64,000 nucleotides of DNA, taken from the NCBI GenBank assembly GCA_945870025.1, contig CAMBQN010000004.1, positions 65,017-129,016 of the forward strand. Reading direction: 5' to 3'. Shown piece by piece: positions 1 through 64,000 of this stretch (position 1 is its first letter; the number at the start of each line of letters is the position of its first letter). Position numbers and translations under genes: made by a program. The notes under the pieces are model-generated. The model was given only the letters and a program-made list of their open reading frames with translations. It ran no database searches and had not been told where the DNA came from. Source of the stretch: Akkermansia muciniphila (GTDB taxonomy: Bacteria; Verrucomicrobiota; Kiritimatiellia; RFP12; JAAYNR01).

Positions 1-2718
1 AAAAAACTGGTCAAGCTTGGCCGACGGCGCCACGGCTTTCTTCACCAACTCCTCGGACTTGAGCAGCCCCAGGTGGCAGCAGACCTGCCGAAGGCGCAGC
101 AGCATCGCCAGAATTTCCATGCGGCAGCGACCGAATCCCTTCTCGCGCACCAGGTCGCCAATCTTTCGCCGTGATTCCTGCAGCAGCGTGTTGTAGACCT
201 GCTGTTGGTCGGGAGTCAGGATGCAGTACGACACCTTCTCGATTTTAGCGGGGAGGTCCTTGGCGACGTCCTTCTTGAGGCGTCTGAGCAGGAAGGGGTG
301 AAGCTTGCGGCGGAGTTTGAGCTGCGCCTGCGCGCCCGATTCCCCGCCCACGCCGATCGGCCCTTCGTAATGCGCGTGAAACGTGTCGTATTCGCCGAGA
401 TAGCCGGGCATCAAGAAGTCCATGATCGACCACAGGTCGGCGACCGAGTTTTCGACGGGCGTTCCGGTGAGCACCAGCCGGGACGCCGCGCGGATCTGCT
501 TGGCGGCGACGGCGTTCTGCGTGGAGCGGTTCTTGATGTGCTGGGCCTCGTCGAGAATGGCGACCGAAAAGGTGTGGCTTGCGTAGCAGGCTTCGAGATC
601 GCGGCGCAGCAGCGCGTAGGAGGTGATCACCACGTCGTGTTGGGGGATCTGTTCAAACAGCGTGTGGCGAGAGGACCCATTGAGCACGAGGCGCCGCAGC
701 TTCGGGACGAAGCGCTCGGCTTCGCGGTTCCAGTTCTCAACCAGACTCGTCGGACAGACGATCAGGGCGGGCTTGCCTCGGACATCGGTCGAGACGCGTT
801 CCAGACTGAGCCAGACCAGCGTCTGAAGGGTCTTGCCGAGGCCCATCTCATCGGCAAGCAGCCCACTGAACCCCGACGCTTCGAGGAAACGAAGCCAGTA
901 CACGCCCTGCTTCTGGTAATCGCGCAGGGTTTGTTCGAGCCTATCGTCGCCCAGCGGGACGGGCGTGAGCTTCAGGTCGCGGTTTTGCTGCCGCGCAGAG
1001 GCGCGCCAATCGGGCGGCTCTTCGACGTCAATTCCGTCGATAGCCGCCAGCGAGGACTGGACGAATGGCGCGTAGACCGTGGGGAGGCGGAAAGTTCCGG
1101 GGCGCCCGCCGTCACGCGCCCGGCAGTCGCTGAAGACATCGCGCATCGACTCGACGGCCGAACGGTCGATGAGGATAGCCTGGCCATCGCGCTCGATGAA
1201 CGACTCCCGGCGGTTCAGAGCGCGCTGGATGTCGGCGGGCGTCAGCGCCGGACCTCCGGCGCATTCGAAATCCAGACCCACCTCAAACCAGTTCGTTCCG
1301 GAAGACGTTCCGACCCGGACCACCGGCGTGACCACCGGCATCGCCTCATAAAAGTCCGCCACGCGGCCTTCGGTCGTGACCTTCCACCCCATCCGACGCA
1401 GTGCGGGGAGGTCGCTGCCGAGAAAGTTGAGCACGGCACGCGTGCCGATGATCGGCTCAAAGCCGTCGCCCTGCTCTCCCGAAAAACCCAGGGTGTTGAG
1501 GTGGTGAAGCGCCCGCAGTTCCAATTCCGGGTTGCGTCCCCAATACTGGAGCAGGTCATCGGGATCGGGAATGGTGAAGGCCCCCGCCGTGTCGGGCCCG
1601 GCTACGGCAAACGAGGTCTGTCCATAGGTGGCCCTCAGATCAACCGCGATCGAGGCGGGGCTGCCCCGCACCACCAGGTGAAAGACCGGTTGGGCACAGG
1701 AGATGGTGAAGAGATCGGAGTCGATCTCGCAAACCACGGGGATGTCCTGCTGCAACCGGGGTAGCTCGTTCTGCATAAAACGCAGAACGTCGGCACGGGG
1801 AATGGCCACCGGATCCGCGCTCCAATAGAGCGCGTGGTAGGGGAGGGGAAGTGTTTTTTTCAGTGGCCAGAGGGCGTCGTTGACCAGCGCCCAGCTTTTT
1901 TTGTTGCAGGCCAGATAGGTCGGAAAAGTCGTCGGGTTGGCGCCTGGGATGGCCGTTTCAGGAAAGATCAACAGCTCGCCGGTCTCGCGGTCGAGGTCGA
2001 CGCGCAGGGAGAAGTCGAGCGGCGTGTCGCGGACGTTGACATCGGTGTTGTCGGTGACCGGCAGCGCGCGGCGGCGCGAGAGTTCGAGGATGTTGAAGAA
2101 ATCAGACGTGTTGACCGTGACTCGGGCGGGCGGAGTGCCTTCGCAGATATCCTCCAGCACCGAAAGCAGGGTGTCATCGGCGTGTGAGAGGGCGTAACCG
2201 GCGGGGTCGGTGAGCGCGGCGGAGGGAAGGAGTTGGGCGCCGATCTGAAAGACGCAGCCGAGCTCGACCGCATCGCGCGCTACGGCGTCGGTCCAGTCCT
2301 TGGGAAGAAACACCAACAGCGTCGCGGGGGTGCCGCGGGGGTTGCGGCGGATCGGCGTGGCGGCAGCGCGGGCGGCCGTGGCGCGGGCGTGGCGCTGTTC
2401 CTCCTGATATTTTTGTTCGCGAAGCGGGTCCGTACTCCGCTGCATCACTAGAATCGCCATGGCCACGACATGCGAGCAGATCAGATTCTGTTCCCGGTTG
2501 ATGTAACAGGGGCAGTGGCTCTCGACCGTTCCGTTTTCATTGATTTTAAGTTTGGAGACGAGATTGGCGCCGCTGCTGCGGGCGACAACCCCCTCCAGCC
2601 ACGGACCGTTTACGTCCGCGCGCAGGACGCCGCCGCGTTTGACGAGCGCTTCCGCCTCGCGATAAACAGCGCCGCCGCCCCAGTTAAGAATTTGATTCTG
2701 GCTCAGCTTGATCGGCAT
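1..2718 (-). CDS. SNF2-family helicase with N-terminal SWIM zinc finger (C-terminus runs off the window)
   Basis: Absent from the ORF track because there is no stop inside the window. My reverse-strand translation from ATG (2718-2716) stays open for 906 codons to position 1. It begins MPIKLSQNQILNWGG and has a SWIM-like CPCYINREQNLICSHVVAM. SNF2 motifs follow: LLADEMGLGKT, ILDEAQHIKN, LTGTPVENS. Confidence 0.85.
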   Translation of the reverse strand, partial: MPIKLSQNQILNWGGGAVYREAEALVKRGGVLRADVNGPWLEGVVARSSGANLVSKLKINENGTVESHCPCYINREQNLICSHVVAMAILVMQRSTDPLREQKYQEEQRHARATAARAAATPIRRNPRGTPATLLVFLPKDWTDAVARDAVELGCVFQIGAQLLPSAALTDPAGYALSHADDTLLSVLEDICEGTPPARVTVNTSDFFNILELSRRRALPVTDNTDVNVRDTPLDFSLRVDLDRETGELLIFPETAIPGANPTTFPTYLACNKKSWALVNDALWPLKKTLPLPYHALYWSADPVAIPRADVLRFMQNELPRLQQDIPVVCEIDSDLFTISCAQPVFHLVVRGSPASIAVDLRATYGQTSFAVAGPDTAGAFTIPDPDDLLQYWGRNPELELRALHHLNTLGFSGEQGDGFEPIIGTRAVLNFLGSDLPALRRMGWKVTTEGRVADFYEAMPVVTPVVRVGTSSGTNWFEVGLDFECAGGPALTPADIQRALNRRESFIERDGQAILIDRSAVESMRDVFSDCRARDGGRPGTFRLPTVYAPFVQSSLAAIDGIDVEEPPDWRASARQQNRDLKLTPVPLGDDRLEQTLRDYQKQGVYWLRFLEASGFSGLLADEMGLGKTLQTLVWLSLERVSTDVRGKPALIVCPTSLVENWNREAERFVPKLRRLVLNGSSRHTLFEQIPQHDVVITSYALLRRDLEACYASHTFSVAILDEAQHIKNRSTQNAVAAKQIRAASRLVLTGTPVENSVADLWSIMDFLMPGYLGEYDTFHAHYEGPIGVGGESGAQAQLKLRRKLHPFLLRRLKKDVAKDLPAKIEKVSYCILTPDQQQVYNTLLQESRRKIGDLVREKGFGRCRMEILAMLLRLRQVCCHLGLLKSEELVKKAVAPSAKLDQFF

Positions 2719-3013
2719 GGGTAAGCCGTTAGTGGTCGGTCAGGTTGTCAAACACTCCCTTGCACAGCATGCAACGGCCGGAATACGACGGTTTCTCAGC
2801 GATCATGTCAATACCTCCAGTTCAATTTCGCGTGGTTCAAACATTCGATAAAGGACAGGTCCCTTTTCAAGCAGACCGCGGTACTTTATCACAAATCCTT
2901 TGGTTTTGGGTATCCCATTACACGTCTTGTCTTTGCGTTGTGTGATTTTTTTGGTATCTTTCTCTTTTTCATGAGCAGGTCGCCAGACCTGCCAGGCTAT
3001 TGAGGACAGGACT

Positions 3014-6000
3014 ATGCAGATACTTAAAGCGATTTTTGGGACCAAGAATCAGCGCGACGTGAAGCGGATGCGTCCGATGGTGGCTCGGATCAATGCGTGG
3101 GAACAGCAATATCAGGCGCTCTCGGATGTCGACCTGCGCGCCAAGACGGTGGAATTTCGGGAGCGGGTGAGGCTAGGCGAGACGCTCGACAGTCTCCTGT
3201 TCGAGGCCTTTGCTGTGGTGAAAAACGCCTGTCGCCGGTTGTGCGGCTCGCGTCGGATGGTGTGTGGCCACGAATTGCCGTGGGAAATGGTGCCGTTCGA
3301 CGTGCAGCTCATGGGCGGCATTGTGCTGCACGAGGGGAAGATTGCCGAAATGCAGACCGGCGAAGGCAAGACGCTGGTGGCGACCCTGCCGCTCTATCTC
3401 AACGCCCTCTCCGGCAAGAACGTGCATCTGGTGACGGTCAACGACTACCTCGCCCTGCGCGACTCGCAGTGGATGGGGGCCGTGCTGGAATTTCTCGGCC
3501 TGACGGTCGGATGTATCCAGAATGACATGTCGCCGACGCAGCGGCGGCAGCAGTACGCCTGCGATGTGACCTACGGCACCAACAGCGAATTTGGCTTTGA
3601 CTACTTGCGCGACAACGGCATGGCCATGGATCCGTCGCAGGTGGTGCAGAACGGCCATACGTTCGCCATCATCGACGAGGTGGACAGTATTCTGATTGAC
3701 GAAGCCCGGACGCCGCTGATCATTTCCGGCGTTGCCCAGCAGGCAGCCGCACACCAGTATGCCGAACTCAAGCCGCTGGTTGAGCGACTCTTCAAGCGGC
3801 AGCAGGAGCTGTGCAACCGTCTGATCGGCGAGGCCAAGCAGGCGCTGGATGCCAAGGATCAGGAAACGGCGATGTGGCGGCTCTTCCAGGTCTACCACGG
3901 CACGCCCAAGCACAAGCAGTTTCTCCACCTGCTGGAAGAGACGGCCGTGCGGAAGCTGCACGAGCAGGTGGAGAGCATGATGCTCACGGAGATGCGCAAG
4001 GAGCAGGCCCGCGATCTTCGGGAGGAGATGTTTTTCACGATCGACGAACGGACCCGCGAGGTCTCGCTGACCGACAAGGGGTGCGAGGCGATGAATCCGG
4101 ACGATCCGTCGATGTACCTGATGCCCGACCTGATCACCACGATGTCGGCGATCGAGGGCGACACGTCGATCAGCCCCGCCGAGCGGACCCTGCGCACGCA
4201 GACGGCGCGGTCCGATTTCATGGAGCGCAGTGAACGGGTCCGCAACGTCGACCAGCTTCTCCGCGCCTACAGCATCTACGAACGCGACGTGGACTACGTG
4301 GTTCAGGACAACCGGGTTCTGATCGTGGACGAGTTCACCGGCCGCATCCTGCCGGGCCGCCGCTGGAGCGACGGCCTCCACCAGGCGGTGGAGGCGAAAG
4401 AGGGCGTGCAGATCGAGCGCGAGACGCAAACCCTGGCGACCATCACGATTCAGAACTACTTCCGCCTCTACAAGAAGTTGGCGGGTATGACCGGCACCGC
4501 CGAAACGGAGGCGGGCGAGTTCTCGGATATATACAAGCTGGACGTCTCGGTGATTCCCACCAACCGTCCGATCCGCCGCGTCGACCAGAACGATCTGATC
4601 TTCAAGACCCAGCGCGAGAAGTTTAAGGCGGTCATTGAAGAGGTGTCCGAACGCCATCGCAACGGCCAGCCGGTGCTGCTCGGCACGGTGACGGTCGACA
4701 CGTCGGAGGTCATCAGCCGCATGTTGCGCATGGCCCACATCCCGCACAATGTGCTGAATGCGAAGAACCATGCGCGCGAGGCCGAGATCGTCGCGCTGGC
4801 GGGCCAGCCGGGAACCGTGACCATCGCCACGAACATGGCCGGCCGCGGCACCGACATCAAGCTCGGCCCCGGCGTGGTGTGGGCGCCCGAGTCGGTGGTC
4901 AAGTCGCAGCTCACGCTCGAAGAGAAACCGGCGGGCGAGGCTCGGACGCTGCGGGATCTGCTCAACGAGCGCCCCTGCGGACTCCACGTGATCGGCTCCG
5001 AGCGCCATGAATCGCGCCGCATCGACCGTCAGCTCCGCGGCCGGTGCGCCCGGCAGGGCGACCCCGGCTCGTCCCGGTTTTATATTTCGCTCGAAGACCA
5101 GCTCATGCGGTTGTTCGGCTCCGACCGCATTTCGGGGATCATGACCCGCCTCGGCATGCAGGAAGGCGAGGCACTCGAACACCGCTGGTTGAACCGCTCG
5201 GTCGAGACAGCGCAACGCCGCGTGGAGCAGCAGAACTTCTCCATCCGCAAACGGACGCTCGAATACGACGATGTGATGAACAAGCAGCGTTCGGTCATCT
5301 ACGAGCTGCGGGGTGAGGTGCTCTGCTCGGATTCGCCGCACGAAAAGATTCTGGACATCTTCAACGACTTGATCCTTTCCCAGTGCGAAGGCTTCCTCGA
5401 ATCGCGGAAGGTCAGTGAGTGCCGACCCGCTGAACTGGCCGAGGCGTTGATGACGGCGTTTCCGATCGCCGTGACCGCCGATGAGCTGGGGGCGTTTGCG
5501 GGCAAGCCGGAGGATGCCGCCCAACAAATATATTCGCGCGTGGCCGAGGCTTACGAGGTGAAGTGCGCGATGGAGCCGCCGGCATCGCTGGCGTTTCTGG
5601 AACGTCAGGTGGTGCTGAGCTGCATTGACCAGCAATGGCAGGAATATCTGCGGGCCATGGACGAACTGCGCCACGGGGTGAGCCTGCGCGCCTATGGCCA
5701 GCGCGATCCGCTGGTGGAGTACAAGCGCGAGGCGTTCAAGATGTTTGAAGAGCTGGTCGAGCACATCAAAACCGATGTCGCGCATACGGTCTTCCGCGCC
5801 ACGGCGTCGATTGACAATTTCGACCGTCTGATGCATGGCGGCGGCGTCCGTCGGCAGCAGACCATCCACCAGTCGGTCTCGCTTCTGGGGGCTGCCAACG
5901 CGGAGGACATCACCCCGTTTGACGACAACGCGCAGTCGTCAATGGCGGTTCCGGCCGGGGCGGCGGCCAATTTTGATGCGGCGCTCGATGCCATGGGCAA

Positions 6001-6115
6001 GCCCGCCGCCACGCCGCAGCCGGTCCGCCGCGACGAGCCGCGAGTGGGCCGCAACGATCCCTGCCCGTGCGGCAGCGGCAAGAAGAACAAGAAGTGTTGC
6101 GGCCAAGGTTCATGA
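3014..6115 (+). CDS. secA: Preprotein translocase ATPase SecA
   Basis: 1033-aa ORF. N-terminus [19 protein letters not shown], Walker [13 protein letters not shown]-like [21 protein letters not shown], and the C-terminal zinc motif [14 protein letters not shown]. Confidence 0.97.
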
Positions 6116-6210
6116 CGGTGTGAGACGTCGCGAGACGACGTGTGAGGGTGTGTGAGATGGGACGAAGACGGACGCGGCCGCCAGCGGACTGGCGGCCGAA
6201 GAGGAGACTG

Positions 6211-6804
6211 ATGAGACCGCTACTGATTGTGATGTCCGCGCCGTCCGGCGCGGGAAAGACGACGCTGTGCGACCGGTTGCTGCAGGACTATCCCGAAATC
6301 ACCTATTCGGTTTCCTGTACGACGCGCGCCCCACGCGGGTTGGAAGAGGATTGCGTGGACTATTTCTTTCTGACCCCCGCCGCGTTTGCGGAGCGGGTTG
6401 CCGCCGGCCGGTTTATGGAACACGCCACCGTTCACGGCAACCGTTACGGTACGCTGCGCGAACCGGTTGAGGAGGCGCTGGCCGAGGGGCAAAGCGTGCT
6501 GATGGATATTGACGTCGAGGGAGCCGCCCAGGTGCGGGCGTTTGTTGAAACGCTGCCTGCAGGGCATCTGATGCGCGATGGGTTTGTCGACATCTTCGTG
6601 CGTCCGCCTAGCCTGGCCGCGCTGCGTGCCCGACTCGATGGACGGGGCGAGGATTCGGAAGAGGCGATGGAGATCCGGATGGAAAATGCCGCGGGCGAAA
6701 TGGCGCGCGCCGACGAATTTGGCCACCAGATCGTCAACGATCATCTCGAAACAGCCTATCGCGAACTGGTCGAGGTGATCGAGGAGGCGGGACGCGCCTA
6801 TTAG
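6211..6804 (+). CDS. gmk: Guanylate kinase
   Basis: P-loop SAPSGAGKTT and the TTRAPRGLEEDCVDYFF motif. I prefer the internal ATG at 6211, preceded by GAGGAG, over the ORF-track start at 6142. Confidence 0.9.
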   Translation: MRPLLIVMSAPSGAGKTTLCDRLLQDYPEITYSVSCTTRAPRGLEEDCVDYFFLTPAAFAERVAAGRFMEHATVHGNRYGTLREPVEEALAEGQSVLMDIDVEGAAQVRAFVETLPAGHLMRDGFVDIFVRPPSLAALRARLDGRGEDSEEAMEIRMENAAGEMARADEFGHQIVNDHLETAYRELVEVIEEAGRAY

Positions 6805-6909
6805 CGCCTTACAGGCCCGCAACACCAATAAAAAAAGTTGTTATCCCCCTTTCTCTCTGGGAGAGGGAATGTGTGAGGGTTGCGGGTGGAGCCCGCATTA
6901 GATTTTCGG

Positions 6910-9900
6910 TTAGTCGGCCGCCTTGGTGACGGGTTTATCCATGTCGAAGAGCAGGCTGCGGGAGCGTTGACCGGTCTTAACATCGTAGAAGAGCACGAAG
7001 ATGTTGCCGGGATCGGTATTGTAATCCATGCCAATCGGATTATCCACAGAGGCTGAGATCTGCACCAAGAGCGTGTTTTCGCCCTGACGCAGCTTGAAGG
7101 GTCCTTTGGGCATCTTCGCGTTCGGTCTCGAGTCATAGATCAGTTGGCCGTTGAGCAGAAAGCGGCCGACGAAGCGCCTATCGCTGATGGGTGGCGTTGA
7201 TTTTTTGTCTTCTTTGTTTACGCTATGGACCACCTGATCGTCTAAACAGGTATAGGCGACCGTCCGGCGGCCGGCCTTGACGGTGACTTCGCGGTCGTCG
7301 GGAGACCAGACGCGGGTGGCCGCGCAAATGACGTCCAACGCCTTCGGCAAGGGTTTAAGATTACCGAGCCAGATACTGTTTCCAAACATCGCCCGCGTCC
7401 ATCCCTTCAGGGGATCCGAAGCCCCGAAAATGGTCTTCGTGTTTCCGGACCAGGGTCCGTCGGAATCGAGCAGATCTCCAAGCTCCGCAGACCGCTCGAT
7501 CATCTGAGAGATATCCGCATCGCCGCCATCCTTTGCATAAGCGCCGTCACTATCCTTGATCGTCGGCATGGTGCTGGCGTTATTGACCCACCAGCGCGAG
7601 AGGGTGCGCACTTCGACGATGGTTTCGCCTTCCTGAGAAGAGGCGGGTGCGAGTGTCGCGCGGTAAGTGATCGGGTACTGACCGTCGGATACGGCGATGT
7701 CCTGCGGCCGGCAGGGAATGGTGACGCTGATTCCTTTTTTGGCGGGGACATCGACGCGCTGCGTCGGCTTCGGCATGACGATCCCTTCGACCGGCTGTAG
7801 TTCGATGGTGATCGTCTGTGTCGTGGCGGTGGCGTTGGTCACGATCACCGAGGCGGCACCGTCGATGAGTCCATTGATGACGGGCGGGGCGACATCCCAG
7901 GGATTGGTCAGCAATCGCACGTTCTGCCGAACTAGGACCGTGCCGTCGGAGGTCTTAACCCAGACAGGAATGGTCAGGTCCCGGCGCTGGATCTGGCGCG
8001 CGGTCTTGCGGGCGATGACGACCGGTATTGAGAAACGGGTCGTCGTTTTCGGGGCGGCGGTGAACTGGCACGAGGCAATGCCTCCGGGGAAGCAGTTTGT
8101 GGGCAGGGCCGATCCGAACTCGAGTTTCAGCGGTTCGTCGCCGCCATTGGAGAACGTGCCGGTCAGATTGAAGATGCCGATATCGGGAACACGCAGATCC
8201 GGCAGAGGATCAACCTGAAGCCTATGTTGTTTCGGGCGTTCGTCCAGTTTCGCGGTCCAGCCGGTGCCGAGCGGATTCTGGTTACCGCCGAGGTCACGGA
8301 TGGTCAGGGGCAGTTCAACGCGTTGACCGGTGGCCATATTCAGGACCTCGAGCGTGGCCGGGCCTTCGGACTCGGTGCCCATGATCCAATACTCGAAGAT
8401 CCCTTTGCCGCCTTCGAACAGCCGGTGCTGGACCGAGTTCGAAACCGGTTCGTTCCTGGGCCCGCGCCGCAGGGTGCCGCACAGGGTCGTGCTCCGGGCC
8501 TGTGGCTTTCCGTCGGGCCCCTGGATTTCGCAATCGACGCGAAGCGATCCGCCACGGCCGACCTCGGGGCTGACGGTGCGGGCGACGAATTTTCCGGCAG
8601 GCGCCTCGACCAGACCTAGGATGGCGCCGGAGCCGGCTCGGGCGGAAACGTCAACATGGCGTAAACCCTTGGTTTCGACAACCGGGTAACTGCGGTCGTC
8701 GCGCACGTCGTAGAGGGAGACGATGCGCGGGTCGGCGATGAGGATGCGCGCGGTCACGATTGACGGCAGGACGACGATCCTGTCGACCTCGACCTCACGC
8801 TCGCCAGGCTCGAATGTCAATTCGTAGTCGCTACCGCTGAACAATTCATAGCTGGGGCCGGCGGCCTCCCAGACGAAACCGTCGGTCGGAACCTCGGCAC
8901 GCAACCTGGCGCCCCCCGGCTTGCCCCAGATGCCCGGCGGGTCATAGGCCTTGCCATCGCGCTTCATGGAGAACCGGAGCGTGTATTCAGGCTTCGCCGG
9001 CGCTGTGCTCACCTTGCGACGGATCCAAACCTGACCCTCCATCGTCTCCTGACTCTTGAATCTGAGGGTGACCGGCGTCATGCCGGCCTTGAACCTGACC
9101 GGCTTGTCCGGCGCAAATCGGGCTGCGGCCTGCTTCTCGCGGGCGTCAATGTCCCAGTTCGAGAGCGAACCCTCGAGGACGTTGTTGGCCTGCATCAGGA
9201 GATAGCGCTGCGATCCGTCGGCAGTGTCGAGAATCCGACAGACGATGCGTCGGTCAGTGCGTCCGGAACTGTCGACGACGCGAAAGACGTCTCGCGTCAA
9301 TCCCTGGCGTTCGAGCACCGCGAGCCAAAACTGCGTCCACCCCTCGTAATCCCACGGTGACTCATCGCCCGACCGGGCACCCAATCCGCAGATTTCACTT
9401 TCCAAATTGACGTAAATGAAGAGCCCCTTGCCGACCTGGCCGAAAATCAGCCCGGCGGCGTCGGTCAAACCACTTTTGGCCGTCACACCTGAGGCCGAAC
9501 CGAGCTTGCCGTAGAGCCAGGCGTCGCGGACGCCCGGCAGAAGCTTGGCCAGCGGGTTCAGGTCAACTCGTTTGACTCCGTTGCTATTCTCCCCGGCCGA
9601 CACCTGTACGCCAAATTCGGCGGCGATGGTCGGACTTCCATTGGGCGTCGAGATGAGAACGGCGCCGTTCTCGACGGCACGGCGGATGGCGGCAATCTGT
9701 TCCGGTTTGATGTCGTTGTTATTCCCGTCAATGATGATCCGGTACTTCGTGACGTCCTTGTCGCCTTCGATCCGGGCCATATAGGATCCGTTCTTGGCGG
9801 CGTCGGGCAAGATGCCCAAGGCCACCAGCATCTCGTTCACCGGCGTGGCGTTGTTGACGCCGGGACCATAGACGACGATGTCAGGGGAAATCCGCGCGCG

Positions 9901-12714
9901 CGTGTCGATGAGGATCGGTTCGTAGGGTCGGACCGTGTGGATGGCGTTGCTGAGCGTGGTCAGGCCCCACCACCAGGAGCCGTTTGACGGAAAGTGACCG
10001 CCCGACTGAAAGAGCGTGACATGTCGGGCGTTGCCGGCGATCGAGGCCCATATCTTGCGCGCCTGGCCGGAGAAAGTGTAGTCGTTCTTGAAGTCCATCA
10101 GCCATGTCTTGGCAGCACGGGGATGGCTCGGAATATCGCTGATCAGCCCGACGGCCGGAAGGAGCAGGTTGCCGTCGTAGAAGCGTATGTGCAAGCCGTC
10201 GTAGTACCATTCTCTGTTGTTCTGGCCGGCTTCCACACGCATGTAGGGATTGCGCTCGCGAACAGCCAGGCTGCGGGTATGGATGGTCAAGTTGCGCAGC
10301 CAGTAGAAGACCCATCCCTTTTCACTTGGGGAAGAGCCGAACCCGGTCTTGAACTTGGCAAAGGGGAGTTCTTCCCAGGACAGGATGTCGGAGCCTTCGT
10401 TCTGGTTGAGCTTCTCGACGGTTTTCGTGAACCCCTGCAACATATACTCGAGCTGGAGCATGTAGTCGTAGCCCCAGGAAAGGTCCTGCATTTGGCTTTC
10501 TTCGATCATGTCTCGCGACACCTGGCGCGCATTCTTGCCCTCGCTGATGTAGCCCTCCGTCCGGCCATGAGCCTGCTCAATATACGGGAGGGCGGGTTGC
10601 TTGAAGCGATACGGATCGCTCTGCGGCTTCTTGCTCTTGGCTACGGCGTTGAGATAGTGATCGCCCGCGCGTGTCGGTTGGATGAAGATGTCGGTGGTGT
10701 CAAAACTCCACTCGTACGGAAAGCCGGGGTAGGAAGGGAACGAGCCGTTGCCGGCCAGCGTGTTGATCCCGGCCATGTGCAGGTTCGCGGCGATCGGCTT
10801 TATTTCCGACTGTATCCATTCGGACCACTGGAAAATACGGCGCTGTTCGTAAATCGCCTGGCGGGCCAGCGGTTTGACGAGACGACCGTAAATCTTCTCT
10901 GCATCGTCAACCAAGTCGACGCGCAGGCTGTACTGTGCCGGCGGCAAGGTGCCCGGGAGCAGCATGTCCAAGGCGATTGCATCCTTGCCATTCCACGGCG
11001 CCTGCCAGACCCGATAGACCCGGTCGAGGTCTTCGTTCATTAGCTGCAGACGCGCCTGCAAGGGCGGATAGGTGCCGGTCGAAGAGTCCTTGACCTGTAA
11101 CTTCACCGGGACGAGGACCTCGCCGTCGATTATGGCCGGCCACCCCTCCAAGGCCATCTCGAAACGTCCGCGCACCTCGACCAGCCGCTCCATGCGGTGC
11201 AAGACCTTGTCGTCTGCGTCACGCGCGGAAATCTCCAACCGGTAGTCGGGGCTCGGAAGCGTCAGGATCGGCAGGTCCAGCCCCAGATCCAGCAACGTCC
11301 ACTCGCCGATTTTGCTAGACAGGCTCTTGCCCGTGACGCAGGCGACTTCTTTGCCGTCTGGCGCAAACAACTTCATCTCGGGCACGATCGGCGTTGCCGT
11401 TTCCTGATGCCGGACAAAAGACACGACGACCTTGTTGGTAGCGCCGGCGAAAAAAGGCTGAGGCTTGATCGGTTCATTACGCCAACCGACGGACGCCGTT
11501 CGGTGGTCGGGACCGTCCTTGAGCCACGTGAAGAGATTCCGATGGAATAGGCTCGGATTTTGAATATCCCAATACTTCACAGGATTGAGAACGGTAGGCG
11601 TTAGGATGGCCGCATCGAGTGTCTGGTCAACTTCCGACATCAACAAAGATCCCCCTCGCCCGATTCGGCGATAGCCACAGTAGAAAGCCTTGAACACCGG
11701 CAGTTGATCGTCGATCGGCGGAAAGGCCGGGTTTTTTTCGAGTTTCTCGGGATACAATTCATCCCATGGACCTCGTTGATAGTGGTACTCGCCCTTCAGC
11801 TTGCCCCGTATGGCCGCGTCCCCTTTGCCGATCATCTCATAAATCTGCTCGATCCAATACAGGAATTGCGCGTCGATGATCACCTGTCCCCCGCGTCGGG
11901 CGTAGTGGTAGAGGCGCCACAGCATGAACGGGGAGCTATCACTGCCCGACAAGCGAAACAGCAGGGCGATATCAAAACGCGGCTCGCCCGTTTCGTCGAA
12001 GGTCAAGCCCTCATTGATCAAATCGCGGCCCAGTGTTTTACCTGCAATACCCAGAACGGTGCCCTGAAACGCCTCTTTCACCATAGGCACGAACAATTTG
12101 GGCAGATTGACCGAGGCCAGATTCATTCTCGTCTTGGACCAGCGCGACTTGAGATTGTCCGGTTGGCCGGCGATGCGGGCGCTGGCCTCTTTGGCAAAAA
12201 ACCGCGTCCACTCGTCGGCGTTGTTTTCAAAGGTTTTTACGGCCTCCGTCGCGCGTGGGTCGCCGATCTGGCCAAGCGCGTAAAGGACGCACTCGCGGAG
12301 GAACGCGTCTTTCGACATCTTTTCGTCGCCGAGCCACCTAAGCAGGGCGGGGACCGCCTTCTTGGAACGCATCTGACCGGCGGCACAGGCGACAGTCGGC
12401 CGCATTTTAACGGGAATATCCGCAAAGCCCATCCACTCGCCGTAGTTATCGCGAAGCTGATCCATCGTCTGTCCGGTGCTGAGTGTCCAGATTCCATTGT
12501 GGTCGCTCGTCTGGACCATGGCATTCAAATGAGTCGTCAGTTCTTCAGCGTTCGGAGCGTTCACAATCGCTTCGAGCTCGTTGAGTGCCCTGGCGCCCGC
12601 CGCTAGCCTGGGATCCAAGGCGATAATACCGGCTAGGAGGGCGAGGCAGAGACCAGTCTTGCGGTAAGAAAAAACGTGTTTCAGTTCATGCCTGTCAATC
12701 GAATGAACATTCAT
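6910..12714 (-). CDS. Giant (1934 aa) signal-anchored multidomain protein of unknown function; N-terminal HEAT/PBS-lyase-like repeats
   Basis: Uninterrupted 5.8-kb ORF with a hydrophobic N-terminal segment (GLCLALLAGIIAL). HEAT-like PALLRWLGDEKMS...ALGQIGDPRATEAVKTF. Long beta-rich regions and a C-terminal lectin/CBM-like end. No catalytic family recognised. Confidence 0.7.
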   Translation of the reverse strand: MNVHSIDRHELKHVFSYRKTGLCLALLAGIIALDPRLAAGARALNELEAIVNAPNAEELTTHLNAMVQTSDHNGIWTLSTGQTMDQLRDNYGEWMGFADIPVKMRPTVACAAGQMRSKKAVPALLRWLGDEKMSKDAFLRECVLYALGQIGDPRATEAVKTFENNADEWTRFFAKEASARIAGQPDNLKSRWSKTRMNLASVNLPKLFVPMVKEAFQGTVLGIAGKTLGRDLINEGLTFDETGEPRFDIALLFRLSGSDSSPFMLWRLYHYARRGGQVIIDAQFLYWIEQIYEMIGKGDAAIRGKLKGEYHYQRGPWDELYPEKLEKNPAFPPIDDQLPVFKAFYCGYRRIGRGGSLLMSEVDQTLDAAILTPTVLNPVKYWDIQNPSLFHRNLFTWLKDGPDHRTASVGWRNEPIKPQPFFAGATNKVVVSFVRHQETATPIVPEMKLFAPDGKEVACVTGKSLSSKIGEWTLLDLGLDLPILTLPSPDYRLEISARDADDKVLHRMERLVEVRGRFEMALEGWPAIIDGEVLVPVKLQVKDSSTGTYPPLQARLQLMNEDLDRVYRVWQAPWNGKDAIALDMLLPGTLPPAQYSLRVDLVDDAEKIYGRLVKPLARQAIYEQRRIFQWSEWIQSEIKPIAANLHMAGINTLAGNGSFPSYPGFPYEWSFDTTDIFIQPTRAGDHYLNAVAKSKKPQSDPYRFKQPALPYIEQAHGRTEGYISEGKNARQVSRDMIEESQMQDLSWGYDYMLQLEYMLQGFTKTVEKLNQNEGSDILSWEELPFAKFKTGFGSSPSEKGWVFYWLRNLTIHTRSLAVRERNPYMRVEAGQNNREWYYDGLHIRFYDGNLLLPAVGLISDIPSHPRAAKTWLMDFKNDYTFSGQARKIWASIAGNARHVTLFQSGGHFPSNGSWWWGLTTLSNAIHTVRPYEPILIDTRARISPDIVVYGPGVNNATPVNEMLVALGILPDAAKNGSYMARIEGDKDVTKYRIIIDGNNNDIKPEQIAAIRRAVENGAVLISTPNGSPTIAAEFGVQVSAGENSNGVKRVDLNPLAKLLPGVRDAWLYGKLGSASGVTAKSGLTDAAGLIFGQVGKGLFIYVNLESEICGLGARSGDESPWDYEGWTQFWLAVLERQGLTRDVFRVVDSSGRTDRRIVCRILDTADGSQRYLLMQANNVLEGSLSNWDIDAREKQAAARFAPDKPVRFKAGMTPVTLRFKSQETMEGQVWIRRKVSTAPAKPEYTLRFSMKRDGKAYDPPGIWGKPGGARLRAEVPTDGFVWEAAGPSYELFSGSDYELTFEPGEREVEVDRIVVLPSIVTARILIADPRIVSLYDVRDDRSYPVVETKGLRHVDVSARAGSGAILGLVEAPAGKFVARTVSPEVGRGGSLRVDCEIQGPDGKPQARSTTLCGTLRRGPRNEPVSNSVQHRLFEGGKGIFEYWIMGTESEGPATLEVLNMATGQRVELPLTIRDLGGNQNPLGTGWTAKLDERPKQHRLQVDPLPDLRVPDIGIFNLTGTFSNGGDEPLKLEFGSALPTNCFPGGIASCQFTAAPKTTTRFSIPVVIARKTARQIQRRDLTIPVWVKTSDGTVLVRQNVRLLTNPWDVAPPVINGLIDGAASVIVTNATATTQTITIELQPVEGIVMPKPTQRVDVPAKKGISVTIPCRPQDIAVSDGQYPITYRATLAPASSQEGETIVEVRTLSRWWVNNASTMPTIKDSDGAYAKDGGDADISQMIERSAELGDLLDSDGPWSGNTKTIFGASDPLKGWTRAMFGNSIWLGNLKPLPKALDVICAATRVWSPDDREVTVKAGRRTVAYTCLDDQVVHSVNKEDKKSTPPISDRRFVGRFLLNGQLIYDSRPNAKMPKGPFKLRQGENTLLVQISASVDNPIGMDYNTDPGNIFVLFYDVKTGQRSRSLLFDMDKPVTKAAD

Positions 12715-12949
12715 AGAGCATCATCCTCCATCGGACTCGTGCATTGAGACTCGCCTGACTCTTCAACCGACACCCCATCGTCTTCTGCGCGGCACCATAC
12801 CGTCCCCAAAACGAACAGGAGAAATGTCGCACATTCGGAGGCGTTTGTCTACCCTTCCTGACGCAAGCCGTCAGGCGCAGCGTCCGGGGGGTAAGAGTCT
12901 CAACCTGCTTAGCCTCTCTGCGGGGCCAACGGACGTCGCTTCCGGCATC

Positions 12950-13429
12950 TCAGGACAACGTGGTCAGAAAATCCACGAGACCGGGAATGGCAGCGGTGAT
13001 GCGTTCGCGGCAGAGTCGGTAGGCGGCGGTGCTGGCGCCGACGGGATCATCGATGTCGTGGTCGCGGGGCGATTCGTCGGCTGCGAATGACCGGAGCAGG
13101 AATAGGCGCTGCTCGGCGGCGGGGTGGTCCTGGAGGATCTGGTCGCGATGGGTGCTGGCGAGCGCGACGATCACAGAGGCCTGACGCACCAGCGCGGGGG
13201 TCAGCATCCGGCTGCGGTGGGCAGAGAGATCGATGCCGAAATCGCGCAGCGCGGCGACGGCGCCGCCGCTGGCGGATAGTCCGGGAATCGCGCATAGCCC
13301 CGCCGACGCGATTTCCCATTCCGCGTCCGCCGGCAGCGCATGCCTCAGCAACGCCTCGGCCATCGGACTGCGGCAGGTATTGCCGGTGCAGACGAAGATC
13401 ACGAGGCGTTGGGCCGATCTGGGGGACAT
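12950..13429 (-). CDS. Low-molecular-weight protein tyrosine (or arginine) phosphatase
   Basis: CX5R(S) P-loop VCTGNTCRSPMAE near the N-terminus and a downstream DDP acid loop (DIDDPVG). Size is 159 aa. Confidence 0.85.
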   Translation of the reverse strand: MSPRSAQRLVIFVCTGNTCRSPMAEALLRHALPADAEWEIASAGLCAIPGLSASGGAVAALRDFGIDLSAHRSRMLTPALVRQASVIVALASTHRDQILQDHPAAEQRLFLLRSFAADESPRDHDIDDPVGASTAAYRLCRERITAAIPGLVDFLTTLS

Positions 13430-13433
13430 GGTG

Positions 13434-14321
13434 TTACCGCGAGGCGGCCCGACGGGCCGATTCCAGGGTGTTGTGCAGCAGCATGGTGATGGTCATGGGG
13501 CCGACGCCGCCGGGAACGGGCGTGATCCGCCCGGCGGTCTCGCACGCCGAGGCGAAATCCACGTCGCCGACGAGCCGGAAGCCGTTGCGGGCCGTCGCAT
13601 CGGGGATGCGGTTGACGCCCACGTCGATTACCGTCGCGCCCGGCTTGATCATGCTGCCGGTGACGGTTCCGGCGCGGCCGGCGGCGACCACGAGGATGTC
13701 GGCCTGGCGGGTGAAGGAGGCGAGGTCGCGCGTGCCGGTGTGGCAGACCGTGACCGTCGCATTGCCGCCGGGGGCCTTGCGCATCAGCAGATGCGCGACC
13801 GGCTTGCCGACGATGTTTGAGCGTCCGACGACCACGGCATGGCGGCCCGAGGTCTCGACGCCGCTGCGGATCAGCAGTTGGATAATGCCGTGCGGGGTGC
13901 AGGGGAGGTAGCACGGTTCGTCAATGAGCATCCGCCCGATGTTTACCGGCGTAAAGCCGTCCACATCCTTGGCGGGCGCAATGGCGTTGATCACGGCTTT
14001 CTCGTCAATGTGGCGCGGCAGCGGGAGCTGGACGAGAATGCCGTGGATGCGGGGGTCGGCGTTCATGCGGCCAACCTCGGCCAGCAAATCGGCCTGCGAG
14101 ATGTCAGGCGAGAGACGGCGATCCTCCGAGAACATTCCAGCCTCGGCGCAGGCCTTCTCCTTAGCGGTCACGTACGAGGCCGACGCGGGATCCTGTCCAA
14201 CCAGAATCACGCCAAGCCCCGGCGTCACGCCCGCGCTTGCCTGGAGTTCCGCCACCTGGCGCGCGATCTCCACGCGCATTTCCGCCGCCGCCTGCTTGCC
14301 GTCAATGATGATTGCGCTCAT
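13434..14321 (-). CDS. folD: Bifunctional methylenetetrahydrofolate dehydrogenase/cyclohydrolase
   Basis: MSAIIIDGKQAA..., VILVGQDPASASYVTAKEKAC, GILVQLPLP, VVVGRSNIVGKP and PVPGGVGPMTI. Start moved to ATG at 14321, 22 codons inside the ORF-track start. Confidence 0.93.
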   Translation of the reverse strand: MSAIIIDGKQAAAEMRVEIARQVAELQASAGVTPGLGVILVGQDPASASYVTAKEKACAEAGMFSEDRRLSPDISQADLLAEVGRMNADPRIHGILVQLPLPRHIDEKAVINAIAPAKDVDGFTPVNIGRMLIDEPCYLPCTPHGIIQLLIRSGVETSGRHAVVVGRSNIVGKPVAHLLMRKAPGGNATVTVCHTGTRDLASFTRQADILVVAAGRAGTVTGSMIKPGATVIDVGVNRIPDATARNGFRLVGDVDFASACETAGRITPVPGGVGPMTITMLLHNTLESARRAASR

Positions 14322-14348
14322 GGGGCACCTCTGAAAGATAAAGAAGTG

Positions 14349-14385
14349 GCGCTTGCAAAACCCATTTCGCCGGTTCTGCAAGCGC
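14349..14385. repeat. Solo family-A hairpin GCGCTTGCAAAACC-N9-GGTTCTGCAAGCGC
   Basis: 14-nt arms with one A/C (G:U on the other strand) mismatch. Located between the ferredoxin stop and the folD start. Confidence 0.8.
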
Positions 14386-14428
14386 ACGATTCAGATGCAG
14401 ACCGGCCGCAGCCGGCGGTACAGACGCC

Positions 14429-14602
14429 TCACGCGCCGGGTTCGATCGCATCGTTCGGGCACGCGCCCGTGCAGGCGCCGCAATCCACGCAGGTGTCGGC
14501 GTCGATCACGAATTTGGGGTCGCCCTCGCTGATTGCTTCAACCGGGCAGGAATCCTTGCACGCGCCGCAGCGGGTGCATTTGTCGGTAATGACGTAGGCC
14601 AT
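14429..14602 (-). CDS. 2x[4Fe-4S] ferredoxin (57 aa)
   Basis: MAYVITDKCTRCGACKDSCP...CVDCGACTGACP contains two CxxCxxCxxxCP motifs. Start taken at the MAYV methionine (14602). Confidence 0.85.
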   Translation of the reverse strand: MAYVITDKCTRCGACKDSCPVEAISEGDPKFVIDADTCVDCGACTGACPNDAIEPGA

Positions 14603-14739
14603 GATGTGTTTCCTTATGTTTGTCCCGAGCCGCCGATCCGGTCCCGCGGACAAACACGGGACACCCTGTGACGTGGGAAAGGCGAATATGATACCCGATT
14701 GGACCGCTTCGGGCAAGCAGAGGATTTTTAACAGCAGAG

Positions 14740-14902
14740 GCGCTTGCAAAACCTCCTTCGTCGGTTCTGCAAGCGCAGTATTCAGAAGTCAGTATTCAGA
14801 ATCAGAACCCTTTCTTGAGCAGGGTCTTATCCACATTCTGGTTCCTGACTTCTGTATTCTGACTTCTCTCTTGCAAACACCCCGGAGGGGTTTTGCAAGA
14901 GC
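14740..14902. mobile_element. Family-A composite palindromic (MITE-like) element, 163 bp, flanked by the 8-bp direct repeat CAGCAGAG
   Basis: The left end is a hairpin GCGCTTGCAAAACC-N9-GGTTCTGCAAGCGC (14740-14776). The interior is an imperfect inverted repeat built of ..TTCAG.. heptads (AGTATTCAGAAGTCAGTATTCAGAATCAGAACC ... GGTTCCTGACTTCTGTATTCTGACTTCT). The right end is a hairpin TCTTGCAAACACCCC-GGA-GGGGTTTTGCAAGAGC. The direct repeats are at 14732-14739 and 14905-14912. Confidence 0.75.
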
Positions 14903-14989
14903 CTCAGCAGAGATTTCGCTTAATTTTGCGCATAAGATATCGCTTCTTATACATGGCTGTGGCAAACTTACAGTTTTACAAGGAGCGCC

Positions 14990-16141
14990 ATGAATAAATC
15001 TGCACGTTTTCTGCTTCATGCCTTCGTTCTTCTAGCCGTCACCGTCGCGTTTGCTGGCGAGCGTGCGTGCGAGTGGACGAATGTCACCCGCATTGTGGCT
15101 GTCGGCGATGTCCATGGTGACTATGGGCAACTGGTCACATGCCTTCGGAACGCCGGCGTGATTACGGAAACCAACACGTGGGCCGGCGGGAAGACGCATC
15201 TCGTCCAAACCGGCGATATTCTTGATCGCGGCCCCAGCTCAAAGCAAGCCATGGATCTGCTGATGGCCCTTGAACCCCAGGCGGAACGGGCTGGCGGCAT
15301 GGTTCATCCGCTCCTGGGTAATCATGAGGCCATGGTGCTCGCCGGCGACTACTCGTATCTTGACCCGCACGAGGCGGACGCCTACGGCGGTCTGGACGAG
15401 TTCAAGAAGAGCATGGCGGCGGAAGGAAAATACGGTCAATGGATCCGCGGACACCAGGCGATCATCCGGATTAACGACATTCTCTTTGTGCACGGCGGAA
15501 TCACCGGCACGCAGACGAACCGGTCGCTCGCGGAAATCAACGCGCGGGCCGCAGCCGCACTCGGCCCACGCGATGTGACCAAAGCCGGCGATTCCATCGA
15601 GGTTCTTTGGTGCCGTGATCTCGCCTTGGCTCCGAAGGCGGATCTGGAGTCCATGCTCGCGCCGGTTTTCCGTAAGTATGACGTGAGACATGTCGTGATT
15701 GGGCATACCGTAGTCAAGAATCCGCCGCGCATCAAGAGCCGTCTGCAAGGCGCCGTCATCCTGATTGATGTCGGCATGTCGCGCACCTACAGGGGCGGCC
15801 CCGCAATCTGCCTGCTCATCGAGAACGGTACGTTTTCGGCCGTTAGCGACGAGGGCAAGACCGAGATCGAGACGGAAGCGCAAGGCGAAACCTTCGCTCA
15901 AGAAGGCGGATTTCGTGAGAAGCTGACCGCCATCCGTACCGAGGCCCGGGCGCTGGAAGAAAATGCTCCGGTCTGTCCCGAGTGCGGCAAGCCCATGAAA
16001 CGCCGCACGGCCAAAGCCGGCTCGAACGCGGGTCACGATTTTTGGGGCTGCACCGGCTATCCGGCGTGCAAGGGGGTGCGGAAGATCGAGCGACCGGAAT
16101 CGACCGGAACGACAGGTGGCGAGAACACCGCTAACCGCTAG
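14990..16141 (+). CDS. Signal-peptide PPP-type metallophosphoesterase fused to a C-terminal topoisomerase-type C4 zinc ribbon
   Basis: Signal-like N-terminus MNKSARFLLHAFVLLAVTVAFAG. PPP motifs GDVHGD, GDILDRG, GNHE. C-terminus CPECGKPMKRRTAKAGSNAGHDFWGCTGYPACKG follows the zf-C4_Topoisom pattern. Confidence 0.8.
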   Translation: MNKSARFLLHAFVLLAVTVAFAGERACEWTNVTRIVAVGDVHGDYGQLVTCLRNAGVITETNTWAGGKTHLVQTGDILDRGPSSKQAMDLLMALEPQAERAGGMVHPLLGNHEAMVLAGDYSYLDPHEADAYGGLDEFKKSMAAEGKYGQWIRGHQAIIRINDILFVHGGITGTQTNRSLAEINARAAAALGPRDVTKAGDSIEVLWCRDLALAPKADLESMLAPVFRKYDVRHVVIGHTVVKNPPRIKSRLQGAVILIDVGMSRTYRGGPAICLLIENGTFSAVSDEGKTEIETEAQGETFAQEGGFREKLTAIRTEARALEENAPVCPECGKPMKRRTAKAGSNAGHDFWGCTGYPACKGVRKIERPESTGTTGGENTANR

Positions 16142-16403
16142 CCTCGCTCCACGAGTCACTATTCTGCCAAATCCCCTTGACTTTATAACGATTGGTCAGG
16201 GTCAAGCATGGCCGGCCGGGGCACTGTTTCCAGGGGCGTTACGTAGACACAGATTCCCTGTCCCCGAGATCCTCCCGCCCCAAACGATCCCTGATGGCGG
16301 TGCTGGATCGGCTGGAAGGTAAGAAAGAGGATAGGAAGATCGTCCGCTGACGGCGTTATATCTCCCTGCGCGACTTTCACGAGTCATTTACCCGCAACGG
16401 ATT

Positions 16404-17147
16404 TCAGGCGTCCAGTCGCTTGATGTCGGCGGGTCGGAGGTCTCGCCAGGTTCCGGGCAGGAGCGTGGGCGCGGTGAGGCTGCCGATTGCGGTGCGGACG
16501 AGGCGAACGACATGGAACCCGGCGCGGGCGCAGAGGTGCCGGATCTGCCGGTTGCGGCCTTCGGACAGGGTGATCGCCACGAGGTGGCAGGTGTCCCCGG
16601 CCGACAGGATGCGGACGTGGGCGGGGCGGGTGAGGTAGCCTTCCAGTTCGATCGGTTCGCCGAGACTGCGGACGGCGGCGGAGGACAGCCGGCCCACCAC
16701 GGTCACTTCATAGGTCTTGGTGTGACCATGGCGCGGGTGGGTCATCCGCTGGATGAACGCCCCGTCGTTGGAGAGGAGCAGCAGCCCCTCGCTTTCCTTG
16801 TCCAACCGCCCCACCGGCACGAGCCGTTCGGGGAGATCGACCAGCTCGCATACCGACCGCCCCTGCGTCGTGTCCATGCTGCATACCACGCCCGGCGGCT
16901 TGTTGAGAAGGACGGTGCGCAGCCGTTCGACGGCCGGAAGCGGGGCGCTGTCCAGAAGGATGACGTCATTTCCGGGATTGACACGGAAGCCCGGTTCTGT
17001 GATTGTGGCACCGTTGACGGTGACCCGGCCAGAGGCGATGATCTCGGCCGCATGCCGGCGCGACGCCACGCCGCTGCGGGCGAGGACGAGCTGGAGGCGG
17101 TCGGCGCCAGCAGGGATTGGAGTTTGGGGTAATGGAGTGTTTGGCAT
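16404..17147 (-). CDS. Pseudouridine synthase, RsuA/RluB family (S4 domain plus catalytic domain)
   Basis: S4-like RLQLVLARSGVASRRHAAEIIASGRVTVNG and catalytic GRLDKESEGLLLLSNDG. Start moved to MPNTPLP (ATG at 17147). The upstream 120 codons of the track ORF look non-coding. Confidence 0.85.
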   Translation of the reverse strand: MPNTPLPQTPIPAGADRLQLVLARSGVASRRHAAEIIASGRVTVNGATITEPGFRVNPGNDVILLDSAPLPAVERLRTVLLNKPPGVVCSMDTTQGRSVCELVDLPERLVPVGRLDKESEGLLLLSNDGAFIQRMTHPRHGHTKTYEVTVVGRLSSAAVRSLGEPIELEGYLTRPAHVRILSAGDTCHLVAITLSEGRNRQIRHLCARAGFHVVRLVRTAIGSLTAPTLLPGTWRDLRPADIKRLDA

Positions 17148-17316
17148 GGGTTTGTCGGACCGGGAGTATATGCGAAAACCGAGCGCCGTGTCGCTAAAAA
17201 AACCGCGCGTCGGCTGGTGGGCGCGTTTTCGCTTCTGGTTGTGGAGGCTGTGGGCCCGGCGATGAACGACCGGACAGGCGCGCCGGGTAGGCGGGTGTGA
17301 CGAAGGAGGAAAGACC

Positions 17317-20034
17317 ATGGGACAGAAATTGTTTGTGATCGATGTCATGCCGATTTTGTATCGGGGGCATTTTGTCTTTCTCAAGAGTCCGAGGCTGACC
17401 AGCACGGGACTCAACACCTCGGCCTTGAACCTGTTCGCCATGACGGTCGCGCAGATACTCGCGGAGCATGAGCCGTCCCATCTGGCGCTCGTGCTCGACT
17501 CCACCACGCCGACGTTCCGCCATCTGGAATACCCCGCTTACAAGGCCCAGCGGGAGAAAACGCCGGAAGATATCACGGCGGCCCTGCCGATGGCTATCGA
17601 GCTGGCCAAGGCGCTCAATATCCCGATGCTGCGAGTGGAGGGCTTCGAGGCCGACGATCTGATGGGGGCGCTGGCCACCTGCGCCAGCCGGGAGGGGCTG
17701 GAGACCTATCTGGTCACACCCGACAAGGACATCGCCCAGTTGGTCGACGCCACCACGCGCCTCTACCGGCCGGGCAAGGCGGGCTTCGGTCCCGAGATTT
17801 TGACGGTTGACGACGTGTGCAAACACTGGGACATCGCCAGTCCGGCGCAGATGGTGGACTACCTGGGGCTGGCGGGTGACGCCGCCGACAACATTCCCGG
17901 CATCACCGGCGTCGGCGAAAAAACGGCCGTGGCGTTGCTCAAACAATTCGGGTCGCTCGATGCGGTGCTGGACGGGGTTGCGTCCATCAAGGGTAAGCTC
18001 GCCGAGAAGGTCGCCACGGGCCGTGAGCAGGCGCTGATCAGCCGGCGGCTGGCCACGATCCGGCGCGACGTGCCGCTGCCGGTGACACTGGCGGATCTGG
18101 TGCGGCGCGAATTCGATCGGGATGCGCTACAGGCCGTCCTGGCCAAATACGAGCTGCTGCAAGTCGGCCAGCGTCTGCTGGGCGGCGAGGCCGTCGTGAG
18201 GGCTGCCCAGCCCGAGGTTCGCACGATTCGCGATACGCCCCATGCCTACACCTGCGCGAGCGACGAAGCCGAGGTGGTGGCGTTGCTCGCCGAACTGCGT
18301 GCGGCGCCGCTGTGGGCGTTCGACACCGAGACCACGGGCCTGGAGGCCTGGCAGACCGAACTGGTCGGCATCTCCTTTTCGACACGGGTCGGCACGGGCT
18401 GGTATCTGCCCGTGCCAGCCGATCCCGCCGCGCGGGAGGCGCTGCTGGCCCGGTTCCGTCCGCTCTTTGAAGATCCGTCAAAAACGCGGATTGCCCACAA
18501 CGCCAAATTCGATCTCACCGTGCTGCGGCATCACGGCATCGGCGTGACCGGCACGCTGCACGACACGCTCCTGACGCACTACGTGCTCGACGCGGCCGAG
18601 CGGCACGGGCTGGATTATCTCTCCAAGCAATACCTCGGATACGACCCTGTTCCGATCACGGCGCTGATCGGTGAGCGCGGCCCAGGGCAGATCACGATGC
18701 GCGAAGTGCCGTTGGAACAGGTAGCCGAGTATGCGGCCGAGGACGCCGACGTTGCCCTGCGGTTGCACGAGCATTTGCGGCCGCTGGCGGATGCGGCCGG
18801 GTGCGCCCATGTGCTGCAGGCCAGCGAGGAGCCGCTGATCGCGGTCTTGATCGCGATGGAGGCCGAAGGAATCCGCCTCGACACCGCCGCCCTCAAGGTC
18901 TGCGGCCGCGAACTAGACCGCGACTTGCTGGATCTGGAACTAAAAATCCGAGAGTATGCGGGCGGCGGCAGCTTCAACATCGCATCGGCCAAGCAAATGG
19001 GCGAGCTGCTGTTTGGTCAGCTCAAGCTCGACCCCGATGCCAAGCGGACCGCATCGGGGCAATACGCGACCGACGAGGACACCTTGGTCAGACTGGCGGG
19101 GAAGCATCCGATCGTGGAGCTTATCCTCGATCACCGCGCCTGCAGCAAGCTGAAGGGCACCTATGTTGAAAAGCTTCCCGAAAGCATCAATCCGCAGACC
19201 GGGCGCATCCACACCACCTTCAGCCAGGCGATGACCGAGACCGGGCGGCTCTCCTCGGTGAACCCCAACCTGCAAAACATCCCGATTCGCACGGCGCGGG
19301 GGCGGCGCGTGCGAGCGGCGTTTGTGCCGCGGGACGCGGGGCACGTGCTGATCTCGGCCGACTACTCGCAGATCGAATTGCGGGTGATGGCGGCGATGAG
19401 CGGTGACCGCGGGCTGATCGAGGCCTTTGCGCGCGGGGCCGACATCCATACCGAGACCGCCGCGCGGGTGCATGGCATACTGCCGGCGCTGGTGACGGCC
19501 GAGATGCGGTCACAGGCCAAGATGGTCAATTTCGGCATCATCTACGGCATCAGCGCCTTCGGCCTGTCGCAGCGGCTGGGCATCCCGCGCAAGCAGGCCG
19601 CCGAGCTGATCGAGCACTATTTCGAACAATATCCCGGCGTCAAGACCTACATGGACGCCACCATCGCCGGTGCGCGCGAGCACGGCTACGTCACGACGCA
19701 TCTCGGCCGGCGTCGCTGGCTGCGCGACATCACCTCCCGCAACGCCACCTCGCGTCAAGCGGCCGAGCGCAACGCGATCAACACGCCGATTCAGGGGACG
19801 GCGGCCGACCTGATCAAGCTGGCGATGGTGCGCATCCAGCACGAGATCGAGACGCGCCGGATGCGCGCACGGATGGTGCTGCAGGTGCATGACGAACTGG
19901 TCTTCGATGTGCCGCGCGACGAGATCGAGGCCGTCCGGACGCTCGTTACGGAGGCCATGCGCAACGCCCTCGACCTCGGCGTACCGCTCGATGTTGAGAC
20001 CGGCGTCGGCGAAAACTGGCTGGAAGCGCATTGA
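17317..20034 (+). CDS. polA: DNA polymerase I
   Basis: 905 aa. 5'-nuclease region (AYKAQRE..., GDAADNIPG), 3'-5' exonuclease (FDTETTGL) and polymerase motifs (ADYSQIELRVMA, QVHDELVFD). Confidence 0.97.
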   Translation: MGQKLFVIDVMPILYRGHFVFLKSPRLTSTGLNTSALNLFAMTVAQILAEHEPSHLALVLDSTTPTFRHLEYPAYKAQREKTPEDITAALPMAIELAKALNIPMLRVEGFEADDLMGALATCASREGLETYLVTPDKDIAQLVDATTRLYRPGKAGFGPEILTVDDVCKHWDIASPAQMVDYLGLAGDAADNIPGITGVGEKTAVALLKQFGSLDAVLDGVASIKGKLAEKVATGREQALISRRLATIRRDVPLPVTLADLVRREFDRDALQAVLAKYELLQVGQRLLGGEAVVRAAQPEVRTIRDTPHAYTCASDEAEVVALLAELRAAPLWAFDTETTGLEAWQTELVGISFSTRVGTGWYLPVPADPAAREALLARFRPLFEDPSKTRIAHNAKFDLTVLRHHGIGVTGTLHDTLLTHYVLDAAERHGLDYLSKQYLGYDPVPITALIGERGPGQITMREVPLEQVAEYAAEDADVALRLHEHLRPLADAAGCAHVLQASEEPLIAVLIAMEAEGIRLDTAALKVCGRELDRDLLDLELKIREYAGGGSFNIASAKQMGELLFGQLKLDPDAKRTASGQYATDEDTLVRLAGKHPIVELILDHRACSKLKGTYVEKLPESINPQTGRIHTTFSQAMTETGRLSSVNPNLQNIPIRTARGRRVRAAFVPRDAGHVLISADYSQIELRVMAAMSGDRGLIEAFARGADIHTETAARVHGILPALVTAEMRSQAKMVNFGIIYGISAFGLSQRLGIPRKQAAELIEHYFEQYPGVKTYMDATIAGAREHGYVTTHLGRRRWLRDITSRNATSRQAAERNAINTPIQGTAADLIKLAMVRIQHEIETRRMRARMVLQVHDELVFDVPRDEIEAVRTLVTEAMRNALDLGVPLDVETGVGENWLEAH

Positions 20035-20370
20035 ATGAAAAAATGCCCCTATTGCGCCGAAGACATTCAGGACGCCGCCATCAAGTGCAAGCACTGTGGC
20101 GAATTTCTGAATGGGTTTAGACCCCCGCAGGCGTCCGAAAAGGGTCCGTGGTACTTCCGCAACTCCTTTATTGTCATCGCGGTCTTGTCTCTCGGGCCTT
20201 TGGCCTTGCCGCTGATCTGGTGGCGCCCCAAAACCTCGCTCGCCTGGAAAATCGTGCTTACCATCGGCATTCTGGTGCTGAGCTGGTTCTTATTCCAGGC
20301 GACAATGAAATCCATCGCGACCATCAAAGAGCTTTATAAGGCGATGGATTCGATCATGATCGGCGCATAG
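20035..20370 (+). CDS. Zinc-ribbon membrane protein (111 aa)
   Basis: Starts immediately after the polA stop. N-terminal CPYC...CKHCG zinc ribbon followed by two hydrophobic helices. Confidence 0.6.
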   Translation: MKKCPYCAEDIQDAAIKCKHCGEFLNGFRPPQASEKGPWYFRNSFIVIAVLSLGPLALPLIWWRPKTSLAWKIVLTIGILVLSWFLFQATMKSIATIKELYKAMDSIMIGA

Positions 20371-20409
20371 ACACGCCTTGACTGTGCGATTGTTTTCCGG
20401 CACACGGCG

Positions 20410-20418
20410 TGGTATACT
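20410..20418 (+). promoter_or_regulatory. Candidate extended -10 promoter element (TGgTATACT) for rubredoxin
   Basis: TGGTATACT lies 27 nt upstream of the rubredoxin ATG, with a purine-rich GAAAGGAAAA between them. The TTGACT at 20378 sits 29 nt upstream, which is too far for a canonical -35. Confidence 0.35.
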
Positions 20419-20444
20419 GTCCGCCACGAAAGGAAAATGACCCT

Positions 20445-20606
20445 ATGAAAAAGTACGTGTGCAATGTGTGCGGCTATGTGTATAACCCTCTCACGGGCGA
20501 CCCGGAGCATGGCGTGGCTCGTGGGACGGCTTTTCCGGATGTTCCAAGCGACTGGACATGTCCCGAATGCGGTGTTGGCAAGGATGATTTTTCAGTTCAG
20601 GAGTAG
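20445..20606 (+). CDS. Rubredoxin
   Basis: [13 protein letters not shown]...WTCPECG has the two CxxC knuckles. 53 aa from the internal ATG at 20445. Confidence 0.9.
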
Positions 20607-20611
20607 ATCGG

Positions 20612-21847
20612 ATGGATATCGGACAGCAGGTTGATTTGGAGATTGCCTCCCTGGTCTACCGTGGGAACGGTCTGGCCCGCAAGGATGGTTTGGTTGTTTT
20701 TGTTCCGCATGTCGCGGCCGGTGAGCGTGTCACGGCCGAGATCGTGCGGGTGCGCAAGAATTATGCCGAAGCTCGCCTAGTGGCGGTGGAGGCGCCGTCT
20801 CCCGATCGAATCGCTCCCTGCTGCACGCTTGCCGACGGCACATTGGTTCCTGGCTGCGTGTACGACCATCTCGCCTATCCGGCCGAGGTGGCGGTGAAGA
20901 ACGGGCAGTTGCTCGACATGTTGCGACGGCTGCCCGGGTGCGCCGAGGTGCAGGCCGATCCGCCCTTCGCCTCGCCGCTGTCCCTCCATTACCGCAACAA
21001 GATCGTGCTGCATGCGCGGCGGCCGCGGGGGACGCCTGCCGAGACCGTTGGCGAGCCGCCGATCCTCGGCTATCTGGCGGAGGACAACCGGACGGTGATC
21101 GACCTACCGCAATGTCCGCTCGCCCGCGCGCCGATCAACGAGGCCCTTGCCCGGTTCCGAGACGGAGAGTCGTTCCGGCAACTGGCGCACGGCGATGACG
21201 TGACCTTCCGTTGGACATCGGCGGACGGGGTAAAGTCCTGGGTGGGGCGTCCGCCCCAGGATCTGATGCTCTCCGAGACCAGTCTGGCTGGCCCCTTGAC
21301 GGTGCCCGCCGACGGGTTCTACCAGGTCAATCCCGAGGTCGGCTATGCACTGGTCCGCCAGATCGCCGAGTGGTATGCGGCGGAGCGGCCCGGGGTGTGC
21401 GACGTGCTCGACCTTTATTGCGGGGTCGGTGTGTTCGGGCTGGCCTGCGCCGCTGCGGGCACGCGGAACCTGCTCGGCGTCGAGTCAGGCCGGGGAGCCG
21501 TCGCGGCGGCGCAAGCCAATGCGGCGGCGCTGAATCTTACAGGCGCATTCCATTGCGTGTCGGTGGCGCAGGCCGCCAGCCAGCGTTTCGGAGGAATTGA
21601 CTGTGCGCAGGCCGTGGTGATCGCCGATCCACCGCGGGATGGATTTGAGCCCAAGGTCGCCGCCGCGCTGGTGCGGGCCAGTCCGGCGCGCATCTTCTAC
21701 GTCTCCTGCGATCCGGCCACCCTGTGCCGGGATTTGAAGACGTTGCTGGCGGGTGGTTACCGGATATCCGGAGTCCGGATGTTCGATATGTTCCCGCGGA
21801 CCGCGCATTTTGAATCAGCCGTGGTGCTGACACGCGCGCAGGCCTGA
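20612..21847 (+). CDS. TRAM-domain RNA (uracil-5-)-methyltransferase, RlmD/RumA/TrmA family
   Basis: N-terminal TRAM-like beta barrel. SAM motif DLYCGVGVFG, IADPPRDG and the catalytic-Cys region YVSCDPATLCRD. Confidence 0.8.
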   Translation: MDIGQQVDLEIASLVYRGNGLARKDGLVVFVPHVAAGERVTAEIVRVRKNYAEARLVAVEAPSPDRIAPCCTLADGTLVPGCVYDHLAYPAEVAVKNGQLLDMLRRLPGCAEVQADPPFASPLSLHYRNKIVLHARRPRGTPAETVGEPPILGYLAEDNRTVIDLPQCPLARAPINEALARFRDGESFRQLAHGDDVTFRWTSADGVKSWVGRPPQDLMLSETSLAGPLTVPADGFYQVNPEVGYALVRQIAEWYAAERPGVCDVLDLYCGVGVFGLACAAAGTRNLLGVESGRGAVAAAQANAAALNLTGAFHCVSVAQAASQRFGGIDCAQAVVIADPPRDGFEPKVAAALVRASPARIFYVSCDPATLCRDLKTLLAGGYRISGVRMFDMFPRTAHFESAVVLTRAQA

Positions 21848-21919
21848 AACGAGTAGGGGATCCGTTGGCTTTTCGTGCACTTCGTGGTCTTCGTGGTGAA
21901 TTCAACTTCCGAATCCAGG

Positions 21920-23356
21920 ATGAATAGTCGCATGGAAAAGGCGGGCGCGGATGTGCCTGAACAGGTGGCTGCTGCGCTCAACGCGGGCAGTCTGCTGGAG
22001 GGCGTGTGTCGGCTCGGCGTGGCGGTTTCGGGTGGCGCCGACTCCGTGGCGATGCTGCATCTGCTGACTCCGGTGTGCCGTCGGCAACGCATCACCCTGG
22101 TGGCTCTGCATCTGAATCACGGGTTGCGCGGTGTGGCGTCGGATGGTGACGCGGCTTTTGTGCGGACGTTATGCGCCCGGCTGGGCATCGTCAGTGTGGT
22201 CGGTCGTGTGCGCGGGCTGGATGGCAAACGCCCAAAGCGGCGCGGGGCGTGTCAGTCGCTGGAAATGGCGGCACGCGCGGCGCGGCAGGCGTTCTTCCGG
22301 CGGGTGGCCCAAAGGCATCGGCTCGATGCGGTAGCCGTCGCGCATCACCGCGACGACGTGGCCGAGACGGTGTTGCTGCGGCTGATGCGGGGCGCCGGGG
22401 CGGCTGGTTTGTCAGGGATGCGGCCGAGAGCGATGGTGGACGGACTGCTGGTGATCCGTCCGCTACTGGGCATCGCCCGCGAGGCTTTGCGCGCGTGGAT
22501 GAGGCTTCATAACGAGGTCTGGCGCGACGATGCGAGCAACACCGATATCTCCATTCCTCGCAATCGCGTGCGGACGTCTGTGTTGCCTTTTCTGGAAGAG
22601 ACGTTTGGATCCGGGGTCGTCGGCGGACTGGCCCAATCGGCGGATCTGCTGCGCGAAGACGATGCGGCGCTGGATGCGCTGGCGGCCGATGCCCAGACGG
22701 CAACGTGCGCCGGGACGGGATTGATCGCCGACCGGCTGATGCCACTGCCGGCGGCGCTGCGGCGTCGGGTGGTGTACCGGTGGATGCTGGATCGCGGCGG
22801 GGCGGCGGCGGCCACATTCGAGACGGTTCGCCGGGTGCTGGAGAAGCTCGCGGAGGGAAGTCGCCGTTGGCGGCTCGCGGCTGGCGGAGGCATTCGAATC
22901 GGCTACCGGGAGGGTGTGCTATCAACCGATACCGGCGGGCCGGTAAAGGTTAAGCTGAACACGCGTTTTCTCCGGAGGAACGGCACGGTCATGGTGGGTG
23001 ATCTGCGTGTGACGGTTCGGCCGGCGGTTCGGATTGTGCGGGAAGGCGGGCCTGTGGGGCGCATGCCCGCGCAGTGTACGATCAGCGCCGAAGCGGTTCG
23101 AGGCAAGCGGCTGGCGGTGCGCTGCCGCAGACCGGGCGACCGGATCGCGCCGCTTGGAATGTCCGGCAGTCGCAAGGTTCAGGACGTGCTGGCCGACGCA
23201 AAAATCCCTGTCGAACGGCGCGACAGGGTGCCGCTGCTCGTCTGCGGGAACGAGGTGGTCTGGATACCGGGCTACCGCGTCGCCACGCGATTCGCCGTAC
23301 CCAGCCCCACCGCTCCCGCACTGCTGATCAGGGTTGCTAAGACTAGAGGCGCTTGA
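21920..23356 (+). CDS. tilS: tRNA(Ile)-lysidine synthetase
   Basis: PP-loop VAVSGGADSVAMLHLL, then HLNHGLRG and AHHRDD. The start is uncertain (GTG 21875, ATG 21920 or ATG 21932). The last three codons and the TGA stop lie inside a repeat element (see findings). Confidence 0.85.
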   Translation: MNSRMEKAGADVPEQVAAALNAGSLLEGVCRLGVAVSGGADSVAMLHLLTPVCRRQRITLVALHLNHGLRGVASDGDAAFVRTLCARLGIVSVVGRVRGLDGKRPKRRGACQSLEMAARAARQAFFRRVAQRHRLDAVAVAHHRDDVAETVLLRLMRGAGAAGLSGMRPRAMVDGLLVIRPLLGIAREALRAWMRLHNEVWRDDASNTDISIPRNRVRTSVLPFLEETFGSGVVGGLAQSADLLREDDAALDALAADAQTATCAGTGLIADRLMPLPAALRRRVVYRWMLDRGGAAAATFETVRRVLEKLAEGSRRWRLAAGGGIRIGYREGVLSTDTGGPVKVKLNTRFLRRNGTVMVGDLRVTVRPAVRIVREGGPVGRMPAQCTISAEAVRGKRLAVRCRRPGDRIAPLGMSGSRKVQDVLADAKIPVERRDRVPLLVCGNEVVWIPGYRVATRFAVPSPTAPALLIRVAKTRGA

Positions 23357-23474
23357 AAAACCCCTGCAAGCGCCGGTTTCAGGTTTCAGTGTTCAGGTTT
23401 CAGGAAGACGCAACATCGTGTGGTTCTTCCTGACACCTGAACTCTCCGCTTGCAAAACAGGGTTTTGCAAGCGG
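23348..23474. repeat. Family-A composite element filling the whole tilS / 599-aa-gene convergent spacer
   Basis: GGCGCTTGAAAAACCCCTGCAAGCGCC, then (GTTTCAG)x4 ... GGTTCTTCCTGACACCTGAAC, then a perfect 13-bp hairpin CCGCTTGCAAAAC-AGG-GTTTTGCAAGCGG (23446-23474). Confidence 0.8.
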
Positions 23475-23478
23475 CTCA

Positions 23479-25254
23479 CTACTTAATCTCTTTCGCGCCT
23501 TTGGCTGCTGGCGCCTCCTCTGCAACATCATCGCCATCGCCTTCACCCTCGTCATCGATGGTGGCGTTCATACCTTCAGAGGGATTGACCGCCTTGAAGA
23601 TCGCGGTCAAGGAGGTGATTTCAGATGTCGTGATCAGGATGGCCGATTCGGACTGTCCGCCGGTGGCCCACTCGGCCATGACGACGCCATCGCCGGTCGG
23701 AAGAGCGGATGCCGCTTCGGCGGGGACGACGTGGGTCATGGTCAGAATGACCTTGGCGATCCCTGACAGGGAGAGGCGGCTGATCACAAAGGGAGCGGAC
23801 GCCGGCGCGAGCAGTTGTGTGATGCGATTCGCCTCGACGGAGGGTTTTACTGGCGTATCGATCCGGTCGATGACCTGCTCAACCATCGCGGGCGCGCCCA
23901 TGCCGAAGGCGAGGGTCTTTCCTTTTGCCGCATACTCATAGCCCGGTTCCATCAGCTTCATCATGATGCGCATGGGCTTGAGTCCGGCTTGCATGGCCTC
24001 ATCGAGGTCTTTCGGATCCAGATTGGCGGGCATCTGGTCACGGAGCAGCTTCTTGAATCCATCTTCGTCGAGCGCGGTTTTGAATGTATGGATCTTCACA
24101 TCCTTGTACGTGCGTACGACGGGAGCGGGCATCTTCATGGCGGACTGCTGCATAAGGGCTGCGAACACCGGCTTTTTCATCATCGCCAATTGCTCATTCA
24201 GATAGGTCTCAGCCTGGGGCATGCCCATCATTCCCTGAACCAGAATGGCGTTCGTGCGGCAGTTGGCGGTGAGGGCGAGCGGGGCGCCGATGGCGCGCAG
24301 GGACTGATCGAACAGCTCCGCAAGATCCTTCGCCTCGACCGTAGCGAGACCGGGCGAGAGACGCATCATCGACGTATACAGGTCGACGATCTGCTTGCGC
24401 AGGGTCGCGGGGAACGTGTAGCTACCAGCCGCGCAACGGAACAGTCCGTCTCCATCCATGACCGTCAGGTATTCGGGGGTGACGGGCTTGGCCGAAGCGA
24501 GCAGGGCGGCGATGTCGGAGTCCTTGACCGGGGTGACCCGTGAGCGGATGGCGAGGCCATCACGCTGCACGGCGATGCCGATTTGCATGGCCTCGATCTG
24601 TCCGAGCACCTGGCCATAAAAATCAAAGAGCGCCTCCATGGACTGCTGGGTCTGTTTGGCGTTGGGCAGGCCCGACTCCGACAGGCCGGCGAAAGCCGTC
24701 GTCTTGAAGTGGTTGATCATCGGCTTCATGGCGGCTGGGAAGACCACCACGCGGATCGTTCCCGGGATGGAGGGTAGCGACGGCAAAGCGGGAGCGTTCG
24801 TACCTGCGCACGCTTCGAGATCGGCGGCCTTGGGAGCGAAGAGTACACGGGTTCCGACCACGCGGGCGGCACCCCCATTAAAGACATACACACCATTGAC
24901 GGGTGCAGGGAGTTTGCCTTCATTGCCGATGATCGCCTGAAGATAGGCGGAAGCGTTCGTGCCCACCGGGGTGAGTTCCATGATAAAGCCCGTCTTAGCG
25001 TTGCCGACATCGAAGATGTGTAAGGCCACCGGTTGGTCGGGATTGATTTGGGCAGCCCCTGGGAGCGACATCGTGAGCATCATCGGCATGGCGCCGAGCT
25101 GGGGGGCTTTAAAGACTTCGGCGCCCAGAAAAAGCTGCTTTTGGAGAGAGGCGTAGCTCTCAACATAAACAGAACAGATGCGGGTTGCGGCAGACGAGAC
25201 GAGAGGGAGGATTGCGCAAAGCGCGATGGTGAACAGGTGGAAGAGGCGGGTCAT
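23479..25254 (-). CDS. Secreted hypothetical protein (~591 aa) with an acidic C-terminal tail
   Basis: Signal peptide MTRLFHLFTIALCAILPLVSSAA. Long ORF with normal composition and no recognised domain. Tail is DDEGEGDGDDVAEE. Confidence 0.6.
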   Translation of the reverse strand: MTRLFHLFTIALCAILPLVSSAATRICSVYVESYASLQKQLFLGAEVFKAPQLGAMPMMLTMSLPGAAQINPDQPVALHIFDVGNAKTGFIMELTPVGTNASAYLQAIIGNEGKLPAPVNGVYVFNGGAARVVGTRVLFAPKAADLEACAGTNAPALPSLPSIPGTIRVVVFPAAMKPMINHFKTTAFAGLSESGLPNAKQTQQSMEALFDFYGQVLGQIEAMQIGIAVQRDGLAIRSRVTPVKDSDIAALLASAKPVTPEYLTVMDGDGLFRCAAGSYTFPATLRKQIVDLYTSMMRLSPGLATVEAKDLAELFDQSLRAIGAPLALTANCRTNAILVQGMMGMPQAETYLNEQLAMMKKPVFAALMQQSAMKMPAPVVRTYKDVKIHTFKTALDEDGFKKLLRDQMPANLDPKDLDEAMQAGLKPMRIMMKLMEPGYEYAAKGKTLAFGMGAPAMVEQVIDRIDTPVKPSVEANRITQLLAPASAPFVISRLSLSGIAKVILTMTHVVPAEAASALPTGDGVVMAEWATGGQSESAILITTSEITSLTAIFKAVNPSEGMNATIDDEGEGDGDDVAEEAPAAKGAKEIK

Positions 25255-25362
25255 GACGACGTCCTTTCGTTTGTGCACTCTGACTTGTGGCGCAGCAACA
25301 AGCCGCTGCTTAAACCGTCGGGAATTATTGCACGTTACATCGAAGGTGTCCAGCGCGTTTTT

Positions 25363-25439
25363 TGGTGGGCGGTGAGGGACTCGAACCCCCGACAGCCTGG
25401 GTGTAAACCAGGTACTCTAACCAACTGAGCTAACCGCCC
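25363..25439 (-). tRNA. tRNA-Val (anticodon UAC), CCA encoded
   Basis: Reverse complement reads GGGCGGTTAGCTCAGTTGGTTAGAGTACCTGGTTTACACCCAGGCTGTCGGGGGTTCGAGTCCCTCACCGCCCACCA. It has a 7-bp acceptor stem, D-loop AGCTCAGTTGGTTAGAG, anticodon stem CCTGG/CCAGG with loop TTTACAC, and T-arm GGTTCGAGTCC. Confidence 0.9.
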
Positions 25440-25505
25440 CAGTCGTCTGTGGTCGTAAAAAGTACCATACTCGACAGGGGTCTGCAAGCCAATCCCCCGA
25501 CAGCC

Positions 25506-25647
25506 CAGCAATTCTAATTATGACAGCCGCTATCGGGATCCAAATCGTGATCGGGACCGAAATCGACGAGAAAGCAAGGAATTCGACCCCGATAGCGATA
25601 GCGATTTCGATTTCGACTGTACGGATGTGCCATAATTAGAATTGCTG
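25506..25647. mobile_element. Family-B MITE-like element, copy B1 (142 bp), with 17-bp TIRs and a 9-bp flanking direct repeat
   Basis: TIRs are CAGCAATTCTAATTATG (25506-25522) and CATAATTAGAATTGCTG (25631-25647), a perfect inverted repeat. CCGACAGCC occurs immediately outside both ends (25497-25505 and 25648-25656). The interior holds CGAT-based hexamer arrays around a GGAATTC core. Confidence 0.85.
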
Positions 25648-25658
25648 CCGACAGCCAA

Positions 25659-27431
25659 TCACTTGCCCGCCATGCGAAAGTTGCCGAATCGCAGCTCGCC
25701 GCCAGCGGGCGCGTAGATCAACACGTTGAGCTTGCCAACCTCGGCGGGCAGGGGGAGTGTGTCGCGGTATTCCCAGGCGGTCAATGCGCTCTTGAAAGTC
25801 TTGTCGGCGCAGACGAAAAACGCGGTGTTTCGGCCGGGTTTGATGTAGAATGGCACCGTTTCAAAATAGCGCCCGCCCGCGTCGAGTCCGAGCGCCACTC
25901 GCGTGCCGCACGTGAGTCGGCTTTCCACGTCAACCAGCAGCGTGTCGCCCACGCGCAGCGTCAGCGCAGGCTCGCACAGCCGGCTAAACACCGTCTTTTC
26001 CTTGCTCCCAACCTGGAACCGCACCACAAGCCGCCCGTCGGCCTCAACGCCTTCCGCCGCATCGCCCCATTCCTCGCGAACCCATGTTGCCGTTTGACCG
26101 GCCCCACGGATAGGACGAGTCGGGCCCTCGGGCGGTCGCGCGTCGGACGGGTCGGACGCGCGGCGCATCCCGCCCGAGGCCTTGTCCACAAACGTCAAAT
26201 CAATCCCGCCGTGCTGACTGAGGAAGTACAAGATGAGGTTGACCCCCATCCGCGTCGCCCCTTCCTGCATCTCCGCCGGACTGAGGCTGGTAAGCGAGTC
26301 TTTCAGCGGCTGCGTGTGGGGATCGATGTTGAGGCCGTCACCATAATCGTTACGCGTGTAGATCACCGCGACACGTCCGTTGATCCGTATTCCCTCGATG
26401 TAGTCCTCACGGTATTTGTCGCCCGGCGGAATGGCATAGCCCTTGTAGCCGCGGGTCAGATCATAACCGGTGCGCCAGCCCTCAAAATCAGCGCCCAGCC
26501 GCTCGATGACCGCGTCCGGCAGAACCCGAGCGATTTCACGCCGGAAGGCCCGATCAAAGGTTTCATCGCGGTAGTGCGTCGAGTCATCGGCCCACAGGTG
26601 TCCGTTTTTCTGCAAATACTCGCGCAGGTTGCGCACTTCTGCGTCGGTGAAACGAAAATCATTATGACCGGTCAGATACACAAACGGAAGCCGTTTTAGT
26701 TCGGGTTGATCGAGCCGCACGACGGTGTCACCGGCCATCAGCGACATGCCGGTGCGCTCACGAAGTTGATGACTTAGAAACATCATCGCGGTCCGCGCGC
26801 AATCCCAGTCGCCGCCGTATTGCGCCAGGGCCAGCGTCGCCGAGACCGTGCCCGGACCGCTGCTGCCGCCCTTCAAGGCCAGATCGCCAGCCGTGCCGCT
26901 CTGTCGCCGCTGCGGCTGGCCGGTTCCCTTGGGCAGGGCGATACCGACGTTTCGCGCCGCATCCGGACGGTGTGCGTCGCCCACGGCCGCCACGCTTACC
27001 GCCGCCGCTGTCTTTCGCTGCGTCGCGCCACCCCCCGCATCCGACGCGCGGGCGACCGTTGCGGCTGTCGCTCCGCTCCCGGTCGACGTCGCGGCCGGTG
27101 CGGCACGGCGCTGCGCCCCGGCGGCCAGCGTGACCGTCTCCGCAACCACCGCAGCCGTTCCGGCTACCTGCCGCTCCGGCCCGAGGCTCTCCGGATGCGC
27201 CGCGTCGGGCGCCGCCCCACGTGCCGCGCCGCCCGACGCGACACGCGCCAGACCAACCGTCGCCGCCTCCGGCTGACGCGCATCGGCCCCGGCCGCCACA
27301 CCGCTCGCCGCCGACGTGCGATGCGCCGCGCCACCAGCCGCTTCCGACGCACGGGCGACCGTTGCGGCTGTCGCTCCGCTCCCGGTCGACGTCGCGGCCG
27401 GTGCGGTACGGCGCCGCGGCAGGTGCGGCAC
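25659..27431 (-). CDS. C-terminal portion of the split giant protein: Ala-rich ~100-aa repeats, DUF4159-like domain and a C-terminal beta domain
   Basis: DUF4159-like block LPFVYLTGHNDFRFTDAEVRNLREYLQKNGHLWADDS...VIYTRNDYGDG. The N-terminal 160 aa are the same repeat peptide encoded, in another frame, by the upstream ORF. The GTG start at 27431 is probably artefactual. Confidence 0.7.
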   Translation of the reverse strand: MPHLPRRRTAPAATSTGSGATAATVARASEAAGGAAHRTSAASGVAAGADARQPEAATVGLARVASGGAARGAAPDAAHPESLGPERQVAGTAAVVAETVTLAAGAQRRAAPAATSTGSGATAATVARASDAGGGATQRKTAAAVSVAAVGDAHRPDAARNVGIALPKGTGQPQRRQSGTAGDLALKGGSSGPGTVSATLALAQYGGDWDCARTAMMFLSHQLRERTGMSLMAGDTVVRLDQPELKRLPFVYLTGHNDFRFTDAEVRNLREYLQKNGHLWADDSTHYRDETFDRAFRREIARVLPDAVIERLGADFEGWRTGYDLTRGYKGYAIPPGDKYREDYIEGIRINGRVAVIYTRNDYGDGLNIDPHTQPLKDSLTSLSPAEMQEGATRMGVNLILYFLSQHGGIDLTFVDKASGGMRRASDPSDARPPEGPTRPIRGAGQTATWVREEWGDAAEGVEADGRLVVRFQVGSKEKTVFSRLCEPALTLRVGDTLLVDVESRLTCGTRVALGLDAGGRYFETVPFYIKPGRNTAFFVCADKTFKSALTAWEYRDTLPLPAEVGKLNVLIYAPAGGELRFGNFRMAGK

Positions 27432-30400
27432 GGCGCTGCGCCCCGGCCGCTAGCGTGACCGTCTCCGCAGCTACCGCAGTCGTACCGGCTACCTGTCGCT
27501 CCGGTCCGAGGCTTTCCGGTTGCGCCGCTTCGGGCGCCGCCCCACGTGTCGCACCGCCCGACGCGACACGCGCCAGCCCGACCGTCGCCGCCTCCGGCTG
27601 ACGCGCATCGGCCCCGGCCGCCACACCGCTCGCCGCCGACTTTCGCTGCGCCGCGCCACCCACCGCATCCGACGCGCGGGCGACCGTTGCGGCTGCCGCT
27701 CCGCTCCCGGTCGACGTCGCGGCCGGTGCGGCACGGCGCTGCGCCCCGGCGGCCAGCGTGACCGTCTCCGCAGCCACCGCAGCCGTTTCGGACGCCTGCC
27801 GCTCGGGTCCGAGGCTTTCCGGGTGCGCCGCTTCGGGCGCCGCGCCGCTCGGCGCGACACGGGCCAGCCCGACCGTCGCCGCCTCCGGCTGACGCGCATC
27901 GGCCCCGGCCGCTACATCGCTCGTCACCGACTTTCGTTGAGCCGCTTCGTCCTTTGCCATGGCCCGTTGCAGATCAACTGCACGTGCAGCATCCGCCCGC
28001 GCCACGCGTTCTGCATGTTTGGCCGACGCCTGCCGAAGTTCTTCCGGACTCGCCGCTGCGGTCGGTACCGGTTCACGTTCCGCTTCATCGGCCTTCCGTT
28101 CAATCGCATCGGGCATGCGCTCTCGCATCTTCGCCTCCATTGCCGCTACGGCGCTGGCGCTGAGGTCAGGTTGTGCGAGATCGGCTGCAGCGCGTGCCTC
28201 GGCCGCAGAAAGCGACTGCTCCGCCTTGGCCTGCTTGTCCAGTTCGGACGGCGTGTCCTTCACGGCAACAGCGCCAGCGGCTGGCGCCAGGGAGAAGCCC
28301 AGCTTCTCCTCGAGCGATCCGATCGTCACCGCCAAGGAGGGCGAGATTTGCTCCAAGGTCACCACCCGCGTCTGTAACAGCAGGTCGAGTGACAGCAGAA
28401 AGACGAGAACGTGCATGACCAGGCTTGCTGCAAAATATTTTGCGAGTCGGTTTTCTTCGCCTTGCGTCATCCGCCACAGCAGATAGAGGAGAATCAAAAG
28501 CAGGAGCAGAACCCCCGCAATCCGCCACGCATTATAGCTTCCGGCCGCGGCGGGGGTAACGGACGTCGGTTCGTCAACGGCGGCGGAGGGCACAACCTCC
28601 GAATTCGAAGCCGCCTCCGGTTCGGGTGGCGGCGTTTCGATTATCGGTTCGGGTTCAGGTTCAGGTTCAGGTTCCGGTGCGGTGACTACCGCCTGCTCCG
28701 GCTCGGGTGCGCGTTCAGGCTCTACAAGGACTTCGGCTTTGGGTTCCGGAACAACGACCCCTACAGTCCATGGAATCTCGACGGTGTTCCATCCCCAACT
28801 GATCGCCACCCGGCCGGTGAGTTGGGTGGTGGATCCGATTCCGGCGGTTCCTACCACGATCTGCCAGCGTGTGGTCTCGACCCCCAACGTCACGTCGCGA
28901 ACACCGTCGAAGCGGCCGTCAAACCCCAGTATCACCGCTTGCACGCGGCAGGCGCGGTCGGCAGCCTGCACGACGCCCCACACCGTTCCGGTCACCACCT
29001 GCCCCGGCGCGACAGGAGTCCACGACAGCTCCCTGGGTCCGATGACAATGGGCGGCGCACGGATGCGCACACAGACACTCACCTCGGCTCGTGGAAGCGT
29101 GCCGACGGTCACCACCACTCGTCCGGTGGACACGCTTGGGCGCGCGTCACGACCCGCTGTCACTGCCAGCCCCAGCTCGAGCTGCCGTCCTTCGGGGATG
29201 TTTTCGCCACTCGGCAACAGGGACACAAGCCCTGCGCTGAACCCTTGCACATCGGCGGTAAAGTGTCCGCGCCCCGCGATCACCACTCGTCCCGTCACCG
29301 TGCAACCGGGGTCAAGTTCCAAAACCAGCGGCTTAGGCTGCACCCAGAGCGCGTCCCGCCGCATCGGCGTCACGTGTTGATGCTGGACGGCGATGCGTTG
29401 AAAGGGAAGGCCGGCTTCGGTGACGCCCCGTGCCGTTGCCTGCCAGACCGACGGGCCTGGGCCAGCCGGAACGGCAAAACCCTCGAAATAACCGCGATCG
29501 GTTACGTCGAGTTTCTGTTGGGCGCCGCCCGTGCCGGTCGTCAGCGACACATCGCAGCCGCGTGTCATGGCCTCGCCGTCGCGCACGACCAGTGCCGCTA
29601 CCGCCTGAGGCACGGCATCGGTCACAACGCCTGTGGGCGGGAACAGCACGAGTTCCAGATCACTTTCGGCGGTCGCGGCCAGTGCGCCGAGGCCCGTGGC
29701 CCGCCACAGACCCCTTGCGGGCGCATACCGCTCGGCCATGGAATCGCTCGCGCGGGCCGTCCGCAACGCCACCGCCGCCCCGCCGTCCGGGAGTGTGATC
29801 ACGGCCTGGACATCCTCGTCAGCGGCCAGCGTCAGCGTCAGCAGGCGCACGCTGTCGTCCACCGGAACATCGGCATCGTCCGTCGTGAGATCCCAGGTGC
29901 CGATCGACACCGAGGGGTGGATGGCCAAAACGATTTCCTGAAAAATAGTCTCCAGACGGGTCATGTCGGGCGCAAATGAAAAAGTTCCGCCGGTATTCTG
30001 GGCAATGCGATCCAGGGTATTGCTGTCGGCCAACGTGGAGAGCCCGACGGTATAGACCGGGATACGCGAGGCCGTGAATCGGCGATGGGAATCTTCATAG
30101 CGACCCGGTTCGTCCCTGCCGTCCGACAGCACCACGACGATCTTGCGGGAGTCGGGGAGGGTGGCGAGGGTCTGGTCGGCCAAAATCAGCGCGGCGTCGA
30201 GATCGGTCGAGCCGCGCGCGACCAGACCTGCCATGGCCTGTTCGAACGTCCCCGTGTCAGCCGGCGGGGTAGGGGACAGGAGCAGGCGCGGCCGCCGTTC
30301 AAACGCGACCACTGAGAGGGTGCGCACGACGCCGCGGCTGGCGGCGATGCGCGCAAAGAGGGTCAGCGCGCTGACGCGCAGACGCGCGGGATCGGTCTTG

Positions 30401-30813
30401 CGCATGCTGAACGAGTCGTCAATGACCAGCGCCACGTCTATCCGGCTGGCGGCAGATTGCACGGCTTTTGTGAGGCGCAGTTCGCGCGTGCCGTTGGTTC
30501 CCTGGGCACACAGCACGAGATCCGACAGTCCCTGTGCGGCTGCGGGCCATCCGCCCACGTATATCTGCCAGCCACCGCCGATGGGCCGGGCCAGTACGCG
30601 GCGCACGTCACCCGATCCGGAAGGTCCTTCCACGCGCGCCGAAAACGCAGTGGATCCGGGCGCCTCGTCGGCACCGAGGGACACAAAACCGTAATGGCCG
30701 TGGGACTCGAACGTCGCGGCGCGGACGGCGGCGGCAGACCACAGACAGGCACACAGCAACGCACGACCGGTGAGCCGTGCCAACCGCCCCGTTGTCCGCT
30801 GTTCCGTCGCCAC
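26758..30813 (-). CDS. N-terminal portion of the split giant protein: signal peptide, vWA (MIDAS), beta-rich region, (EP)n linker, 2 TM helices, TolA-like helical region, Ala-rich repeats. The last ~225 codons are out of frame
   Basis: vWA motifs VALVIDDSFSM, GSTDLDAAL, VVVLSDGRD. Linker PEPEPEPEPEPIIETPPPEPE. TM helices AWRIAGVLLLLLILLYLLW and YFAASLVMHVLVFLLSLDLLL. After ~aa 1124 (nt ~27443) the translation becomes Arg/Gly-rich junk (APYRTGRDVDRERSDS...) while the repeat peptide continues in the frame of ORF 25659..27431. Confidence 0.75.
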   Translation of the reverse strand: MATEQRTTGRLARLTGRALLCACLWSAAAVRAATFESHGHYGFVSLGADEAPGSTAFSARVEGPSGSGDVRRVLARPIGGGWQIYVGGWPAAAQGLSDLVLCAQGTNGTRELRLTKAVQSAASRIDVALVIDDSFSMRKTDPARLRVSALTLFARIAASRGVVRTLSVVAFERRPRLLLSPTPPADTGTFEQAMAGLVARGSTDLDAALILADQTLATLPDSRKIVVVLSDGRDEPGRYEDSHRRFTASRIPVYTVGLSTLADSNTLDRIAQNTGGTFSFAPDMTRLETIFQEIVLAIHPSVSIGTWDLTTDDADVPVDDSVRLLTLTLAADEDVQAVITLPDGGAAVALRTARASDSMAERYAPARGLWRATGLGALAATAESDLELVLFPPTGVVTDAVPQAVAALVVRDGEAMTRGCDVSLTTGTGGAQQKLDVTDRGYFEGFAVPAGPGPSVWQATARGVTEAGLPFQRIAVQHQHVTPMRRDALWVQPKPLVLELDPGCTVTGRVVIAGRGHFTADVQGFSAGLVSLLPSGENIPEGRQLELGLAVTAGRDARPSVSTGRVVVTVGTLPRAEVSVCVRIRAPPIVIGPRELSWTPVAPGQVVTGTVWGVVQAADRACRVQAVILGFDGRFDGVRDVTLGVETTRWQIVVGTAGIGSTTQLTGRVAISWGWNTVEIPWTVGVVVPEPKAEVLVEPERAPEPEQAVVTAPEPEPEPEPEPIIETPPPEPEAASNSEVVPSAAVDEPTSVTPAAAGSYNAWRIAGVLLLLLILLYLLWRMTQGEENRLAKYFAASLVMHVLVFLLSLDLLLQTRVVTLEQISPSLAVTIGSLEEKLGFSLAPAAGAVAVKDTPSELDKQAKAEQSLSAAEARAAADLAQPDLSASAVAAMEAKMRERMPDAIERKADEAEREPVPTAAASPEELRQASAKHAERVARADAARAVDLQRAMAKDEAAQRKSVTSDVAAGADARQPEAATVGLARVAPSGAAPEAAHPESLGPERQASETAAVAAETVTLAAGAQRRAAPAATSTGSGAAAATVARASDAVGGAAQRKSAASGVAAGADARQPEAATVGLARVASGGATRGAAPEAAQPESLGPERQVAGTTAVAAETVTLAAGAQRRAAPAAAPYRTGRDVDRERSDSRNGRPCVGSGWWRGASHVGGERCGGRGRCASAGGGDGWSGACRVGRRGTWGGARRGASGEPRAGAAGSRNGCGGCGDGHAGRRGAAPCRTGRDVDRERSDSRNGRPRVGCGGWRDAAKDSGGGKRGGRGRRTPSGCGAKRRYRPAQGNRPAAAATERHGWRSGLEGRQQRSGHGLGDAGPGAIRRRLGLRADRDDVSKSSTS
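26936..27936 (-). repeat. Coding tandem repeat, ~303-bp unit, ~3.2 copies, nearly identical at the DNA level
   Basis: The string GCGACCGTTGCGGCTG(T/C)CGCTCCGCTCCCGGTCGACGTCGCGGCCGGTGCGG recurs near 27051, 27353 and 27680. The encoded peptide is ...AAPAATSTGSGA(T/A)AATVARAS...GADARQPEAATVGLARVA...ESLGPERQ...AETVTLAAGAQRR. Confidence 0.9.
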
Positions 30814-30851
30814 ACGCCCTCCATCCGGTGATCGGCAAACCGCGCGCCGTT

Positions 30852-31265
30852 CTACTCATCCGTCTGAAACGTCGCCACGGACACCTGCGTGATCTTCGCC
30901 TTTTCGCAGGCGTTAAGCACCTTCACAAAATCGGTATGCCGGGACCGCTTGTCGCAGCGGATCACCACCGAGACACTCCCGTGCTGGCGTTGCGCTTCGA
31001 CAAAGAGTCCGTCGAGCTGTTCGATGGTCAGCATCCGCTGGTTCACCACGATTGCGCCCGCTTCGGAGACGTTGACGACGAGCAGATCGGGCAGTTTGGC
31101 CCGTTCTCCCCCCTCGGTCGCGGGGGCCAGTCGGATGGTGATGTCCTTTTCGGCCTCATAGAAGGTCGTCGCCACGAGAAAGAAGATCAGCAGGAGGAAC
31201 ACGATGTCGATCAACGGCGCAATGCGAACGCCGCTTCCCTCGTCATCCTGGCATAATGCGCGCAT
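30852..31265 (-). CDS. exbD: Biopolymer transport protein ExbD/TolR
   Basis: 137 aa. IAPLIDIVFLLLIFFLVATTF TM helix followed by the periplasmic ExbD fold pattern (ITIRLAP..., VVIRCDKRSRHTDFVKVLNACEKA). Confidence 0.85.
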   Translation of the reverse strand: MRALCQDDEGSGVRIAPLIDIVFLLLIFFLVATTFYEAEKDITIRLAPATEGGERAKLPDLLVVNVSEAGAIVVNQRMLTIEQLDGLFVEAQRQHGSVSVVIRCDKRSRHTDFVKVLNACEKAKITQVSVATFQTDE

Positions 31266-31278
31266 GTCGTACCCCCGG

Positions 31279-32001
31279 TTACCGCTTCAGGCCCTTGCGC
31301 ATGGCCGCCACGATTTCGAGCGCGGCGTCCTCCATTTCGCGCAACAGGTTATCGGCGCGGATGCGGAAGATATGGTAAACGATGACGGACGGGACGGCGA
31401 CAGCCATGCCGAATGCCGTAGTGAGGAGCGCCTCACTGATCCCCTCGGCCAGCAGCTCGGTCCGTCCGAGGGCGTTGGACTTGGCCACCACGTCAAAAGC
31501 CTTGATCATGCCGGTCACGGTGCCCATCAGTCCGAGGAGCGGCGCGACATCGGCCACGATGGCCAGCGGCTTGCAATTGCTGCGCAGGTTGTAGAGGACG
31601 CGGCCGCCCTCCTCCTCGAGTCCGGCCTCCATCTCGAATCCGTCTGCCTCGGCCCGCGCCAGACCGCCGCCCACGAGCCGCGCAAACTCCGATCGTCCGG
31701 TCCGGCAGACCTCCCGAGCCTCATCCAAACGTCCCTCGCGGGCCAGACCGAGGAGCCGTTCATGGAGCTTGGCCGGAAAAATTCGGCTGTGGCGCAATCC
31801 GATCCACCGCTCAAAGATGAACGCCACCATCACCACCGAGCACAGCAGGATCGGCCACATCAGGGGACCGCCCCGATCAAACAAGTCCTCGAGGCTCTGA
31901 CCGGTGTTCGGCGTTGTCGCAGCCCCCTGTGCCCAAGCCGCTCCAGCTACCAGCACTCCGGCAGCCGCCGCCCATACCGCTTTGATTCTCACCTGTGCCA
32001 T
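31279..32001 (-). CDS. exbB: MotA/TolQ/ExbB proton-channel protein with N-terminal signal peptide
   Basis: LMWPILLCSVVMVAFIFERW and the conserved C-terminal LGLMGTVTGMIKAF...EALLTTAFGMAVAVPSVIVYH. Start moved to MAQVRIKAVWAAAAGVLVAGAAWAQG (ATG 32001). The longer track ORF (to 32250) merely translates repeat element B2. Confidence 0.85.
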   Translation of the reverse strand: MAQVRIKAVWAAAAGVLVAGAAWAQGAATTPNTGQSLEDLFDRGGPLMWPILLCSVVMVAFIFERWIGLRHSRIFPAKLHERLLGLAREGRLDEAREVCRTGRSEFARLVGGGLARAEADGFEMEAGLEEEGGRVLYNLRSNCKPLAIVADVAPLLGLMGTVTGMIKAFDVVAKSNALGRTELLAEGISEALLTTAFGMAVAVPSVIVYHIFRIRADNLLREMEDAALEIVAAMRKGLKR

Positions 32002-32024
32002 ATCACGCCTCACTTTGAAAACCT

Positions 32025-32162
32025 CACCGCATTGTTGGCGGTCATGTTTTTCTTTCGGGGTCGGGGTCGGTATCGGTATCGGGGTCGAATTTCCGTTGTT
32101 TTTATCCGAAACCGATCCCGCCCCCGACGCCGATGGTCCTATCTCCAAAATGAGAATTTCTG
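32025..32162. repeat. Family-B element, diverged copy B2, opposite orientation
   Basis: ...CGGTATCGGTATCGGGGTCGAATTTCCGTTGTTTTTATCCGAAACCGATCCCG... aligns with the reverse complement of B1. The right TIR CAAAATGAGAATTTCTG (32146-32162) matches 15/17 to B3's. The left TIR is degenerate. It lies between the TPM gene and exbB. Confidence 0.6.
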
Positions 32163-32185
32163 ACCCTGATTCCTGCTCCCTCCCA

Positions 32186-32950
32186 TTACCAGCGGCCGGA
32201 GGCCCCGCCGCCGGAAAAACCACCGCCACCGCCGCTGAATCCGCCACCACCGCCGCCGCCGCCCCAGGACGAGCCAGAAGTTCCGCGGCTGCGATAGGTA
32301 TTTCCGCGACGGCGATTGGACCACGTTCCGATCAAGAACACCAGCAGGCAGCACGCAACGAACAACCAGAATACGTGGATTCGCAGGCTGCCGATGTGGA
32401 TATAGTCATCGTTTTCAGGAGGCGGTTCCGGCATGCCCGTTGGCGTCTTGCCGGTTACAAAAGCATGCACCCGCTGAACGGCGAAGACCGTGCCGTCGCC
32501 GAAACGTCCGGCGCGAAAGTAGGGCGTCATGCCCCGGATGATGTCGCCGGCCCGCGCATCGTTGACCGGCCCTTCCCAGCCGCGGCCGATTTCGAGGCGC
32601 ATTTCATGGCTGTCGCGCACAAGCAGCAGAATGGCGCCATCGTCCCGGCCCTTGTTTCCGATTTTCCAGGTTTCCGCGACCTGCACGCTGAAGCGCTCCA
32701 GCGAATCGCCGTCCAGAGTCGGCAGGGTCAGCACGGCCATCTGTCCTCCGGTCGCCTGTTCCAGGTCCAGGATGGCGCGTTCGACGCGCACGGCGTCGTC
32801 GCCTGGCAGCATGCCGGCGCGATCCACCACGCGGCCGTACAGCGGCGGCACGGCGGGCGCTGCGCCGGCCTTTAGGCAAGCCAGCGCCAGCACGCAGGCC
32901 ATCACACGGAACACCGTGTCAACTCTTGGTGATGGTATTCGTCCGTTCAT
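32186..32950 (-). CDS. TPM-domain (YgcG-like) protein with TM helix and Gly-rich tail
   Basis: Signal peptide, then TPM block VVDRAGMLPGDDAVRVERAILDLEQATGGQMAVLTLPTLDG...GAILLLVRDSHEMRLEIGRGWEG, a TM helix and the tail GGGGGGGFSGGGGGFSGGG. Confidence 0.8.
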   Translation of the reverse strand: MNGRIPSPRVDTVFRVMACVLALACLKAGAAPAVPPLYGRVVDRAGMLPGDDAVRVERAILDLEQATGGQMAVLTLPTLDGDSLERFSVQVAETWKIGNKGRDDGAILLLVRDSHEMRLEIGRGWEGPVNDARAGDIIRGMTPYFRAGRFGDGTVFAVQRVHAFVTGKTPTGMPEPPPENDDYIHIGSLRIHVFWLFVACCLLVFLIGTWSNRRRGNTYRSRGTSGSSWGGGGGGGGFSGGGGGFSGGGASGRW

Positions 32951-32959
32951 GGATATCGT

Positions 32960-33517
32960 TTAGAACTTCACCTGCGGCGGCTGGACCAGATTCTGCCCCT
33001 GCGGCGGCTGGAAATACTCGGCTTTTTTGAGATCAAGTCCCGGCGCAAAATAGCATCCCGGAATTCCGCGGATGGATGCGTTCAGGTTCTTGACGGCCTC
33101 GTTGTACCGCGTCCGAGCCACGGCGATGCGGTTTTCCGTGCCGGCCAGTTCGTCCTGCAGACGGGTGAAGGTCTCGCTGGCGCGAAGGGCTGGATAATTC
33201 TCGGCGATGGCCATCACGCGCCCTAGCCAGTCATTCATAGAGGCGTTGGCCTCGGCCTTGGCCACCGGCCCATTGGCGCTCAGTAGACGGCTGCGCGCCT
33301 CGGCAACCTGGATAAAAATATCCTTCTCATGGGTGGCATAGCCCTTCACCGTTTCCACTAGGTTGGGCACCAGGTCCGCGCGTCGGAGCAGTTGCGTGTC
33401 GATCTGGCTCCACTGTTCCTTGACGGTCTCATCCTGACGGATCAGCCCGTTCCGCGTTGACACCAGCCAGAGGGCCGCAATAACGCCCACGACAGCCACG
33501 ATAATTAGGTTCTTCAT
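32960..33517 (-). CDS. lemA: LemA family protein
   Basis: N-terminal TM helix then NGLIRQDETVKEQWSQIDTQLLRRADLVPNLVETVKGYATHEKDIF...RYNEAV. Typical LemA, and typically paired with a TPM protein. Confidence 0.9.
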   Translation of the reverse strand: MKNLIIVAVVGVIAALWLVSTRNGLIRQDETVKEQWSQIDTQLLRRADLVPNLVETVKGYATHEKDIFIQVAEARSRLLSANGPVAKAEANASMNDWLGRVMAIAENYPALRASETFTRLQDELAGTENRIAVARTRYNEAVKNLNASIRGIPGCYFAPGLDLKKAEYFQPPQGQNLVQPPQVKF

Positions 33518-33544
33518 GAGCGCACTCCTCCGTGTCTTTTGTTC

Positions 33545-35116
33545 TCACCCCTCACGCGGCGGGCGACCCTTGTGGAAGGGAGGCCCTTTGGGACGGCCCG
33601 GGGCGGGGCGTGGCGGTGGACGGCCCCCGCCGGAATCTCCGCCTCTGCCGCCGCCGCGCTGGAAACGTGGCGGCGGGCCGCCGCCACGACGATCCCGGCC
33701 ACCGTAATCACGCCCCTGCTGCTGGCGGAGCTGGTCGAGTTGCGTCTGGGCCAGCCCGATGGTTTCCGGTCCGGATTCCGCATGCTGATCCAGAATTTTT
33801 GACGCCAGTTTGGTCGCCACATCGACCGGATCCGCGCCGTTGGCGATGAGTTCCAGAACCAGCACACGGCCGTTGGGCGAGATCGCTTGGCTCTCAAGCG
33901 CCTCCGTCAGAAGGGCGCGGCGGTTGACCCGCAATTGCTTCAGGCTGGGCACCGGCTGCCCTTCGAGCTTGGTGCCGATCCCGCGCTCGAGCCGCTTGAT
34001 GGTCTCAAACTCTCGGGGCGTAACCAGCGTGATCGCCGTTCCCTTTTTGCCTGCGCGGCCGGTCCGGCCGATGCGGTGGACGTAGCCCTTGGCGTCGAAC
34101 GGCAGGTGGTAATTGAAGACATGAGACACGTCGGGAACATCGAGGCCGCGGGCGGCGATGTCGGTCGCCACGAGGATGTCGCTCGTTCCCTGACGGAAGC
34201 CGTTCATGACGGTGTTGCGTTGCCGTTGTTCCATGTCGCCGTGCAGCGCGCGCGCCCCGAAGCCGTGGCTGCTCAGCGCCTCCTGCAACCGGTCGGTCTC
34301 CTCGCGGGTGCGGCAAAAGACGATGGCCTTGCGCGGCCGCAGCGACTCCAGCAGCCGCACCAGCGCGACCTCGCGTTCGCTCTCGGCGATCACATGGTAA
34401 ATCTGCCGGATATCCGCCTTGGTCGCCGCCTGATCCTCGACGGTTCGCACCGAGACCGGATCACGCATGAATTTTGCGGCCAGGCGCCGGATCGGGTCGG
34501 GCATCGTCGCCGAGAAGAGCAGCGTCTGGTGCTCCTCCTTCACATGCGACAGAATTTCCTTCACATCGTCGAGGAAGCCCATGTCGAGCATCTCGTCGGC
34601 TTCGTCCAACACCACCATCCACGGACGCATCCCGGCCAGCTTGCCGGAACGGAGCAGATCGAGCAGACGGCCGGGCGTGGCCACCAGGGCATGCACGCCC
34701 CGCTCCAGCATGCGGAGCTGGACGCCGTAGGACTGGCCGCCATACACCGTGCCGGTCTCTACGCCTGCAAAACGGCCCAAACGGTGGATTTCACCGCTGA
34801 CCTGTGTCGCCAGTTCGCGGGTGGGGGTGATGACCAGCAGCTCGATTCCCCGATCAAGGGTCATCCGCTGCATCGCGGGCAGGGCGAACGCCGCAGTCTT
34901 GCCCGTACCGGTTTGCGCCTGCGCGATCAAATCACGGCCAGCCAGCACATACGGAATCGCATCGCGCTGGACTGGACTCGGCACCTTGAAACCGGCGGCC
35001 TCCACGCCCTTGCGAATCTTGTCGGAGAAATTAAAGGCGGCAAAAGATCCCGTCTCATCCGCATCCATCGCATCGGCCGCATCGGCCGTATTTTGACACA
35101 CGTCTTCCTGATCCAT
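33545..35116 (-). CDS. DEAD-box ATP-dependent RNA helicase with RGG-rich C-terminal tail
   Basis: Q-motif region, AQTGTGKTAAF, VLDEADEMLDMGF, SAT, ARGLDV and HRIGRTGRAG. Tail is GGRDRRGGGPPPRFQRGGGRGGDSGGG. Start moved to MDQEDV (35116). Confidence 0.93.
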   Translation of the reverse strand: MDQEDVCQNTADAADAMDADETGSFAAFNFSDKIRKGVEAAGFKVPSPVQRDAIPYVLAGRDLIAQAQTGTGKTAAFALPAMQRMTLDRGIELLVITPTRELATQVSGEIHRLGRFAGVETGTVYGGQSYGVQLRMLERGVHALVATPGRLLDLLRSGKLAGMRPWMVVLDEADEMLDMGFLDDVKEILSHVKEEHQTLLFSATMPDPIRRLAAKFMRDPVSVRTVEDQAATKADIRQIYHVIAESEREVALVRLLESLRPRKAIVFCRTREETDRLQEALSSHGFGARALHGDMEQRQRNTVMNGFRQGTSDILVATDIAARGLDVPDVSHVFNYHLPFDAKGYVHRIGRTGRAGKKGTAITLVTPREFETIKRLERGIGTKLEGQPVPSLKQLRVNRRALLTEALESQAISPNGRVLVLELIANGADPVDVATKLASKILDQHAESGPETIGLAQTQLDQLRQQQGRDYGGRDRRGGGPPPRFQRGGGRGGDSGGGRPPPRPAPGRPKGPPFHKGRPPREG

Positions 35117-35385
35117 AGTGACTCCCTCGGTTTTCTGGCCCGGATGAGAATTCTTCAAAAGACCGGCACAGAATCCGCGGATTAAGCCTGAGGCGGCGGA
35201 ACAGGACGGCACGGGGAAGAATCGCCAAGCACCGTGCAATTGGGGGACAATTTAGCAGGTTTGATGAAAATGTCAATGAGAATCAAGCCTCATCAAACAA
35301 CATGATCTCCTGTTGGGTGATTTTGCTCGATATCCGAAGTCTATTCGTGTAAGCTCTTACATCCATTTCAGCGAGGAGCACGACT

Positions 35386-37863
35386 ATGGGAATCACCAAG
35401 AAGACGTTTCGGAAGATGCACGACCGCCGTGTGGCGATGACGACCGAAGGGCTGCGGGAGGATTTCGCGTGGCATCTCCGTTATACGCTCTCCAAGGATC
35501 AGGGGCTAGCCACGGACCGCGACTGTTACACGGCCTTGTCGAATGCGGTGCGCGACCGTCTGGTGGAACGGTGGATCGCCACGCAAAAAAGCTACCACGA
35601 GCAGAATGTCAAGCGTGTGTACTACCTCTCTCTGGAGTTTCTGATCGGCCGGTTGCTGGGCAACAATGTGATCAATCTGCGGATGGAGGAATCCTGCCGC
35701 GAGGCGCTGGATGAGGTCGGGCTGGATTGGACCACGTTGCGCGACTACGAAGCGGACGCGGGGCTTGGCAATGGCGGCCTGGGGCGTCTGGCCGCCTGTT
35801 TTCTCGACTCGATGTCGACGATGCAAATCCCCAGCATGGGATACGGGCTTCGGTACGATTACGGCATTTTCACTCAGCGGATCATCAACGGCGCACAGGT
35901 CGAGGAACCGGATCACTGGCTCAAAAACGGCTATCCTTGGGAGGTGGCTCGGCCCGAATACACGCAATCCGTTTTGTTTGAAGGCTCGGTCGAAGCGGTT
36001 CGGAACAACGGCCGCATGGAGTGGCGCTGGATCAACGCGAAGCCGGTGATCGGTGTGCCGTTCGACCTGCCGATCGTCGGTTATGGAGCCAAGGTGGTGA
36101 ACACCCTCCGCCTGTGGTCGGCGCGGGCCGACGACGCCTTCAACTTTGATGACTTCAATCGGGGATCGTATGTTGAGGCCGTGGAAAACAAAGTGCTGGC
36201 CGAGAATCTGACCAAGGTTCTGTATCCCAATGACAATGTGCTCGAAGGGAAGGAGCTGCGGTTGCGGCAGCAGTATTTCTTTGTCTCCTGCTCGGTGCAG
36301 GATATGCTGCGGCGGTTTCAGAACGACAATGACGATTGGGCCACCCTGCCGGACAAGGTCTTCATCCAGCTCAACGAGACTCACCCGGCGCTGGTCATTC
36401 CCGAATTGATGCGGCTGCTGGTCGACCGGGAGCACGTGGACTGGGATTTCGCCTGGAATCTAACCTGCCGATGTGTGGGCTACACCAATCACACGATCCT
36501 GCCTGAGGCTTTGGAAAAGTGGAGCGTGCCTCTCATGCAGCGACTGCTGCCCCGGCACATGCAGATCATTTACGAGATCAACGGCCGGTTTGTGCGACAT
36601 GTCGCCGTGCGATGGCCGGGCGAGGTCGATCGCCTGCAACGGATGAGCATCATCGATGAGGCCGGGGAGAAGCATGTGCGAATGGCCCACCTGGCGATCA
36701 TCGGCGCGTCGACGGTCAACGGCGTAGCCAAGCTGCATTCCGAAATCATCCGCAAAAAGCTATTCGCCGATTTCGCCGATTTGTGGCCGGAGAAGTTTCA
36801 GAACAAGACCAACGGTATCACGCAGCGACGCTGGCTGCTTCAGGCCAATCCGGATCTGTCCGATCTGATCACCAGCCGGATCGGAGCGGGATGGATCACC
36901 GACCTCTTTCAGCTCCGCAAGCTCGAGCCCCTGACTCAAGACCGGGCGTTTCTCAAGGCGTTTCGGGCGACGAAGCAAGCCAACAAAGTCGCCCTGGCCG
37001 CGCATATCCTCGCAACCGTCGGCGTCACGGTTGATCCCGAGTCGCTGTTTGATGTCCAGGTGAAGCGGTTGCACGAATACAAGCGCCAGTTGCTGCTGGT
37101 GCTGTATATCATCGTCTTGTTTGATCGGATGATCCGTGACCCGAATTACGACATGCATCCGCGGACGTTCATATTCTCCGCCAAGGCGGCTCCGGGATAT
37201 TACGTTGCCAAGCTTATCATTCGGCTGATACACGGTGTCGCCGACGTGGTCAACAGCCATCCCCTGATCAGCAAGAAGATCAAGGTCGTGTTTCTGCCGG
37301 ACTACCGGGTGTCGCTGGCCGAGAAGATCATCCCCGCGGCGAATGTCAGCGAACAGATCTCGCTCGCTGGCACGGAAGCGTCGGGAACGGGCAACATGAA
37401 ACTGATGCTCAACGGAGCGCTGACGGTCGGCACACTGGACGGCGCGAATGTCGAGATTGGCGAGGCTGTGGGCGATGACAACATCTTCATCTTCGGGCTG
37501 CGGGCCGATGAGGTTACAGCGAAACGCCCCGCCTACCGGTCGCGGGATGTGTACGAGAGTGATCCTGAAATCCGCCGGGCGATCAATCTGATCCAGCAAA
37601 ATGTTTTTTGTGTCTTATCGCCCGGTCTGTTTGATCCGATCATCCAAACCCTGCTCGATTACAACGATTATTACATGCTGCTGGCTGACCTGCGCGCCTA
37701 TATCGAGACGCAGGAGGCGGTGGACGCGCTCTATCGCAAGCCGTTGGAATGGGATCGTAAGGCGTTGATCAACGTGGCCCGTTCGGGGGTCTTCTCCTCC
37801 GACCGGACGATCCGCGAATATGCCGAAGAGATTTGGCACGTGAACGCCTGCGATGTGGAGTGA
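35386..37863 (+). CDS. glgP: Glycogen/maltodextrin phosphorylase
   Basis: 825 aa. YLSLEFLIGR, GLGNGGLGRLAACFLDS and the PLP-lysine region EASGTGNMKLMLNGALTVGTLDGANVE. Confidence 0.95.
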   Translation: MGITKKTFRKMHDRRVAMTTEGLREDFAWHLRYTLSKDQGLATDRDCYTALSNAVRDRLVERWIATQKSYHEQNVKRVYYLSLEFLIGRLLGNNVINLRMEESCREALDEVGLDWTTLRDYEADAGLGNGGLGRLAACFLDSMSTMQIPSMGYGLRYDYGIFTQRIINGAQVEEPDHWLKNGYPWEVARPEYTQSVLFEGSVEAVRNNGRMEWRWINAKPVIGVPFDLPIVGYGAKVVNTLRLWSARADDAFNFDDFNRGSYVEAVENKVLAENLTKVLYPNDNVLEGKELRLRQQYFFVSCSVQDMLRRFQNDNDDWATLPDKVFIQLNETHPALVIPELMRLLVDREHVDWDFAWNLTCRCVGYTNHTILPEALEKWSVPLMQRLLPRHMQIIYEINGRFVRHVAVRWPGEVDRLQRMSIIDEAGEKHVRMAHLAIIGASTVNGVAKLHSEIIRKKLFADFADLWPEKFQNKTNGITQRRWLLQANPDLSDLITSRIGAGWITDLFQLRKLEPLTQDRAFLKAFRATKQANKVALAAHILATVGVTVDPESLFDVQVKRLHEYKRQLLLVLYIIVLFDRMIRDPNYDMHPRTFIFSAKAAPGYYVAKLIIRLIHGVADVVNSHPLISKKIKVVFLPDYRVSLAEKIIPAANVSEQISLAGTEASGTGNMKLMLNGALTVGTLDGANVEIGEAVGDDNIFIFGLRADEVTAKRPAYRSRDVYESDPEIRRAINLIQQNVFCVLSPGLFDPIIQTLLDYNDYYMLLADLRAYIETQEAVDALYRKPLEWDRKALINVARSGVFSSDRTIREYAEEIWHVNACDVE

Positions 37864-37892
37864 GGGTTACGCGATCCTAGAAGGAGTCAACG

Positions 37893-38774
37893 ATGCGTGT
37901 AGCGAGGCGGGGCTGGAATCACCGCGTGCGGTTCATGCAACTGCTGGCTGGCGTCATGCTCGCCGCGTTGCAGGGATATGCCGGAGACGGGTCGGCGGAT
38001 CGGGTGCGGCTGATTGCCGATCGTGATGCGGTTACGCCCGGCGCGTCGTTCACGTTGGCGGTCGAGTTGCAAACCCAGCCCGGCTGGCACACCTATTGGC
38101 TGAACCCGGGTGACGCGGGGCTTCCGCCGACGCTGCGCTGGCGTCTGCCCGAAGGGGTTCGTCTATCCCGTCTGCAATTTCCAACGCCTGCGCGGTTTGA
38201 AGAAGCGGGAATGGTGTCGTTCGGCTATGAAGACCGGGTGTGGCTGCTGGCCGATTTTGAAGTCGGAGGCGGCTTCACCGGAGATAAGATGGAAATAGGT
38301 CTGGCCGCCAACTGGATGGTCTGCCGCGAGGCCTGCATGCAAAAAAAGGGAGAAGCGCAGGTCGCCCTGATCGTCGCCGCAGAGGCTCCCACCCAAACAA
38401 ACGCAACGACCGCAGCCGATTTCGCCCGCTGGCGGGACCGGTTGCCAAAGTCCGTTCCCGGCTGGACAGCGCGCGCGCAATCCGAACGGAAAGGATTACG
38501 GCTCCGGATCGAGCCGCCAGCGGGATCGGGACCGGAGGCGGCGGCGTGGGCCCGGGCGCAGTTCTATCCACTCCAGCGCGACGCGATCGAGCTTCCGGCC
38601 GCACAAAAGTGGCGGCGTGACGGCGCCGGTTGGGAAGCCCTGCTGCGATCCGGCCCCAAGCCATTCAAAGGGGGAGACGTGGTGGAAGGGGTTTTGGTCG
38701 TGTCGGCTGCAACGGGCGGCGATGCGAGCACCCCACGCGCGTGGCTGGTGCAGGCCACGGTCGAGGGGAAATAG
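37893..38774 (+). CDS. Periplasmic protein with DsbD-N-terminal/DsbC-like thiol-disulfide domain
   Basis: Signal-like N-terminus, then GWHTYWLNPGDAGLPPTLRW...FPTPARF...ANWMVCREACM, resembling the DsbD alpha-domain family. Function not certain. Confidence 0.6.
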   Translation: MRVARRGWNHRVRFMQLLAGVMLAALQGYAGDGSADRVRLIADRDAVTPGASFTLAVELQTQPGWHTYWLNPGDAGLPPTLRWRLPEGVRLSRLQFPTPARFEEAGMVSFGYEDRVWLLADFEVGGGFTGDKMEIGLAANWMVCREACMQKKGEAQVALIVAAEAPTQTNATTAADFARWRDRLPKSVPGWTARAQSERKGLRLRIEPPAGSGPEAAAWARAQFYPLQRDAIELPAAQKWRRDGAGWEALLRSGPKPFKGGDVVEGVLVVSAATGGDASTPRAWLVQATVEGK

Positions 38775-38870
38775 AGGTACTTGCAAAACGCCTCGTGACA
38801 GCCGAGACCTTTTTTCTCCCCAACACCATTACGGTATGTCCAAGACGAATGTGTTGACTGAATACTCAAA

Positions 38871-40682
38871 ATGGATGAGCCAAACAAAATCGTTACCGTC
38901 AACCATTACCCATGGCGGGAGATTGGGCGGAGATTTTTGCCTTTGACGTGGCCGCATCGTTGGCGCGGACTTTTGGCGGCCGTGTTGGTGGGCGTCGTCG
39001 GCCTTGCTGTGGCGCTGCAGCCGCTGTTTCCCAAGTATATTATCGATGAGGCGATTCCACAGCATAGTCTGCGCTTGGCACTGCTGGCGGCTGGCGTTTT
39101 TCTAGTCGTGATGTTTGTGCGCATGGCCATCTGGTTCTGGGCCATGACCATGGTGTATAAGATACAATTGTCCGTTCTTTACGAACTGCGGGCCATGAGC
39201 TTCGCGCACCTGCAACAGCTTTGCTTGCGCTTCTATAGCCAGTTTCCTTCAGGTTTCCTGTACGAGCGGGTGTTCGGCAACTCGATCAATACGCTCGGCA
39301 CTGTCATGATGATGGTTTTTACCCAATTGGTTACCTTTGTCGTGGGGCTGATCTTCAGCCTCGGATTCTGTCTGTATCTGAGCCCGGTGCTGACGGTAGT
39401 GATTCTGGCGGGCGGGATTGGCTATGTGATGGCTGCGCATCTTCTGTCGGGGCGAATCTACGCCAAGACGCGGGATGCCAATGAAGCCAACATGAACATC
39501 GTCAGTGTGATCATGGACAAGCTTCGCGGGCATAAGACGATTCAGGCCTTTGCCCTGGAGGAACGGGTGCAGGCGGAGTTCTGCCGGCAAATGCAACCAG
39601 CCATGCACAAGTGGCTGGTCAGCGTCCTCGAATCCATGAAATTCCATTTTGCCACGGAAGGGCTGAGCTATTTGATCACCGCATCCGTATTGGTCGGCGG
39701 TGCCGTACTGGCCGTGCGTAACGAGGGTCAGTTTCCGCTGGGCACGCTGGTGGCCTTTATCGGCTACCAAGCGACGCTGATCGGTATGATCTCGGCCATA
39801 ACCAACATGTACGGTCAGATCATGGGAGCGCGCACCGCCTTTGATCAGTTATTCTCTGTGCTCGACACCAAAAGCACGGTAGTGGATCGGCCGGGGGCTG
39901 TCATGCCAAAGGATATTCAGCCACGCCTGGATTTCCGCGACATCACTTTTTGTTACGGTGAGATTCCGGTGCTTCGGAATATGAACCTGGCGATTCCGGC
40001 GGGCAAGACGACCGCGCTAGTGGGGCGCAGCGGCAGTGGCAAGTCCACCCTGGCCAACCTGATGATGCGCTTCTACGACCCCTTGAACGGCGCCGTACTT
40101 CTGGACGGACACGACATTCGGGATCTGCCGCTCCGCGAGTACCGGGCTTTGTTCGGCGTCGTGTTGCAAGACCCGTTCCTGTTTGACACCACTATTGAGG
40201 ACAACATGCGTGCTGTCCGGCCCGATGTCAGCGAGGCCGAACTGATTGAGGTCCTCCGGCAGGCCGGGGCCTGGACATTTATCGAGGCGTTTCCGGAGAA
40301 GCTGCGACACCGGGTGGGCGAAGGCGGCAGCCAACTCTCCGGTGGCCAACGGCAGCGTCTGGCCTTGGCGCGCTGTTTATTGACGCGGAGTCGGGTGGTG
40401 ATCCTGGATGAGGCTACCTCGGCGCTGGACGCGGAGTCGGAGCGCCTGGTGCAGCAAGGACTCGATGTTCTCTGCCGCGACCGCACGGTAGTCGTTATCG
40501 CGCACCGCCTCAGCACCATTCGTCATGCGGATCGGATTGTGGTTATGGATCAAGGGCAGGCCGTAGAGCAGGGGACCTTTGACGAGCTGCTTGCCCTGGG
40601 CGGGCATTTTGCCCACCTCCATGCCATTGCCACCTCCACCTCAACGCAGCGGATCAAGATCGAAGAAGCAGGTTTTACCTGA
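38871..40682 (+). CDS. ABC transporter, fused permease/ATPase (MsbA/exporter type)
   Basis: Six-TM N-terminal half. Walker A GRSGSGKSTL, signature LSGGQRQRLALAR, Walker B VVILDEATSALD and H-loop VIAHRLST. Confidence 0.9.
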   Translation: MDEPNKIVTVNHYPWREIGRRFLPLTWPHRWRGLLAAVLVGVVGLAVALQPLFPKYIIDEAIPQHSLRLALLAAGVFLVVMFVRMAIWFWAMTMVYKIQLSVLYELRAMSFAHLQQLCLRFYSQFPSGFLYERVFGNSINTLGTVMMMVFTQLVTFVVGLIFSLGFCLYLSPVLTVVILAGGIGYVMAAHLLSGRIYAKTRDANEANMNIVSVIMDKLRGHKTIQAFALEERVQAEFCRQMQPAMHKWLVSVLESMKFHFATEGLSYLITASVLVGGAVLAVRNEGQFPLGTLVAFIGYQATLIGMISAITNMYGQIMGARTAFDQLFSVLDTKSTVVDRPGAVMPKDIQPRLDFRDITFCYGEIPVLRNMNLAIPAGKTTALVGRSGSGKSTLANLMMRFYDPLNGAVLLDGHDIRDLPLREYRALFGVVLQDPFLFDTTIEDNMRAVRPDVSEAELIEVLRQAGAWTFIEAFPEKLRHRVGEGGSQLSGGQRQRLALARCLLTRSRVVILDEATSALDAESERLVQQGLDVLCRDRTVVVIAHRLSTIRHADRIVVMDQGQAVEQGTFDELLALGGHFAHLHAIATSTSTQRIKIEEAGFT

Positions 40683-40699
40683 GACGGCGAACCGGGGAC

Positions 40700-40808
40700 T
40701 TACTTCTGTCGGCGGCATTGGCCGGGTGTGGTGCCGAAGTGGCGGCGGAAGCGGGTGGCCAAGTGACGCTGGTCAGTGTAGCCGCACGTGCTATGGCCAC
40801 ATAGGCGT
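40700..40808 (-). pseudogene. Remnant of an AraC-family regulator (only the last ~30 aa of the HTH domain)
   Basis: Reverse-strand translation gives ...CGYTDQRHLATRFRRHFGTTPGQCRRQK*, matching the AraC C-terminal pattern G[FY]xDQxHxxRxFRRxxGxTPxQxRR. The adjacent frame reads VAIAR just upstream. No upstream body exists; the region is occupied by the fucosidase start on the opposite strand. Confidence 0.55.
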
Positions 40809-40824
40809 CATAAGGAGAAACCAA

Positions 40825-42573
40825 ATGGAAACAAACGACACGCCGTTCTCGGAACCAGCCGCCCCAGTGGTCACCATGGACCGTATGTGGGGAGGCGATG
40901 CGATCGGCGCCGGTCTGGATCCGGAGACCGTCACCACCCGCCTGCGCGCGTTGCGCTTCGGCATGTTTGTTCATTGGGGACTGTACTCTTCATTGGCGGG
41001 CAGGTGGCAGGGGAAGACCTATTACGGCATCGGCGAATGGATGATGCATTCGGCCATGGCTGGTATTCCGGTCGCCGAATACCGGCGTCTGGCCAGCGAC
41101 TACAACCCGCGCCATTTCGATGCGACCGCCTTTGTGAATCTCGCCCAGTCAGCTGGCATGCGCTATATCATCATCACGGCCAAGCATCATGAAGGCTTCG
41201 CCATGTTCGGCTCGGAGGCCGATTCCTTCACCATCGCAAATAGTCCTTTTGGGCGCGATCCCATGCGGGAGCTGGCAGACGCTTGTCGCGCGGCGGGGCT
41301 CGGTTTCGGCTTTTACTACTCACACTTTCAAGACTGGACAACGCCCGGCGGCGCTCGCGGGCCGGAGCAGGATGATCACGATGCTCCGGCGACCTTTGAG
41401 CACTACTTCCGGAGCAAGTGCCTGCCGCAGGTGGAAGAGATCACTACGCGCTACGGCGAACTCTCCTTTGTCTGGTTCGATACACCGGGCGCCATGGAGA
41501 AGAAGTACATCGAGGAGCTCTATGCGCTGGTGCGTCGCAACCAGCCGAACGCACTGGTCAACAGCCGCATCGGCCATGGCTGGGGCGACTATTCCAGCGA
41601 GGGCGACATGGAGATCCCGCAGGCGAATGTCGCGGGGCCGTGGGAGGCTTGTGACACCACCAACGATTCGTGGTCCTTTGCCTGGTACGATCGCAATTGG
41701 AAGGATACGCGCGAGATTCTGATCCGCCTCACGGGCGCCGCCGCTCGTGGAGGTGCCTACCTCCTGAATGTCGGACCTGATCCCGATGGCCGCATCCCGG
41801 CGGCGGCGGCGCAAAACCTGCGCGATGCCGGTGCCTGGATTGCCCGTCACCCACAGGTCGTCTATGGGACCGCCGCGTCACCCTGGGGGCATGCTTTGCC
41901 CTGGGGCGATGTCACCGTTGCCGCCGACGGAACCCTTCACCTGATTGTGCTCCAACGTCCAGCCTCCGGCGAACTTTGGCTTCCCGGCCTGCGTTCTCCG
42001 GTCACCGGCGTCCATCCATGCGGGGAACCCGGCACGCGCCTGGCCACCCGACAGCATGGCTCGTGGACCGTGATCCGGCTTCCGCCGCAACCGGTCGGGA
42101 TTGGTCCGGAAGTGTACGAGCTGACGGTGTCCGGCGCCTTGCAGGTGGACCCGACGCCTGGCGTTGACCCCCTGTTGCCAACCGCGCTCCCGGCAGCATT
42201 TGCCGCGGTCACTGGCGCTGTGACGCATAAGGCGCAGTGGATGGAGAAGTTTGGCGAATGGAAACACGCTGAGCAGGTAGGGCATTGGAGCGCGGAGGGT
42301 GCCGTCCGCTGGACCGTGGAATTTCCTGTTGCCGGCGACTGGCGGATTAGTGTGCGCTGTCGCGGTGAAGGGCGCTTGGTGTGGAAGTGTGCATCGGACG
42401 AAGGCGACTTTGTTCAGAATCAGCAGGGCGCCACGGCAGCCTATGCCGTCATGCCGCTGGGCTTCTTGACCATCCAGACAGCAGGCCGCCGCACGCTGAC
42501 CCTGTCGCTCCTGGATGGCAATCGTGACTCCGCGAGTCTGGAAGGCATGGTAGTAAGCAAGGGGATGTTATGA
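40825..42573 (+). CDS. Alpha-L-fucosidase (GH29) with C-terminal beta-sandwich domains
   Basis: FGMFVHWGLYS...YIIITAKHHEGFAMFGS is a GH29 hallmark. Start moved to METNDTP (ATG 40825), preceded by AAGGAGA. Confidence 0.85.
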   Translation: METNDTPFSEPAAPVVTMDRMWGGDAIGAGLDPETVTTRLRALRFGMFVHWGLYSSLAGRWQGKTYYGIGEWMMHSAMAGIPVAEYRRLASDYNPRHFDATAFVNLAQSAGMRYIIITAKHHEGFAMFGSEADSFTIANSPFGRDPMRELADACRAAGLGFGFYYSHFQDWTTPGGARGPEQDDHDAPATFEHYFRSKCLPQVEEITTRYGELSFVWFDTPGAMEKKYIEELYALVRRNQPNALVNSRIGHGWGDYSSEGDMEIPQANVAGPWEACDTTNDSWSFAWYDRNWKDTREILIRLTGAAARGGAYLLNVGPDPDGRIPAAAAQNLRDAGAWIARHPQVVYGTAASPWGHALPWGDVTVAADGTLHLIVLQRPASGELWLPGLRSPVTGVHPCGEPGTRLATRQHGSWTVIRLPPQPVGIGPEVYELTVSGALQVDPTPGVDPLLPTALPAAFAAVTGAVTHKAQWMEKFGEWKHAEQVGHWSAEGAVRWTVEFPVAGDWRISVRCRGEGRLVWKCASDEGDFVQNQQGATAAYAVMPLGFLTIQTAGRRTLTLSLLDGNRDSASLEGMVVSKGML

Positions 42574-44000
42574 AGAGTGTGATGGCACGGACGACACCTA
42601 TGCGCCAACGCGCGCCGGACGCGATGCTGCCCGGAGATTATCCCGACCCATCGGTGTTGCGGGTCGGCGAAACCTTTTACCTGACGACGTCCTCGTTCGA
42701 ATACTACCCGGGGCTGCTCATCTGGAAATCCACGGACCTTATCCGCTGGCAACGTGTCGGGCATGCGCTGCGGCGGTATGTCGGGTCGGTATATGCGCCG
42801 GATCTGGTCGAGCACAACGGCATCTATTACATCTACTTTCCGGCGGGCGGCACGAACTGGGTGGTCACGGCGCCGCACCCGGAGGGGCCCTGGAGCGAAC
42901 CGATCGACCTGGCCGTCGGGCATATTGACCCCGGGCATGCCGTGGACGAGCAAGGCCGGCGCTTTCTGCATCTTTCGAAAGGCTACCTCGTGCCGTTGAC
43001 TGCGGACGGACTGACGGTGACCGGCAAGCCTGAGAAGGTGTATGACGGATGGGGCTATCCGGCCGACTGGCTCGTCGAGGGGTTCTGTCTCGAAGCGCCG
43101 AAGATCACCCGGCGTAATGGTTTCTATTACCTGACCGTTGCCGAGGGCGGCACGGCCGGGCCGGCTACCAGCCACATGGTGGTCTCCTCCCGCGCGCTAA
43201 ATCTGCGCGGCCCCTGGGAACATTCGCCGTACAATCCGATTGTGCATACGGCCAGTGCCGACGAGCGGTGGTGGTCGAAGGGGCATGGTACGATCTTTGA
43301 TGATCCGGCCGGTCGCTGGTATATCGTCTATCATGGGTACGAAAAGGGGTATCACACGCTCGGCCGTCAGGCGCTCCTCGAGCGGATCGAGTGGACGCCG
43401 GACGGTTGGTTCCGGCTACGGAAGTCCGCGAGTCGCAAGCCGATTGGCGGCTGCCGTGACTCGATCGGGCTGAGCGACGATTTTGCATCCGACCGGCTCG
43501 GCCTGCAATGGCAGTTCTGGAAGGATGGCGACCCGCAACGCTATACGGTCGGCGGCGGCTTGCGCCTGACGGGACGAGGCACGGAGGTCGGCAACAGCAG
43601 CCCGCTCCTCTGCATCCCCGCGCACCATGCGTACGAGGTGACGTGCGAGATCGATGTGCCGGACGGAGTTCTGGCCGGCCTGGCGTTGTTCTACGACGAG
43701 GCGCACAGTTTCGGCATCGGCGTCGCGGGGCGCCGGCTGGCGTACTGCCGTGAGCACTGGCACGTGGACGAGGGCGAACGGCCGGCGGGCAGCCGGCTGA
43801 CATTAAAGATCCGCAACGACCGTCATCAGGTATCGCTGCTGTACGGCACGGGGGATACGTTCACCCTGCTGCCACGGGCGTATGATCTATCAAGCTGGCA
43901 TCACAACGCCTTTGGGGGCTTCTTGAGTCTGCGCATCGCGCTGTTCGCCGCTGGGCAGGGTACGGCGGAATTCCGCAATTTCCGCTACACAGAAATCTAA
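42570..44000 (+). CDS. GH43 glycoside hydrolase (beta-xylosidase/alpha-L-arabinofuranosidase type) with C-terminal concanavalin-like domain
   Basis: PGDYPDPSVLRVGETFYLTTSSFEYYPGLLIWKSTDLIRWQ and EAPKITRRNGFYYL. Overlaps the GH29 stop by 4 nt. Confidence 0.85.
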   Translation: MKSVMARTTPMRQRAPDAMLPGDYPDPSVLRVGETFYLTTSSFEYYPGLLIWKSTDLIRWQRVGHALRRYVGSVYAPDLVEHNGIYYIYFPAGGTNWVVTAPHPEGPWSEPIDLAVGHIDPGHAVDEQGRRFLHLSKGYLVPLTADGLTVTGKPEKVYDGWGYPADWLVEGFCLEAPKITRRNGFYYLTVAEGGTAGPATSHMVVSSRALNLRGPWEHSPYNPIVHTASADERWWSKGHGTIFDDPAGRWYIVYHGYEKGYHTLGRQALLERIEWTPDGWFRLRKSASRKPIGGCRDSIGLSDDFASDRLGLQWQFWKDGDPQRYTVGGGLRLTGRGTEVGNSSPLLCIPAHHAYEVTCEIDVPDGVLAGLALFYDEAHSFGIGVAGRRLAYCREHWHVDEGERPAGSRLTLKIRNDRHQVSLLYGTGDTFTLLPRAYDLSSWHHNAFGGFLSLRIALFAAGQGTAEFRNFRYTEI

Positions 44001-44026
44001 GGGGGCTTCAAAGGGACAATCCTTAC

Positions 44027-44048
44027 GGCCGGAACCGGAGTTCCGGCC
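44027..44048 (+). terminator. Perfect 9-bp stem/4-nt loop hairpin downstream of GH43 (GGCCGGAAC-CGGA-GTTCCGGCC)
   Basis: Read directly from the sequence. It has no U-tract, so terminator function is only presumed. A related hairpin lies at 44080..44103. Confidence 0.35.
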
Positions 44049-44079
44049 CACAGCTCGTCTATCATGCCATAGCCACCGT

Positions 44080-44103
44080 AGGCCGGATTTCCATATCCGG
44101 CCT
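44080..44103 (+). terminator. Second 9-bp hairpin (AGGCCGGAT-TTCCAT-ATCCGGCCT) sharing the GGCCGGA core
   Basis: Read directly from the sequence. A third TTACGGCCGG half-site follows at ~44106. Confidence 0.3.
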
Positions 44104-44146
44104 GTTTACGGCCGGTCTGGCGGGGACAGGCCCGAGGTTTCTCCAT

Positions 44147-44206
44147 CTTTGTCGCGAACTTTGTCGGGAGCTTTGTCGACAACGTTCGCGACTAAGCTCG
44201 CGACGG
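44147..44206. repeat. 12-bp tandem array (5 units): CTTTGTCGCGAA / CTTTGTCGGGAG / CTTTGTCGACAA / CGTTCGCGACTA / AGCTCGCGACGG
   Basis: Period-12 repetition read directly. The first and last units contain mutually complementary GTCGCGAAC / GTTCGCGAC. Confidence 0.7.
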
Positions 44207-44217
44207 TAGAACCCGGC

Positions 44218-44293
44218 GGACGACTACGGCGACGACTACGGATAACGAGGGGAATTCCGAATTCGTCCACCGTCGTCGTCGCCGTAGTCGTCC
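44218..44293. repeat. Family-C palindromic element: 19-bp perfect stem (GGACGACTACGGCGACGAC / GTCGTCGCCGTAGTCGTCC) around a GGAATTCCGAATTC core
   Basis: Arms at 44218-44236 and 44275-44293. The loop is TACGGATAACGAGGGGAATTCCGAATTCGTCCACCGTC. The right half is related to 48062-48104. Confidence 0.8.
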
Positions 44294-45186
44294 ACCGACC
44301 CGTGTCCGGCGGGACTGGAACAGGAAAACCACGCCAGGCCCTGCTTGCGGTAGGCGCGGGGGCCGATGCCGATCTCGCGCTTGAAAAGCCGGCTGAAATG
44401 GAACGCGTCCGGGTAGCCGCAGGCCTCGCCCACCTCGGCCACCGTGTGATCCGTCGTAACCAGCATCTGCTGGGCCCGGCGCAGGCGGATCCGCGCCACG
44501 TATTGCAGCGGCGGCACTCCCAACACCCGACGGAAGGCCACGTGGAACCGGGAGGGCGACATGTGCGCCCGCTCCGCCAGGTCGTCCCGCGTCAGGGGCT
44601 CCTGCACGTGCTGCTGGATGAAGGCCAGCACCGGCGCGAGCCGCGCGGCGCCTTCCTCAAAGGCTTGGTAGGACGGTCGCAGGGTCGCCTGGCTCAGCAC
44701 CAGCCTCAGGAGTCGCAGTCCGATCTCCTGGATCTCGATCCGAACCGCCAGTGCGCCGTCGTCTCCCTTGGCCAGCAACTGGCTCAGCCGCGCGCTGCCG
44801 TCCCCGAGTTCCGGCGAGGTCGCCCGCGACGCGAGGTCAGGGACGTCGTAGAAATCGAACAGGCTCACCGACCCCAGCACGCGGAAGTTCAGGTGGCTCC
44901 ACCAACTGGCACCTTCCCGGCTCTCGAATACTTCGACCCGGTGCCTCACGCCGGGAGCGATGAGAACTGCGCCGCCCGGCCGCGTCTCGACGGTCTGCAC
45001 ACGCGCCGCGCGCTCGACATCGACCCGGAGCCGGCAGCTCCGTCCCTGCGTCACGAGCAAGGCCGGAAGAATCCGCCAGCCCGTGCTGTGGCCGTTGGGG
45101 ACCGGGGTCACGCCCGCAGTCTCCACCTCCACCGTCAGCGACTCGACCAGCCGCGCCTCGAACCTCGCGGTCTCCGGAACTCCCAT
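44236..45186 (-). CDS. AraC-family transcriptional regulator
   Basis: C-terminal double HTH LTRDDLAERAHMSPSRFHVAFRRVLGVPPLQYVARIRLRRAQQML...ACGYPDAFHFSRLFKREIGIGPRAYR. The N-terminal half is cupin-like. The last ~19 codons (VDDYGDDDGGRIRNSPRYP) are encoded by the family-C repeat. Confidence 0.85.
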   Translation of the reverse strand: MGVPETARFEARLVESLTVEVETAGVTPVPNGHSTGWRILPALLVTQGRSCRLRVDVERAARVQTVETRPGGAVLIAPGVRHRVEVFESREGASWWSHLNFRVLGSVSLFDFYDVPDLASRATSPELGDGSARLSQLLAKGDDGALAVRIEIQEIGLRLLRLVLSQATLRPSYQAFEEGAARLAPVLAFIQQHVQEPLTRDDLAERAHMSPSRFHVAFRRVLGVPPLQYVARIRLRRAQQMLVTTDHTVAEVGEACGYPDAFHFSRLFKREIGIGPRAYRKQGLAWFSCSSPAGHGSVDDYGDDDGGRIRNSPRYP

Positions 45187-45431
45187 GGTTCTTCCTCCCC
45201 ACCCAGCACTTTACGACAGTTCTTCGACATCCCCGTCCATTCCGACCACGCTGCAAATGTGAGATTATGTGGCATCGCTGGTGAAGAGTCAACATTCGGA
45301 GGATACAAATGAACAGGACTACCAGCGCAAGACCTGACCGGCGTGGGCCTTACCATGAATCGTAGGCAACATGAACAATTACTGGCGATGATAAACCAAA
45401 CCGCGACGAAAACAGCAACGAGGACAAGGCC

Positions 45432-47624
45432 ATGAGCACCTCAACCCATCAAAATCCATTGGCGTCGATCACCACTCAACCAGGCATTCCGCAAGTCGAT
45501 TTTTCCTATGCCTTCGCCACTCCCCACCGACTGACGGTCTGTCTGCCTGACAGCAGCGACAAAACCCTGGTCGACTGTCAGGCTGGTTCGTTGCGACTGG
45601 CGTGGAGTTACGACGACCAGCGCAACAAACCGCTCGCCGCTTTCACCACGCCGGCCACCAACTGGGAAGTCACGGTGACGCCGGAGGTGGATGGTCATGC
45701 TTGCGCGTCGAGCCGTTGGTCGCGACTCGATGGATGGATGCCGGTTCTAGTCTATGTTGCCGACGATGGTCTGGTGTCCATCCGCATGGAGGCGATCGGC
45801 GGACCTACCGCGATGGTGCTGCGGATCCGGGTGGCGAACCGCGACCAAACGCCGCACCAAGTGTCCGTTCCCTGTGTAAAGCCAGGGGGTTGGCTCGGTT
45901 TGAATCCTGGCTGGATCGACCCCGACGACGATCGGGATGTACTGTTGGCAGGTTGGATGGATCGCGCCGACCGGATCATCGTTATGGTGGCCGGCAACGC
46001 CGACCTTGCCCTGCGCGCAGTTTCCACCCTCTGCCCGACATGGAATCTTGCCCCGGGCGATGAACGCGAGATATACCTGATCCGACCCTACCGAGCCAAC
46101 CATCGTGACCTTCCGGCTCTGCGTCGTCACGATTGGGCTCAGGAATCCGAAGCCGGCCTGGCCGCCTGGCGCTCGCTCCTGAATCGCTGCGCCAAGGTCA
46201 CCATTCCCGATGCCGGAGTGCAAGGGGCCTTCCAGGCCTGTGTGGCCGACTGTTTCGTGATGCGCGAACCCGTGGCCGATGGTTCGGTGGTCGCCTCGCC
46301 AGGCACGGAATGCTACCGAGCGCCCAACTCCTTCGAACCACTGATCGTCTCCGTGTTGTTCGATCAACTGGGTCTGCATGCCGAAGCCCGCGGCAACACC
46401 GCCATGTTCCTGGAACGTCAGGATGAACACGGCAACTGGGCCGATCCCGACGGATGGGTACATCACATGTGGGGCGCCTCAGGAGTGAAATCCTGGGCCA
46501 TCCTTGAGCATGCCCGACTCACGGCCGACACGACCTGGTTGGCCACGGTCTTCCCGCGCATGTTGGCAAGCAGTCGCTGGCAGGACTCGCGCAGGGCTAA
46601 AACCCGAGTGCTTGTTGATGGCCAACGATCTCTGACGTATGGCCTCATGCCACGCGGTTTCGGCGATTGCGGCCTGCAGGCCCGGGATGATGGGAACTAT
46701 GACTATTTCCTGCCCCACAACATCCTGGCGGTTGCAGGCGACGCTCTGACCGTGGCGGCTGCTGAGATTCTGGGCCGGTCAGACGTGCTCGACGAGGTGC
46801 GCCGCATCTACGCCATAGCCCAAAACGATCTGCTCCAGGTTCTGGATCGCGGGGCGATTGCCGAAGACGGTTATCGCTGGATTCCAGGTGTGCCAGGGCA
46901 CACCTGCGGCAGTCGCTGGGGAGCGCTCTACGCCGCGTTTCCCTGCAATATTCTGGCACCAGATCATGAACTGATCAGCGGAACCATCCGCAAAATCGAG
47001 GCGCGGATGAGTCCCGGTGGCATCCCAGTCCACACCGGTTGGATGAAGGATGGCATGTGGGTGGCCATCACCCTTGACAATCTGGCTGAGGTCTTGTTGC
47101 AACGTGACCAGAAAGGCGACGCCGATGCCGCGGTGCGGTATCTCTACGCCACGCTCAACCACGGCACGCCGTTATACACCTGGTGCGAGGAACGCGGCCA
47201 GGAACCTGGCGCCAAGGATTGTTCCGGCGACCGGCAGCACCTGTGGACACCGGTGGCGGTCGCCCGATTTATTCGCGATGCCCTGGTCATGGATGATGGC
47301 GAGACACTCCACCTGGCCCGAGGCACGGCCCGTCATTGGTTGGAACAGGGGAAGACGATTGCCATGACGACTGCACCGACCCATTTTGGCGTGGTGTCTT
47401 TCGACATCGTTTCGGATGTGAACAACAGACAGATCAAGGCGCGAGTCACCATGCCTGCCAGAGAATCCGCGAAGGAAGTTCGTCTCCACCTACGCCATCC
47501 AACGTCAGCGCCGATCAAGAGCGTCACGGTCAACGGCAATTCATGGAAGGACTTCAACGAGGACAAGGAGACGGTCACACTGAAGGATCTGACTGGTGAT
47601 GTTACAGTAACGACTCAATACTGA
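45432..47624 (+). CDS. Hypothetical 730-aa protein, possibly a glycoside-hydrolase-like (alpha/alpha)6 enzyme
   Basis: Long ORF of normal composition, divergent from the AraC gene and adjacent to GH29/GH43. No motif I can name with confidence. Confidence 0.5.
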   Translation: MSTSTHQNPLASITTQPGIPQVDFSYAFATPHRLTVCLPDSSDKTLVDCQAGSLRLAWSYDDQRNKPLAAFTTPATNWEVTVTPEVDGHACASSRWSRLDGWMPVLVYVADDGLVSIRMEAIGGPTAMVLRIRVANRDQTPHQVSVPCVKPGGWLGLNPGWIDPDDDRDVLLAGWMDRADRIIVMVAGNADLALRAVSTLCPTWNLAPGDEREIYLIRPYRANHRDLPALRRHDWAQESEAGLAAWRSLLNRCAKVTIPDAGVQGAFQACVADCFVMREPVADGSVVASPGTECYRAPNSFEPLIVSVLFDQLGLHAEARGNTAMFLERQDEHGNWADPDGWVHHMWGASGVKSWAILEHARLTADTTWLATVFPRMLASSRWQDSRRAKTRVLVDGQRSLTYGLMPRGFGDCGLQARDDGNYDYFLPHNILAVAGDALTVAAAEILGRSDVLDEVRRIYAIAQNDLLQVLDRGAIAEDGYRWIPGVPGHTCGSRWGALYAAFPCNILAPDHELISGTIRKIEARMSPGGIPVHTGWMKDGMWVAITLDNLAEVLLQRDQKGDADAAVRYLYATLNHGTPLYTWCEERGQEPGAKDCSGDRQHLWTPVAVARFIRDALVMDDGETLHLARGTARHWLEQGKTIAMTTAPTHFGVVSFDIVSDVNNRQIKARVTMPARESAKEVRLHLRHPTSAPIKSVTVNGNSWKDFNEDKETVTLKDLTGDVTVTTQY

Positions 47625-47660
47625 AGCCATCCTCATCGAAGCGACCCGCAAGGATGAAGG

Positions 47661-47880
47661 CAAGGAATCAGGGAATGCGCGAAGCGGGTAGGGCAGCGGC
47701 GTCCCCGCTGAAGAGAAAAGCTGAAAGCTGAAAGGCGCTTCGTGCAAGGGATCAGGAAAAGCGCGAAGCGAGGTAGGGCGACGGCGTCCCCGCTGAAGAG
47801 AAAAGCTGAAAACTGAAAAGCTGAAAACGGAAAGGCGCTGCGCGCAAGGGATCAGGGTCAGCGAGAAGCGATGTAGACGC
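47661..47880. repeat. Tandem family-A-like units (84 bp, 100 bp and a partial unit) containing (GCTGAAA)n heptad arrays
   Basis: Unit 1 is 47661-47744 and unit 2 is 47745-47844. Both read CAAGGRATCAGG..GCGCGAAGCG.GGTAGGGC..CGGCGTCCCCGCTGAAGAGAAAAGCTGAAA...GGCGCT.CG.G, with 2 versus 4 heptads. A 17-bp inverted partner of AGGGCGACGGCGTCCCC (47775-47791) lies at 47923-47939. Confidence 0.8.
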
Positions 47881-48061
47881 TTGCTGCAGACCGGCAGGCA
47901 TTTCCATTATCAGCGGCGCGGCGGGGACGCCGTCGCCCTCGTGCGCTGCGCGGACACCGATTGCTTTTGATCATGGACCTGCGGTCAGAGAGAAGGAACG
48001 CGTAAGGAGTGTGTGTGGGTATGTGAGTGTGTGGGTGAAGGCGCGAAGCGGGTCTGTGTGT

Positions 48062-48190
48062 GAAATCGTCATCCGTAGTCGTCGCCGTCGTCGTCCACCG
48101 ACCGATGCGACGGCCGCAGGAGGATGTAGCAGGGATCGACCGGAGGGAATCGTCATCCGCTCTCGTCGCCCGCTCTCGTCCACCGGACGG
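48062..48190. repeat. Two direct family-C half-copies (48062-48104 and 48146-48190)
   Basis: The two copies are GAAATCGTCATCCGTAGTCGTCGCCGTCGTCGTCCACCGACCG and GGAATCGTCATCCGCTCTCGTCGCCCGCTCTCGTCCACCGGACGG. Compare 44259-44302, GAATTCGTCCACCGTCGTCGTCGCCGTAGTCGTCCACCGACCCG. Confidence 0.75.
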
Positions 48191-48242
48191 AGAAAGACTC
48201 GGTTGACGATTACGGGTGACGTGTGCAGGCGAGCGTGGATGG

Positions 48243-48397
48243 CAGCAATTCTCATTATGGTCGTCGATTTCGGTATCCAAATCGAAATCGGGATCGGGAT
48301 CGACGAGAAAGATGGGAATTCAACCCCGACCCCGATAGCGATAGCGATTTCGATTTCGATTTCGACTGGCCGGATGCGATCAAAATTAGAATTGCTG
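48243..48397. mobile_element. Family-B MITE-like element, copy B3 (155 bp)
   Basis: TIRs are CAGCAATTCTCATTATG (48243-48259) and CAAAATTAGAATTGCTG (48381-48397). The interior is collinear with copy B1 (…CGACGAGAAAG..GGGAATTCAACCCC(GACCCC)GATAGCGATAGCGATTTCGATTTCGATTTCGAC…) with one extra hexamer in two of the arrays. No flanking direct repeat. Confidence 0.8.
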
Positions 48398-48524
48398 GAG
48401 GGTGAAAAGGGGACAGAGAAATAGAGTCAGGATGGAATGGCGCTTACTTAAGCGATGTTTCCGATCATAATCCTAATCTTAATCCGTTCTCCACCAGCAC
48501 GTGTTCGTCGAAGCGTCGCGGCCG

Positions 48525-49601
48525 TTACCCGTTGCGCGCTTCGAAGTCGGCCATGAAGCCGACCAGCGTCTGAACTCCGGCGACAGGGAAGGCGTTGTAA
48601 ATCGAGGCGCGGACACCTCCCACGGAGCGATGTCCCTTGAGACCCTTCATGCCTAGCTTGGAGGCTTGGGCGATGAAGAGGTCTTCCAACTCAACCGTGG
48701 GCAGGCGGAACGTCACATTCATGTCGGAGCGACATTCCTTGCGGGCGGTGCCGCGGTAAAACGCCGTCGCATCGATCCGCTGATAGAGCAGCGCCGCCTT
48801 TTCGGCGTTCTGCTGGTGCATCCGCTCCAGGCCGAACGCCTTGAGCCAGCGGGTGACCAGGGTCAGAATGTAGATGCTGAAGCAGGGCGGAGTGTTATAC
48901 ATCGACTTGTTCTCGATGTGGGTGCTGTAGCGGAGCATCGTGGGAAGGGTCTTGGACTCTTTTTCGGCAAAATCCTTGCGAAGGGCGACGACCGTGACTC
49001 CTGAGGGCCCCAGATTTTTCTGGGCACCGGCGTAAATGAGCGAGAACGGTTTGGCGTTGAAGGGGCGCGACAGGATGTCCGAAGACATATCGGCCACGAG
49101 CGGGGCGTTGGGGGAGGGGAATGCCTTCCATTGCGCGCCCGAGATCGTCTCGTTCGAAGTGAGGTGCAGATAAGCGGCGCCCGGCGTCAGCTTCAGATCG
49201 CCGGGTGCGGGGACGCGCGTCGGCACATCCTTTTCGCAATCTGCGGCGACGGCCACCGTGCCGATCAGGCGGGCCTGCTTGAGGGCAGCCGAGCCCCAGC
49301 TCCCCGAATTGACGTAATCGGCGGTCTGGCCTGCGCCCAGAAAGTTCATGGGAATCATGCCGAATTGCAGGCTCGCGCCGCCCTGAAGCAGCAGCACCTC
49401 AAACGCATCGTCAAGGCCGAGCAATTCCTTCAGGTTGGCGATCGCCTCGTCATGGACCGCCTCGTACTCCTTGCCGCGGTGCGACATCTCCATGATGGAC
49501 ATCCCCGAACCTTTGTAATCGACGAGATCGGCTTTGGCGGCTTCGAGGACTTCGACCGGCAGCATGGCCGGACCGGCGCTGAAATTCAGAATGCGTGACA
49601 T
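48525..49601 (-). CDS. serC: Phosphoserine aminotransferase
   Basis: MSRILNFSAGPAMLPVEVLEAA...SIMEMSHRGKEY... is the classical SerC N-terminus. 358 aa. Confidence 0.95.
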   Translation of the reverse strand: MSRILNFSAGPAMLPVEVLEAAKADLVDYKGSGMSIMEMSHRGKEYEAVHDEAIANLKELLGLDDAFEVLLLQGGASLQFGMIPMNFLGAGQTADYVNSGSWGSAALKQARLIGTVAVAADCEKDVPTRVPAPGDLKLTPGAAYLHLTSNETISGAQWKAFPSPNAPLVADMSSDILSRPFNAKPFSLIYAGAQKNLGPSGVTVVALRKDFAEKESKTLPTMLRYSTHIENKSMYNTPPCFSIYILTLVTRWLKAFGLERMHQQNAEKAALLYQRIDATAFYRGTARKECRSDMNVTFRLPTVELEDLFIAQASKLGMKGLKGHRSVGGVRASIYNAFPVAGVQTLVGFMADFEARNG

Positions 49602-49668
49602 GGCTATTCTCCTAATTTGGCGTGATGCAAAGCATGTTAGCCGTGGACGGGCGGGAAGTCAATGCCCT

Positions 49669-50913
49669 TCATAACGTTTCCAGGAAGGTCTCGGTGCGTG
49701 CGCGAAGCAGCTCCGTGTCCTCCAGATTGTAGTCGGTGCTCAAGTTGAGGAACGGGATGCGGCGGTCGCGAAGCGTGCGTTCGATGCGGCAGTTTTCGAG
49801 GTCAAACGCATGGCAGAATCGGAGCGCATACTGAACGACACCGTCGGCATGCTGCTTTTCCACGAGGTCGATGATGCGGTTGAGCCGGGTGGTCTGTCCG
49901 CAAAAGCAGGGGCAAACCAACCCGAAGGCTGCGCGTTCCGCGAGCGCGCGGTAAGCCGCATCGAGGCTGGTGCCGGCGAGAACGACCGGATCGCTGCAAG
50001 ACTGGGTGCCCGTGCAGATGGTATCGGCGACGACGTCGGCCCCGCACAACTCCAGAATGTTGAGTGGCTTAAAATTCGGCCAGATAATCGGCGAGCCCGT
50101 GAGCACGACGCGTCGCCTCAAGCTGCGGGGTTCGGGCACACACGCCTGAACCTCGGCGAGGAGAATTTCGGCAGGCTTGATCCAGGTTTCGAGGGGTTCG
50201 GGCGAGAACAACGAAGCCTGGACCGTGACGAAGAGGTCGCGTATGGAGAGCGAGCCGGGCTGAGCGGTGCGCGCAACCTGCAGGCGGCGGATGAGATCGT
50301 TACGGCGCGCCGTGAGGGCGATGGCGGCGAGCAGACCGGCGCGGTTCAGCGTGTGGCCGGTGATGGTGGCTACAAATGCCGCGAGCCTTTTGAGTTCGGC
50401 GACAATCTCGTCGGCGTGGCACGCGCTATCCGGGTCCGTCGGCAAGGCGAGTTGAAAGACCGGGCCGAAATGGGCGAGGATGTCTGCCAGTTTGCGTTTA
50501 GCATCGCAAGAGGCGGGGATCACAAAGGCATCACAGGTTCGGGGAATGCCGTCTTCGCGCAGAAAAAGACCCAACGTCGCCTGAGCAAGCGGGCAGATGT
50601 CGCCGGTGAGGTGCTCTTCTCCAGACAGGGCCGCCGCACTGTTGCCGCAGTCGAGGCGGACCGTATCTGCTCCAGCGGCCAGGATGACCTCGACGGGGAT
50701 GAAATTGCAGAGGATGCCGATGCGGGGACGGGGCTTGGGCGCCTCCGCCGCGTTGACCAGGCGCTCGACAAAATAGGGAATGCTGGAGGGCCGGTTTGGC
50801 GCATCGTCCAGATGTTGGCGTTGGGCAGACTCAACCATCGCCTGCTTGCGACGATTGCCGGGACTGTCGGAGGAGACGAGCGGAGTGCGGTTTTTTTTGT
50901 CGGATCGGTTCAT
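49669..50913 (-). CDS. 2-hydroxyacyl-CoA dehydratase family protein (HgdB/BcrC/BadD-like D-component)
   Basis: IGILCNFIPVEVILAAGADTVRL..., CPLAQATLG, VIPASCDAKRKL, and C-terminal GVVQYALRFCHAFDLE...IPFLNLSTDY. Start moved to MNRSDKK (ATG 50913). The track ORF's upstream 180 codons are antisense to ispF. Confidence 0.75.
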   Translation of the reverse strand: MNRSDKKNRTPLVSSDSPGNRRKQAMVESAQRQHLDDAPNRPSSIPYFVERLVNAAEAPKPRPRIGILCNFIPVEVILAAGADTVRLDCGNSAAALSGEEHLTGDICPLAQATLGLFLREDGIPRTCDAFVIPASCDAKRKLADILAHFGPVFQLALPTDPDSACHADEIVAELKRLAAFVATITGHTLNRAGLLAAIALTARRNDLIRRLQVARTAQPGSLSIRDLFVTVQASLFSPEPLETWIKPAEILLAEVQACVPEPRSLRRRVVLTGSPIIWPNFKPLNILELCGADVVADTICTGTQSCSDPVVLAGTSLDAAYRALAERAAFGLVCPCFCGQTTRLNRIIDLVEKQHADGVVQYALRFCHAFDLENCRIERTLRDRRIPFLNLSTDYNLEDTELLRARTETFLETL

Positions 50914-51037
50914 GGTTTTTATAGAGTGCCAAAAATGCAGGAGAAAGGCCAGTGCGATTTCTTTTTGGATAGCATGCAGGGCGAACGCCCTGATTACGCG
51001 ATTGTTTCCGCGCGCATTTTTCGGTATACTCACGCGC

Positions 51038-51541
51038 ATGATCAGGACCGGAATAGGATTTGATGCGCACCGCCTCGCCGCTGGCCGTCGGCTGGTGATT
51101 GGCGGCGTGGAGATACCCCACGAGCGGGGGCTGGATGGCCACTCGGATGCGGATGTGCTGGCGCATGCGCTCATGGATGCGCTGCTCGGCGCCATCGCGG
51201 ACGGCGACATCGGCCACCATTTTCCCCCGTCAGATGCGCGCTGGAAGGATGCCGACAGCCTCGTCTTGCTGCGCCAGGTAGCCGACAGGCTGCGAACGGC
51301 GGGGTGGGGGATTGTCAACACCGACGCGACGGTCCTGGCTGAGGCTCCCCGGCTAGCCCCGTTCATTCCGGCCATGCGCCAGAAACTCGCCGCGGCCATG
51401 TCCATCGACGTGCAGGCGGTCTCCGTGAAAGCCACCACGGTCGAAGGGATGGGTGCCATCGGACGCCGGGAGGGGATCTCTGCAATGGCCGTGGCCTCGG
51501 TTGCGCCACTCGCCGGTCACGCCCCGCTGGCCGTTTCATAG
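51038..51541 (+). CDS. ispF: 2-C-methyl-D-erythritol 2,4-cyclodiphosphate synthase
   Basis: MIRTGIGFDAHRL...GHSDADVLAHALMDALLGA...DIGHHFP. Start at the internal ATG 51038. Confidence 0.93.
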   Translation: MIRTGIGFDAHRLAAGRRLVIGGVEIPHERGLDGHSDADVLAHALMDALLGAIADGDIGHHFPPSDARWKDADSLVLLRQVADRLRTAGWGIVNTDATVLAEAPRLAPFIPAMRQKLAAAMSIDVQAVSVKATTVEGMGAIGRREGISAMAVASVAPLAGHAPLAVS

Positions 51542-51556
51542 AAGGAACCGAACACG

Positions 51557-52966
51557 ATGCAGTTTTACAACACACTGACGCGATCCAAGGAGACGTTCGA
51601 ACCGTTGGAAAAAGGCCATGCGCGCCTCTACACCTGCGGTCCGACGGTCTACAACTTCGCCCACATCGGCAATTTTCGCGCCTACGTCTTTGAGGATCTG
51701 TTGCGCCGCACCCTCCGCTACGCCGGGTTGCGGGTGACGCAAGTGATGAATTTGACGGATGTGGACGACAAGACGATTCGCGGCGCGATAACAGCCGGAC
51801 TGCCCTTGAAGCGGTACACACACCCTTTTATCGAGGCGTTTTTTTCGGACCTGAAAGTGCTCAATATCGAGTCTGCCGAGGTCTATCCCGCCGCGACGGA
51901 CCACATCCCCGAGATGATCGTGCTGGTGCAGTCCCTGCTGGACAAGGGACTGGCCTATCGCACCGATGACGGTTCGGTCTATTTCAAGGTGGACGCCTTT
52001 CCGCAGTACGGTCGGCTGGCTCATCTCGACCGCACGAGTCTGCGAGTGGGCGCACGCGTCGCCCAGGACGAGTACGAAAAGGAAAGTGTTGGCGATTTCG
52101 CCCTGTGGAAGGGTTGGGATGAAAAGGACGGCGAGGTCGTGTGGGACGCACCGTGGGGGAGGGGACGTCCCGGTTGGCACATTGAGTGTTCGGCCATGAG
52201 CATGAAATATCTTGGCGCATCGTTCGACATCCATACCGGAGGGATCGACAACCTGTTTCCGCACCACGAGAATGAAATCGCGCAGGCCGAGGGCGCCACC
52301 GGCGAAACGTTTGTCCGTTACTGGCTCCACTGCGCCCATTTGCGTGTCAACGGGGAGAAGATGTCCAAATCGTTGGGCAACTTCTTCACGCTGCGCGATC
52401 TGATCGCACAAGGGTGGGGGGGGCGCTGGATCCGCTACGTCTTGATCAGCGGCCACTACCGGCAGCCACTGAACTTCACCTTTGATGCTCTGGAGGCATC
52501 GCGAACCGCCTTGTCACGCATCGATGCGTTTGTCGACCAGCTCGCCGAAACCGCAGGCGGGTGCGAGCCGTCTGCGGATCTGCCCTCCTGGGCAGCCGCT
52601 GGCCGCGATGCTTTTGATGCGGCGGTTTTTGACGATCTGAATCTGCCCGAGGCGCTGGCGGCTCTGTTCGGAATTGTGCGCGACGGAAACGCCGCCGTGA
52701 GCGCCGGCACCGTGACGCCTGCGGAGGCGGCTGCCATCGCCGCCTTGCTCAAGCAGTTTGACCGCGTGCTGGGCGTGCTCCAGTTTGGGCGTGTGTGTGA
52801 CGAGGCGGTGCCCGCCGCCATTCAACAATTGGCCGACGCCCGCAGCGCGGCACGAACACAGAAGCATTGGGCCGAGTCCGACCGGCTGCGCGATGCGATT
52901 GCCGCCGCGGGCTGGGAAGTCCGCGATTCCAAGGATGGTCAGAAATTGAAGAAACGGCAGGCCTAG
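51557..52966 (+). CDS. cysS: Cysteine--tRNA ligase
   Basis: YTCGPTVYNFAHIGNFR (HIGH-type) and GEKMSKSLGN (KMSKS). Confidence 0.96.
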   Translation: MQFYNTLTRSKETFEPLEKGHARLYTCGPTVYNFAHIGNFRAYVFEDLLRRTLRYAGLRVTQVMNLTDVDDKTIRGAITAGLPLKRYTHPFIEAFFSDLKVLNIESAEVYPAATDHIPEMIVLVQSLLDKGLAYRTDDGSVYFKVDAFPQYGRLAHLDRTSLRVGARVAQDEYEKESVGDFALWKGWDEKDGEVVWDAPWGRGRPGWHIECSAMSMKYLGASFDIHTGGIDNLFPHHENEIAQAEGATGETFVRYWLHCAHLRVNGEKMSKSLGNFFTLRDLIAQGWGGRWIRYVLISGHYRQPLNFTFDALEASRTALSRIDAFVDQLAETAGGCEPSADLPSWAAAGRDAFDAAVFDDLNLPEALAALFGIVRDGNAAVSAGTVTPAEAAAIAALLKQFDRVLGVLQFGRVCDEAVPAAIQQLADARSAARTQKHWAESDRLRDAIAAAGWEVRDSKDGQKLKKRQA

Positions 52967-53647
52967 ATGCGCGGAATGTTTATCACCTGTGAAGGGCCCG
53001 AGGGAAGCGGCAAGAGCACGCACAGCCGGCGGCTGGCGGAGCAGTTGCGCGCCTGCGGCCTTTCGGTGCTGCACACGCGGGAACCCGGCGGCACGCCGAC
53101 CGGTGAGGCGGTACGCCTGCTCTTGCAGCACGATGGAGCGGGGGAGTCGCCCGTGGCCACGGCCGAGGTGCTCCTCTTTTGTGCCAGCCGCGCGCAGTTG
53201 ATCGCCCAGGTGATCGCGCCGGCGCTGGAGCGCGGCACGTGGGTGGTGTGTGATCGCTTTACCGATTCGACGCTGGCCTACCAAGGCTACGGCCGCGGGT
53301 TTGATCTGCCGACCCTGCGCGCGTTGAACACGTTCGCCACCGGCGGGCTGGTTCCGGACCTCACGCTGCTGTTCGATGTCGACACGCCACTTGGCTTGAA
53401 ACGCGTCCATGCTCGGACAGCAGCATCGGGCGCTGTTCCAGCCGATCGCTTTGAGCGGGAATCACTGGCCTTCCACGAGAAAATACGAAACGGGTTCCTC
53501 GACCTCGCGGCGAGCGAGCCCAGCCGTTTTCGCGTGTTGGACACCACGCCGGCGGTTGATGCTGTTTTTGCGAACGTCTGGAAGGCGGTGCAGCCCCATC
53601 TGCCCGCTTCAATCACAACCGGAAAGGCGGTCGATCATGCAGGTTGA
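52967..53647 (+). CDS. tmk: Thymidylate kinase
   Basis: FITCEGPEGSGKSTH P-loop, TREPGGTP and DRFTDSTLAYQGYGRG. Confidence 0.92.
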   Translation: MRGMFITCEGPEGSGKSTHSRRLAEQLRACGLSVLHTREPGGTPTGEAVRLLLQHDGAGESPVATAEVLLFCASRAQLIAQVIAPALERGTWVVCDRFTDSTLAYQGYGRGFDLPTLRALNTFATGGLVPDLTLLFDVDTPLGLKRVHARTAASGAVPADRFERESLAFHEKIRNGFLDLAASEPSRFRVLDTTPAVDAVFANVWKAVQPHLPASITTGKAVDHAG

Positions 53648-54623
53648 CGCAGCCTTTGACTGTATGAAGCATGCCTACGAATCCGGACGGATGCCCGGCG
53701 GCCTGATCATCACGGGCGACATCCGCGGGGATGCGGCAGAGCTGGCGACGCGGATTCTGCAAATGCTCTACTGCCAGGAGCCGCAGGCACCGTGCCGCGC
53801 GTGTGCCGGCTGCCTCCGTGTCAGGGATCAAACCGCTTATGACGTCGTCTGGATCGTGCCCGAGAAGAAATCTAGGCAGATCAGCATTGATCAGATGCGC
53901 GATCGATTGCTGGCCGTGATCGGACAAACCTCGTTTGAGGGCGGATGGAAGGCCGGCGTCATTGTCGGCGCTGACCGCATGAGCCCGTCCGCATCCAACG
54001 CATTCCTCAAGACCTTGGAGGAACCGCCGCCACAGACCCTGTTTCTATTGCTCACCGATAGTCCGCAGAACCTCCTGCCAACCATTCTCTCGCGCTGCCA
54101 GCGATTGGATGTGGACCACGATGTCCACACGCTGAACGCCGTCTGGCGCAGCGAACTGTTGCAGATTCTCGCTGCGCCGCTTCCGCCGGGTCCGATATCG
54201 GCACTGGCGACGTCTGCCCAGATAGGCGCTTTGCTGGCGACGATGAAAGAGGAGGCTGAGACCCAGGTCAAGGCTGAGGCCAAAAACGAGGTTGATGTAG
54301 ACGCATCGGGCGATGTAATGAGTGCGCGCATCAGCGCGCGTTACCGGGAACAGCGTCTGGCGCTCCTGATTGCTCTGCAGGACTGGTACCGTGACTTGCT
54401 TGTGATTCGTTCCGGTGGTGCGGCCGATCTGCTGCACTATCCAGAGCAGCAGGAGACCCTGCGCATGCGTGCGGCGGGTCTGACGGGCGGGCAGGCGCTG
54501 GCCAACGTCGCGGCCATTGACGGGATACAGCGCCAATTGGAACGAAACCTCTCGGAAGATTACGTTTTGGCTTATTGGATGGATCGCATTGTTACAGGTG
54601 TTCAAGCGGAGAGACGGGTATGA
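53637..54623 (+). CDS. holB: DNA polymerase III delta-prime subunit
   Basis: Follows tmk, the usual synteny. CRACAGCLRV zinc module, SASNAFLKTLEEPP and LPTILSRCQ. Start at ATG 53637, overlapping the tmk end. Confidence 0.8.
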   Translation: MQVDAAFDCMKHAYESGRMPGGLIITGDIRGDAAELATRILQMLYCQEPQAPCRACAGCLRVRDQTAYDVVWIVPEKKSRQISIDQMRDRLLAVIGQTSFEGGWKAGVIVGADRMSPSASNAFLKTLEEPPPQTLFLLLTDSPQNLLPTILSRCQRLDVDHDVHTLNAVWRSELLQILAAPLPPGPISALATSAQIGALLATMKEEAETQVKAEAKNEVDVDASGDVMSARISARYREQRLALLIALQDWYRDLLVIRSGGAADLLHYPEQQETLRMRAAGLTGGQALANVAAIDGIQRQLERNLSEDYVLAYWMDRIVTGVQAERRV

Positions 54624-55477
54624 CCGGATTGGAAAAAGTGTGTGTCGTGCAGGTCGCCGGAGAAGGCAAGCGGATCTGTCGATTGAGGGCCGACATCGAT
54701 CCCCCCGGCCCGGGCGATACGGTGATCGTGGCGATTGACGACTGCGTGGAAAACGGTGTGATCGTAGACGTCGAGCTGACAGCAGATATGAAATCCGCTA
54801 CATTCCTCCGGATGGCCACAGAGGCCGATCAGAGCCGGATCGAGGCAAATCGGGCGGCGGCCAAAATTGACCTGGGGCGGATCACCGAACGGGTTCGTGC
54901 TGCCGGCATCGCTTTTAAGCCGCTGAATGCCCATTACAGTTTGAACCACGACCGATTCGTGATTCAGTTCGGATGTGAGGAGGAACTGGAAAACAATCGG
55001 ATCATCGCCCTGATCCCGGTTGACATCAAAGCCCGCATCGATTTGAGACCGGTCTGGCCCCGGGAGTTATGCGCTATGATCGGCGGCATCGGGTGCTGCG
55101 GACGCGCGTATTGCTGCTGCACGTGGCAGAACGAGTTTGTTCCGATTAATATAGGCATGGCCAAAATTCAGGGCGTACCGCTTCTGCCGACGAGTCTCAA
55201 CGGTGGGTGCGAACGGATCAAGTGTTGCTTGCGGTTCGAATTTGAGCAATACTGTGACGCGACTAATGCCTTACCGCCTTTGGGCACGGAGGTCGAAGGG
55301 TCCGGTGTGAGGGGCCTGGTTGTCGGGCACGATGTGTTGCGCGGTATCGTGACGGTGCGGACCGGCGATGGTAAGCAACAACGCATACTGGTTGCCGAGT
55401 TGCGCCGCGCTTCGAAGCCGAACAGCGGTTGCGCAAACGGTCCACACGCGGGCCACTGTGCGAGAAAAAAGGAGTAG
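54620..55477 (+). CDS. PSP1-domain protein (RicT/YaaT-like)
   Basis: ATGA overlap with the holB stop. PSP1 C-terminal block with a Cys-rich patch (GGIGCCGRAYCCCTWQNEF...GGCERIKCCLRFE). The tmk-holB-yaaT order is conserved in many bacteria. Confidence 0.8.
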   Translation: MTGLEKVCVVQVAGEGKRICRLRADIDPPGPGDTVIVAIDDCVENGVIVDVELTADMKSATFLRMATEADQSRIEANRAAAKIDLGRITERVRAAGIAFKPLNAHYSLNHDRFVIQFGCEEELENNRIIALIPVDIKARIDLRPVWPRELCAMIGGIGCCGRAYCCCTWQNEFVPINIGMAKIQGVPLLPTSLNGGCERIKCCLRFEFEQYCDATNALPPLGTEVEGSGVRGLVVGHDVLRGIVTVRTGDGKQQRILVAELRRASKPNSGCANGPHAGHCARKKE

Positions 55478-55484
55478 GGGAGCC

Positions 55485-55931
55485 ATGAACGTGCGCATAC
55501 GAATCGTAAGCGGGCCTAATCTGGCCTTGCTGGGAACGCGGGAACCCGGGATTTATGGCCGGGAGACACTCGATGACATCGTGCGGGCGGTGACCCATCA
55601 TGCCGCTGCAGCGGGCGCTTCGGTCGAGCATTTCCAGAGCGATGTCGAGGGGGATCTGGTTCGGCACATCGGGTCGAGCCGCGGGATGTGCGATGGCCTC
55701 ATCATCAATCCAGCCGCCTATACGCACACCAGCGTGGCCGTGCGCGATGCGATCAGCGCATGCGGTCTGCCCTGCGTCGAAGTCCATTTGTCCAACACAC
55801 ACAGTCGCGAGCCGTTTCGTCATGAGAGTCTGACGGTTCCGGTTTGCATCGGCCAGATCATGGGATTTGGTGGCTACGGGTATATTCTCGCCTTCGATGC
55901 AATCGCTCATTATCTCAATCAGAAAAGGTAA
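55485..55931 (+). CDS. aroQ: Type II 3-dehydroquinate dehydratase
   Basis: GPNLALLGTREPGIYG, IINPAAYTHTSVA and VEVHLSNTHSREPFRH. Confidence 0.93.
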   Translation: MNVRIRIVSGPNLALLGTREPGIYGRETLDDIVRAVTHHAAAAGASVEHFQSDVEGDLVRHIGSSRGMCDGLIINPAAYTHTSVAVRDAISACGLPCVEVHLSNTHSREPFRHESLTVPVCIGQIMGFGGYGYILAFDAIAHYLNQKR

Positions 55932-55938
55932 GGTCGCT

Positions 55939-56889
55939 ATGAACGATGGGGTGACGAAGGCGGGCACGGGCAGCACAAAGAATTCGGTCGACATCTGGGT
56001 GGTCGGTTCGATCGGGATTGACGATATTGCCACACCACGGGAGGCGCGCAAGGATGTTTTGGGTGGCTCGGTGACCTACGCCTGTGCTGCGGCATCATTC
56101 TTCGCACGTGTCGGCGCGGTAGGTATTGTCGGCTCGGATTTTCCCGAAGCGTTTATGGCGCGATATCGCTCTTTTGGTATCGATTTGGCCGGTTTGCAGC
56201 GCGCGCCAGGCCCGACCTTCCGTTGGAGCGGGGAGTATGAGACGGACTTCATCAATCGCCGGACGATCCGAACGGAGCTGGGTGTTTTTGCCGACTTCAA
56301 GCCGGAGTTGCCGGAAGCCTTTCGGGGAACGCCGTATGTGCTGTTGGGCAACATCGGTCCGGAGCTTCAGGAGCATGTTTTGAATCAGGCCAGCGGGGCT
56401 CGTTTCGTCATTGCCGACACGATGGATTTGTGGATCAACATTGCGAGAGAAGCGCTGCATCGCGTGATCAAGCGGGTGGATCTGCTGATGCTCAACGACG
56501 GCGAAGCGCGGTTGTTGACGGGCCTGCACAACCTGAGGGATTGCGCTGCGGCAATTCTGTCGATGGGGCCACGTTACGTGGTAATCAAGAAGGGCGAGCA
56601 CGGAGCGCACCTGTTTTCCAAGGATGGTCTGGCGATCATTCCGGCCTATCCGGTTGATGCGGTGACCGATCCGACCGGTGCAGGCGACACCTTTGCGGGC
56701 GGATTTCTCGGCTTTCTGGCCCGTTCCGGGCGAACCGACGAGGCAGCCATCCGAACTGCGTTGCTTTATGGTGCGACAGTGGCGTCGTTTGGAGTTGAAG
56801 CGTTCAGCTTGGAACGGCTGGAGCGACTGACCATGGCTGAGATCGAAGCGCGGCTTGTCGATTTGCGTAAAATGATGACGATCCGTTGA
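55939..56889 (+). CDS. PfkB-family carbohydrate/nucleoside kinase
   Basis: GGSVTYACAA near the N-terminus and the C-terminal DPTGAGDTFAGGFLGFL ATP/anion-hole motif. Confidence 0.85.
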   Translation: MNDGVTKAGTGSTKNSVDIWVVGSIGIDDIATPREARKDVLGGSVTYACAAASFFARVGAVGIVGSDFPEAFMARYRSFGIDLAGLQRAPGPTFRWSGEYETDFINRRTIRTELGVFADFKPELPEAFRGTPYVLLGNIGPELQEHVLNQASGARFVIADTMDLWINIAREALHRVIKRVDLLMLNDGEARLLTGLHNLRDCAAAILSMGPRYVVIKKGEHGAHLFSKDGLAIIPAYPVDAVTDPTGAGDTFAGGFLGFLARSGRTDEAAIRTALLYGATVASFGVEAFSLERLERLTMAEIEARLVDLRKMMTIR

Positions 56890-56989
56890 TGCCCGTCGTT
56901 TTCGTTAAAATAGGCAAACGAACCACGCGCGAGTTTACATAACATATATTATGCGACGTTTGAGATAGGCTTCCGCGTCATTCGTCGTC

Positions 56990-57955
56990 TTACAGCCTAT
57001 TCAGCGTCCGTATCATCGCAGCTCGCGACGCCACCGGCATGGATTTCCATCCCAGCACGGATTTGATCTTTTGGTTTGAGACCACGTAGGATTCGGTCAG
57101 CTTCCGGAGTTGCTCGCTGTTGATCGGCAGCCGCAGTGCGTCGCCAATTCGCGCCGCTAGTCTAATCCATCCAGCCGGCACCCTCCAGATACGCGCGGGT
57201 TTGCCCAACGTATCGGCCATCAGGGTGATCAGCTCGTTGGTCGAGAGGGTCTCGTCATCAGCCACCTGATAGATCCCGGACACCGCATTTCCGGTCAGCA
57301 GTCCATCGACCACCGCGCAGACGTTGACGATCGAGGCGAACGAGCGCTGGTTGTCGAACGCGCCCAGCGGCCATGGCGTCCCTTTTCGAACGAGCGTGTA
57401 CAGCAGATTGAGATTCCCCTTGTTTCCCGGGCCGTGAATCATGCAGGGGCGCAGGATCACGCCGCACAGGGCCTCGGGCCGCGCGACGGCGGCCTCCAGG
57501 ACAATCCGTTCCGCTTCCAGCTTGCTCTTTCCGTAGGGCGTTTGCGGGGCAGGCACCGCGTCTTCCGTGAGCACGCCGTCAACCGCATCGGCGCACGCCT
57601 TGACGGAACTGAACAGAATGAACCGGATCGGGCGCGGCGGTGCGGCGTCCGCGATCCGCCGTACGATTCTATCGGTCAGCCCCGCGTTGATGTCGAAATA
57701 GCTTTGGGCGTCGACTGTGCGCTGGGTGTCATGCGCTTTTCCGGCCAAATGCAACACCGCATCAATCTCACCCCACGGCACCCGCTCCAGATCGTCCCAC
57801 GTAAACATCCGCGCATACGCGCCACCGGATGCGGGAGAAGCCCCGGCCACATCCAGTGCCCAGACTCCCCTACCCCGCTCCGCAAGATAGGCCGACAGGT
57901 TGGTCCCCACAAAACCAAACGCCCCCGTTATCAGCACATGTCCCATTAGATTCAC
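56990..57955 (-). CDS. NAD-dependent epimerase/dehydratase (extended SDR)
   Basis: Rossmann motif ITGAFGFVGTNL and catalytic YGKSK. Confidence 0.85.
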   Translation of the reverse strand: MNLMGHVLITGAFGFVGTNLSAYLAERGRGVWALDVAGASPASGGAYARMFTWDDLERVPWGEIDAVLHLAGKAHDTQRTVDAQSYFDINAGLTDRIVRRIADAAPPRPIRFILFSSVKACADAVDGVLTEDAVPAPQTPYGKSKLEAERIVLEAAVARPEALCGVILRPCMIHGPGNKGNLNLLYTLVRKGTPWPLGAFDNQRSFASIVNVCAVVDGLLTGNAVSGIYQVADDETLSTNELITLMADTLGKPARIWRVPAGWIRLAARIGDALRLPINSEQLRKLTESYVVSNQKIKSVLGWKSMPVASRAAMIRTLNRL

Positions 57956-58026
57956 ACTAGAGGCTCTGGCAACCCTTCATTTTTTGCGCAACGACCTGCC
58001 GCACTCCAAACGAATGCCGTAAGTAT

Positions 58027-58048
58027 TGCACGTTCCTGCGAACGTGCA
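58027..58048. promoter_or_regulatory. Perfect palindrome TGCACGTTC-CTGC-GAACGTGCA in a divergent AT-rich promoter region (candidate operator)
   Basis: 9-bp arms with a 4-bp spacer, read directly. It lies between the epimerase (minus, start 57955) and ORF 58216 (plus). Confidence 0.4.
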
Positions 58049-58215
58049 TAGTCCAAAAAAACAAGATGTATCTAATTGCTCAGCAACAAGCTACAACTAC
58101 ATTAAATGAAAAAGTGTCGATAGACAATCGCTTTGGAATGTGCGATACTGTTTGTGCTCGTTTTGCAACAGCCTCGCTTATCCATTGATTTAACCGAGAT
58201 CACGAGGGAATACTC

Positions 58216-59454
58216 ATGACCATCCATGATCGAACGCTCATCCGACGTCTGGCGGCAGAAGTCGCCGAAATTGCCGCTTTGCCCATTCATGAACAGAAGC
58301 GTGCGATGTGGCGCCGCCTCAACAACAAGCATCCCGATCGGCCCATGGTCATGATTGACCAGGTGTGTTGGAACGAAATGAACGTGGATGAAGAACTGAC
58401 GTTGCGATGCAAGGACGCGGAATGCCGTCATTATGAGGGACACCTGCGGCAGATTCTCTACCAATGGCGACACTTCCGCGTGGACATGGTGGTCGATCCG
58501 TTCATCCGCGTTTCCAAGGCGGTGTCTCATTCCGGTCTCGGCGTGGGGACGATTGATGCGGAAATCGCCATCACCGATCCGACCAATTCCGTGGTCGGGC
58601 ACCGTTTCACCAATCAGTTTGAGACCGATGCGGATCTGGATAAAATCCGGAATCCAGTCGTGGCGTATGACGCACAGGAGACCGCCCGCCGCCTGGAGGC
58701 CGCACATGCCCTTTTCGACGGCGTTCTGGATGTGGTTGAAGTCGGATACGATCCGTCCTATCTCACGGTGTGGGATCCGATCAGCTTCTGGATGGGCGTC
58801 GAGGGGGCGCTGTTTGCGCTGATCGACCGGCCGGAATTCATGGCCGAGATGGTGCGCCGCGTGGTCAACGGATATCTCAGCATGCTCGATCAGATGGAAG
58901 CATTGGGGGTGTTGTGCGGCCCCCAGCCCACGGTTCATTGCACGGGTGCCTATACGGACGACCTGCCCGCCCCGGGATTCGACCCCGCCCATCCCCGCAC
59001 ACGGGATCTTTGGATGTTCAGCATGGCGCAAATGTTTTCCACCGTCTCGCCGGCGATGCTCCAGGAATTTGAGATCGACCCGTGCATGCCGCTCTTCCAA
59101 CGGTTCGGGCTGGTTTATTACGGCTGCTGCGAGCCGCTCGACCTCAAGCTGGACGCCGTGCGGAAAATACCTAATCTGCGGAAGATATCCATGAGCCCGT
59201 GGGTCGATGAGGAACGCGGAGCGGCCGGAATCGGACGTGACTACGTCTATTCGCGCAAGCCCAACCCCGCGCTGCTCGCGTGGCCCTCCTTCAGTGAGCA
59301 GGCGATCCGCGAGCACCTACAAGCGTCCGTGGACGCCTGCGCCCGCCATGGTTGTCCGCTTGAGCTGATTCTCAAGGATGTCAGCACCGTGAAGTACGAG
59401 CCCCGCCGCCTGTGGCGCTGGGCCGAAATCGCCATGGACGTTGTTGGGCATTAG
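58216..59454 (+). CDS. Hypothetical 412-aa protein (possibly a URO-D/MtaA-like TIM-barrel; weak call)
   Basis: Normal amino-acid composition, unlike the His/Arg-rich antisense ORF 58102..59316. The C-terminal YYGCCEPLD...KISMSPW resembles uroporphyrinogen-decarboxylase-like proteins, but I cannot confirm this. Confidence 0.55.
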   Translation: MTIHDRTLIRRLAAEVAEIAALPIHEQKRAMWRRLNNKHPDRPMVMIDQVCWNEMNVDEELTLRCKDAECRHYEGHLRQILYQWRHFRVDMVVDPFIRVSKAVSHSGLGVGTIDAEIAITDPTNSVVGHRFTNQFETDADLDKIRNPVVAYDAQETARRLEAAHALFDGVLDVVEVGYDPSYLTVWDPISFWMGVEGALFALIDRPEFMAEMVRRVVNGYLSMLDQMEALGVLCGPQPTVHCTGAYTDDLPAPGFDPAHPRTRDLWMFSMAQMFSTVSPAMLQEFEIDPCMPLFQRFGLVYYGCCEPLDLKLDAVRKIPNLRKISMSPWVDEERGAAGIGRDYVYSRKPNPALLAWPSFSEQAIREHLQASVDACARHGCPLELILKDVSTVKYEPRRLWRWAEIAMDVVGH

Positions 59455-59462
59455 CATTCGCC

Positions 59463-60374
59463 ATGCATATCCACCGTACAACAGCCGCCGACCTCATCGC
59501 CCTTCGTCCCGCCCATGACGCATTCGTGGGCGTGGATTCCGACGGGTGCGTTTTCGACACCATGGACGTGAAACAGAAAGCCCATTTTCACCCGCTTATC
59601 TGCACGTTCTGGGGGCTGGAACGCATCGAGACGCAGGTGCGCGCCGCCGCCGAGTTCGTGAATATCGCATCCAAAACGCGCGGTCAGAACCGCTTTACCA
59701 ATCTCCTGCTGACCTTTGAGATGCTCGAAACGTGGGATGTCGTCCGAGCATCCGGCGTGCCGCTGCCGCGCACCGATGCGCTGCGAGCGTACTGCCAGTC
59801 GGGGCTGCCGCTCGGTAACCCGTCGCTGCAAGCCGAGGTTGCCCGTAGCGGCGACCCGGACCTAAAGCGCGTGCTGGAATGGAGCCTCGCGGTCAACGTC
59901 GACATTGACACCCGGATGCGGCCCACGCCGCCTTTCCCGTGGGCGCTCAAGAGCCTGGAGCGAATGGCAAGCGACTGTGACGCCATTGTGGTTTCGCAAA
60001 CCCCGGAAGAGGCTCTGCTCAAGGAATGGCATCATCATGGCATCGCCCATCGGGTCGCCGCCATCGCCGGGCAGGAGGTCGGCTCCAAGGCCCACCAGAT
60101 CCGGCTCGCCACCGACGGCCGCTACAGGCCCGGCCGCGTGCTCCTGATCGGTGACGCGCCGGGCGACCTCGCGGCGGCCACGGATGCGGACGTCCTCTTT
60201 TATCCGATCCTCCCCGGCCGCGAGGACGCCTCCTGGCACCGGTTCCACGACGAGTCCTTCGACCGCTTCCTCGCCGAAACCTATGCCGGCGCCTATGCCG
60301 AGGATCTCACCCGCGCCTTCCTCGACGCCCTGCCCGACACGCCGCCCTGGCTGACCCCGGCATCGCGCTCCTGA
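59463..60374 (+). CDS. HAD-superfamily hydrolase
   Basis: Motif I VGVDSDGCVFDT (DxD) and motif IV LLIGDAPGDLAAA. Start at ATG 59463. Confidence 0.7.
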   Translation: MHIHRTTAADLIALRPAHDAFVGVDSDGCVFDTMDVKQKAHFHPLICTFWGLERIETQVRAAAEFVNIASKTRGQNRFTNLLLTFEMLETWDVVRASGVPLPRTDALRAYCQSGLPLGNPSLQAEVARSGDPDLKRVLEWSLAVNVDIDTRMRPTPPFPWALKSLERMASDCDAIVVSQTPEEALLKEWHHHGIAHRVAAIAGQEVGSKAHQIRLATDGRYRPGRVLLIGDAPGDLAAATDADVLFYPILPGREDASWHRFHDESFDRFLAETYAGAYAEDLTRAFLDALPDTPPWLTPASRS

Positions 60375-60390
60375 GCGAAGCGAATGAGAA

Positions 60391-61143
60391 TTACTCCTCC
60401 CAGACGCCGTCAGCTTCCATCTGCTGTCGCAGGTTCTGCTTCATCGTGGGCCGATGGCCGAAGAGAAGCGAGCCGATGCGAATCCACGTCGCGCCTTCTC
60501 GAACAGCCGCTTCAAAGTCGTTGGACATGCCCATAGACAGATGGGGCAGGCCGATCCCAAAATCACGCGTCAGCCGGTCGCGCAACTCGCGCAGCCGGGA
60601 AAAAAACGGGCGCGTCTGTTCGGGATCAGGACAGAACGGCGCGAGCGTCATCAATCCGACCAACGTCAGCGCGCGGCACGCCAGCGCCCGCTCCACCACC
60701 TGCGGCACATCCTCGGGCTTGATGCCGAACTTGCTCGCCTCGCCCGAGACATTCACCTCGAGCAGGATGTCGGCACGCACACCCGACTCATCGGCGGCCT
60801 CGTCAAGCTGTTCGACGAGCCGTGTCGAGTCGATCGAGTGGATGGTCGAAAAGAACCCCAGCGCCGGACGGATCTTGTTTCGCTGAAGATGGCCGATCAG
60901 GTGCCAGTCGGGGCCTGTGACGCACTGAGGGATCTTGAAGGCCGCCTCCTGCACGCGGTTCTCGCCGAAACGGCGAATGCCGGCCTCCCACGCCTCGGCG
61001 ATCACCTCGGGGCCGAACGTTTTGGTGACCCCGATCACCTCGACCTCGTCCGGGCTGCGGCCCGACTGTTCGCAAGCGCGCGCAATCCGTTCCCGGATCT
61101 GCTCCAGAATCGTTGCGACGCTGTCTGCTGTGTTTCTGTCCAT
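60391..61143 (-). CDS. yggS: YggS-family pyridoxal-phosphate homeostasis protein
   Basis: VIGVTKTF (PLP lysine), FGENRVQE, WHLIGHLQRNK, LSMGMSNDF. Confidence 0.9.
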   Translation of the reverse strand: MDRNTADSVATILEQIRERIARACEQSGRSPDEVEVIGVTKTFGPEVIAEAWEAGIRRFGENRVQEAAFKIPQCVTGPDWHLIGHLQRNKIRPALGFFSTIHSIDSTRLVEQLDEAADESGVRADILLEVNVSGEASKFGIKPEDVPQVVERALACRALTLVGLMTLAPFCPDPEQTRPFFSRLRELRDRLTRDFGIGLPHLSMGMSNDFEAAVREGATWIRIGSLLFGHRPTMKQNLRQQMEADGVWEE

Positions 61144-61147
61144 ACGC

Positions 61148-61747
61148 TTACGCCACCTCCTGCCGTCCCCCGAGCGCCCGCTTCAGGGTGAGCGGGTCGG
61201 AATAGCCGACACCGCTGTCGGCGGGCAAGCCGAACGCCAGGCGCGTCACCCGCACGCCGCGGGCGCGAAGCCGTTCGGCCAGATAGCCAGCGGTGGTGTC
61301 GCCATCGAGATCGGTGCTGAGGGCTAGAACCACTTCGCGCACCCCCTCGGCCTGAACACGGTCCAGGAGCGTCTGAATGCGGAGTTCCGCCGGACCGGTC
61401 ATCCGCGCTGGCGAGAGCTTGCCCAGCAGCGCGTGGTAGCGACCGCGAAAGCCGCCGGATCGCTCGATCGCCAGAATGTCGCCCGGTTCTTCGATCACGC
61501 AGAGGATTTCAGAATCCCGACCCGAACCCGTGCAGAGTGCGCACGGATTGGCGGCGGTGGTGGTGAATCCGCCACAGACATCGCAGCAGCGCACCTGTTC
61601 ACGGGCTGCCGCCAGCGCGGCGCTCAGCTCGTCGAGCAAATGTTCTGGCCGACGGACGAGCGCCAGAGCCGCCCGCTCAGCCGAGCGGCGCCCAAGTCCC
61701 GGCAGGCGCGACAGACTCCGCACCAGATTGTCCAACGGACCGATCAT
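61148..61747 (-). CDS. recR: Recombination protein RecR
   Basis: LSRLPGLGRRSAERAAL (HhH), C4 zinc finger CDVCGGFT...CALC and the Toprim segment ILCVIEEPGDILAIE. Start at MIGPLDN (61747). Confidence 0.93.
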   Translation of the reverse strand: MIGPLDNLVRSLSRLPGLGRRSAERAALALVRRPEHLLDELSAALAAAREQVRCCDVCGGFTTTAANPCALCTGSGRDSEILCVIEEPGDILAIERSGGFRGRYHALLGKLSPARMTGPAELRIQTLLDRVQAEGVREVVLALSTDLDGDTTAGYLAERLRARGVRVTRLAFGLPADSGVGYSDPLTLKRALGGRQEVA

Positions 61748-61752
61748 GGCGT

Positions 61753-62079
61753 TCAGCCCAAGCCCCCGAACATGCCAGCCATGCTCGAATCCTTCATCAG
61801 TTTTCCCATCGCCTCCTGGGTCTGCTTGCGCACCCCTTTGAGTGCTGCGTTGACCACGGTGTGGAGCATGGTCTCGAAGCGATCCGGCTTGCCGGCAACC
61901 ACTTCCTTCAGCGCCTCCGGGGCGATTTTGATCGAGATAATTGAGAAGTCGCCGCGCGCCACGCACGAGATTCCGGCGTTGGTGTATTCAAAGGTTATCT
62001 TTTCAACTTCCGATTGAAGGCGCTTGGCCTCCTTGCGCATCTGCATCGCCTGCTTGACCTGATCGAACATATTGGCCAT
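61753..62079 (-). CDS. ybaB: Nucleoid-associated protein YbaB/EbfC
   Basis: 108 aa, MANMFDQVKQAMQMRKEAKRLQSEVEKI.... Sits immediately upstream of recR, as is usual. Confidence 0.9.
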   Translation of the reverse strand: MANMFDQVKQAMQMRKEAKRLQSEVEKITFEYTNAGISCVARGDFSIISIKIAPEALKEVVAGKPDRFETMLHTVVNAALKGVRKQTQEAMGKLMKDSSMAGMFGGLG

Positions 62080-62245
62080 GAGAATCCTCTTCTAGTGGTT
62101 CGTGAATAGTCGCCCCCAAGGGGTCGTCCGGTAATGGACGGGGGGAAGCATACACAACGCGCGGATAAATTGCAATTCCTACGCTTGTTTTCCAGACGGA
62201 TTATCGGTATGATCATCTCCGTACTGCATCCGGATTGCGTTCTGC

Positions 62246-63220
62246 ATGGAAACTGTTATGACATCGAACATTCCGCCCAAGCAAACGGTCACCGGTTCCC
62301 CCGGCACGCCGAATCCGGCCTTCGAGCAGCCGTATGCAGGCATACCGGAGCAACCGGGCGCACTGGTCTCGATCCACAACGCCGCACTCCACGCGACCCC
62401 CGACTCATTCCCCGTACTGAAGGCGTTCCAAGACTATCTGGAGGCCGAACGGCAGCGTGCGCGCCGCCGGCTGGTTCTCTTATCCGCCTTTTTCGCAGTT
62501 CTCCTCATCGTAGTCATGGTCGGCCTGATCGCCATCGGCGTCTCGATCTATGGAGACCTATCGGCCAAGAATGACAAACTGTTTTCGGTGCTGATCGATC
62601 AGCACACGGCGCCGGCCGGACGGATGCCGGCGGAAACCGATGCCAGCGCCCGTGAACGCGCCATTGAGGAACAGGTCGCAGCCAGACTGGCCGCAGCCTC
62701 CAGACCCGCACCCGGGGCGTCTCCGGGCATCGACGTCGCTGCACTAGAACGCATCATTGAAGAGCGTGTCGCCGCCCGGATGGCCGCCGCCCAGCCAAGC
62801 GTGCCAAGCCCCGCGCCAGCCAATCCTCAACCGTCCGCCCTGGATGATATCAAGGCCACACTGGCTGCGATTCAAAAGGAGAACGCGGCGCTCCGTTCGC
62901 AACCCACGAGGCCATCGAGCATTGGTGCGCTCGTCCCGCGTTCCGCCGTCGAGAATCTGAACCCGCCACCCGCCGCAGAACCGCCACCGACGGCGACGGC
63001 TCCCATCGCACTTGCATCCTCAATCCAACCGGCGGTCAGCCTGCCGGTGCCCCTGCCCGTGGTGGCCGTCGCCCCGGCTGTTCTCCGAAAACCGCTCGAA
63101 CAAGCTCCGTCTGCGGTCGCCCAAGCTTACCAGACATCGGGTGACCGTCTCACGGTCGGCATCCCGGGGAAGAATTCGGAAGAACCGATCCCGTGGCGAA
63201 TCGTCCTGCCCAAGCCTTGA
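62246..63220 (+). CDS. Hypothetical single-pass membrane protein, Pro/Ala-rich
   Basis: TM helix LVLLSAFFAVLLIVVMVGLIAIGVSIY. Internal duplicated motif ER(A/I)IEE(Q/R)VAAR(L/M)AAA. Low complexity, so coding status is only moderately supported. Confidence 0.5.
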   Translation: METVMTSNIPPKQTVTGSPGTPNPAFEQPYAGIPEQPGALVSIHNAALHATPDSFPVLKAFQDYLEAERQRARRRLVLLSAFFAVLLIVVMVGLIAIGVSIYGDLSAKNDKLFSVLIDQHTAPAGRMPAETDASARERAIEEQVAARLAAASRPAPGASPGIDVAALERIIEERVAARMAAAQPSVPSPAPANPQPSALDDIKATLAAIQKENAALRSQPTRPSSIGALVPRSAVENLNPPPAAEPPPTATAPIALASSIQPAVSLPVPLPVVAVAPAVLRKPLEQAPSAVAQAYQTSGDRLTVGIPGKNSEEPIPWRIVLPKP

Positions 63221-63266
63221 AACGGCAGGCATCTGGAAACCGCGTTTCATTCAGAAAGGCTGTGTC

Positions 63267-63809
63267 ATGATTCATCCGATTGTCACCTTTGGCCATGCAA
63301 GTCTGCGCTGCGAATCCCGTGTTGTTCCGACCGTCACCGATGAAATTCGCCGGCTGGCCGCCGACCTGATCGATACCATGCATGAGGCTAGCGGCGTGGG
63401 CCTCGCCGCTCCTCAGATCGGTCGCGAAGCGGCGGTGTGCGTCATCGACATCCCCCCCGACGCCGAGAAGCCGGTATGCCGCGCCTTCAACGCCGCGGTC
63501 CCTATGCCGCTGGTGCTGATCAACCCCGAGATTCTCGCCACGGAAGGAAGCCAGCGAAACAACGAGGGCTGTCTGAGCTTCCCCGAGATCTACGCCGTCA
63601 TCTCCCGCCCCAATCAGGTGACGGTTGCCTTCCACGCACTGGATGCGTCTCGCCAAACCCTCACCGTGCAAGGTCTTCTCGCCCGCGCCGTAATGCATGA
63701 GATTGACCACCTCAACGGCGTCCTGCTGGTCGACCGCATGTCACAGGTGCAGAAACTCGCCGTCGCCGGCAAGCTCCGGCGCCTGAAAAAAGAGGCCAAA
63801 CAAGCATGA
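63267..63809 (+). CDS. def: Peptide deformylase
   Basis: GVGLAAPQIG, EGCLSFP and HEIDHLNG metal-binding motifs. Start at ATG 63267. Confidence 0.93.
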   Translation: MIHPIVTFGHASLRCESRVVPTVTDEIRRLAADLIDTMHEASGVGLAAPQIGREAAVCVIDIPPDAEKPVCRAFNAAVPMPLVLINPEILATEGSQRNNEGCLSFPEIYAVISRPNQVTVAFHALDASRQTLTVQGLLARAVMHEIDHLNGVLLVDRMSQVQKLAVAGKLRRLKKEAKQA

Positions 63810-64000
63810 GCAAGCAAGCGGCACGAACCATGCGCATCGACCTCGCGGCGGCGGACGTGACGACGGACGAATCACGCCGTGCGGCCCGGCGGTCCGACAC
63901 GGTGACGACCACCGCCTTCTCGGCGAAACGACATGAGCGGCTGAATCGCGACACCCCTTACGATCTGTTGCTGGAGAGTGTCTACGATGCGGTGTTGATC
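63806..64000 (+). CDS. Partial ORF (N-terminus only), unknown; not fmt-like
   Basis: ATGA overlap with the def stop. It reads MSKQAARTMRIDLAAADVTTDESRR...PYDLLLESVYDAVLI and runs off the window. The last residues could begin a PAS-type domain, which is speculative. Confidence 0.4.
   Translation, partial: MSKQAARTMRIDLAAADVTTDESRRAARRSDTVTTTAFSAKRHERLNRDTPYDLLLESVYDAVLI

Follow-up and report, generated by a model that had tools for sequence, protein, structure and literature searches.

The DNA analysed here (the window, 64,000 nucleotides of a 135-kb contig) carries three closely spaced genes on its minus strand: exbB (31279-32001), encoding a 240-aa MotA/TolQ/ExbB-family proton-channel subunit (Pfam MotA_ExbB, E 6e-26); exbD (30852-31265), encoding a 137-aa ExbD/TolR-family subunit (Pfam ExbD, E 4e-26); and a giant gene (25659-30813). 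As the original prediction had it, exbD lies 13 nt downstream of exbB and 38 nt upstream of the giant gene, and both gaps were confirmed when re-measured. The exbB-containing ORF, on which the Pfam match was made, spans 31279-32250 (minus strand); we place the start of exbB at the ATG at 32001, which agrees with the public gene call and with homologues of 239-240 aa, and the gap to the preceding TPM-domain gene (32186-32950, minus strand; Pfam TPM, E 4e-31) is therefore 184 nt, without overlap. Next to this gene lies lemA (32960-33517, minus strand; Pfam LemA, E 2e-51). The exbB product has a signal-like hydrophobic segment at its N-terminus, and the membrane helix of the exbD product contains the proton-binding Asp (APLIDIVFLLL). 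The best NCBIfam matches of the exbB product were TolQ (79 bits) and ExbB (59 bits), both far under the equivalog cut-offs, and those of the exbD product were TolR (50 bits) and ExbD (35 bits), both likewise under the cut-off; neither protein attains an equivalog cut-off that would assign it to Ton or to Tol.

The claim that no tonB or tolA gene lies nearby also stood: Pfam annotations within ±10 kb gave no TonB/TolA family match, nor did those of chosen ORFs of at least 90 aa at 1-17.5 kb and 40.6-55.5 kb of the window. We found nothing bearing a TonB/TolA C-terminal domain when the window was searched with six single TonB/TolA queries by phmmer, a weak search and the sole one applied to 55.5-64 kb; the only match was a weak, low-complexity one (E 0.04) to the Pro-rich linker of the giant protein itself. 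Neither tolB nor pal was found in the window or in any annotated locus, and no TonB-dependent receptor or TolB-Pal partner was in sight for the giant protein.

The giant gene consists of two overlapping ORFs in different frames on the minus strand: an upstream ORF (26758-30813; 1,351 aa, with the VWA match; protein P0007 of the public assembly), which is in frame to residue ~1130 and out of frame thereafter, and a downstream ORF (25659-27431; 590 aa) in the shifted frame, which contains the last repeats, the DUF4159 domain and the terminal domain. The frame is shifted by a 22-nt imperfect tandem duplication (27400-27421, minus strand; tgccgcggcgccgtaccgcacc) at the junction of 325-nt tandem repeats, and its removal yields a single ORF of 1,710 aa. 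Intact orthologues range from 1,587 to 2,519 aa, none with the 22-nt duplication; the closest (1,704 aa, 95% identical) lies directly 3' of exbB-exbD in two assemblies, and a locus of 95.6% nucleotide identity (L009) has no insertion at the matching repeat junction.

In the repaired protein the domain order proposed earlier holds: a signal-peptide-like end, a vWA domain, a β-rich region, an (EP)n linker, two helices, repeats, DUF4159 and a β domain, all encoded on the minus strand. Residues 1-33 (30715-30813), read from the sequence, resemble a signal peptide, with a basic n-region, a hydrophobic core and then 'VRA-A' (pLDDT <50 in the AlphaFold2 model), and are followed in the model by a β-sandwich at residues 34-120 (30454-30714; mean pLDDT 81.9). 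The vWA domain (residues 125-297; 29923-30441; Pfam VWA, E 5e-12; VWA_2, E 2e-12) contains a complete MIDAS, comprising DDSFSM (D132, S134, S136), T203 and D231, all invariant among 16-18 homologues, and a fold search likened it to integrin I-domains and to the vWA domains of pilus-tip adhesins. Beyond it the AlphaFold2 model predicts a stalk of about four Ig-like β-sandwich domains (residues 302-686; 28756-29910), which have no Pfam match and whose fold matches include integrin α chains, SpaC, Mfa5, C3 MG domains and cadherins. Next comes the proline-rich (EP)n linker PEPEPEPEPEPEP (residues 687-735; 28609-28755), within which TRF finds a 6-nt repeat at 28646-28678.

Two hydrophobic stretches then form a predicted membrane hairpin. 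TM1 (residues 763-780; 28474-28527, minus strand; WRIAGVLLLLLILLYLLW) would run from periplasm to cytoplasm, is kept in homologues and is directly followed by a basic loop, RMTQGEENRLAK. TM2 (residues 793-813; 28375-28437, minus strand), running from cytoplasm to periplasm, contains S797-x3-H801 and is a candidate TonB/TolA-like motor-docking helix; given the predicted hairpin topology, it runs N-in/C-out as in TonB. When 18 divergent homologues were aligned, some sharing as little as 24% identity across the TM2 alignment, S797 and H801 were the sole invariant positions of this region, and S-x3-H was present in all 20 extracted hairpin segments. Of the full SHLS motif (Ser-x3-His-x6-Leu-x3-Ser), Leu and the second Ser are unconserved, the giant protein having S808 at +11 and L812 at +15. 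A candidate 'motor box' β-strand (QTRVVTLEQISPSLAVTI...; 28273-28374, minus strand) follows TM2 and is kept across the closer homologues, with the consensus 'TRVVxLExISPxLAVxI'; its 'LAVTI' begins 28 residues past the His, a TonB-like spacing as judged from sequence. In E. coli TonB, 'ISVTMV' begins 25 residues past His20. The 'motor box' concept comes from a recent study (PMC12204202, Mol Biol Evol 2025), whose supplement prints real TonB/TolA N-termini, including that of the Hinthialibacteria TonB; displayed side by side, 'AKYFAA-SLVMHVLVFLLSL' of the giant protein resembles 'RRYIAL-SAFLHLLVFGFYL' of this TonB. A profile of the helix region searched against the PDB found no TonB/TolA chain, and the giant protein had no TonB-related match in Pfam.

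The remainder of the protein comprises a spacer and a head, both encoded on the minus strand. The low-complexity linker, or domain II (~460 aa; 26862-28272), opens with an Ala/Glu/Arg/Lys-rich part that by its composition may be helical, is 31% Ala, with Pro, Gly and charged residues also abundant, and contains about three tandem repeats of ~108 aa (27090-27945; TRF period 325 nt, 2.7 copies, 85% matches). In size and composition it matches the periplasm-spanning domain II (proline-rich or helical) of TonB/TolA-type transducers, and its length varies between homologues, the shortest having a few hundred residues and the longest about 1,190. Linkers of such lengths, up to some 1,200 aa, nevertheless far exceed the need of a normal periplasm, which counts against a transducer. 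Profile searches of the repaired protein recovered the DUF4159 domain of the original prediction and no TolA/TonB-like domain. DUF4159, an α/β domain (26220-26834; PF13709, E 2e-39; 135.6 bits against a gathering cut-off of 25.9; model pLDDT 90.3), matches one structure, PDB 4i66 (Hoch_4089; Foldseek E 9e-14, TM 0.85; HMM E 1e-33), which is labelled an uncharacterised protein, and we found no study of DUF4159 function in the literature searched. The C-terminal β-sandwich (25662-26120) has no Pfam match and is carbohydrate-binding-module-like by Foldseek (CBM11, CBM29, CBM4, CBM22 and CBM30; E 5e-7 to 1e-5, probability 1.0, TM about 0.6 normalised to the target). Pfam, fold search and phmmer found neither TonB_C nor TolA domain III in the C-terminus.

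We found that exbB, exbD and the giant gene are one conserved module. A survey of gene neighbourhoods, proposed with the original prediction, showed the adjacency to be conserved, with the trio kept at 16 of ~22 giant loci; such linkage, a feature of TonB/TolA-type transducers, also holds at 26 of 36 loci of a smaller family described below. Thirteen of these giant loci are complete, with exbB and exbD directly upstream on the same strand (window/L089, L002, L004, L005/6, L007/10, L014, L016, L019, L025, L027, L031, L032 and L033), and three at contig edges are consistent with the arrangement (L021, L026 and L028); an exbB homologue itself is seen upstream in the 13 complete loci and in two of those at contig edges. 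The MAG labels of trio loci cover Kiritimatiellia, Lentisphaerae/Victivallales (Lentisphaerota), Planctomycetota/Brocadiia and Verrucomicrobiota. About a quarter of the family has no adjacent exbBD (L001/L015, L003/L012, L018 and probably L008); at L024 exbD stands alone, and the exbBD pair of L029 lies 7 kb off on the opposite strand. lemA and the TPM gene, which had been counted as cluster members, fell outside the module: they are absent upstream of exbB in other loci, where the flanks differ (in the closest relative, the 170-aa gene upstream touches the contig end and carries no Pfam record). Just one further neighbour recurs: in seven loci, exbB is preceded by a TPR gene of ~1,000 aa. These TPR genes match the TPR_6 and YfiO families, a type to which CpoB belongs; in the window there is a single exbD, and exbB is not preceded by a TPR gene.

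A family of small proteins (P0090, P0092 and P0098; loci L090-L173), for which we found no literature, shares the head and the linkage. P0092 and P0098 consist of an N-terminal membrane helix, a Pro-rich linker and DUF4159, and their genes sit in TPR-exbB-exbD-exbD-[gene] clusters; in the metagenome sample, exbB and two exbD genes lie directly upstream at the 26 loci noted above, out of the 36 with enough upstream DNA. Like the giant family, the small proteins have a homologous DUF4159 head (29-38% identity), a homologous motor-type helix, related exbB/exbD genes upstream (23-39% identity) and an upstream TPR gene. When an HMM of the giant TM2 region was run against 5,528 ORFs, 15 of the 16 best matches were the N-terminal helix of small DUF4159 proteins.

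Set against TonB and TolA, the giant protein has in common a predicted N-in/C-out helix with Ser-x3-His, soon followed by a conserved strand-like segment, as well as a long spacer, rich in Pro, Ala or charged residues, that would span the periplasm, a globular C-terminal head and a gene immediately after exbB-exbD. It differs in that its motor helix is the second of a hairpin instead of N-terminal, a ~730-aa secreted vWA/Ig-like arm precedes that helix, its spacer has 2-10 times the length, SHLS lacks a conserved Leu and final Ser, and DUF4159 with a CBM-like β-sandwich makes up the head in place of TonB_C/TolA domain III. A precedent is given by the non-TonB 'vWA force transducers' proposed in PVC bacteria, in which an SHLS helix is encoded beside TPR-tolQ-tolR-tolR (PMC12204202, Mol Biol Evol 2025) and, in AF3 models, the SHLS helices of vWA-headed proteins dock on TolQR-like motors (PMC12204202). 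Those of the Tichowtungia type are ~475 aa long, with an N-terminal helix (His35), a ~100-aa linker and a C-terminal vWA-like domain, and occur in pairs with two tolR-like genes (PMC12204202). The giant protein resembles them in concept, with a non-TonB head on a candidate SHLS-type helix, tolQ/tolR-like neighbours, occurrence in Kiritimatiellota and other PVC bacteria, and often a large upstream TPR gene (at seven of the giant loci, and likewise in L090 and L092, which are small-DUF4159 clusters), but its vWA lies on the other side of the anchor, its head is DUF4159 and it has one exbD. With vWA before the anchor, a DUF4159 head and no significant sequence similarity to Tichowtungia transducer 1 (best BLAST E 0.2), we rejected its identity with these proteins; the transcribed Tichowtungia transducer sequence showed neither VWA nor DUF4159 in Pfam. 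With one exbD and no upstream TPR gene, the window is likewise not a TPR-tolQ-two tolR-transducer cluster. The description of the system as unrecognised thus stands in part: vWA-headed transducers had already been proposed in PMC12204202, but the giant protein has another head, another topology and no detectable similarity to them.

These observations lead us to infer, with a probability of about 0.7, that the giant protein is an ExbBD-coupled, TonB-like force transducer with an added N-terminal vWA/Ig-like arm; together with ExbBD it would most likely represent a novel form of those machines that use proton power to exert a pull on the outer envelope of the cell. The proposal that the giant protein is itself the partner energised by ExbBD gains support from three independent computational lines, because the synteny is conserved, S-x3-H is invariant in a helix of the predicted correct orientation, and the small sister family is ExbBD-linked. 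In such a machine, ExbB and ExbD would build a proton-driven motor of the usual kind in the inner membrane, the helical hairpin would anchor the giant protein in the inner membrane, TM2 with Ser797-x3-His801 would dock on the motor like the single N-terminal helix of TonB or TolA, and the conserved strand after TM2 would engage the periplasmic domain of ExbD. Motor action would pass via the long low-complexity linker to the C-terminal head (DUF4159 and the CBM-like β-sandwich), whose binding target would lie in the layer of the peptidoglycan or of the outer membrane, while a second periplasmic arm, made of the metal-dependent vWA, the Ig-like stalk and the (EP)n spacer, would hang from TM1 and offer a second binding site. 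The giant protein probably originated from a small TonB-like transducer (helix, Pro-rich linker, DUF4159) that gained the secreted N-terminal vWA arm and one membrane helix.

An improbable alternative is that this ExbBD pair is a general Ton/Tol motor with a canonical TonB or TolA elsewhere, the giant protein being merely a co-transcribed vWA/DUF4159 envelope protein, such as a Bat-like scaffold or adhesin. The 64-kb window holds a single exbBD pair, adjacent exbBD is missing from some giant homologues and the helix region has no TonB/TolA profile match, all of which would suit such a neighbour; the adjacency nevertheless persists across phylum-level labels while the other flanks change, S-x3-H is invariant in a helix predicted to be correctly oriented, and the small DUF4159 family is equally linked (26/36 loci). 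The Bat comparison itself extends to a membrane-anchored vWA with a MIDAS and to a weak NCBIfam match to BatA of Leptospira (E 1e-3; 18 bits, where the cut-off is 380), but the gene partner here is ExbBD, and MoxR, DUF58 and BatA-family (BatA_N) genes are missing from the annotated neighbourhoods, as are BatC-E-type genes apart from the large TPR gene in some loci. We therefore discarded a Bat/MoxR aerotolerance system, whose MoxR AAA+, DUF58 and BatA_N components are missing from every looked-up locus, and no annotated neighbourhood upheld the view that Bat/MoxR operons are the normal setting of vWA/DUF4159 proteins. Within the transducer model, it is also doubtful that the giant protein substitutes for TolA, with the pair as the lineage's TolQR and the giant protein connecting this motor to outer membrane and peptidoglycan, in the service of envelope integrity and division in place of adhesion or uptake. 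The best NCBIfam matches of the motor proteins, far under cut-off, are TolQ/TolR over ExbB/ExbD, the upstream TPR genes match TPR_6 and YfiO, TolA could not be annotated in Kiritimatiella glycovorans (PMC12204202), and Lentisphaerae bacterium RIFOXYA12_FULL_48_11 is listed as 'tolQ-tolR-???- No TolA found', with tolB-pal elsewhere (PMC12204202). Yet TolA domain III is missing from the giant protein (Pfam), tolB/pal are absent from the window and every annotated locus, and an ordinary TolA exists in Lentisphaerae, since the supplement of PMC12204202 uses that of Victivallis vadensis.

The frame break, which also counts against the transducer interpretation, raises a separate question, whether the duplication is real and the module is decaying in this genome, leaving a dead gene; if so, the head would be cut off from the anchor in this genome's protein. 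We regard this as possible though on the unlikely side. The insertion is an imperfect copy, unlike a homopolymer slip, it stands in the deposited contig with an identical ENA record, and the downstream ORF itself lacks a signal peptide. However, the insertion lies where 325-nt repeats of 85-88% similarity meet, and mis-joins at such a place are to be expected of a short-read (k141) assembly; the flanks on both sides are otherwise intact, with no further in-frame stops; and relatives at 95% identity are intact. The L019 and L029 assemblies likewise break in the low-complexity linker, which indicates assembly trouble.

If the transducer interpretation is true, its hairpin-anchored, two-armed design, in which predicted binding domains flank the motor-docking helix, would be new, would carry further the recent proposal that 5:2 motors of the ExbBD/TolQR type power other proteins besides TonB and TolA, and would cast the orphan domain DUF4159 in a testable role, as the head of a motor-coupled transducer. 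Because Tichowtungia aerotolerans (Kiritimatiellota) has no discernible TolA or TonB, and TolA was not found in the one Lentisphaerae genome and could not be annotated in K. glycovorans (PMC12204202), the module is a concrete candidate for energising outer-envelope processes.

More speculatively, and we hold this to be rather improbable as yet, the DUF4159-headed proteins, small and giant, would add a third functional class to the Ton/Tol-like, proton-driven systems of PVC bacteria. In the giant form, the motor would then pull on a hairpin-anchored protein whose two arms end in 'hands', one a MIDAS vWA domain and the other, made of DUF4159 and the CBM-like domain, binding glycans; this could drive the capture or import of polysaccharides, or adhesion to surfaces or motility, in these degraders of glycans, and its linkers, so long and so unequal in length, would reflect adaptation to a periplasm that is enlarged or varies in width. 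The small proteins differ from the giant form in their length (400-540 aa), their single N-terminal helix and their missing vWA arm, in having no terminal β-sandwich in the four examined, and in their two exbD genes per cluster; an FG-GAP β-propeller gene lies directly downstream of theirs in 28 of 83 loci.

The exbB, exbD and giant genes are tightly packed on the minus strand, as the original prediction had it: the measured gaps are 13 nt between exbB and exbD (30852-31265) and 38 nt between exbD and the giant gene (25659-30813), which encodes a vWA/DUF4159 envelope protein. Upstream on the same strand lie a TPM-domain gene (32186-32950) and lemA (32960-33517), and Pfam supports all five assignments. 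The exbB ORF as listed begins at GTG 32250; starting at ATG 32001 gives 240 aa, in agreement with the public gene call and with homologues of 239-240 aa, and the TPM-exbB spacing is therefore 184 nt. A scan for consensus promoters and terminators returned counts at shuffle level and was uninformative either way. A ~35-nt element of short tandem hexamers ending in 'TATCGGGGTCGAATT', probably the 'repeat B' of the original prediction, has two mutually inverted copies in the window (matching over 21 nt at 95% identity, E 6e-4), which flank the three-gene module just upstream of exbB (32067-32102) and just past the giant stop (25571-25605). At its C-terminus the TPM protein has a Gly-rich tail (GGGGGGGFSGGGGGFSGGGASGRW; 32186-32260, minus strand) encoded by a 21-nt repeat (TRF 32208-32256).

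The window is part of a 135-kb megahit contig from a short-read ENA metagenome assembly (ERZ27280308; sequences identical), and here the giant gene is split into two overlapping ORFs of 1,351 and 590 aa that lie in different frames. Close relatives bear MAG labels of Kiritimatiellia or Lentisphaerota. The break is caused by a 22-nt imperfect tandem duplication (27400-27421) located exactly at a 325-nt tandem-repeat junction; deleting it yields a single ORF of 1,710 aa, and the locus L009 (95.6% nucleotide identity) lacks the insertion. An intact orthologue (1,704 aa, 95% identical) follows exbB-exbD immediately in each of two independent assemblies. We consider it rather doubtful that the copy in this genome is dead, a reading that hinges on whether the 22-nt insertion is a mutation or a short-read mis-join. 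Giant homologues are also split in two ORFs in loci L019, L029 (low-complexity linker) and L001 (after the DUF4159 domain), suggesting that these genes are repeatedly prone to assembly errors or frameshifts.

The architecture proposed for the repaired protein (signal peptide, MIDAS vWA, (EP)n linker, two membrane helices, ~100-aa repeats, DUF4159 and a β-rich end) agrees with Pfam, TRF, structural models and the sequence itself. A signal-peptide-like segment read from the sequence (residues 1-33, pLDDT < 50) is followed by a modelled β-sandwich (34-120), a vWA domain with invariant MIDAS residues (125-297; Pfam, homologue alignment and model), about four Ig-like β-sandwiches (302-686; pLDDT 81.9) and the (EP)n linker (687-735; TRF and sequence). 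Then come, as read from the sequence, TM1 (763-780), a basic loop (781-792) and TM2 (793-813), next a segment conserved in homologue alignments (814-847), a low-complexity linker with 31% Ala and ~3 repeats of ~108 aa (~848-1310; TRF and composition), the Pfam-assigned DUF4159 domain (~1320-1525) and a modelled terminal β-sandwich (~1555-1710). The N-terminal arm folds, at the domain level only, like integrin I-domain chains and the pilus-tip adhesins SpaC and Mfa5. The C-terminal 414 aa gave a confident model (pLDDT 90.3), in which the DUF4159 part matches the uncharacterised protein PDB 4i66 from Haliangium (Foldseek E 9e-14; HMM E 1e-33), and the last domain is similar in fold to the carbohydrate-binding modules CBM11, 29, 4, 22 and 30 (Foldseek E 5e-7 to 1e-5, TM about 0.6). 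Searching the hairpin/linker, β-rich region and terminal domain against Pfam at E <= 10 returned only a sub-threshold DUF2231 match on the helices, and an NCBIfam search with the whole protein gave nothing useful. A signal peptide combined with a hairpin would make both large arms periplasmic, with TM2 running from cytoplasm to periplasm, as the basic loop suggests.

The linkage of the giant gene to exbBD is conserved. Scanning the genome collection and looking up contigs yielded about 22 distinct loci that encode a full-length homologue (38-98% identity), and the adjacency asked about for other PVC genomes was found in 16 of them: exbB and exbD lie directly upstream on the same strand in 13, and three more are compatible with direct linkage, their contigs breaking off within the pair or immediately ahead of it. 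Elsewhere, exbD alone precedes the giant gene (L024), the pair lies 7 kb off on the opposite strand (L029), or the available sequence contains no exbBD (L001/L015, L003/L012, L018 and probably L008). The loci come from MAGs labelled Kiritimatiellia, Lentisphaerae/Victivallales, Planctomycetota/Brocadiia and Verrucomicrobiota. Other neighbours vary from locus to locus; lemA and the TPM gene, listed originally as cluster members, do not recur in other giant loci, and apart from exbBD only a TPR gene of ~920-1,050 aa recurs, located upstream of exbB in seven loci. In L024 (9117-15283), which lacks exbB, the next gene upstream of exbD encodes a dihydroxy-acid dehydratase. The Bat/MoxR-type operon, cited in the original prediction as the normal setting of vWA plus DUF4159 proteins, did not materialise: MoxR, DUF58 and BatA families are absent from all annotated neighbourhoods, and we rejected a Bat/MoxR system on that ground.

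In TM2, a Ser and a His spaced by four residues (S797-x3-H801) are among the positions of the anchor region that are invariant in 16 full-length homologues, and these two are the only invariant residues in an 18-sequence alignment from TM2 onward that reaches down to 24% identity. According to PMC12204202 and the cryo-EM work cited there, the SHLS motif, by which the TonB/TolA helix binds its motor, has Ser-x3-His at its core. TM2 plainly resembles the TonB/TolA N-termini in the supplement of that paper, for example 'RRYIAL SAFLHLLVFGFYL' in a Hinthialibacteria TonB vs 'AKYFAA SLVMHVLVFLLSL' in the giant protein. The Leu and second Ser of SHLS are not conserved in the giant family. A conserved strand-like segment, 'SPSLAVTI', follows 28 residues past the TM2 His, close to where TonB has its 'motor box' strand; in E. 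coli TonB the spacing from the His is 25. A TM2/motor-box profile searched against all PDB sequences found no TonB or TolA, its only match being a GPCR (E 0.08); the signal in short membrane helices is too low for such searches. The TM2 region matches no TonB-related family in Pfam.

Some DUF4159 homologues are 400-520 aa long and consist of an N-terminal membrane helix (in one such protein, P0092, 'SEALGISILIHVGIAV'), a Pro-rich linker and DUF4159, which is the layout of TonB with another head. The gene order is TPR-TPR-exbB-exbD-exbD-gene for P0092 and TPR-exbB-exbD-exbD-gene-FG-GAP for P0098, from a Kiritimatiellae MAG. A metagenome scan added 80 further loci to the contig look-ups L090-L093 (together L090-L173, e.g. 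L090:2725-9203 and L092:4970-11406). In this combined set 36 small-family loci offer at least 2.4 kb of upstream sequence, and in 26 of them exbB and two exbD genes immediately precede the DUF4159 gene in the same orientation. Most of these have the helix sequence '[YF]F..A...H', in which Ala replaces Ser, and a few have Tyr instead of His. Of the 10 loci lacking exbBD, six carry an FG-GAP β-propeller gene immediately downstream and retain S-x3-H; across the family TPR genes are often upstream, and FG-GAP is directly downstream in 28/83 loci. When an HMM of the giant TM2 region was run against 5,528 ORFs of small-family loci, 15 of the 16 best matches were N-terminal helices of DUF4159 proteins, a class that accounts for 1.6% of those ORFs. 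The exbB/exbD products of the small family are 23-39% identical to the giant-adjacent ones. Given this layout, linkage and helix match, the giant protein looks like the small transducer extended at its N-terminus by fusion to a secreted vWA arm and one additional helix. The searched literature contains no description of the small family. In L092 (7544-7966) the second ExbD paralogue has Asn for the proton-binding helix Asp ('APIINCMMILL'), in line with the 'heterologous tolR pair' of PMC12204202. DUF4159 occurs as a standalone ~230-aa protein with no exbBD nearby in MAGs of the FCB group (Eisenbacteria, Krumholzibacteriota, Fibrobacterota, Calditrichia; L035-L088), so motor linkage is not universal among DUF4159 proteins; most of these loci have a ~1,160-aa gene behind it (Big_7 match in the representative), and about half have a TPR protein further downstream.

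We infer that the giant protein is coupled to the ExbBD motor, with a probability of roughly 0.7. Proton flow through ExbB5ExbD2 would be converted into movement, TM2 would ride on the motor like TonB or TolA, and the strand behind it may contact ExbD; the long linker would then carry force to the DUF4159 and CBM-like head, which might grip something in the peptidoglycan or outer-membrane layer, and the vWA/Ig-like arm on TM1 may provide a second, metal-dependent binding site. Possible roles include tethering of the envelope as in Tol systems, the capture or uptake of glycans, and adhesion or movement. That the synteny involves no physical coupling, a canonical TonB or TolA being encoded elsewhere in the genome, is unlikely, and would leave the invariant Ser/His and the sister family unexplained. 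As originally stated, no tonB or tolA lies in or beside the cluster: TonB, TolA, TolB and Pal families are absent from the Pfam annotations of 16.8-40.8 kb and from Pfam scans of picked ORFs >=90 aa in 1-17.5 and 40.6-55.5 kb, and a low-sensitivity phmmer search with six TonB/TolA queries against all collected ORFs found no TonB-like protein in the window. We find it quite improbable that the giant protein is a TolA substitute; among NCBIfam models its motor proteins come closest to TolQ/TolR, with scores far under the cut-off, and the PMC12204202 supplement lists a Lentisphaerae genome as 'tolQ-tolR-???- No TolA found', but the giant protein lacks TolA domain III and tolB-pal is absent nearby.

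The concept of a non-TonB transducer has already been published, since PMC12204202 proposes vWA force transducers adjoining TPR-tolQ-tolR-tolR in PVC and other phyla, supported by AF3 models. The giant family differs from these in its DUF4159 and CBM-like head, in its hairpin with the vWA on the other side of the anchor, in its single exbD vs tolR-tolR, and in having no detectable sequence relationship to them. Using a Tichowtungia query transcribed from an OCR table, with possible errors, we rejected these transducers as members of the giant's family (best BLAST E 0.2) and of the small DUF4159 family (only a membrane-helix match, E 0.05-0.13); Pfam found neither VWA nor DUF4159 in this query. 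In the searched literature, 'DUF4159' or 'PF13709' does not appear beyond the 2015 Pfam paper.

The remaining window genes are housekeeping genes and glycoside hydrolases. A 1,934-aa ORF (6910-12714, minus strand) has a marginal HEAT-repeat hit as its sole match and is otherwise uncharacterised. Just downstream of the giant gene lies a tRNA-Val (25363-25439), and beyond it a gene for a 599-aa secreted-looking protein (23479-25278) that has no family match; showing no similarity to the FG-GAP partner of the small family and no homologue in other loci, it was rejected as its counterpart. In close relatives (L174:7902-15004, L004, L007) the downstream position is instead taken by a gene set of SNF2/NOV_C helicase and AAA_15, joined in L174 by a DUF1156 gene, and the region beside the tRNA-Val looks like a variable island.

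Follow-up and report, generated by a model that had tools for sequence, protein, structure and literature searches.

Twenty-two extra nucleotides in a coding repeat array divide a giant vWA-DUF4159 gene of a freshwater Kiritimatiellia genome between two reading frames

The window examined in this study, a stretch of 64,000 nt from a freshwater Kiritimatiellia genome (a bin of 59 contigs, 81% complete, assembled from short-read metagenome data), carries on its minus strand the intact genes exbB (31279-32001) and exbD (30852-31265), in the same order as in related genomes, and a giant gene that begins 38 nt downstream of this pair, with exbD directly upstream of it. The giant gene is present as two overlapping open reading frames on the same strand. 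The first, ORF1 (26758..30813), encodes 1351 aa, of which the N-terminal 1133 codons (27415..30813) are authentic and specify, in order, a signal-like N-terminus, a vWA domain (29938-30438; residues 126-292), a large middle region, a PEPE linker, a hairpin of two transmembrane (TM) helices (28375-28521) with an S-x-x-x-H motif in the second helix, a charged Ala-rich linker, and the first one and a half units of a tandem repeat array. The vWA domain was recognized above the gathering scores by Pfam VWA_2 (48.4 bits, cut-off 27) and VWA (47 bits, cut-off 23.8; PF00092/PF13519). The rest of ORF1 (26758..27414) is an out-of-frame, Arg/Gly-rich tail that ends at a TGA at 26758-26760; it had been put at roughly 225 codons in a preliminary description of this DNA and in fact comprises 218 (residues 1134-1351).

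The second reading frame, ORF2 (25659..27431, minus strand), encodes 590 aa from a GTG codon, with the frame open from 27449, and contains the rest of the middle repeat unit, the third unit, a DUF4159 domain (26220-26834; residues 200-404 of ORF2) and a C-terminal domain of ~185 aa. The DUF4159 match (PF13709; 135.6 bits, cut-off 25.9) covers the full domain, profile positions 2-202 of 202, and the nearest solved relative is an uncharacterised protein (PDB 4i66; E 1.5e-13). A search of the literature on DUF4159 returned only the Pfam paper, and a search with NCBIfam gave no match. ORF2 contains no hydrophobic segment (maximum 19-residue Kyte-Doolittle score of 1.23 over the first 230 aa). It lacks an export signal, having neither a TM segment nor a signal peptide, and ahead of its GTG there is only a weak stretch rich in G. 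The gene caller used for the source assembly reported only 25659-26747 (362 aa), a choice that trims 29 residues from the DUF4159 domain.

The two frames meet within the array (26982..27900, minus strand), in which an Ala-rich module of ~100 aa is encoded by three tandem units: R1 (27900-27610; 291 nt), the middle unit (27609-27285; 303+22 = 325 nt) and R3 (27284-26982; 303 nt). Tandem Repeats Finder (TRF) described the array by a single gapped consensus with a period of 325 and 2.7 copies. The units had previously been called near-identical, which overstates their likeness: they are 88-92% identical, with a longest common exact run of 76 nt. The anchor GTCGACGTCGCGGCC occurs three times, at 27082, 27385 and 27710, and is followed by GGTGCGGCACGGCGCTGCGCCCC in copies 1 and 3; the presence of 22 extra nt in the middle copy was confirmed as originally quoted. 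An imperfect tandem duplication of 22 nt is likewise present, although not best in the register first given (27400-27421 against 27422-27443, only 18/22 identical); the best register pairs 27393-27414 with 27415-27436 at 20/22, and TRF reported a period of 22, 2.2 copies and 88% matches at 27393-27440. The two differences in 22 between the copies are not easily reconciled with a simple duplication of recent date. The gene-proximal 22-mer (27415..27436; coding strand GCGCCGTGCCGCACCTGCCGCG) is still in the frame of ORF1 and carries a private T at window position 27421 (CCG to CCT, synonymous), while the gene-distal 22-mer (27393..27414; coding strand GCGCCGTACCGCACCGGCCGCG), from which the true peptide is in the frame of ORF2, carries a private A at 27407 (GCC to ACC). 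The junction between 27414 and 27415 shows no microhomology. Because 22 is not a multiple of 3, the frame shifts by +1, and at the middle repeat the true peptide leaves the frame of ORF1 and continues in that of ORF2, just as had been described. No donor for the 22 nt was found elsewhere in the genome within 3 mismatches, and a 22-mer and a 30-mer across the junction are each unique in the genome.

Near relatives were identified by cluster look-up and comprise seven contigs with 96-98% nucleotide identity, from seven samples and two pipelines. Each has one ORF with both VWA and DUF4159, of 1603, 1704 or 1795 aa, corresponding to 2, 3 or 4 in-frame units. Single ORFs with both domains are also found in the more distant orthologues G002 (1601 aa), G001 (2323 aa), G006 (1805 aa), G010 (1867 aa), G012 (2087 aa), G021 (1603 aa) and G037 (1981 aa). 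The gene is thus normally one giant ORF, as had been proposed, and the two overlapping ORFs of the window are one disrupted gene of ~1710 aa. A natural split, one of the causes suggested earlier, is rejected because every readable relative keeps the single ORF; the missing export signal of ORF2 also speaks against it. The 22 nt are missing from ~20 other units, namely R1 and R3 of the window and those of the eight related loci read, including four units each in L023 and L024, three each in L031, L032, L034 and L035, two in L033, and the partial arrays of G004 and G003; judged from the units compared, this pattern is far beyond chance. The periods of the orthologous arrays are all multiples of 3, with 0% indels, and relative to L023, which served as the indel baseline (G004:C444, syntenic over only ~7 kb, was set aside), all other coding indels of the window are multiples of 3. 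The variation in unit number among genomes at 96-98% identity shows that the linker is free to vary in length by whole units. Scans of metagenome contigs with a gapped pattern that accepts both the form with the 22 nt and the form lacking them, and with a conserved 32-mer, gave no match; neither did an exact look-up of the 590-aa ORF2, and none of 5.8 billion proteins was matched by a 176-aa query peptide covering the junction together with the frameshifted tail. No second, independent assembly of the strain was present in the collections scanned.

Selection appears to have been maintained on both parts of the gene. On the branch leading to the window genome, dN/dS is ~0.24 for the N-terminal part and ~0.12 for the C-terminal part, the same as on the sister branch; neither half is under relaxed selection, and therefore any real break must be recent. 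An old pseudogene was considered and rejected, as dN/dS does not rise towards 1 and the frame is broken by no further indel or stop.

Nine variants are private to the middle unit (27553, 27549, 27520, 27496, 27472, 27451, 27421, 27407 and 27321). Within this span (27321..27553, minus strand), eight of the nine are G to A or T on the coding strand, compared to 16 of 58 private changes in non-repeat DNA of the same gene (p ~2e-4 for the middle unit), and such a one-strand spectrum is not seen in the two flanking units. At seven of the nine, the changed base is the third of its codon in the correct frame, on both sides of the junction, and five of the changes are synonymous (p ~0.014 against the distribution of G sites), in keeping with the 55% figure for ordinary substitutions. 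A diversity-generating retroelement was considered as a source of the A-rich private variants and rejected, since the other units all have the same G at these sites and not random bases; in addition, no reverse-transcriptase gene was noticed among the neighbouring genes.

The explanation given the greatest weight here, with a probability of about 0.6, is a genuine, recent, lineage-private rearrangement affecting the repeat linker of what is ordinarily a single ORF of ~1700 aa; the insert is therefore taken as probably present in the DNA of the cells. Such a rearrangement could have arisen by either of two routes, both leading to a +1 frame change: the 22 nt may have been duplicated in tandem, or two neighbouring units of ~303 nt may have been joined 22 nt out of register, with a net change of -281 nt and a reduction from four units to three. 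An out-of-register join starting from a four-unit allele accounts for the sequence at least as well as a duplication with two later point changes. The break lies exactly where the two sides of the middle unit differ in divergence and the 22-nt copies are imperfect, and it may therefore be a join between units and not a product of replication slippage. The 3' part of the middle unit differs from R3 of L023 at only 2 of 108 positions, while the 5' part is about equally far from every full-length unit (14-18 of 178; R1 units excluded). A hybrid origin, with the 5' part from unit 2 and the 3' part from unit 3 of a four-unit allele, is only suggestive (Fisher 0.03-0.05).

A real break would mean that translation begun at the usual start yields a protein with the vWA domain, the hairpin in the membrane and a portion of the linker, to which 218 residues of nonsense are appended. 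In the intact protein, the hairpin and the long linker are predicted to hold the DUF4159 module and the C-terminal domain on the outer side of the cytoplasmic membrane; in the broken gene these two would be either absent or synthesized without an export signal. Loss of the distal module would presumably amount to an ordinary inactivating mutation, and the strain would be a natural mutant lacking it. The locus resembles ordinary pseudogenisation in that, against paralogous units and orthologues, it has an insert of a length not divisible by 3, homology resumes in a second frame and the upstream ORF enters nonsense; it differs in that the copies are imperfect (20/22) and that neither half yet shows decay.

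An artefact of assembly or consensus, with the gene really intact and containing three or four in-frame units, is considered less likely, though more probable than the other alternatives. The 22 nt, and perhaps the G to A/T changes too, would then derive from a small number of damaged or otherwise aberrant reads, or from a minor haplotype of a mixed population that iterative de Bruijn assembly carried through the repeat. The short-read origin and incompleteness of the bin make this plausible, and the array is troublesome in three related bins (contigs of G004 and G003 end inside it, and G027 has an N-run there); in addition, L036 has a stop codon in the array 82 nt from its contig end, and a contig from a like pipeline has a noisy end with a G to T nonsense change inside the array. 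The strand-coordinated spectrum of the middle unit could also indicate damaged or erroneous reads, and both the intact near relatives and the continued selection on the two gene halves are as expected of an unbroken gene. However, a de Bruijn assembler outputs only k-mers that occur in reads, and the junction k-mers contain both private bases together with the junction and have no source elsewhere in the genome; therefore, they cannot have arisen from walking between in-register units, whose longest common exact run (76 nt) is in register. The join has no microhomology. The sequence, identical to that of the window, is a raw MEGAHIT contig (k141_...) with no scaffold join and no Ns, and the site lies midway in this 135-kb contig and not at its tip. 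The bias towards codon position 3 and the five synonymous changes are likewise more like ordinary substitutions than read errors, and two sister samples processed by the same pipeline yielded a three-unit array assembled cleanly and in frame. The raw contig, along with junction 22-mers that are not derivable from in-register units, favours a real mutation over an artefact; if the break should prove to be an artefact, it would advise caution on coding repeats in short-read bins.

A more speculative and improbable version of a real break is that the junction is the scar of one complex repair event in the coding array. Adjacent units would have been joined out of register, without microhomology and with loss of 281 nt, and the strand-coordinated cluster of G to A/T changes in ~230 nt around the junction would have arisen with the join. 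Clustered single-strand mutagenesis is known at rearrangement breakpoints in eukaryotes; the locus would be a bacterial analogue of this process, caught before selection removed the broken gene or the gene decayed.

It is also possible in principle, although very improbable, that the arrangement is functional, either with the halves acting as separate proteins or with the 22-nt repeat as a reversible ON/OFF switch in which slippage loss of one copy restores the frame of an envelope protein. The unit number of this envelope protein varies from 2 to 3 or 4 among close relatives, two direct 22-mers could recombine, and both gene halves still look selected. However, neither the split nor the 22 nt occurs in any relative examined, and the repeat consists of only two imperfect copies and is not a simple-sequence tract. 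As separate proteins, the halves would include an ORF2 with the poor start and missing signals noted above, for which the gene caller's chosen start cuts into DUF4159. The phase-variation-like cause named in the preliminary description accordingly found no support, the site being invariant in relatives. In phcA of Ralstonia solanacearum, a 64-bp tandem duplication acts as a reversible switch; the window is similar in that a short coding tandem duplication would abolish function and precise loss of a copy could revert it, but here the copies are imperfect and were seen in one assembly only, with no sign of reversion or heterogeneity. Simple-sequence contingency loci also involve repeat-associated frame changes in envelope protein genes, although here a 22-nt unit is present twice in place of a multi-copy tract of 1-7 nt, and the 303-nt array varies by whole in-frame units only. 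A simple-sequence phase-variable locus was rejected because the site is invariant in relatives and has no 1-7-nt tract and no homopolymer of at least 5 nearby. Programmed recoding, by +1 ribosomal frameshifting or transcriptional slippage, could restore a nearly normal full-length protein by a shift within ~40 nt, as both frames are open across the site, but it is hardly credible: 27452-27340 contains no slippery heptamer, no homopolymer of at least 5, no in-frame stop and a sole rare codon (one CTA, at the start of the zone), and conservation, the hallmark of programmed recoding sites, is found for the 22-nt feature in no relative examined.

These results bear on annotation, as the locus should not be read as two genes, one for vWA and another for DUF4159, and functional inference on this exbB-exbD-linked giant envelope protein should use the intact 1603-1795-aa alleles of close relatives. 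The intact protein invites comparison with the TolA/TonB transducers that work with ExbB-ExbD/TolQ-TolR. Similarities include the position of the gene just after exbB-exbD, the conserved S-x-x-x-H of a membrane helix, and a globular distal module beyond a long, charged linker rich in Ala. In contrast to those transducers, the protein has ~1700 aa, with an N-terminal vWA domain across the TM hairpin from the linker side, and its distal module is DUF4159 and not a TonB or TolA C-terminal domain; Pfam TonB/TolA domains had no match in the giant gene. In six orthologues the second TM helix retains the S-x-x-x-H motif, and at all loci exbB-exbD precede the gene.

The giant envelope-protein gene, on the minus strand, contains a tandem coding array of three units at 27900-26982 (27900-27610, 27609-27285 and 27284-26982; 291, 325 and 303 nt), with ~88% mean column identity and a longest exact run in common of 76 nt. 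The middle unit exceeds both flanking units by 22 nt. On the coding strand, the other units read ...GCGCAGCGCCGTGCCGCACCGGCCGCGACGTCGACC..., while the middle unit reads ...GCGCA-GCGCCGTGCCGCACCTGCCGCG-GCGCCGTACCGCACCGGCCGCG-ACGTCGACC...; its two 22-mers (27415-27436 and 27393-27414) are identical at 20 of 22 positions, each is one base off the consensus of the other units (T at 27421, A at 27407), and TRF reports a period of 22 at 27393-27440. With the insert, the reading frame changes by +1, such that ORF1 (30813..26758, 1351 aa) consists of 1133 authentic codons followed by 218 Arg/Gly-rich codons, and the authentic peptide (APAATSTGSG...) picks up again in ORF2 (27431..25659, 590 aa). Pfam identifies VWA/VWA_2 in ORF1 and full-length DUF4159 in ORF2. 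The insert and frame split of the preliminary description are confirmed in the sequence, with slight differences in register and tail length. Without the 22 nt, the gene would encode 1710 aa, which corresponds to a 1704-aa allele of near relatives and 6 additional linker codons in the window.

Comparison with orthologues, proposed earlier as a check, found the giant gene to be a single ORF in relatives. The DUF4159 part lies in a single frame in G002 (same genus, 1601 aa) and in the related genomes G001 (2323 aa), G006 (1805), G010 (1867), G012 (2087), G021 (1603) and G037 (1981). All shorter orthologue frames are assembly-limited: the G004 and G003 contigs stop within the repeat array, but still cover the position equivalent to the insert, where the 22 nt are absent; the G005 and G014 orthologues are cut at contig ends; and the G027 orthologue has an N-run. 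Much closer relatives came from protein clusters, comprising seven contigs from seven samples and two pipelines that match the window's giant gene at 96-98% identity. The seven share the exbB-exbD-giant gene order and a single ORF containing VWA and DUF4159, of 1795 aa with four units (L023, L024), 1704 aa with three (L031, L032, L034, L035) or 1603 aa with two (L033). The insert is absent from all ~20 other units compared, and every period in the orthologous arrays is divisible by 3, with no indels. The names of the relatives place them in the Kiritimatiellia; one bin of the same genus originates from Lake Mendota.

The number of units of this Ala-rich ~100-aa module is variable (2, 3 or 4 among relatives at 96-98% identity), reaching 7 within the genus, always by whole in-frame units. 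Orthologous arrays include 294 nt x 7.1 (L016) and 321 nt x 4.3 (L029), and no array was detected in G002, G006 or G010. The array is interrupted at the end of G004:C444, the start of G004 JBIJDW010000228, the end of G003:C9 and the N-run of G027:C24, so that partial gene annotations are expected in these three bins.

On indirect evidence, we estimate a probability of roughly 0.6 that the break is a real mutation in the repeat linker. An artefact or minority haplotype is a rather unlikely explanation. The array does break contigs in three related bins, and the related contig L036, which has a stop codon created by G->T within the array, ends in noise. However, the window's contig is unprocessed de Bruijn output with no Ns, the site is far from contig ends, reads are long enough to tell the units apart, no microhomology exists at the junction, and the same pipeline recovered an in-frame 3-unit array from sister samples. 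In addition, the junction 22- and 30-mers, which include both private bases, are unique in the genome, cannot be produced by in-register walking between units and must have been in the reads. The window is part of contig C4 (135,100 nt), which belongs to an 81%-complete bin of 2.76 Mb in 59 contigs, and the raw MEGAHIT contig k141_1884913 (ENA assembly ERZ27280308; 135,092 nt) carries the same sequence; the two are identical over the 10-kb locus, and their 8-nt offset is present by ~88.7 kb. No independent assembly of the window's strain was found among the metagenome contigs and protein collections searched. The stop in L036 (ENA ERZ28008908 k141_2148548) is a GAA->TAA change at gene position 3574, in the third unit, and thus the second case of premature termination within the array; it lies 82 nt from the contig end, precedes a divergent tip of ~40 nt, and is probably tip noise.

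Nine variants in the middle unit occur in no other unit, and eight of them replace a coding-strand G by A or T, compared to 16/58 private changes of the window genome outside the repeats (p ~2e-4 for the middle unit). This excess resembles damage or error on one strand. When each side of the junction is read in its correct frame, seven of the nine are third-position changes, and five leave the amino acid unchanged; this pattern (p ~0.014 versus the distribution of G sites) agrees with the 55% for ordinary substitutions and looks like selection-filtered sequence. These damage-like and selection-like signals conflict. The first and last units (27610-27900 and 26982-27284) contain zero private variants versus ~8 expected from the 1.4% private divergence in the rest of the gene, and are 98-99% identical to the first and last units of L023, which suggests that they were homogenised or recently exchanged between strains.

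The remaining candidates are rejected: the break is classed as an ordinary indel that disrupts the gene within a coding repeat, not a recoding site (no slippery motif or homopolymer that might rescue the frame was found at the junction), a phase-variation tract, or the natural split also considered in the preliminary description, which is incompatible with single ORFs in relatives, the lack of the insert in other units and array periods divisible by 3.

If real, the break is recent. Nei-Gojobori distances and three-point branch lengths give a dN/dS of ~0.24 (N part) and ~0.12 (C part) on the window genome's branch, and the same on the sister branch. Relative to L023, the only other coding indels are 12 and 6 nt long, in the PEPE linker, and indels not divisible by 3 are confined to intergenic DNA. 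The exbB, exbD, lemA and TPM genes are intact, with lengths as in relatives.

As to its origin, duplication followed by mutation is unlikely to account for two differences between necessarily young 22-mer copies. Alternatively, unit n may have been fused to unit n+1 with a register offset of 22 nt, which describes the sequence equally well (net -281 nt, also +1 in frame). Such a join would convert a 4-unit allele like that of L023 into the observed array, and the two differences would pre-exist between the parent units. In favour of a join, the middle unit has 2/108 mismatches (or 4/125) to L023 unit 3 past the junction, and before it differs by 8-10% from every unit (Fisher 0.03-0.05); however, the informative sites before the junction form a mosaic. 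Judged from sequence, the out-of-register join would be the more parsimonious origin, and is favoured on that ground only.

The intact protein begins with a signal-like N-terminus, vWA and a large middle region; two TM helices (ORF1 residues ~765-813) then lead into a charged, Ala-rich linker that contains the repeats, and DUF4159 and a C-terminal domain come last. Under standard topology rules, both large parts would point away from the cytoplasm. The distal module is predicted to be lost or mislocalised, because ORF2 lacks any hydrophobic segment, its GTG is preceded by no more than a weak G-rich stretch, and the source gene caller's start (26747) drops 29 residues of DUF4159. The giant gene lies directly 3' of exbB-exbD at every locus. 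S-x-x-x-H is the motif of TonB/TolA anchor helices, and it occurs in the second TM helix (AASLVMHVL; window ~28411-28425, ORF1 residues ~797-801). The motif is conserved in orthologous loci down to 58% identity (AASLVMHIL, AASLVVHLL, AASVALHLL, VGSVAAHAL and VLSVLLHLA in L015, L016, L019, L029 and L030). This context and helix make the giant gene more interesting than its break. Directly past its stop codon, the window contains a 166-nt insert relative to L023 (~25495-25660), and synteny with L023 ends shortly thereafter.
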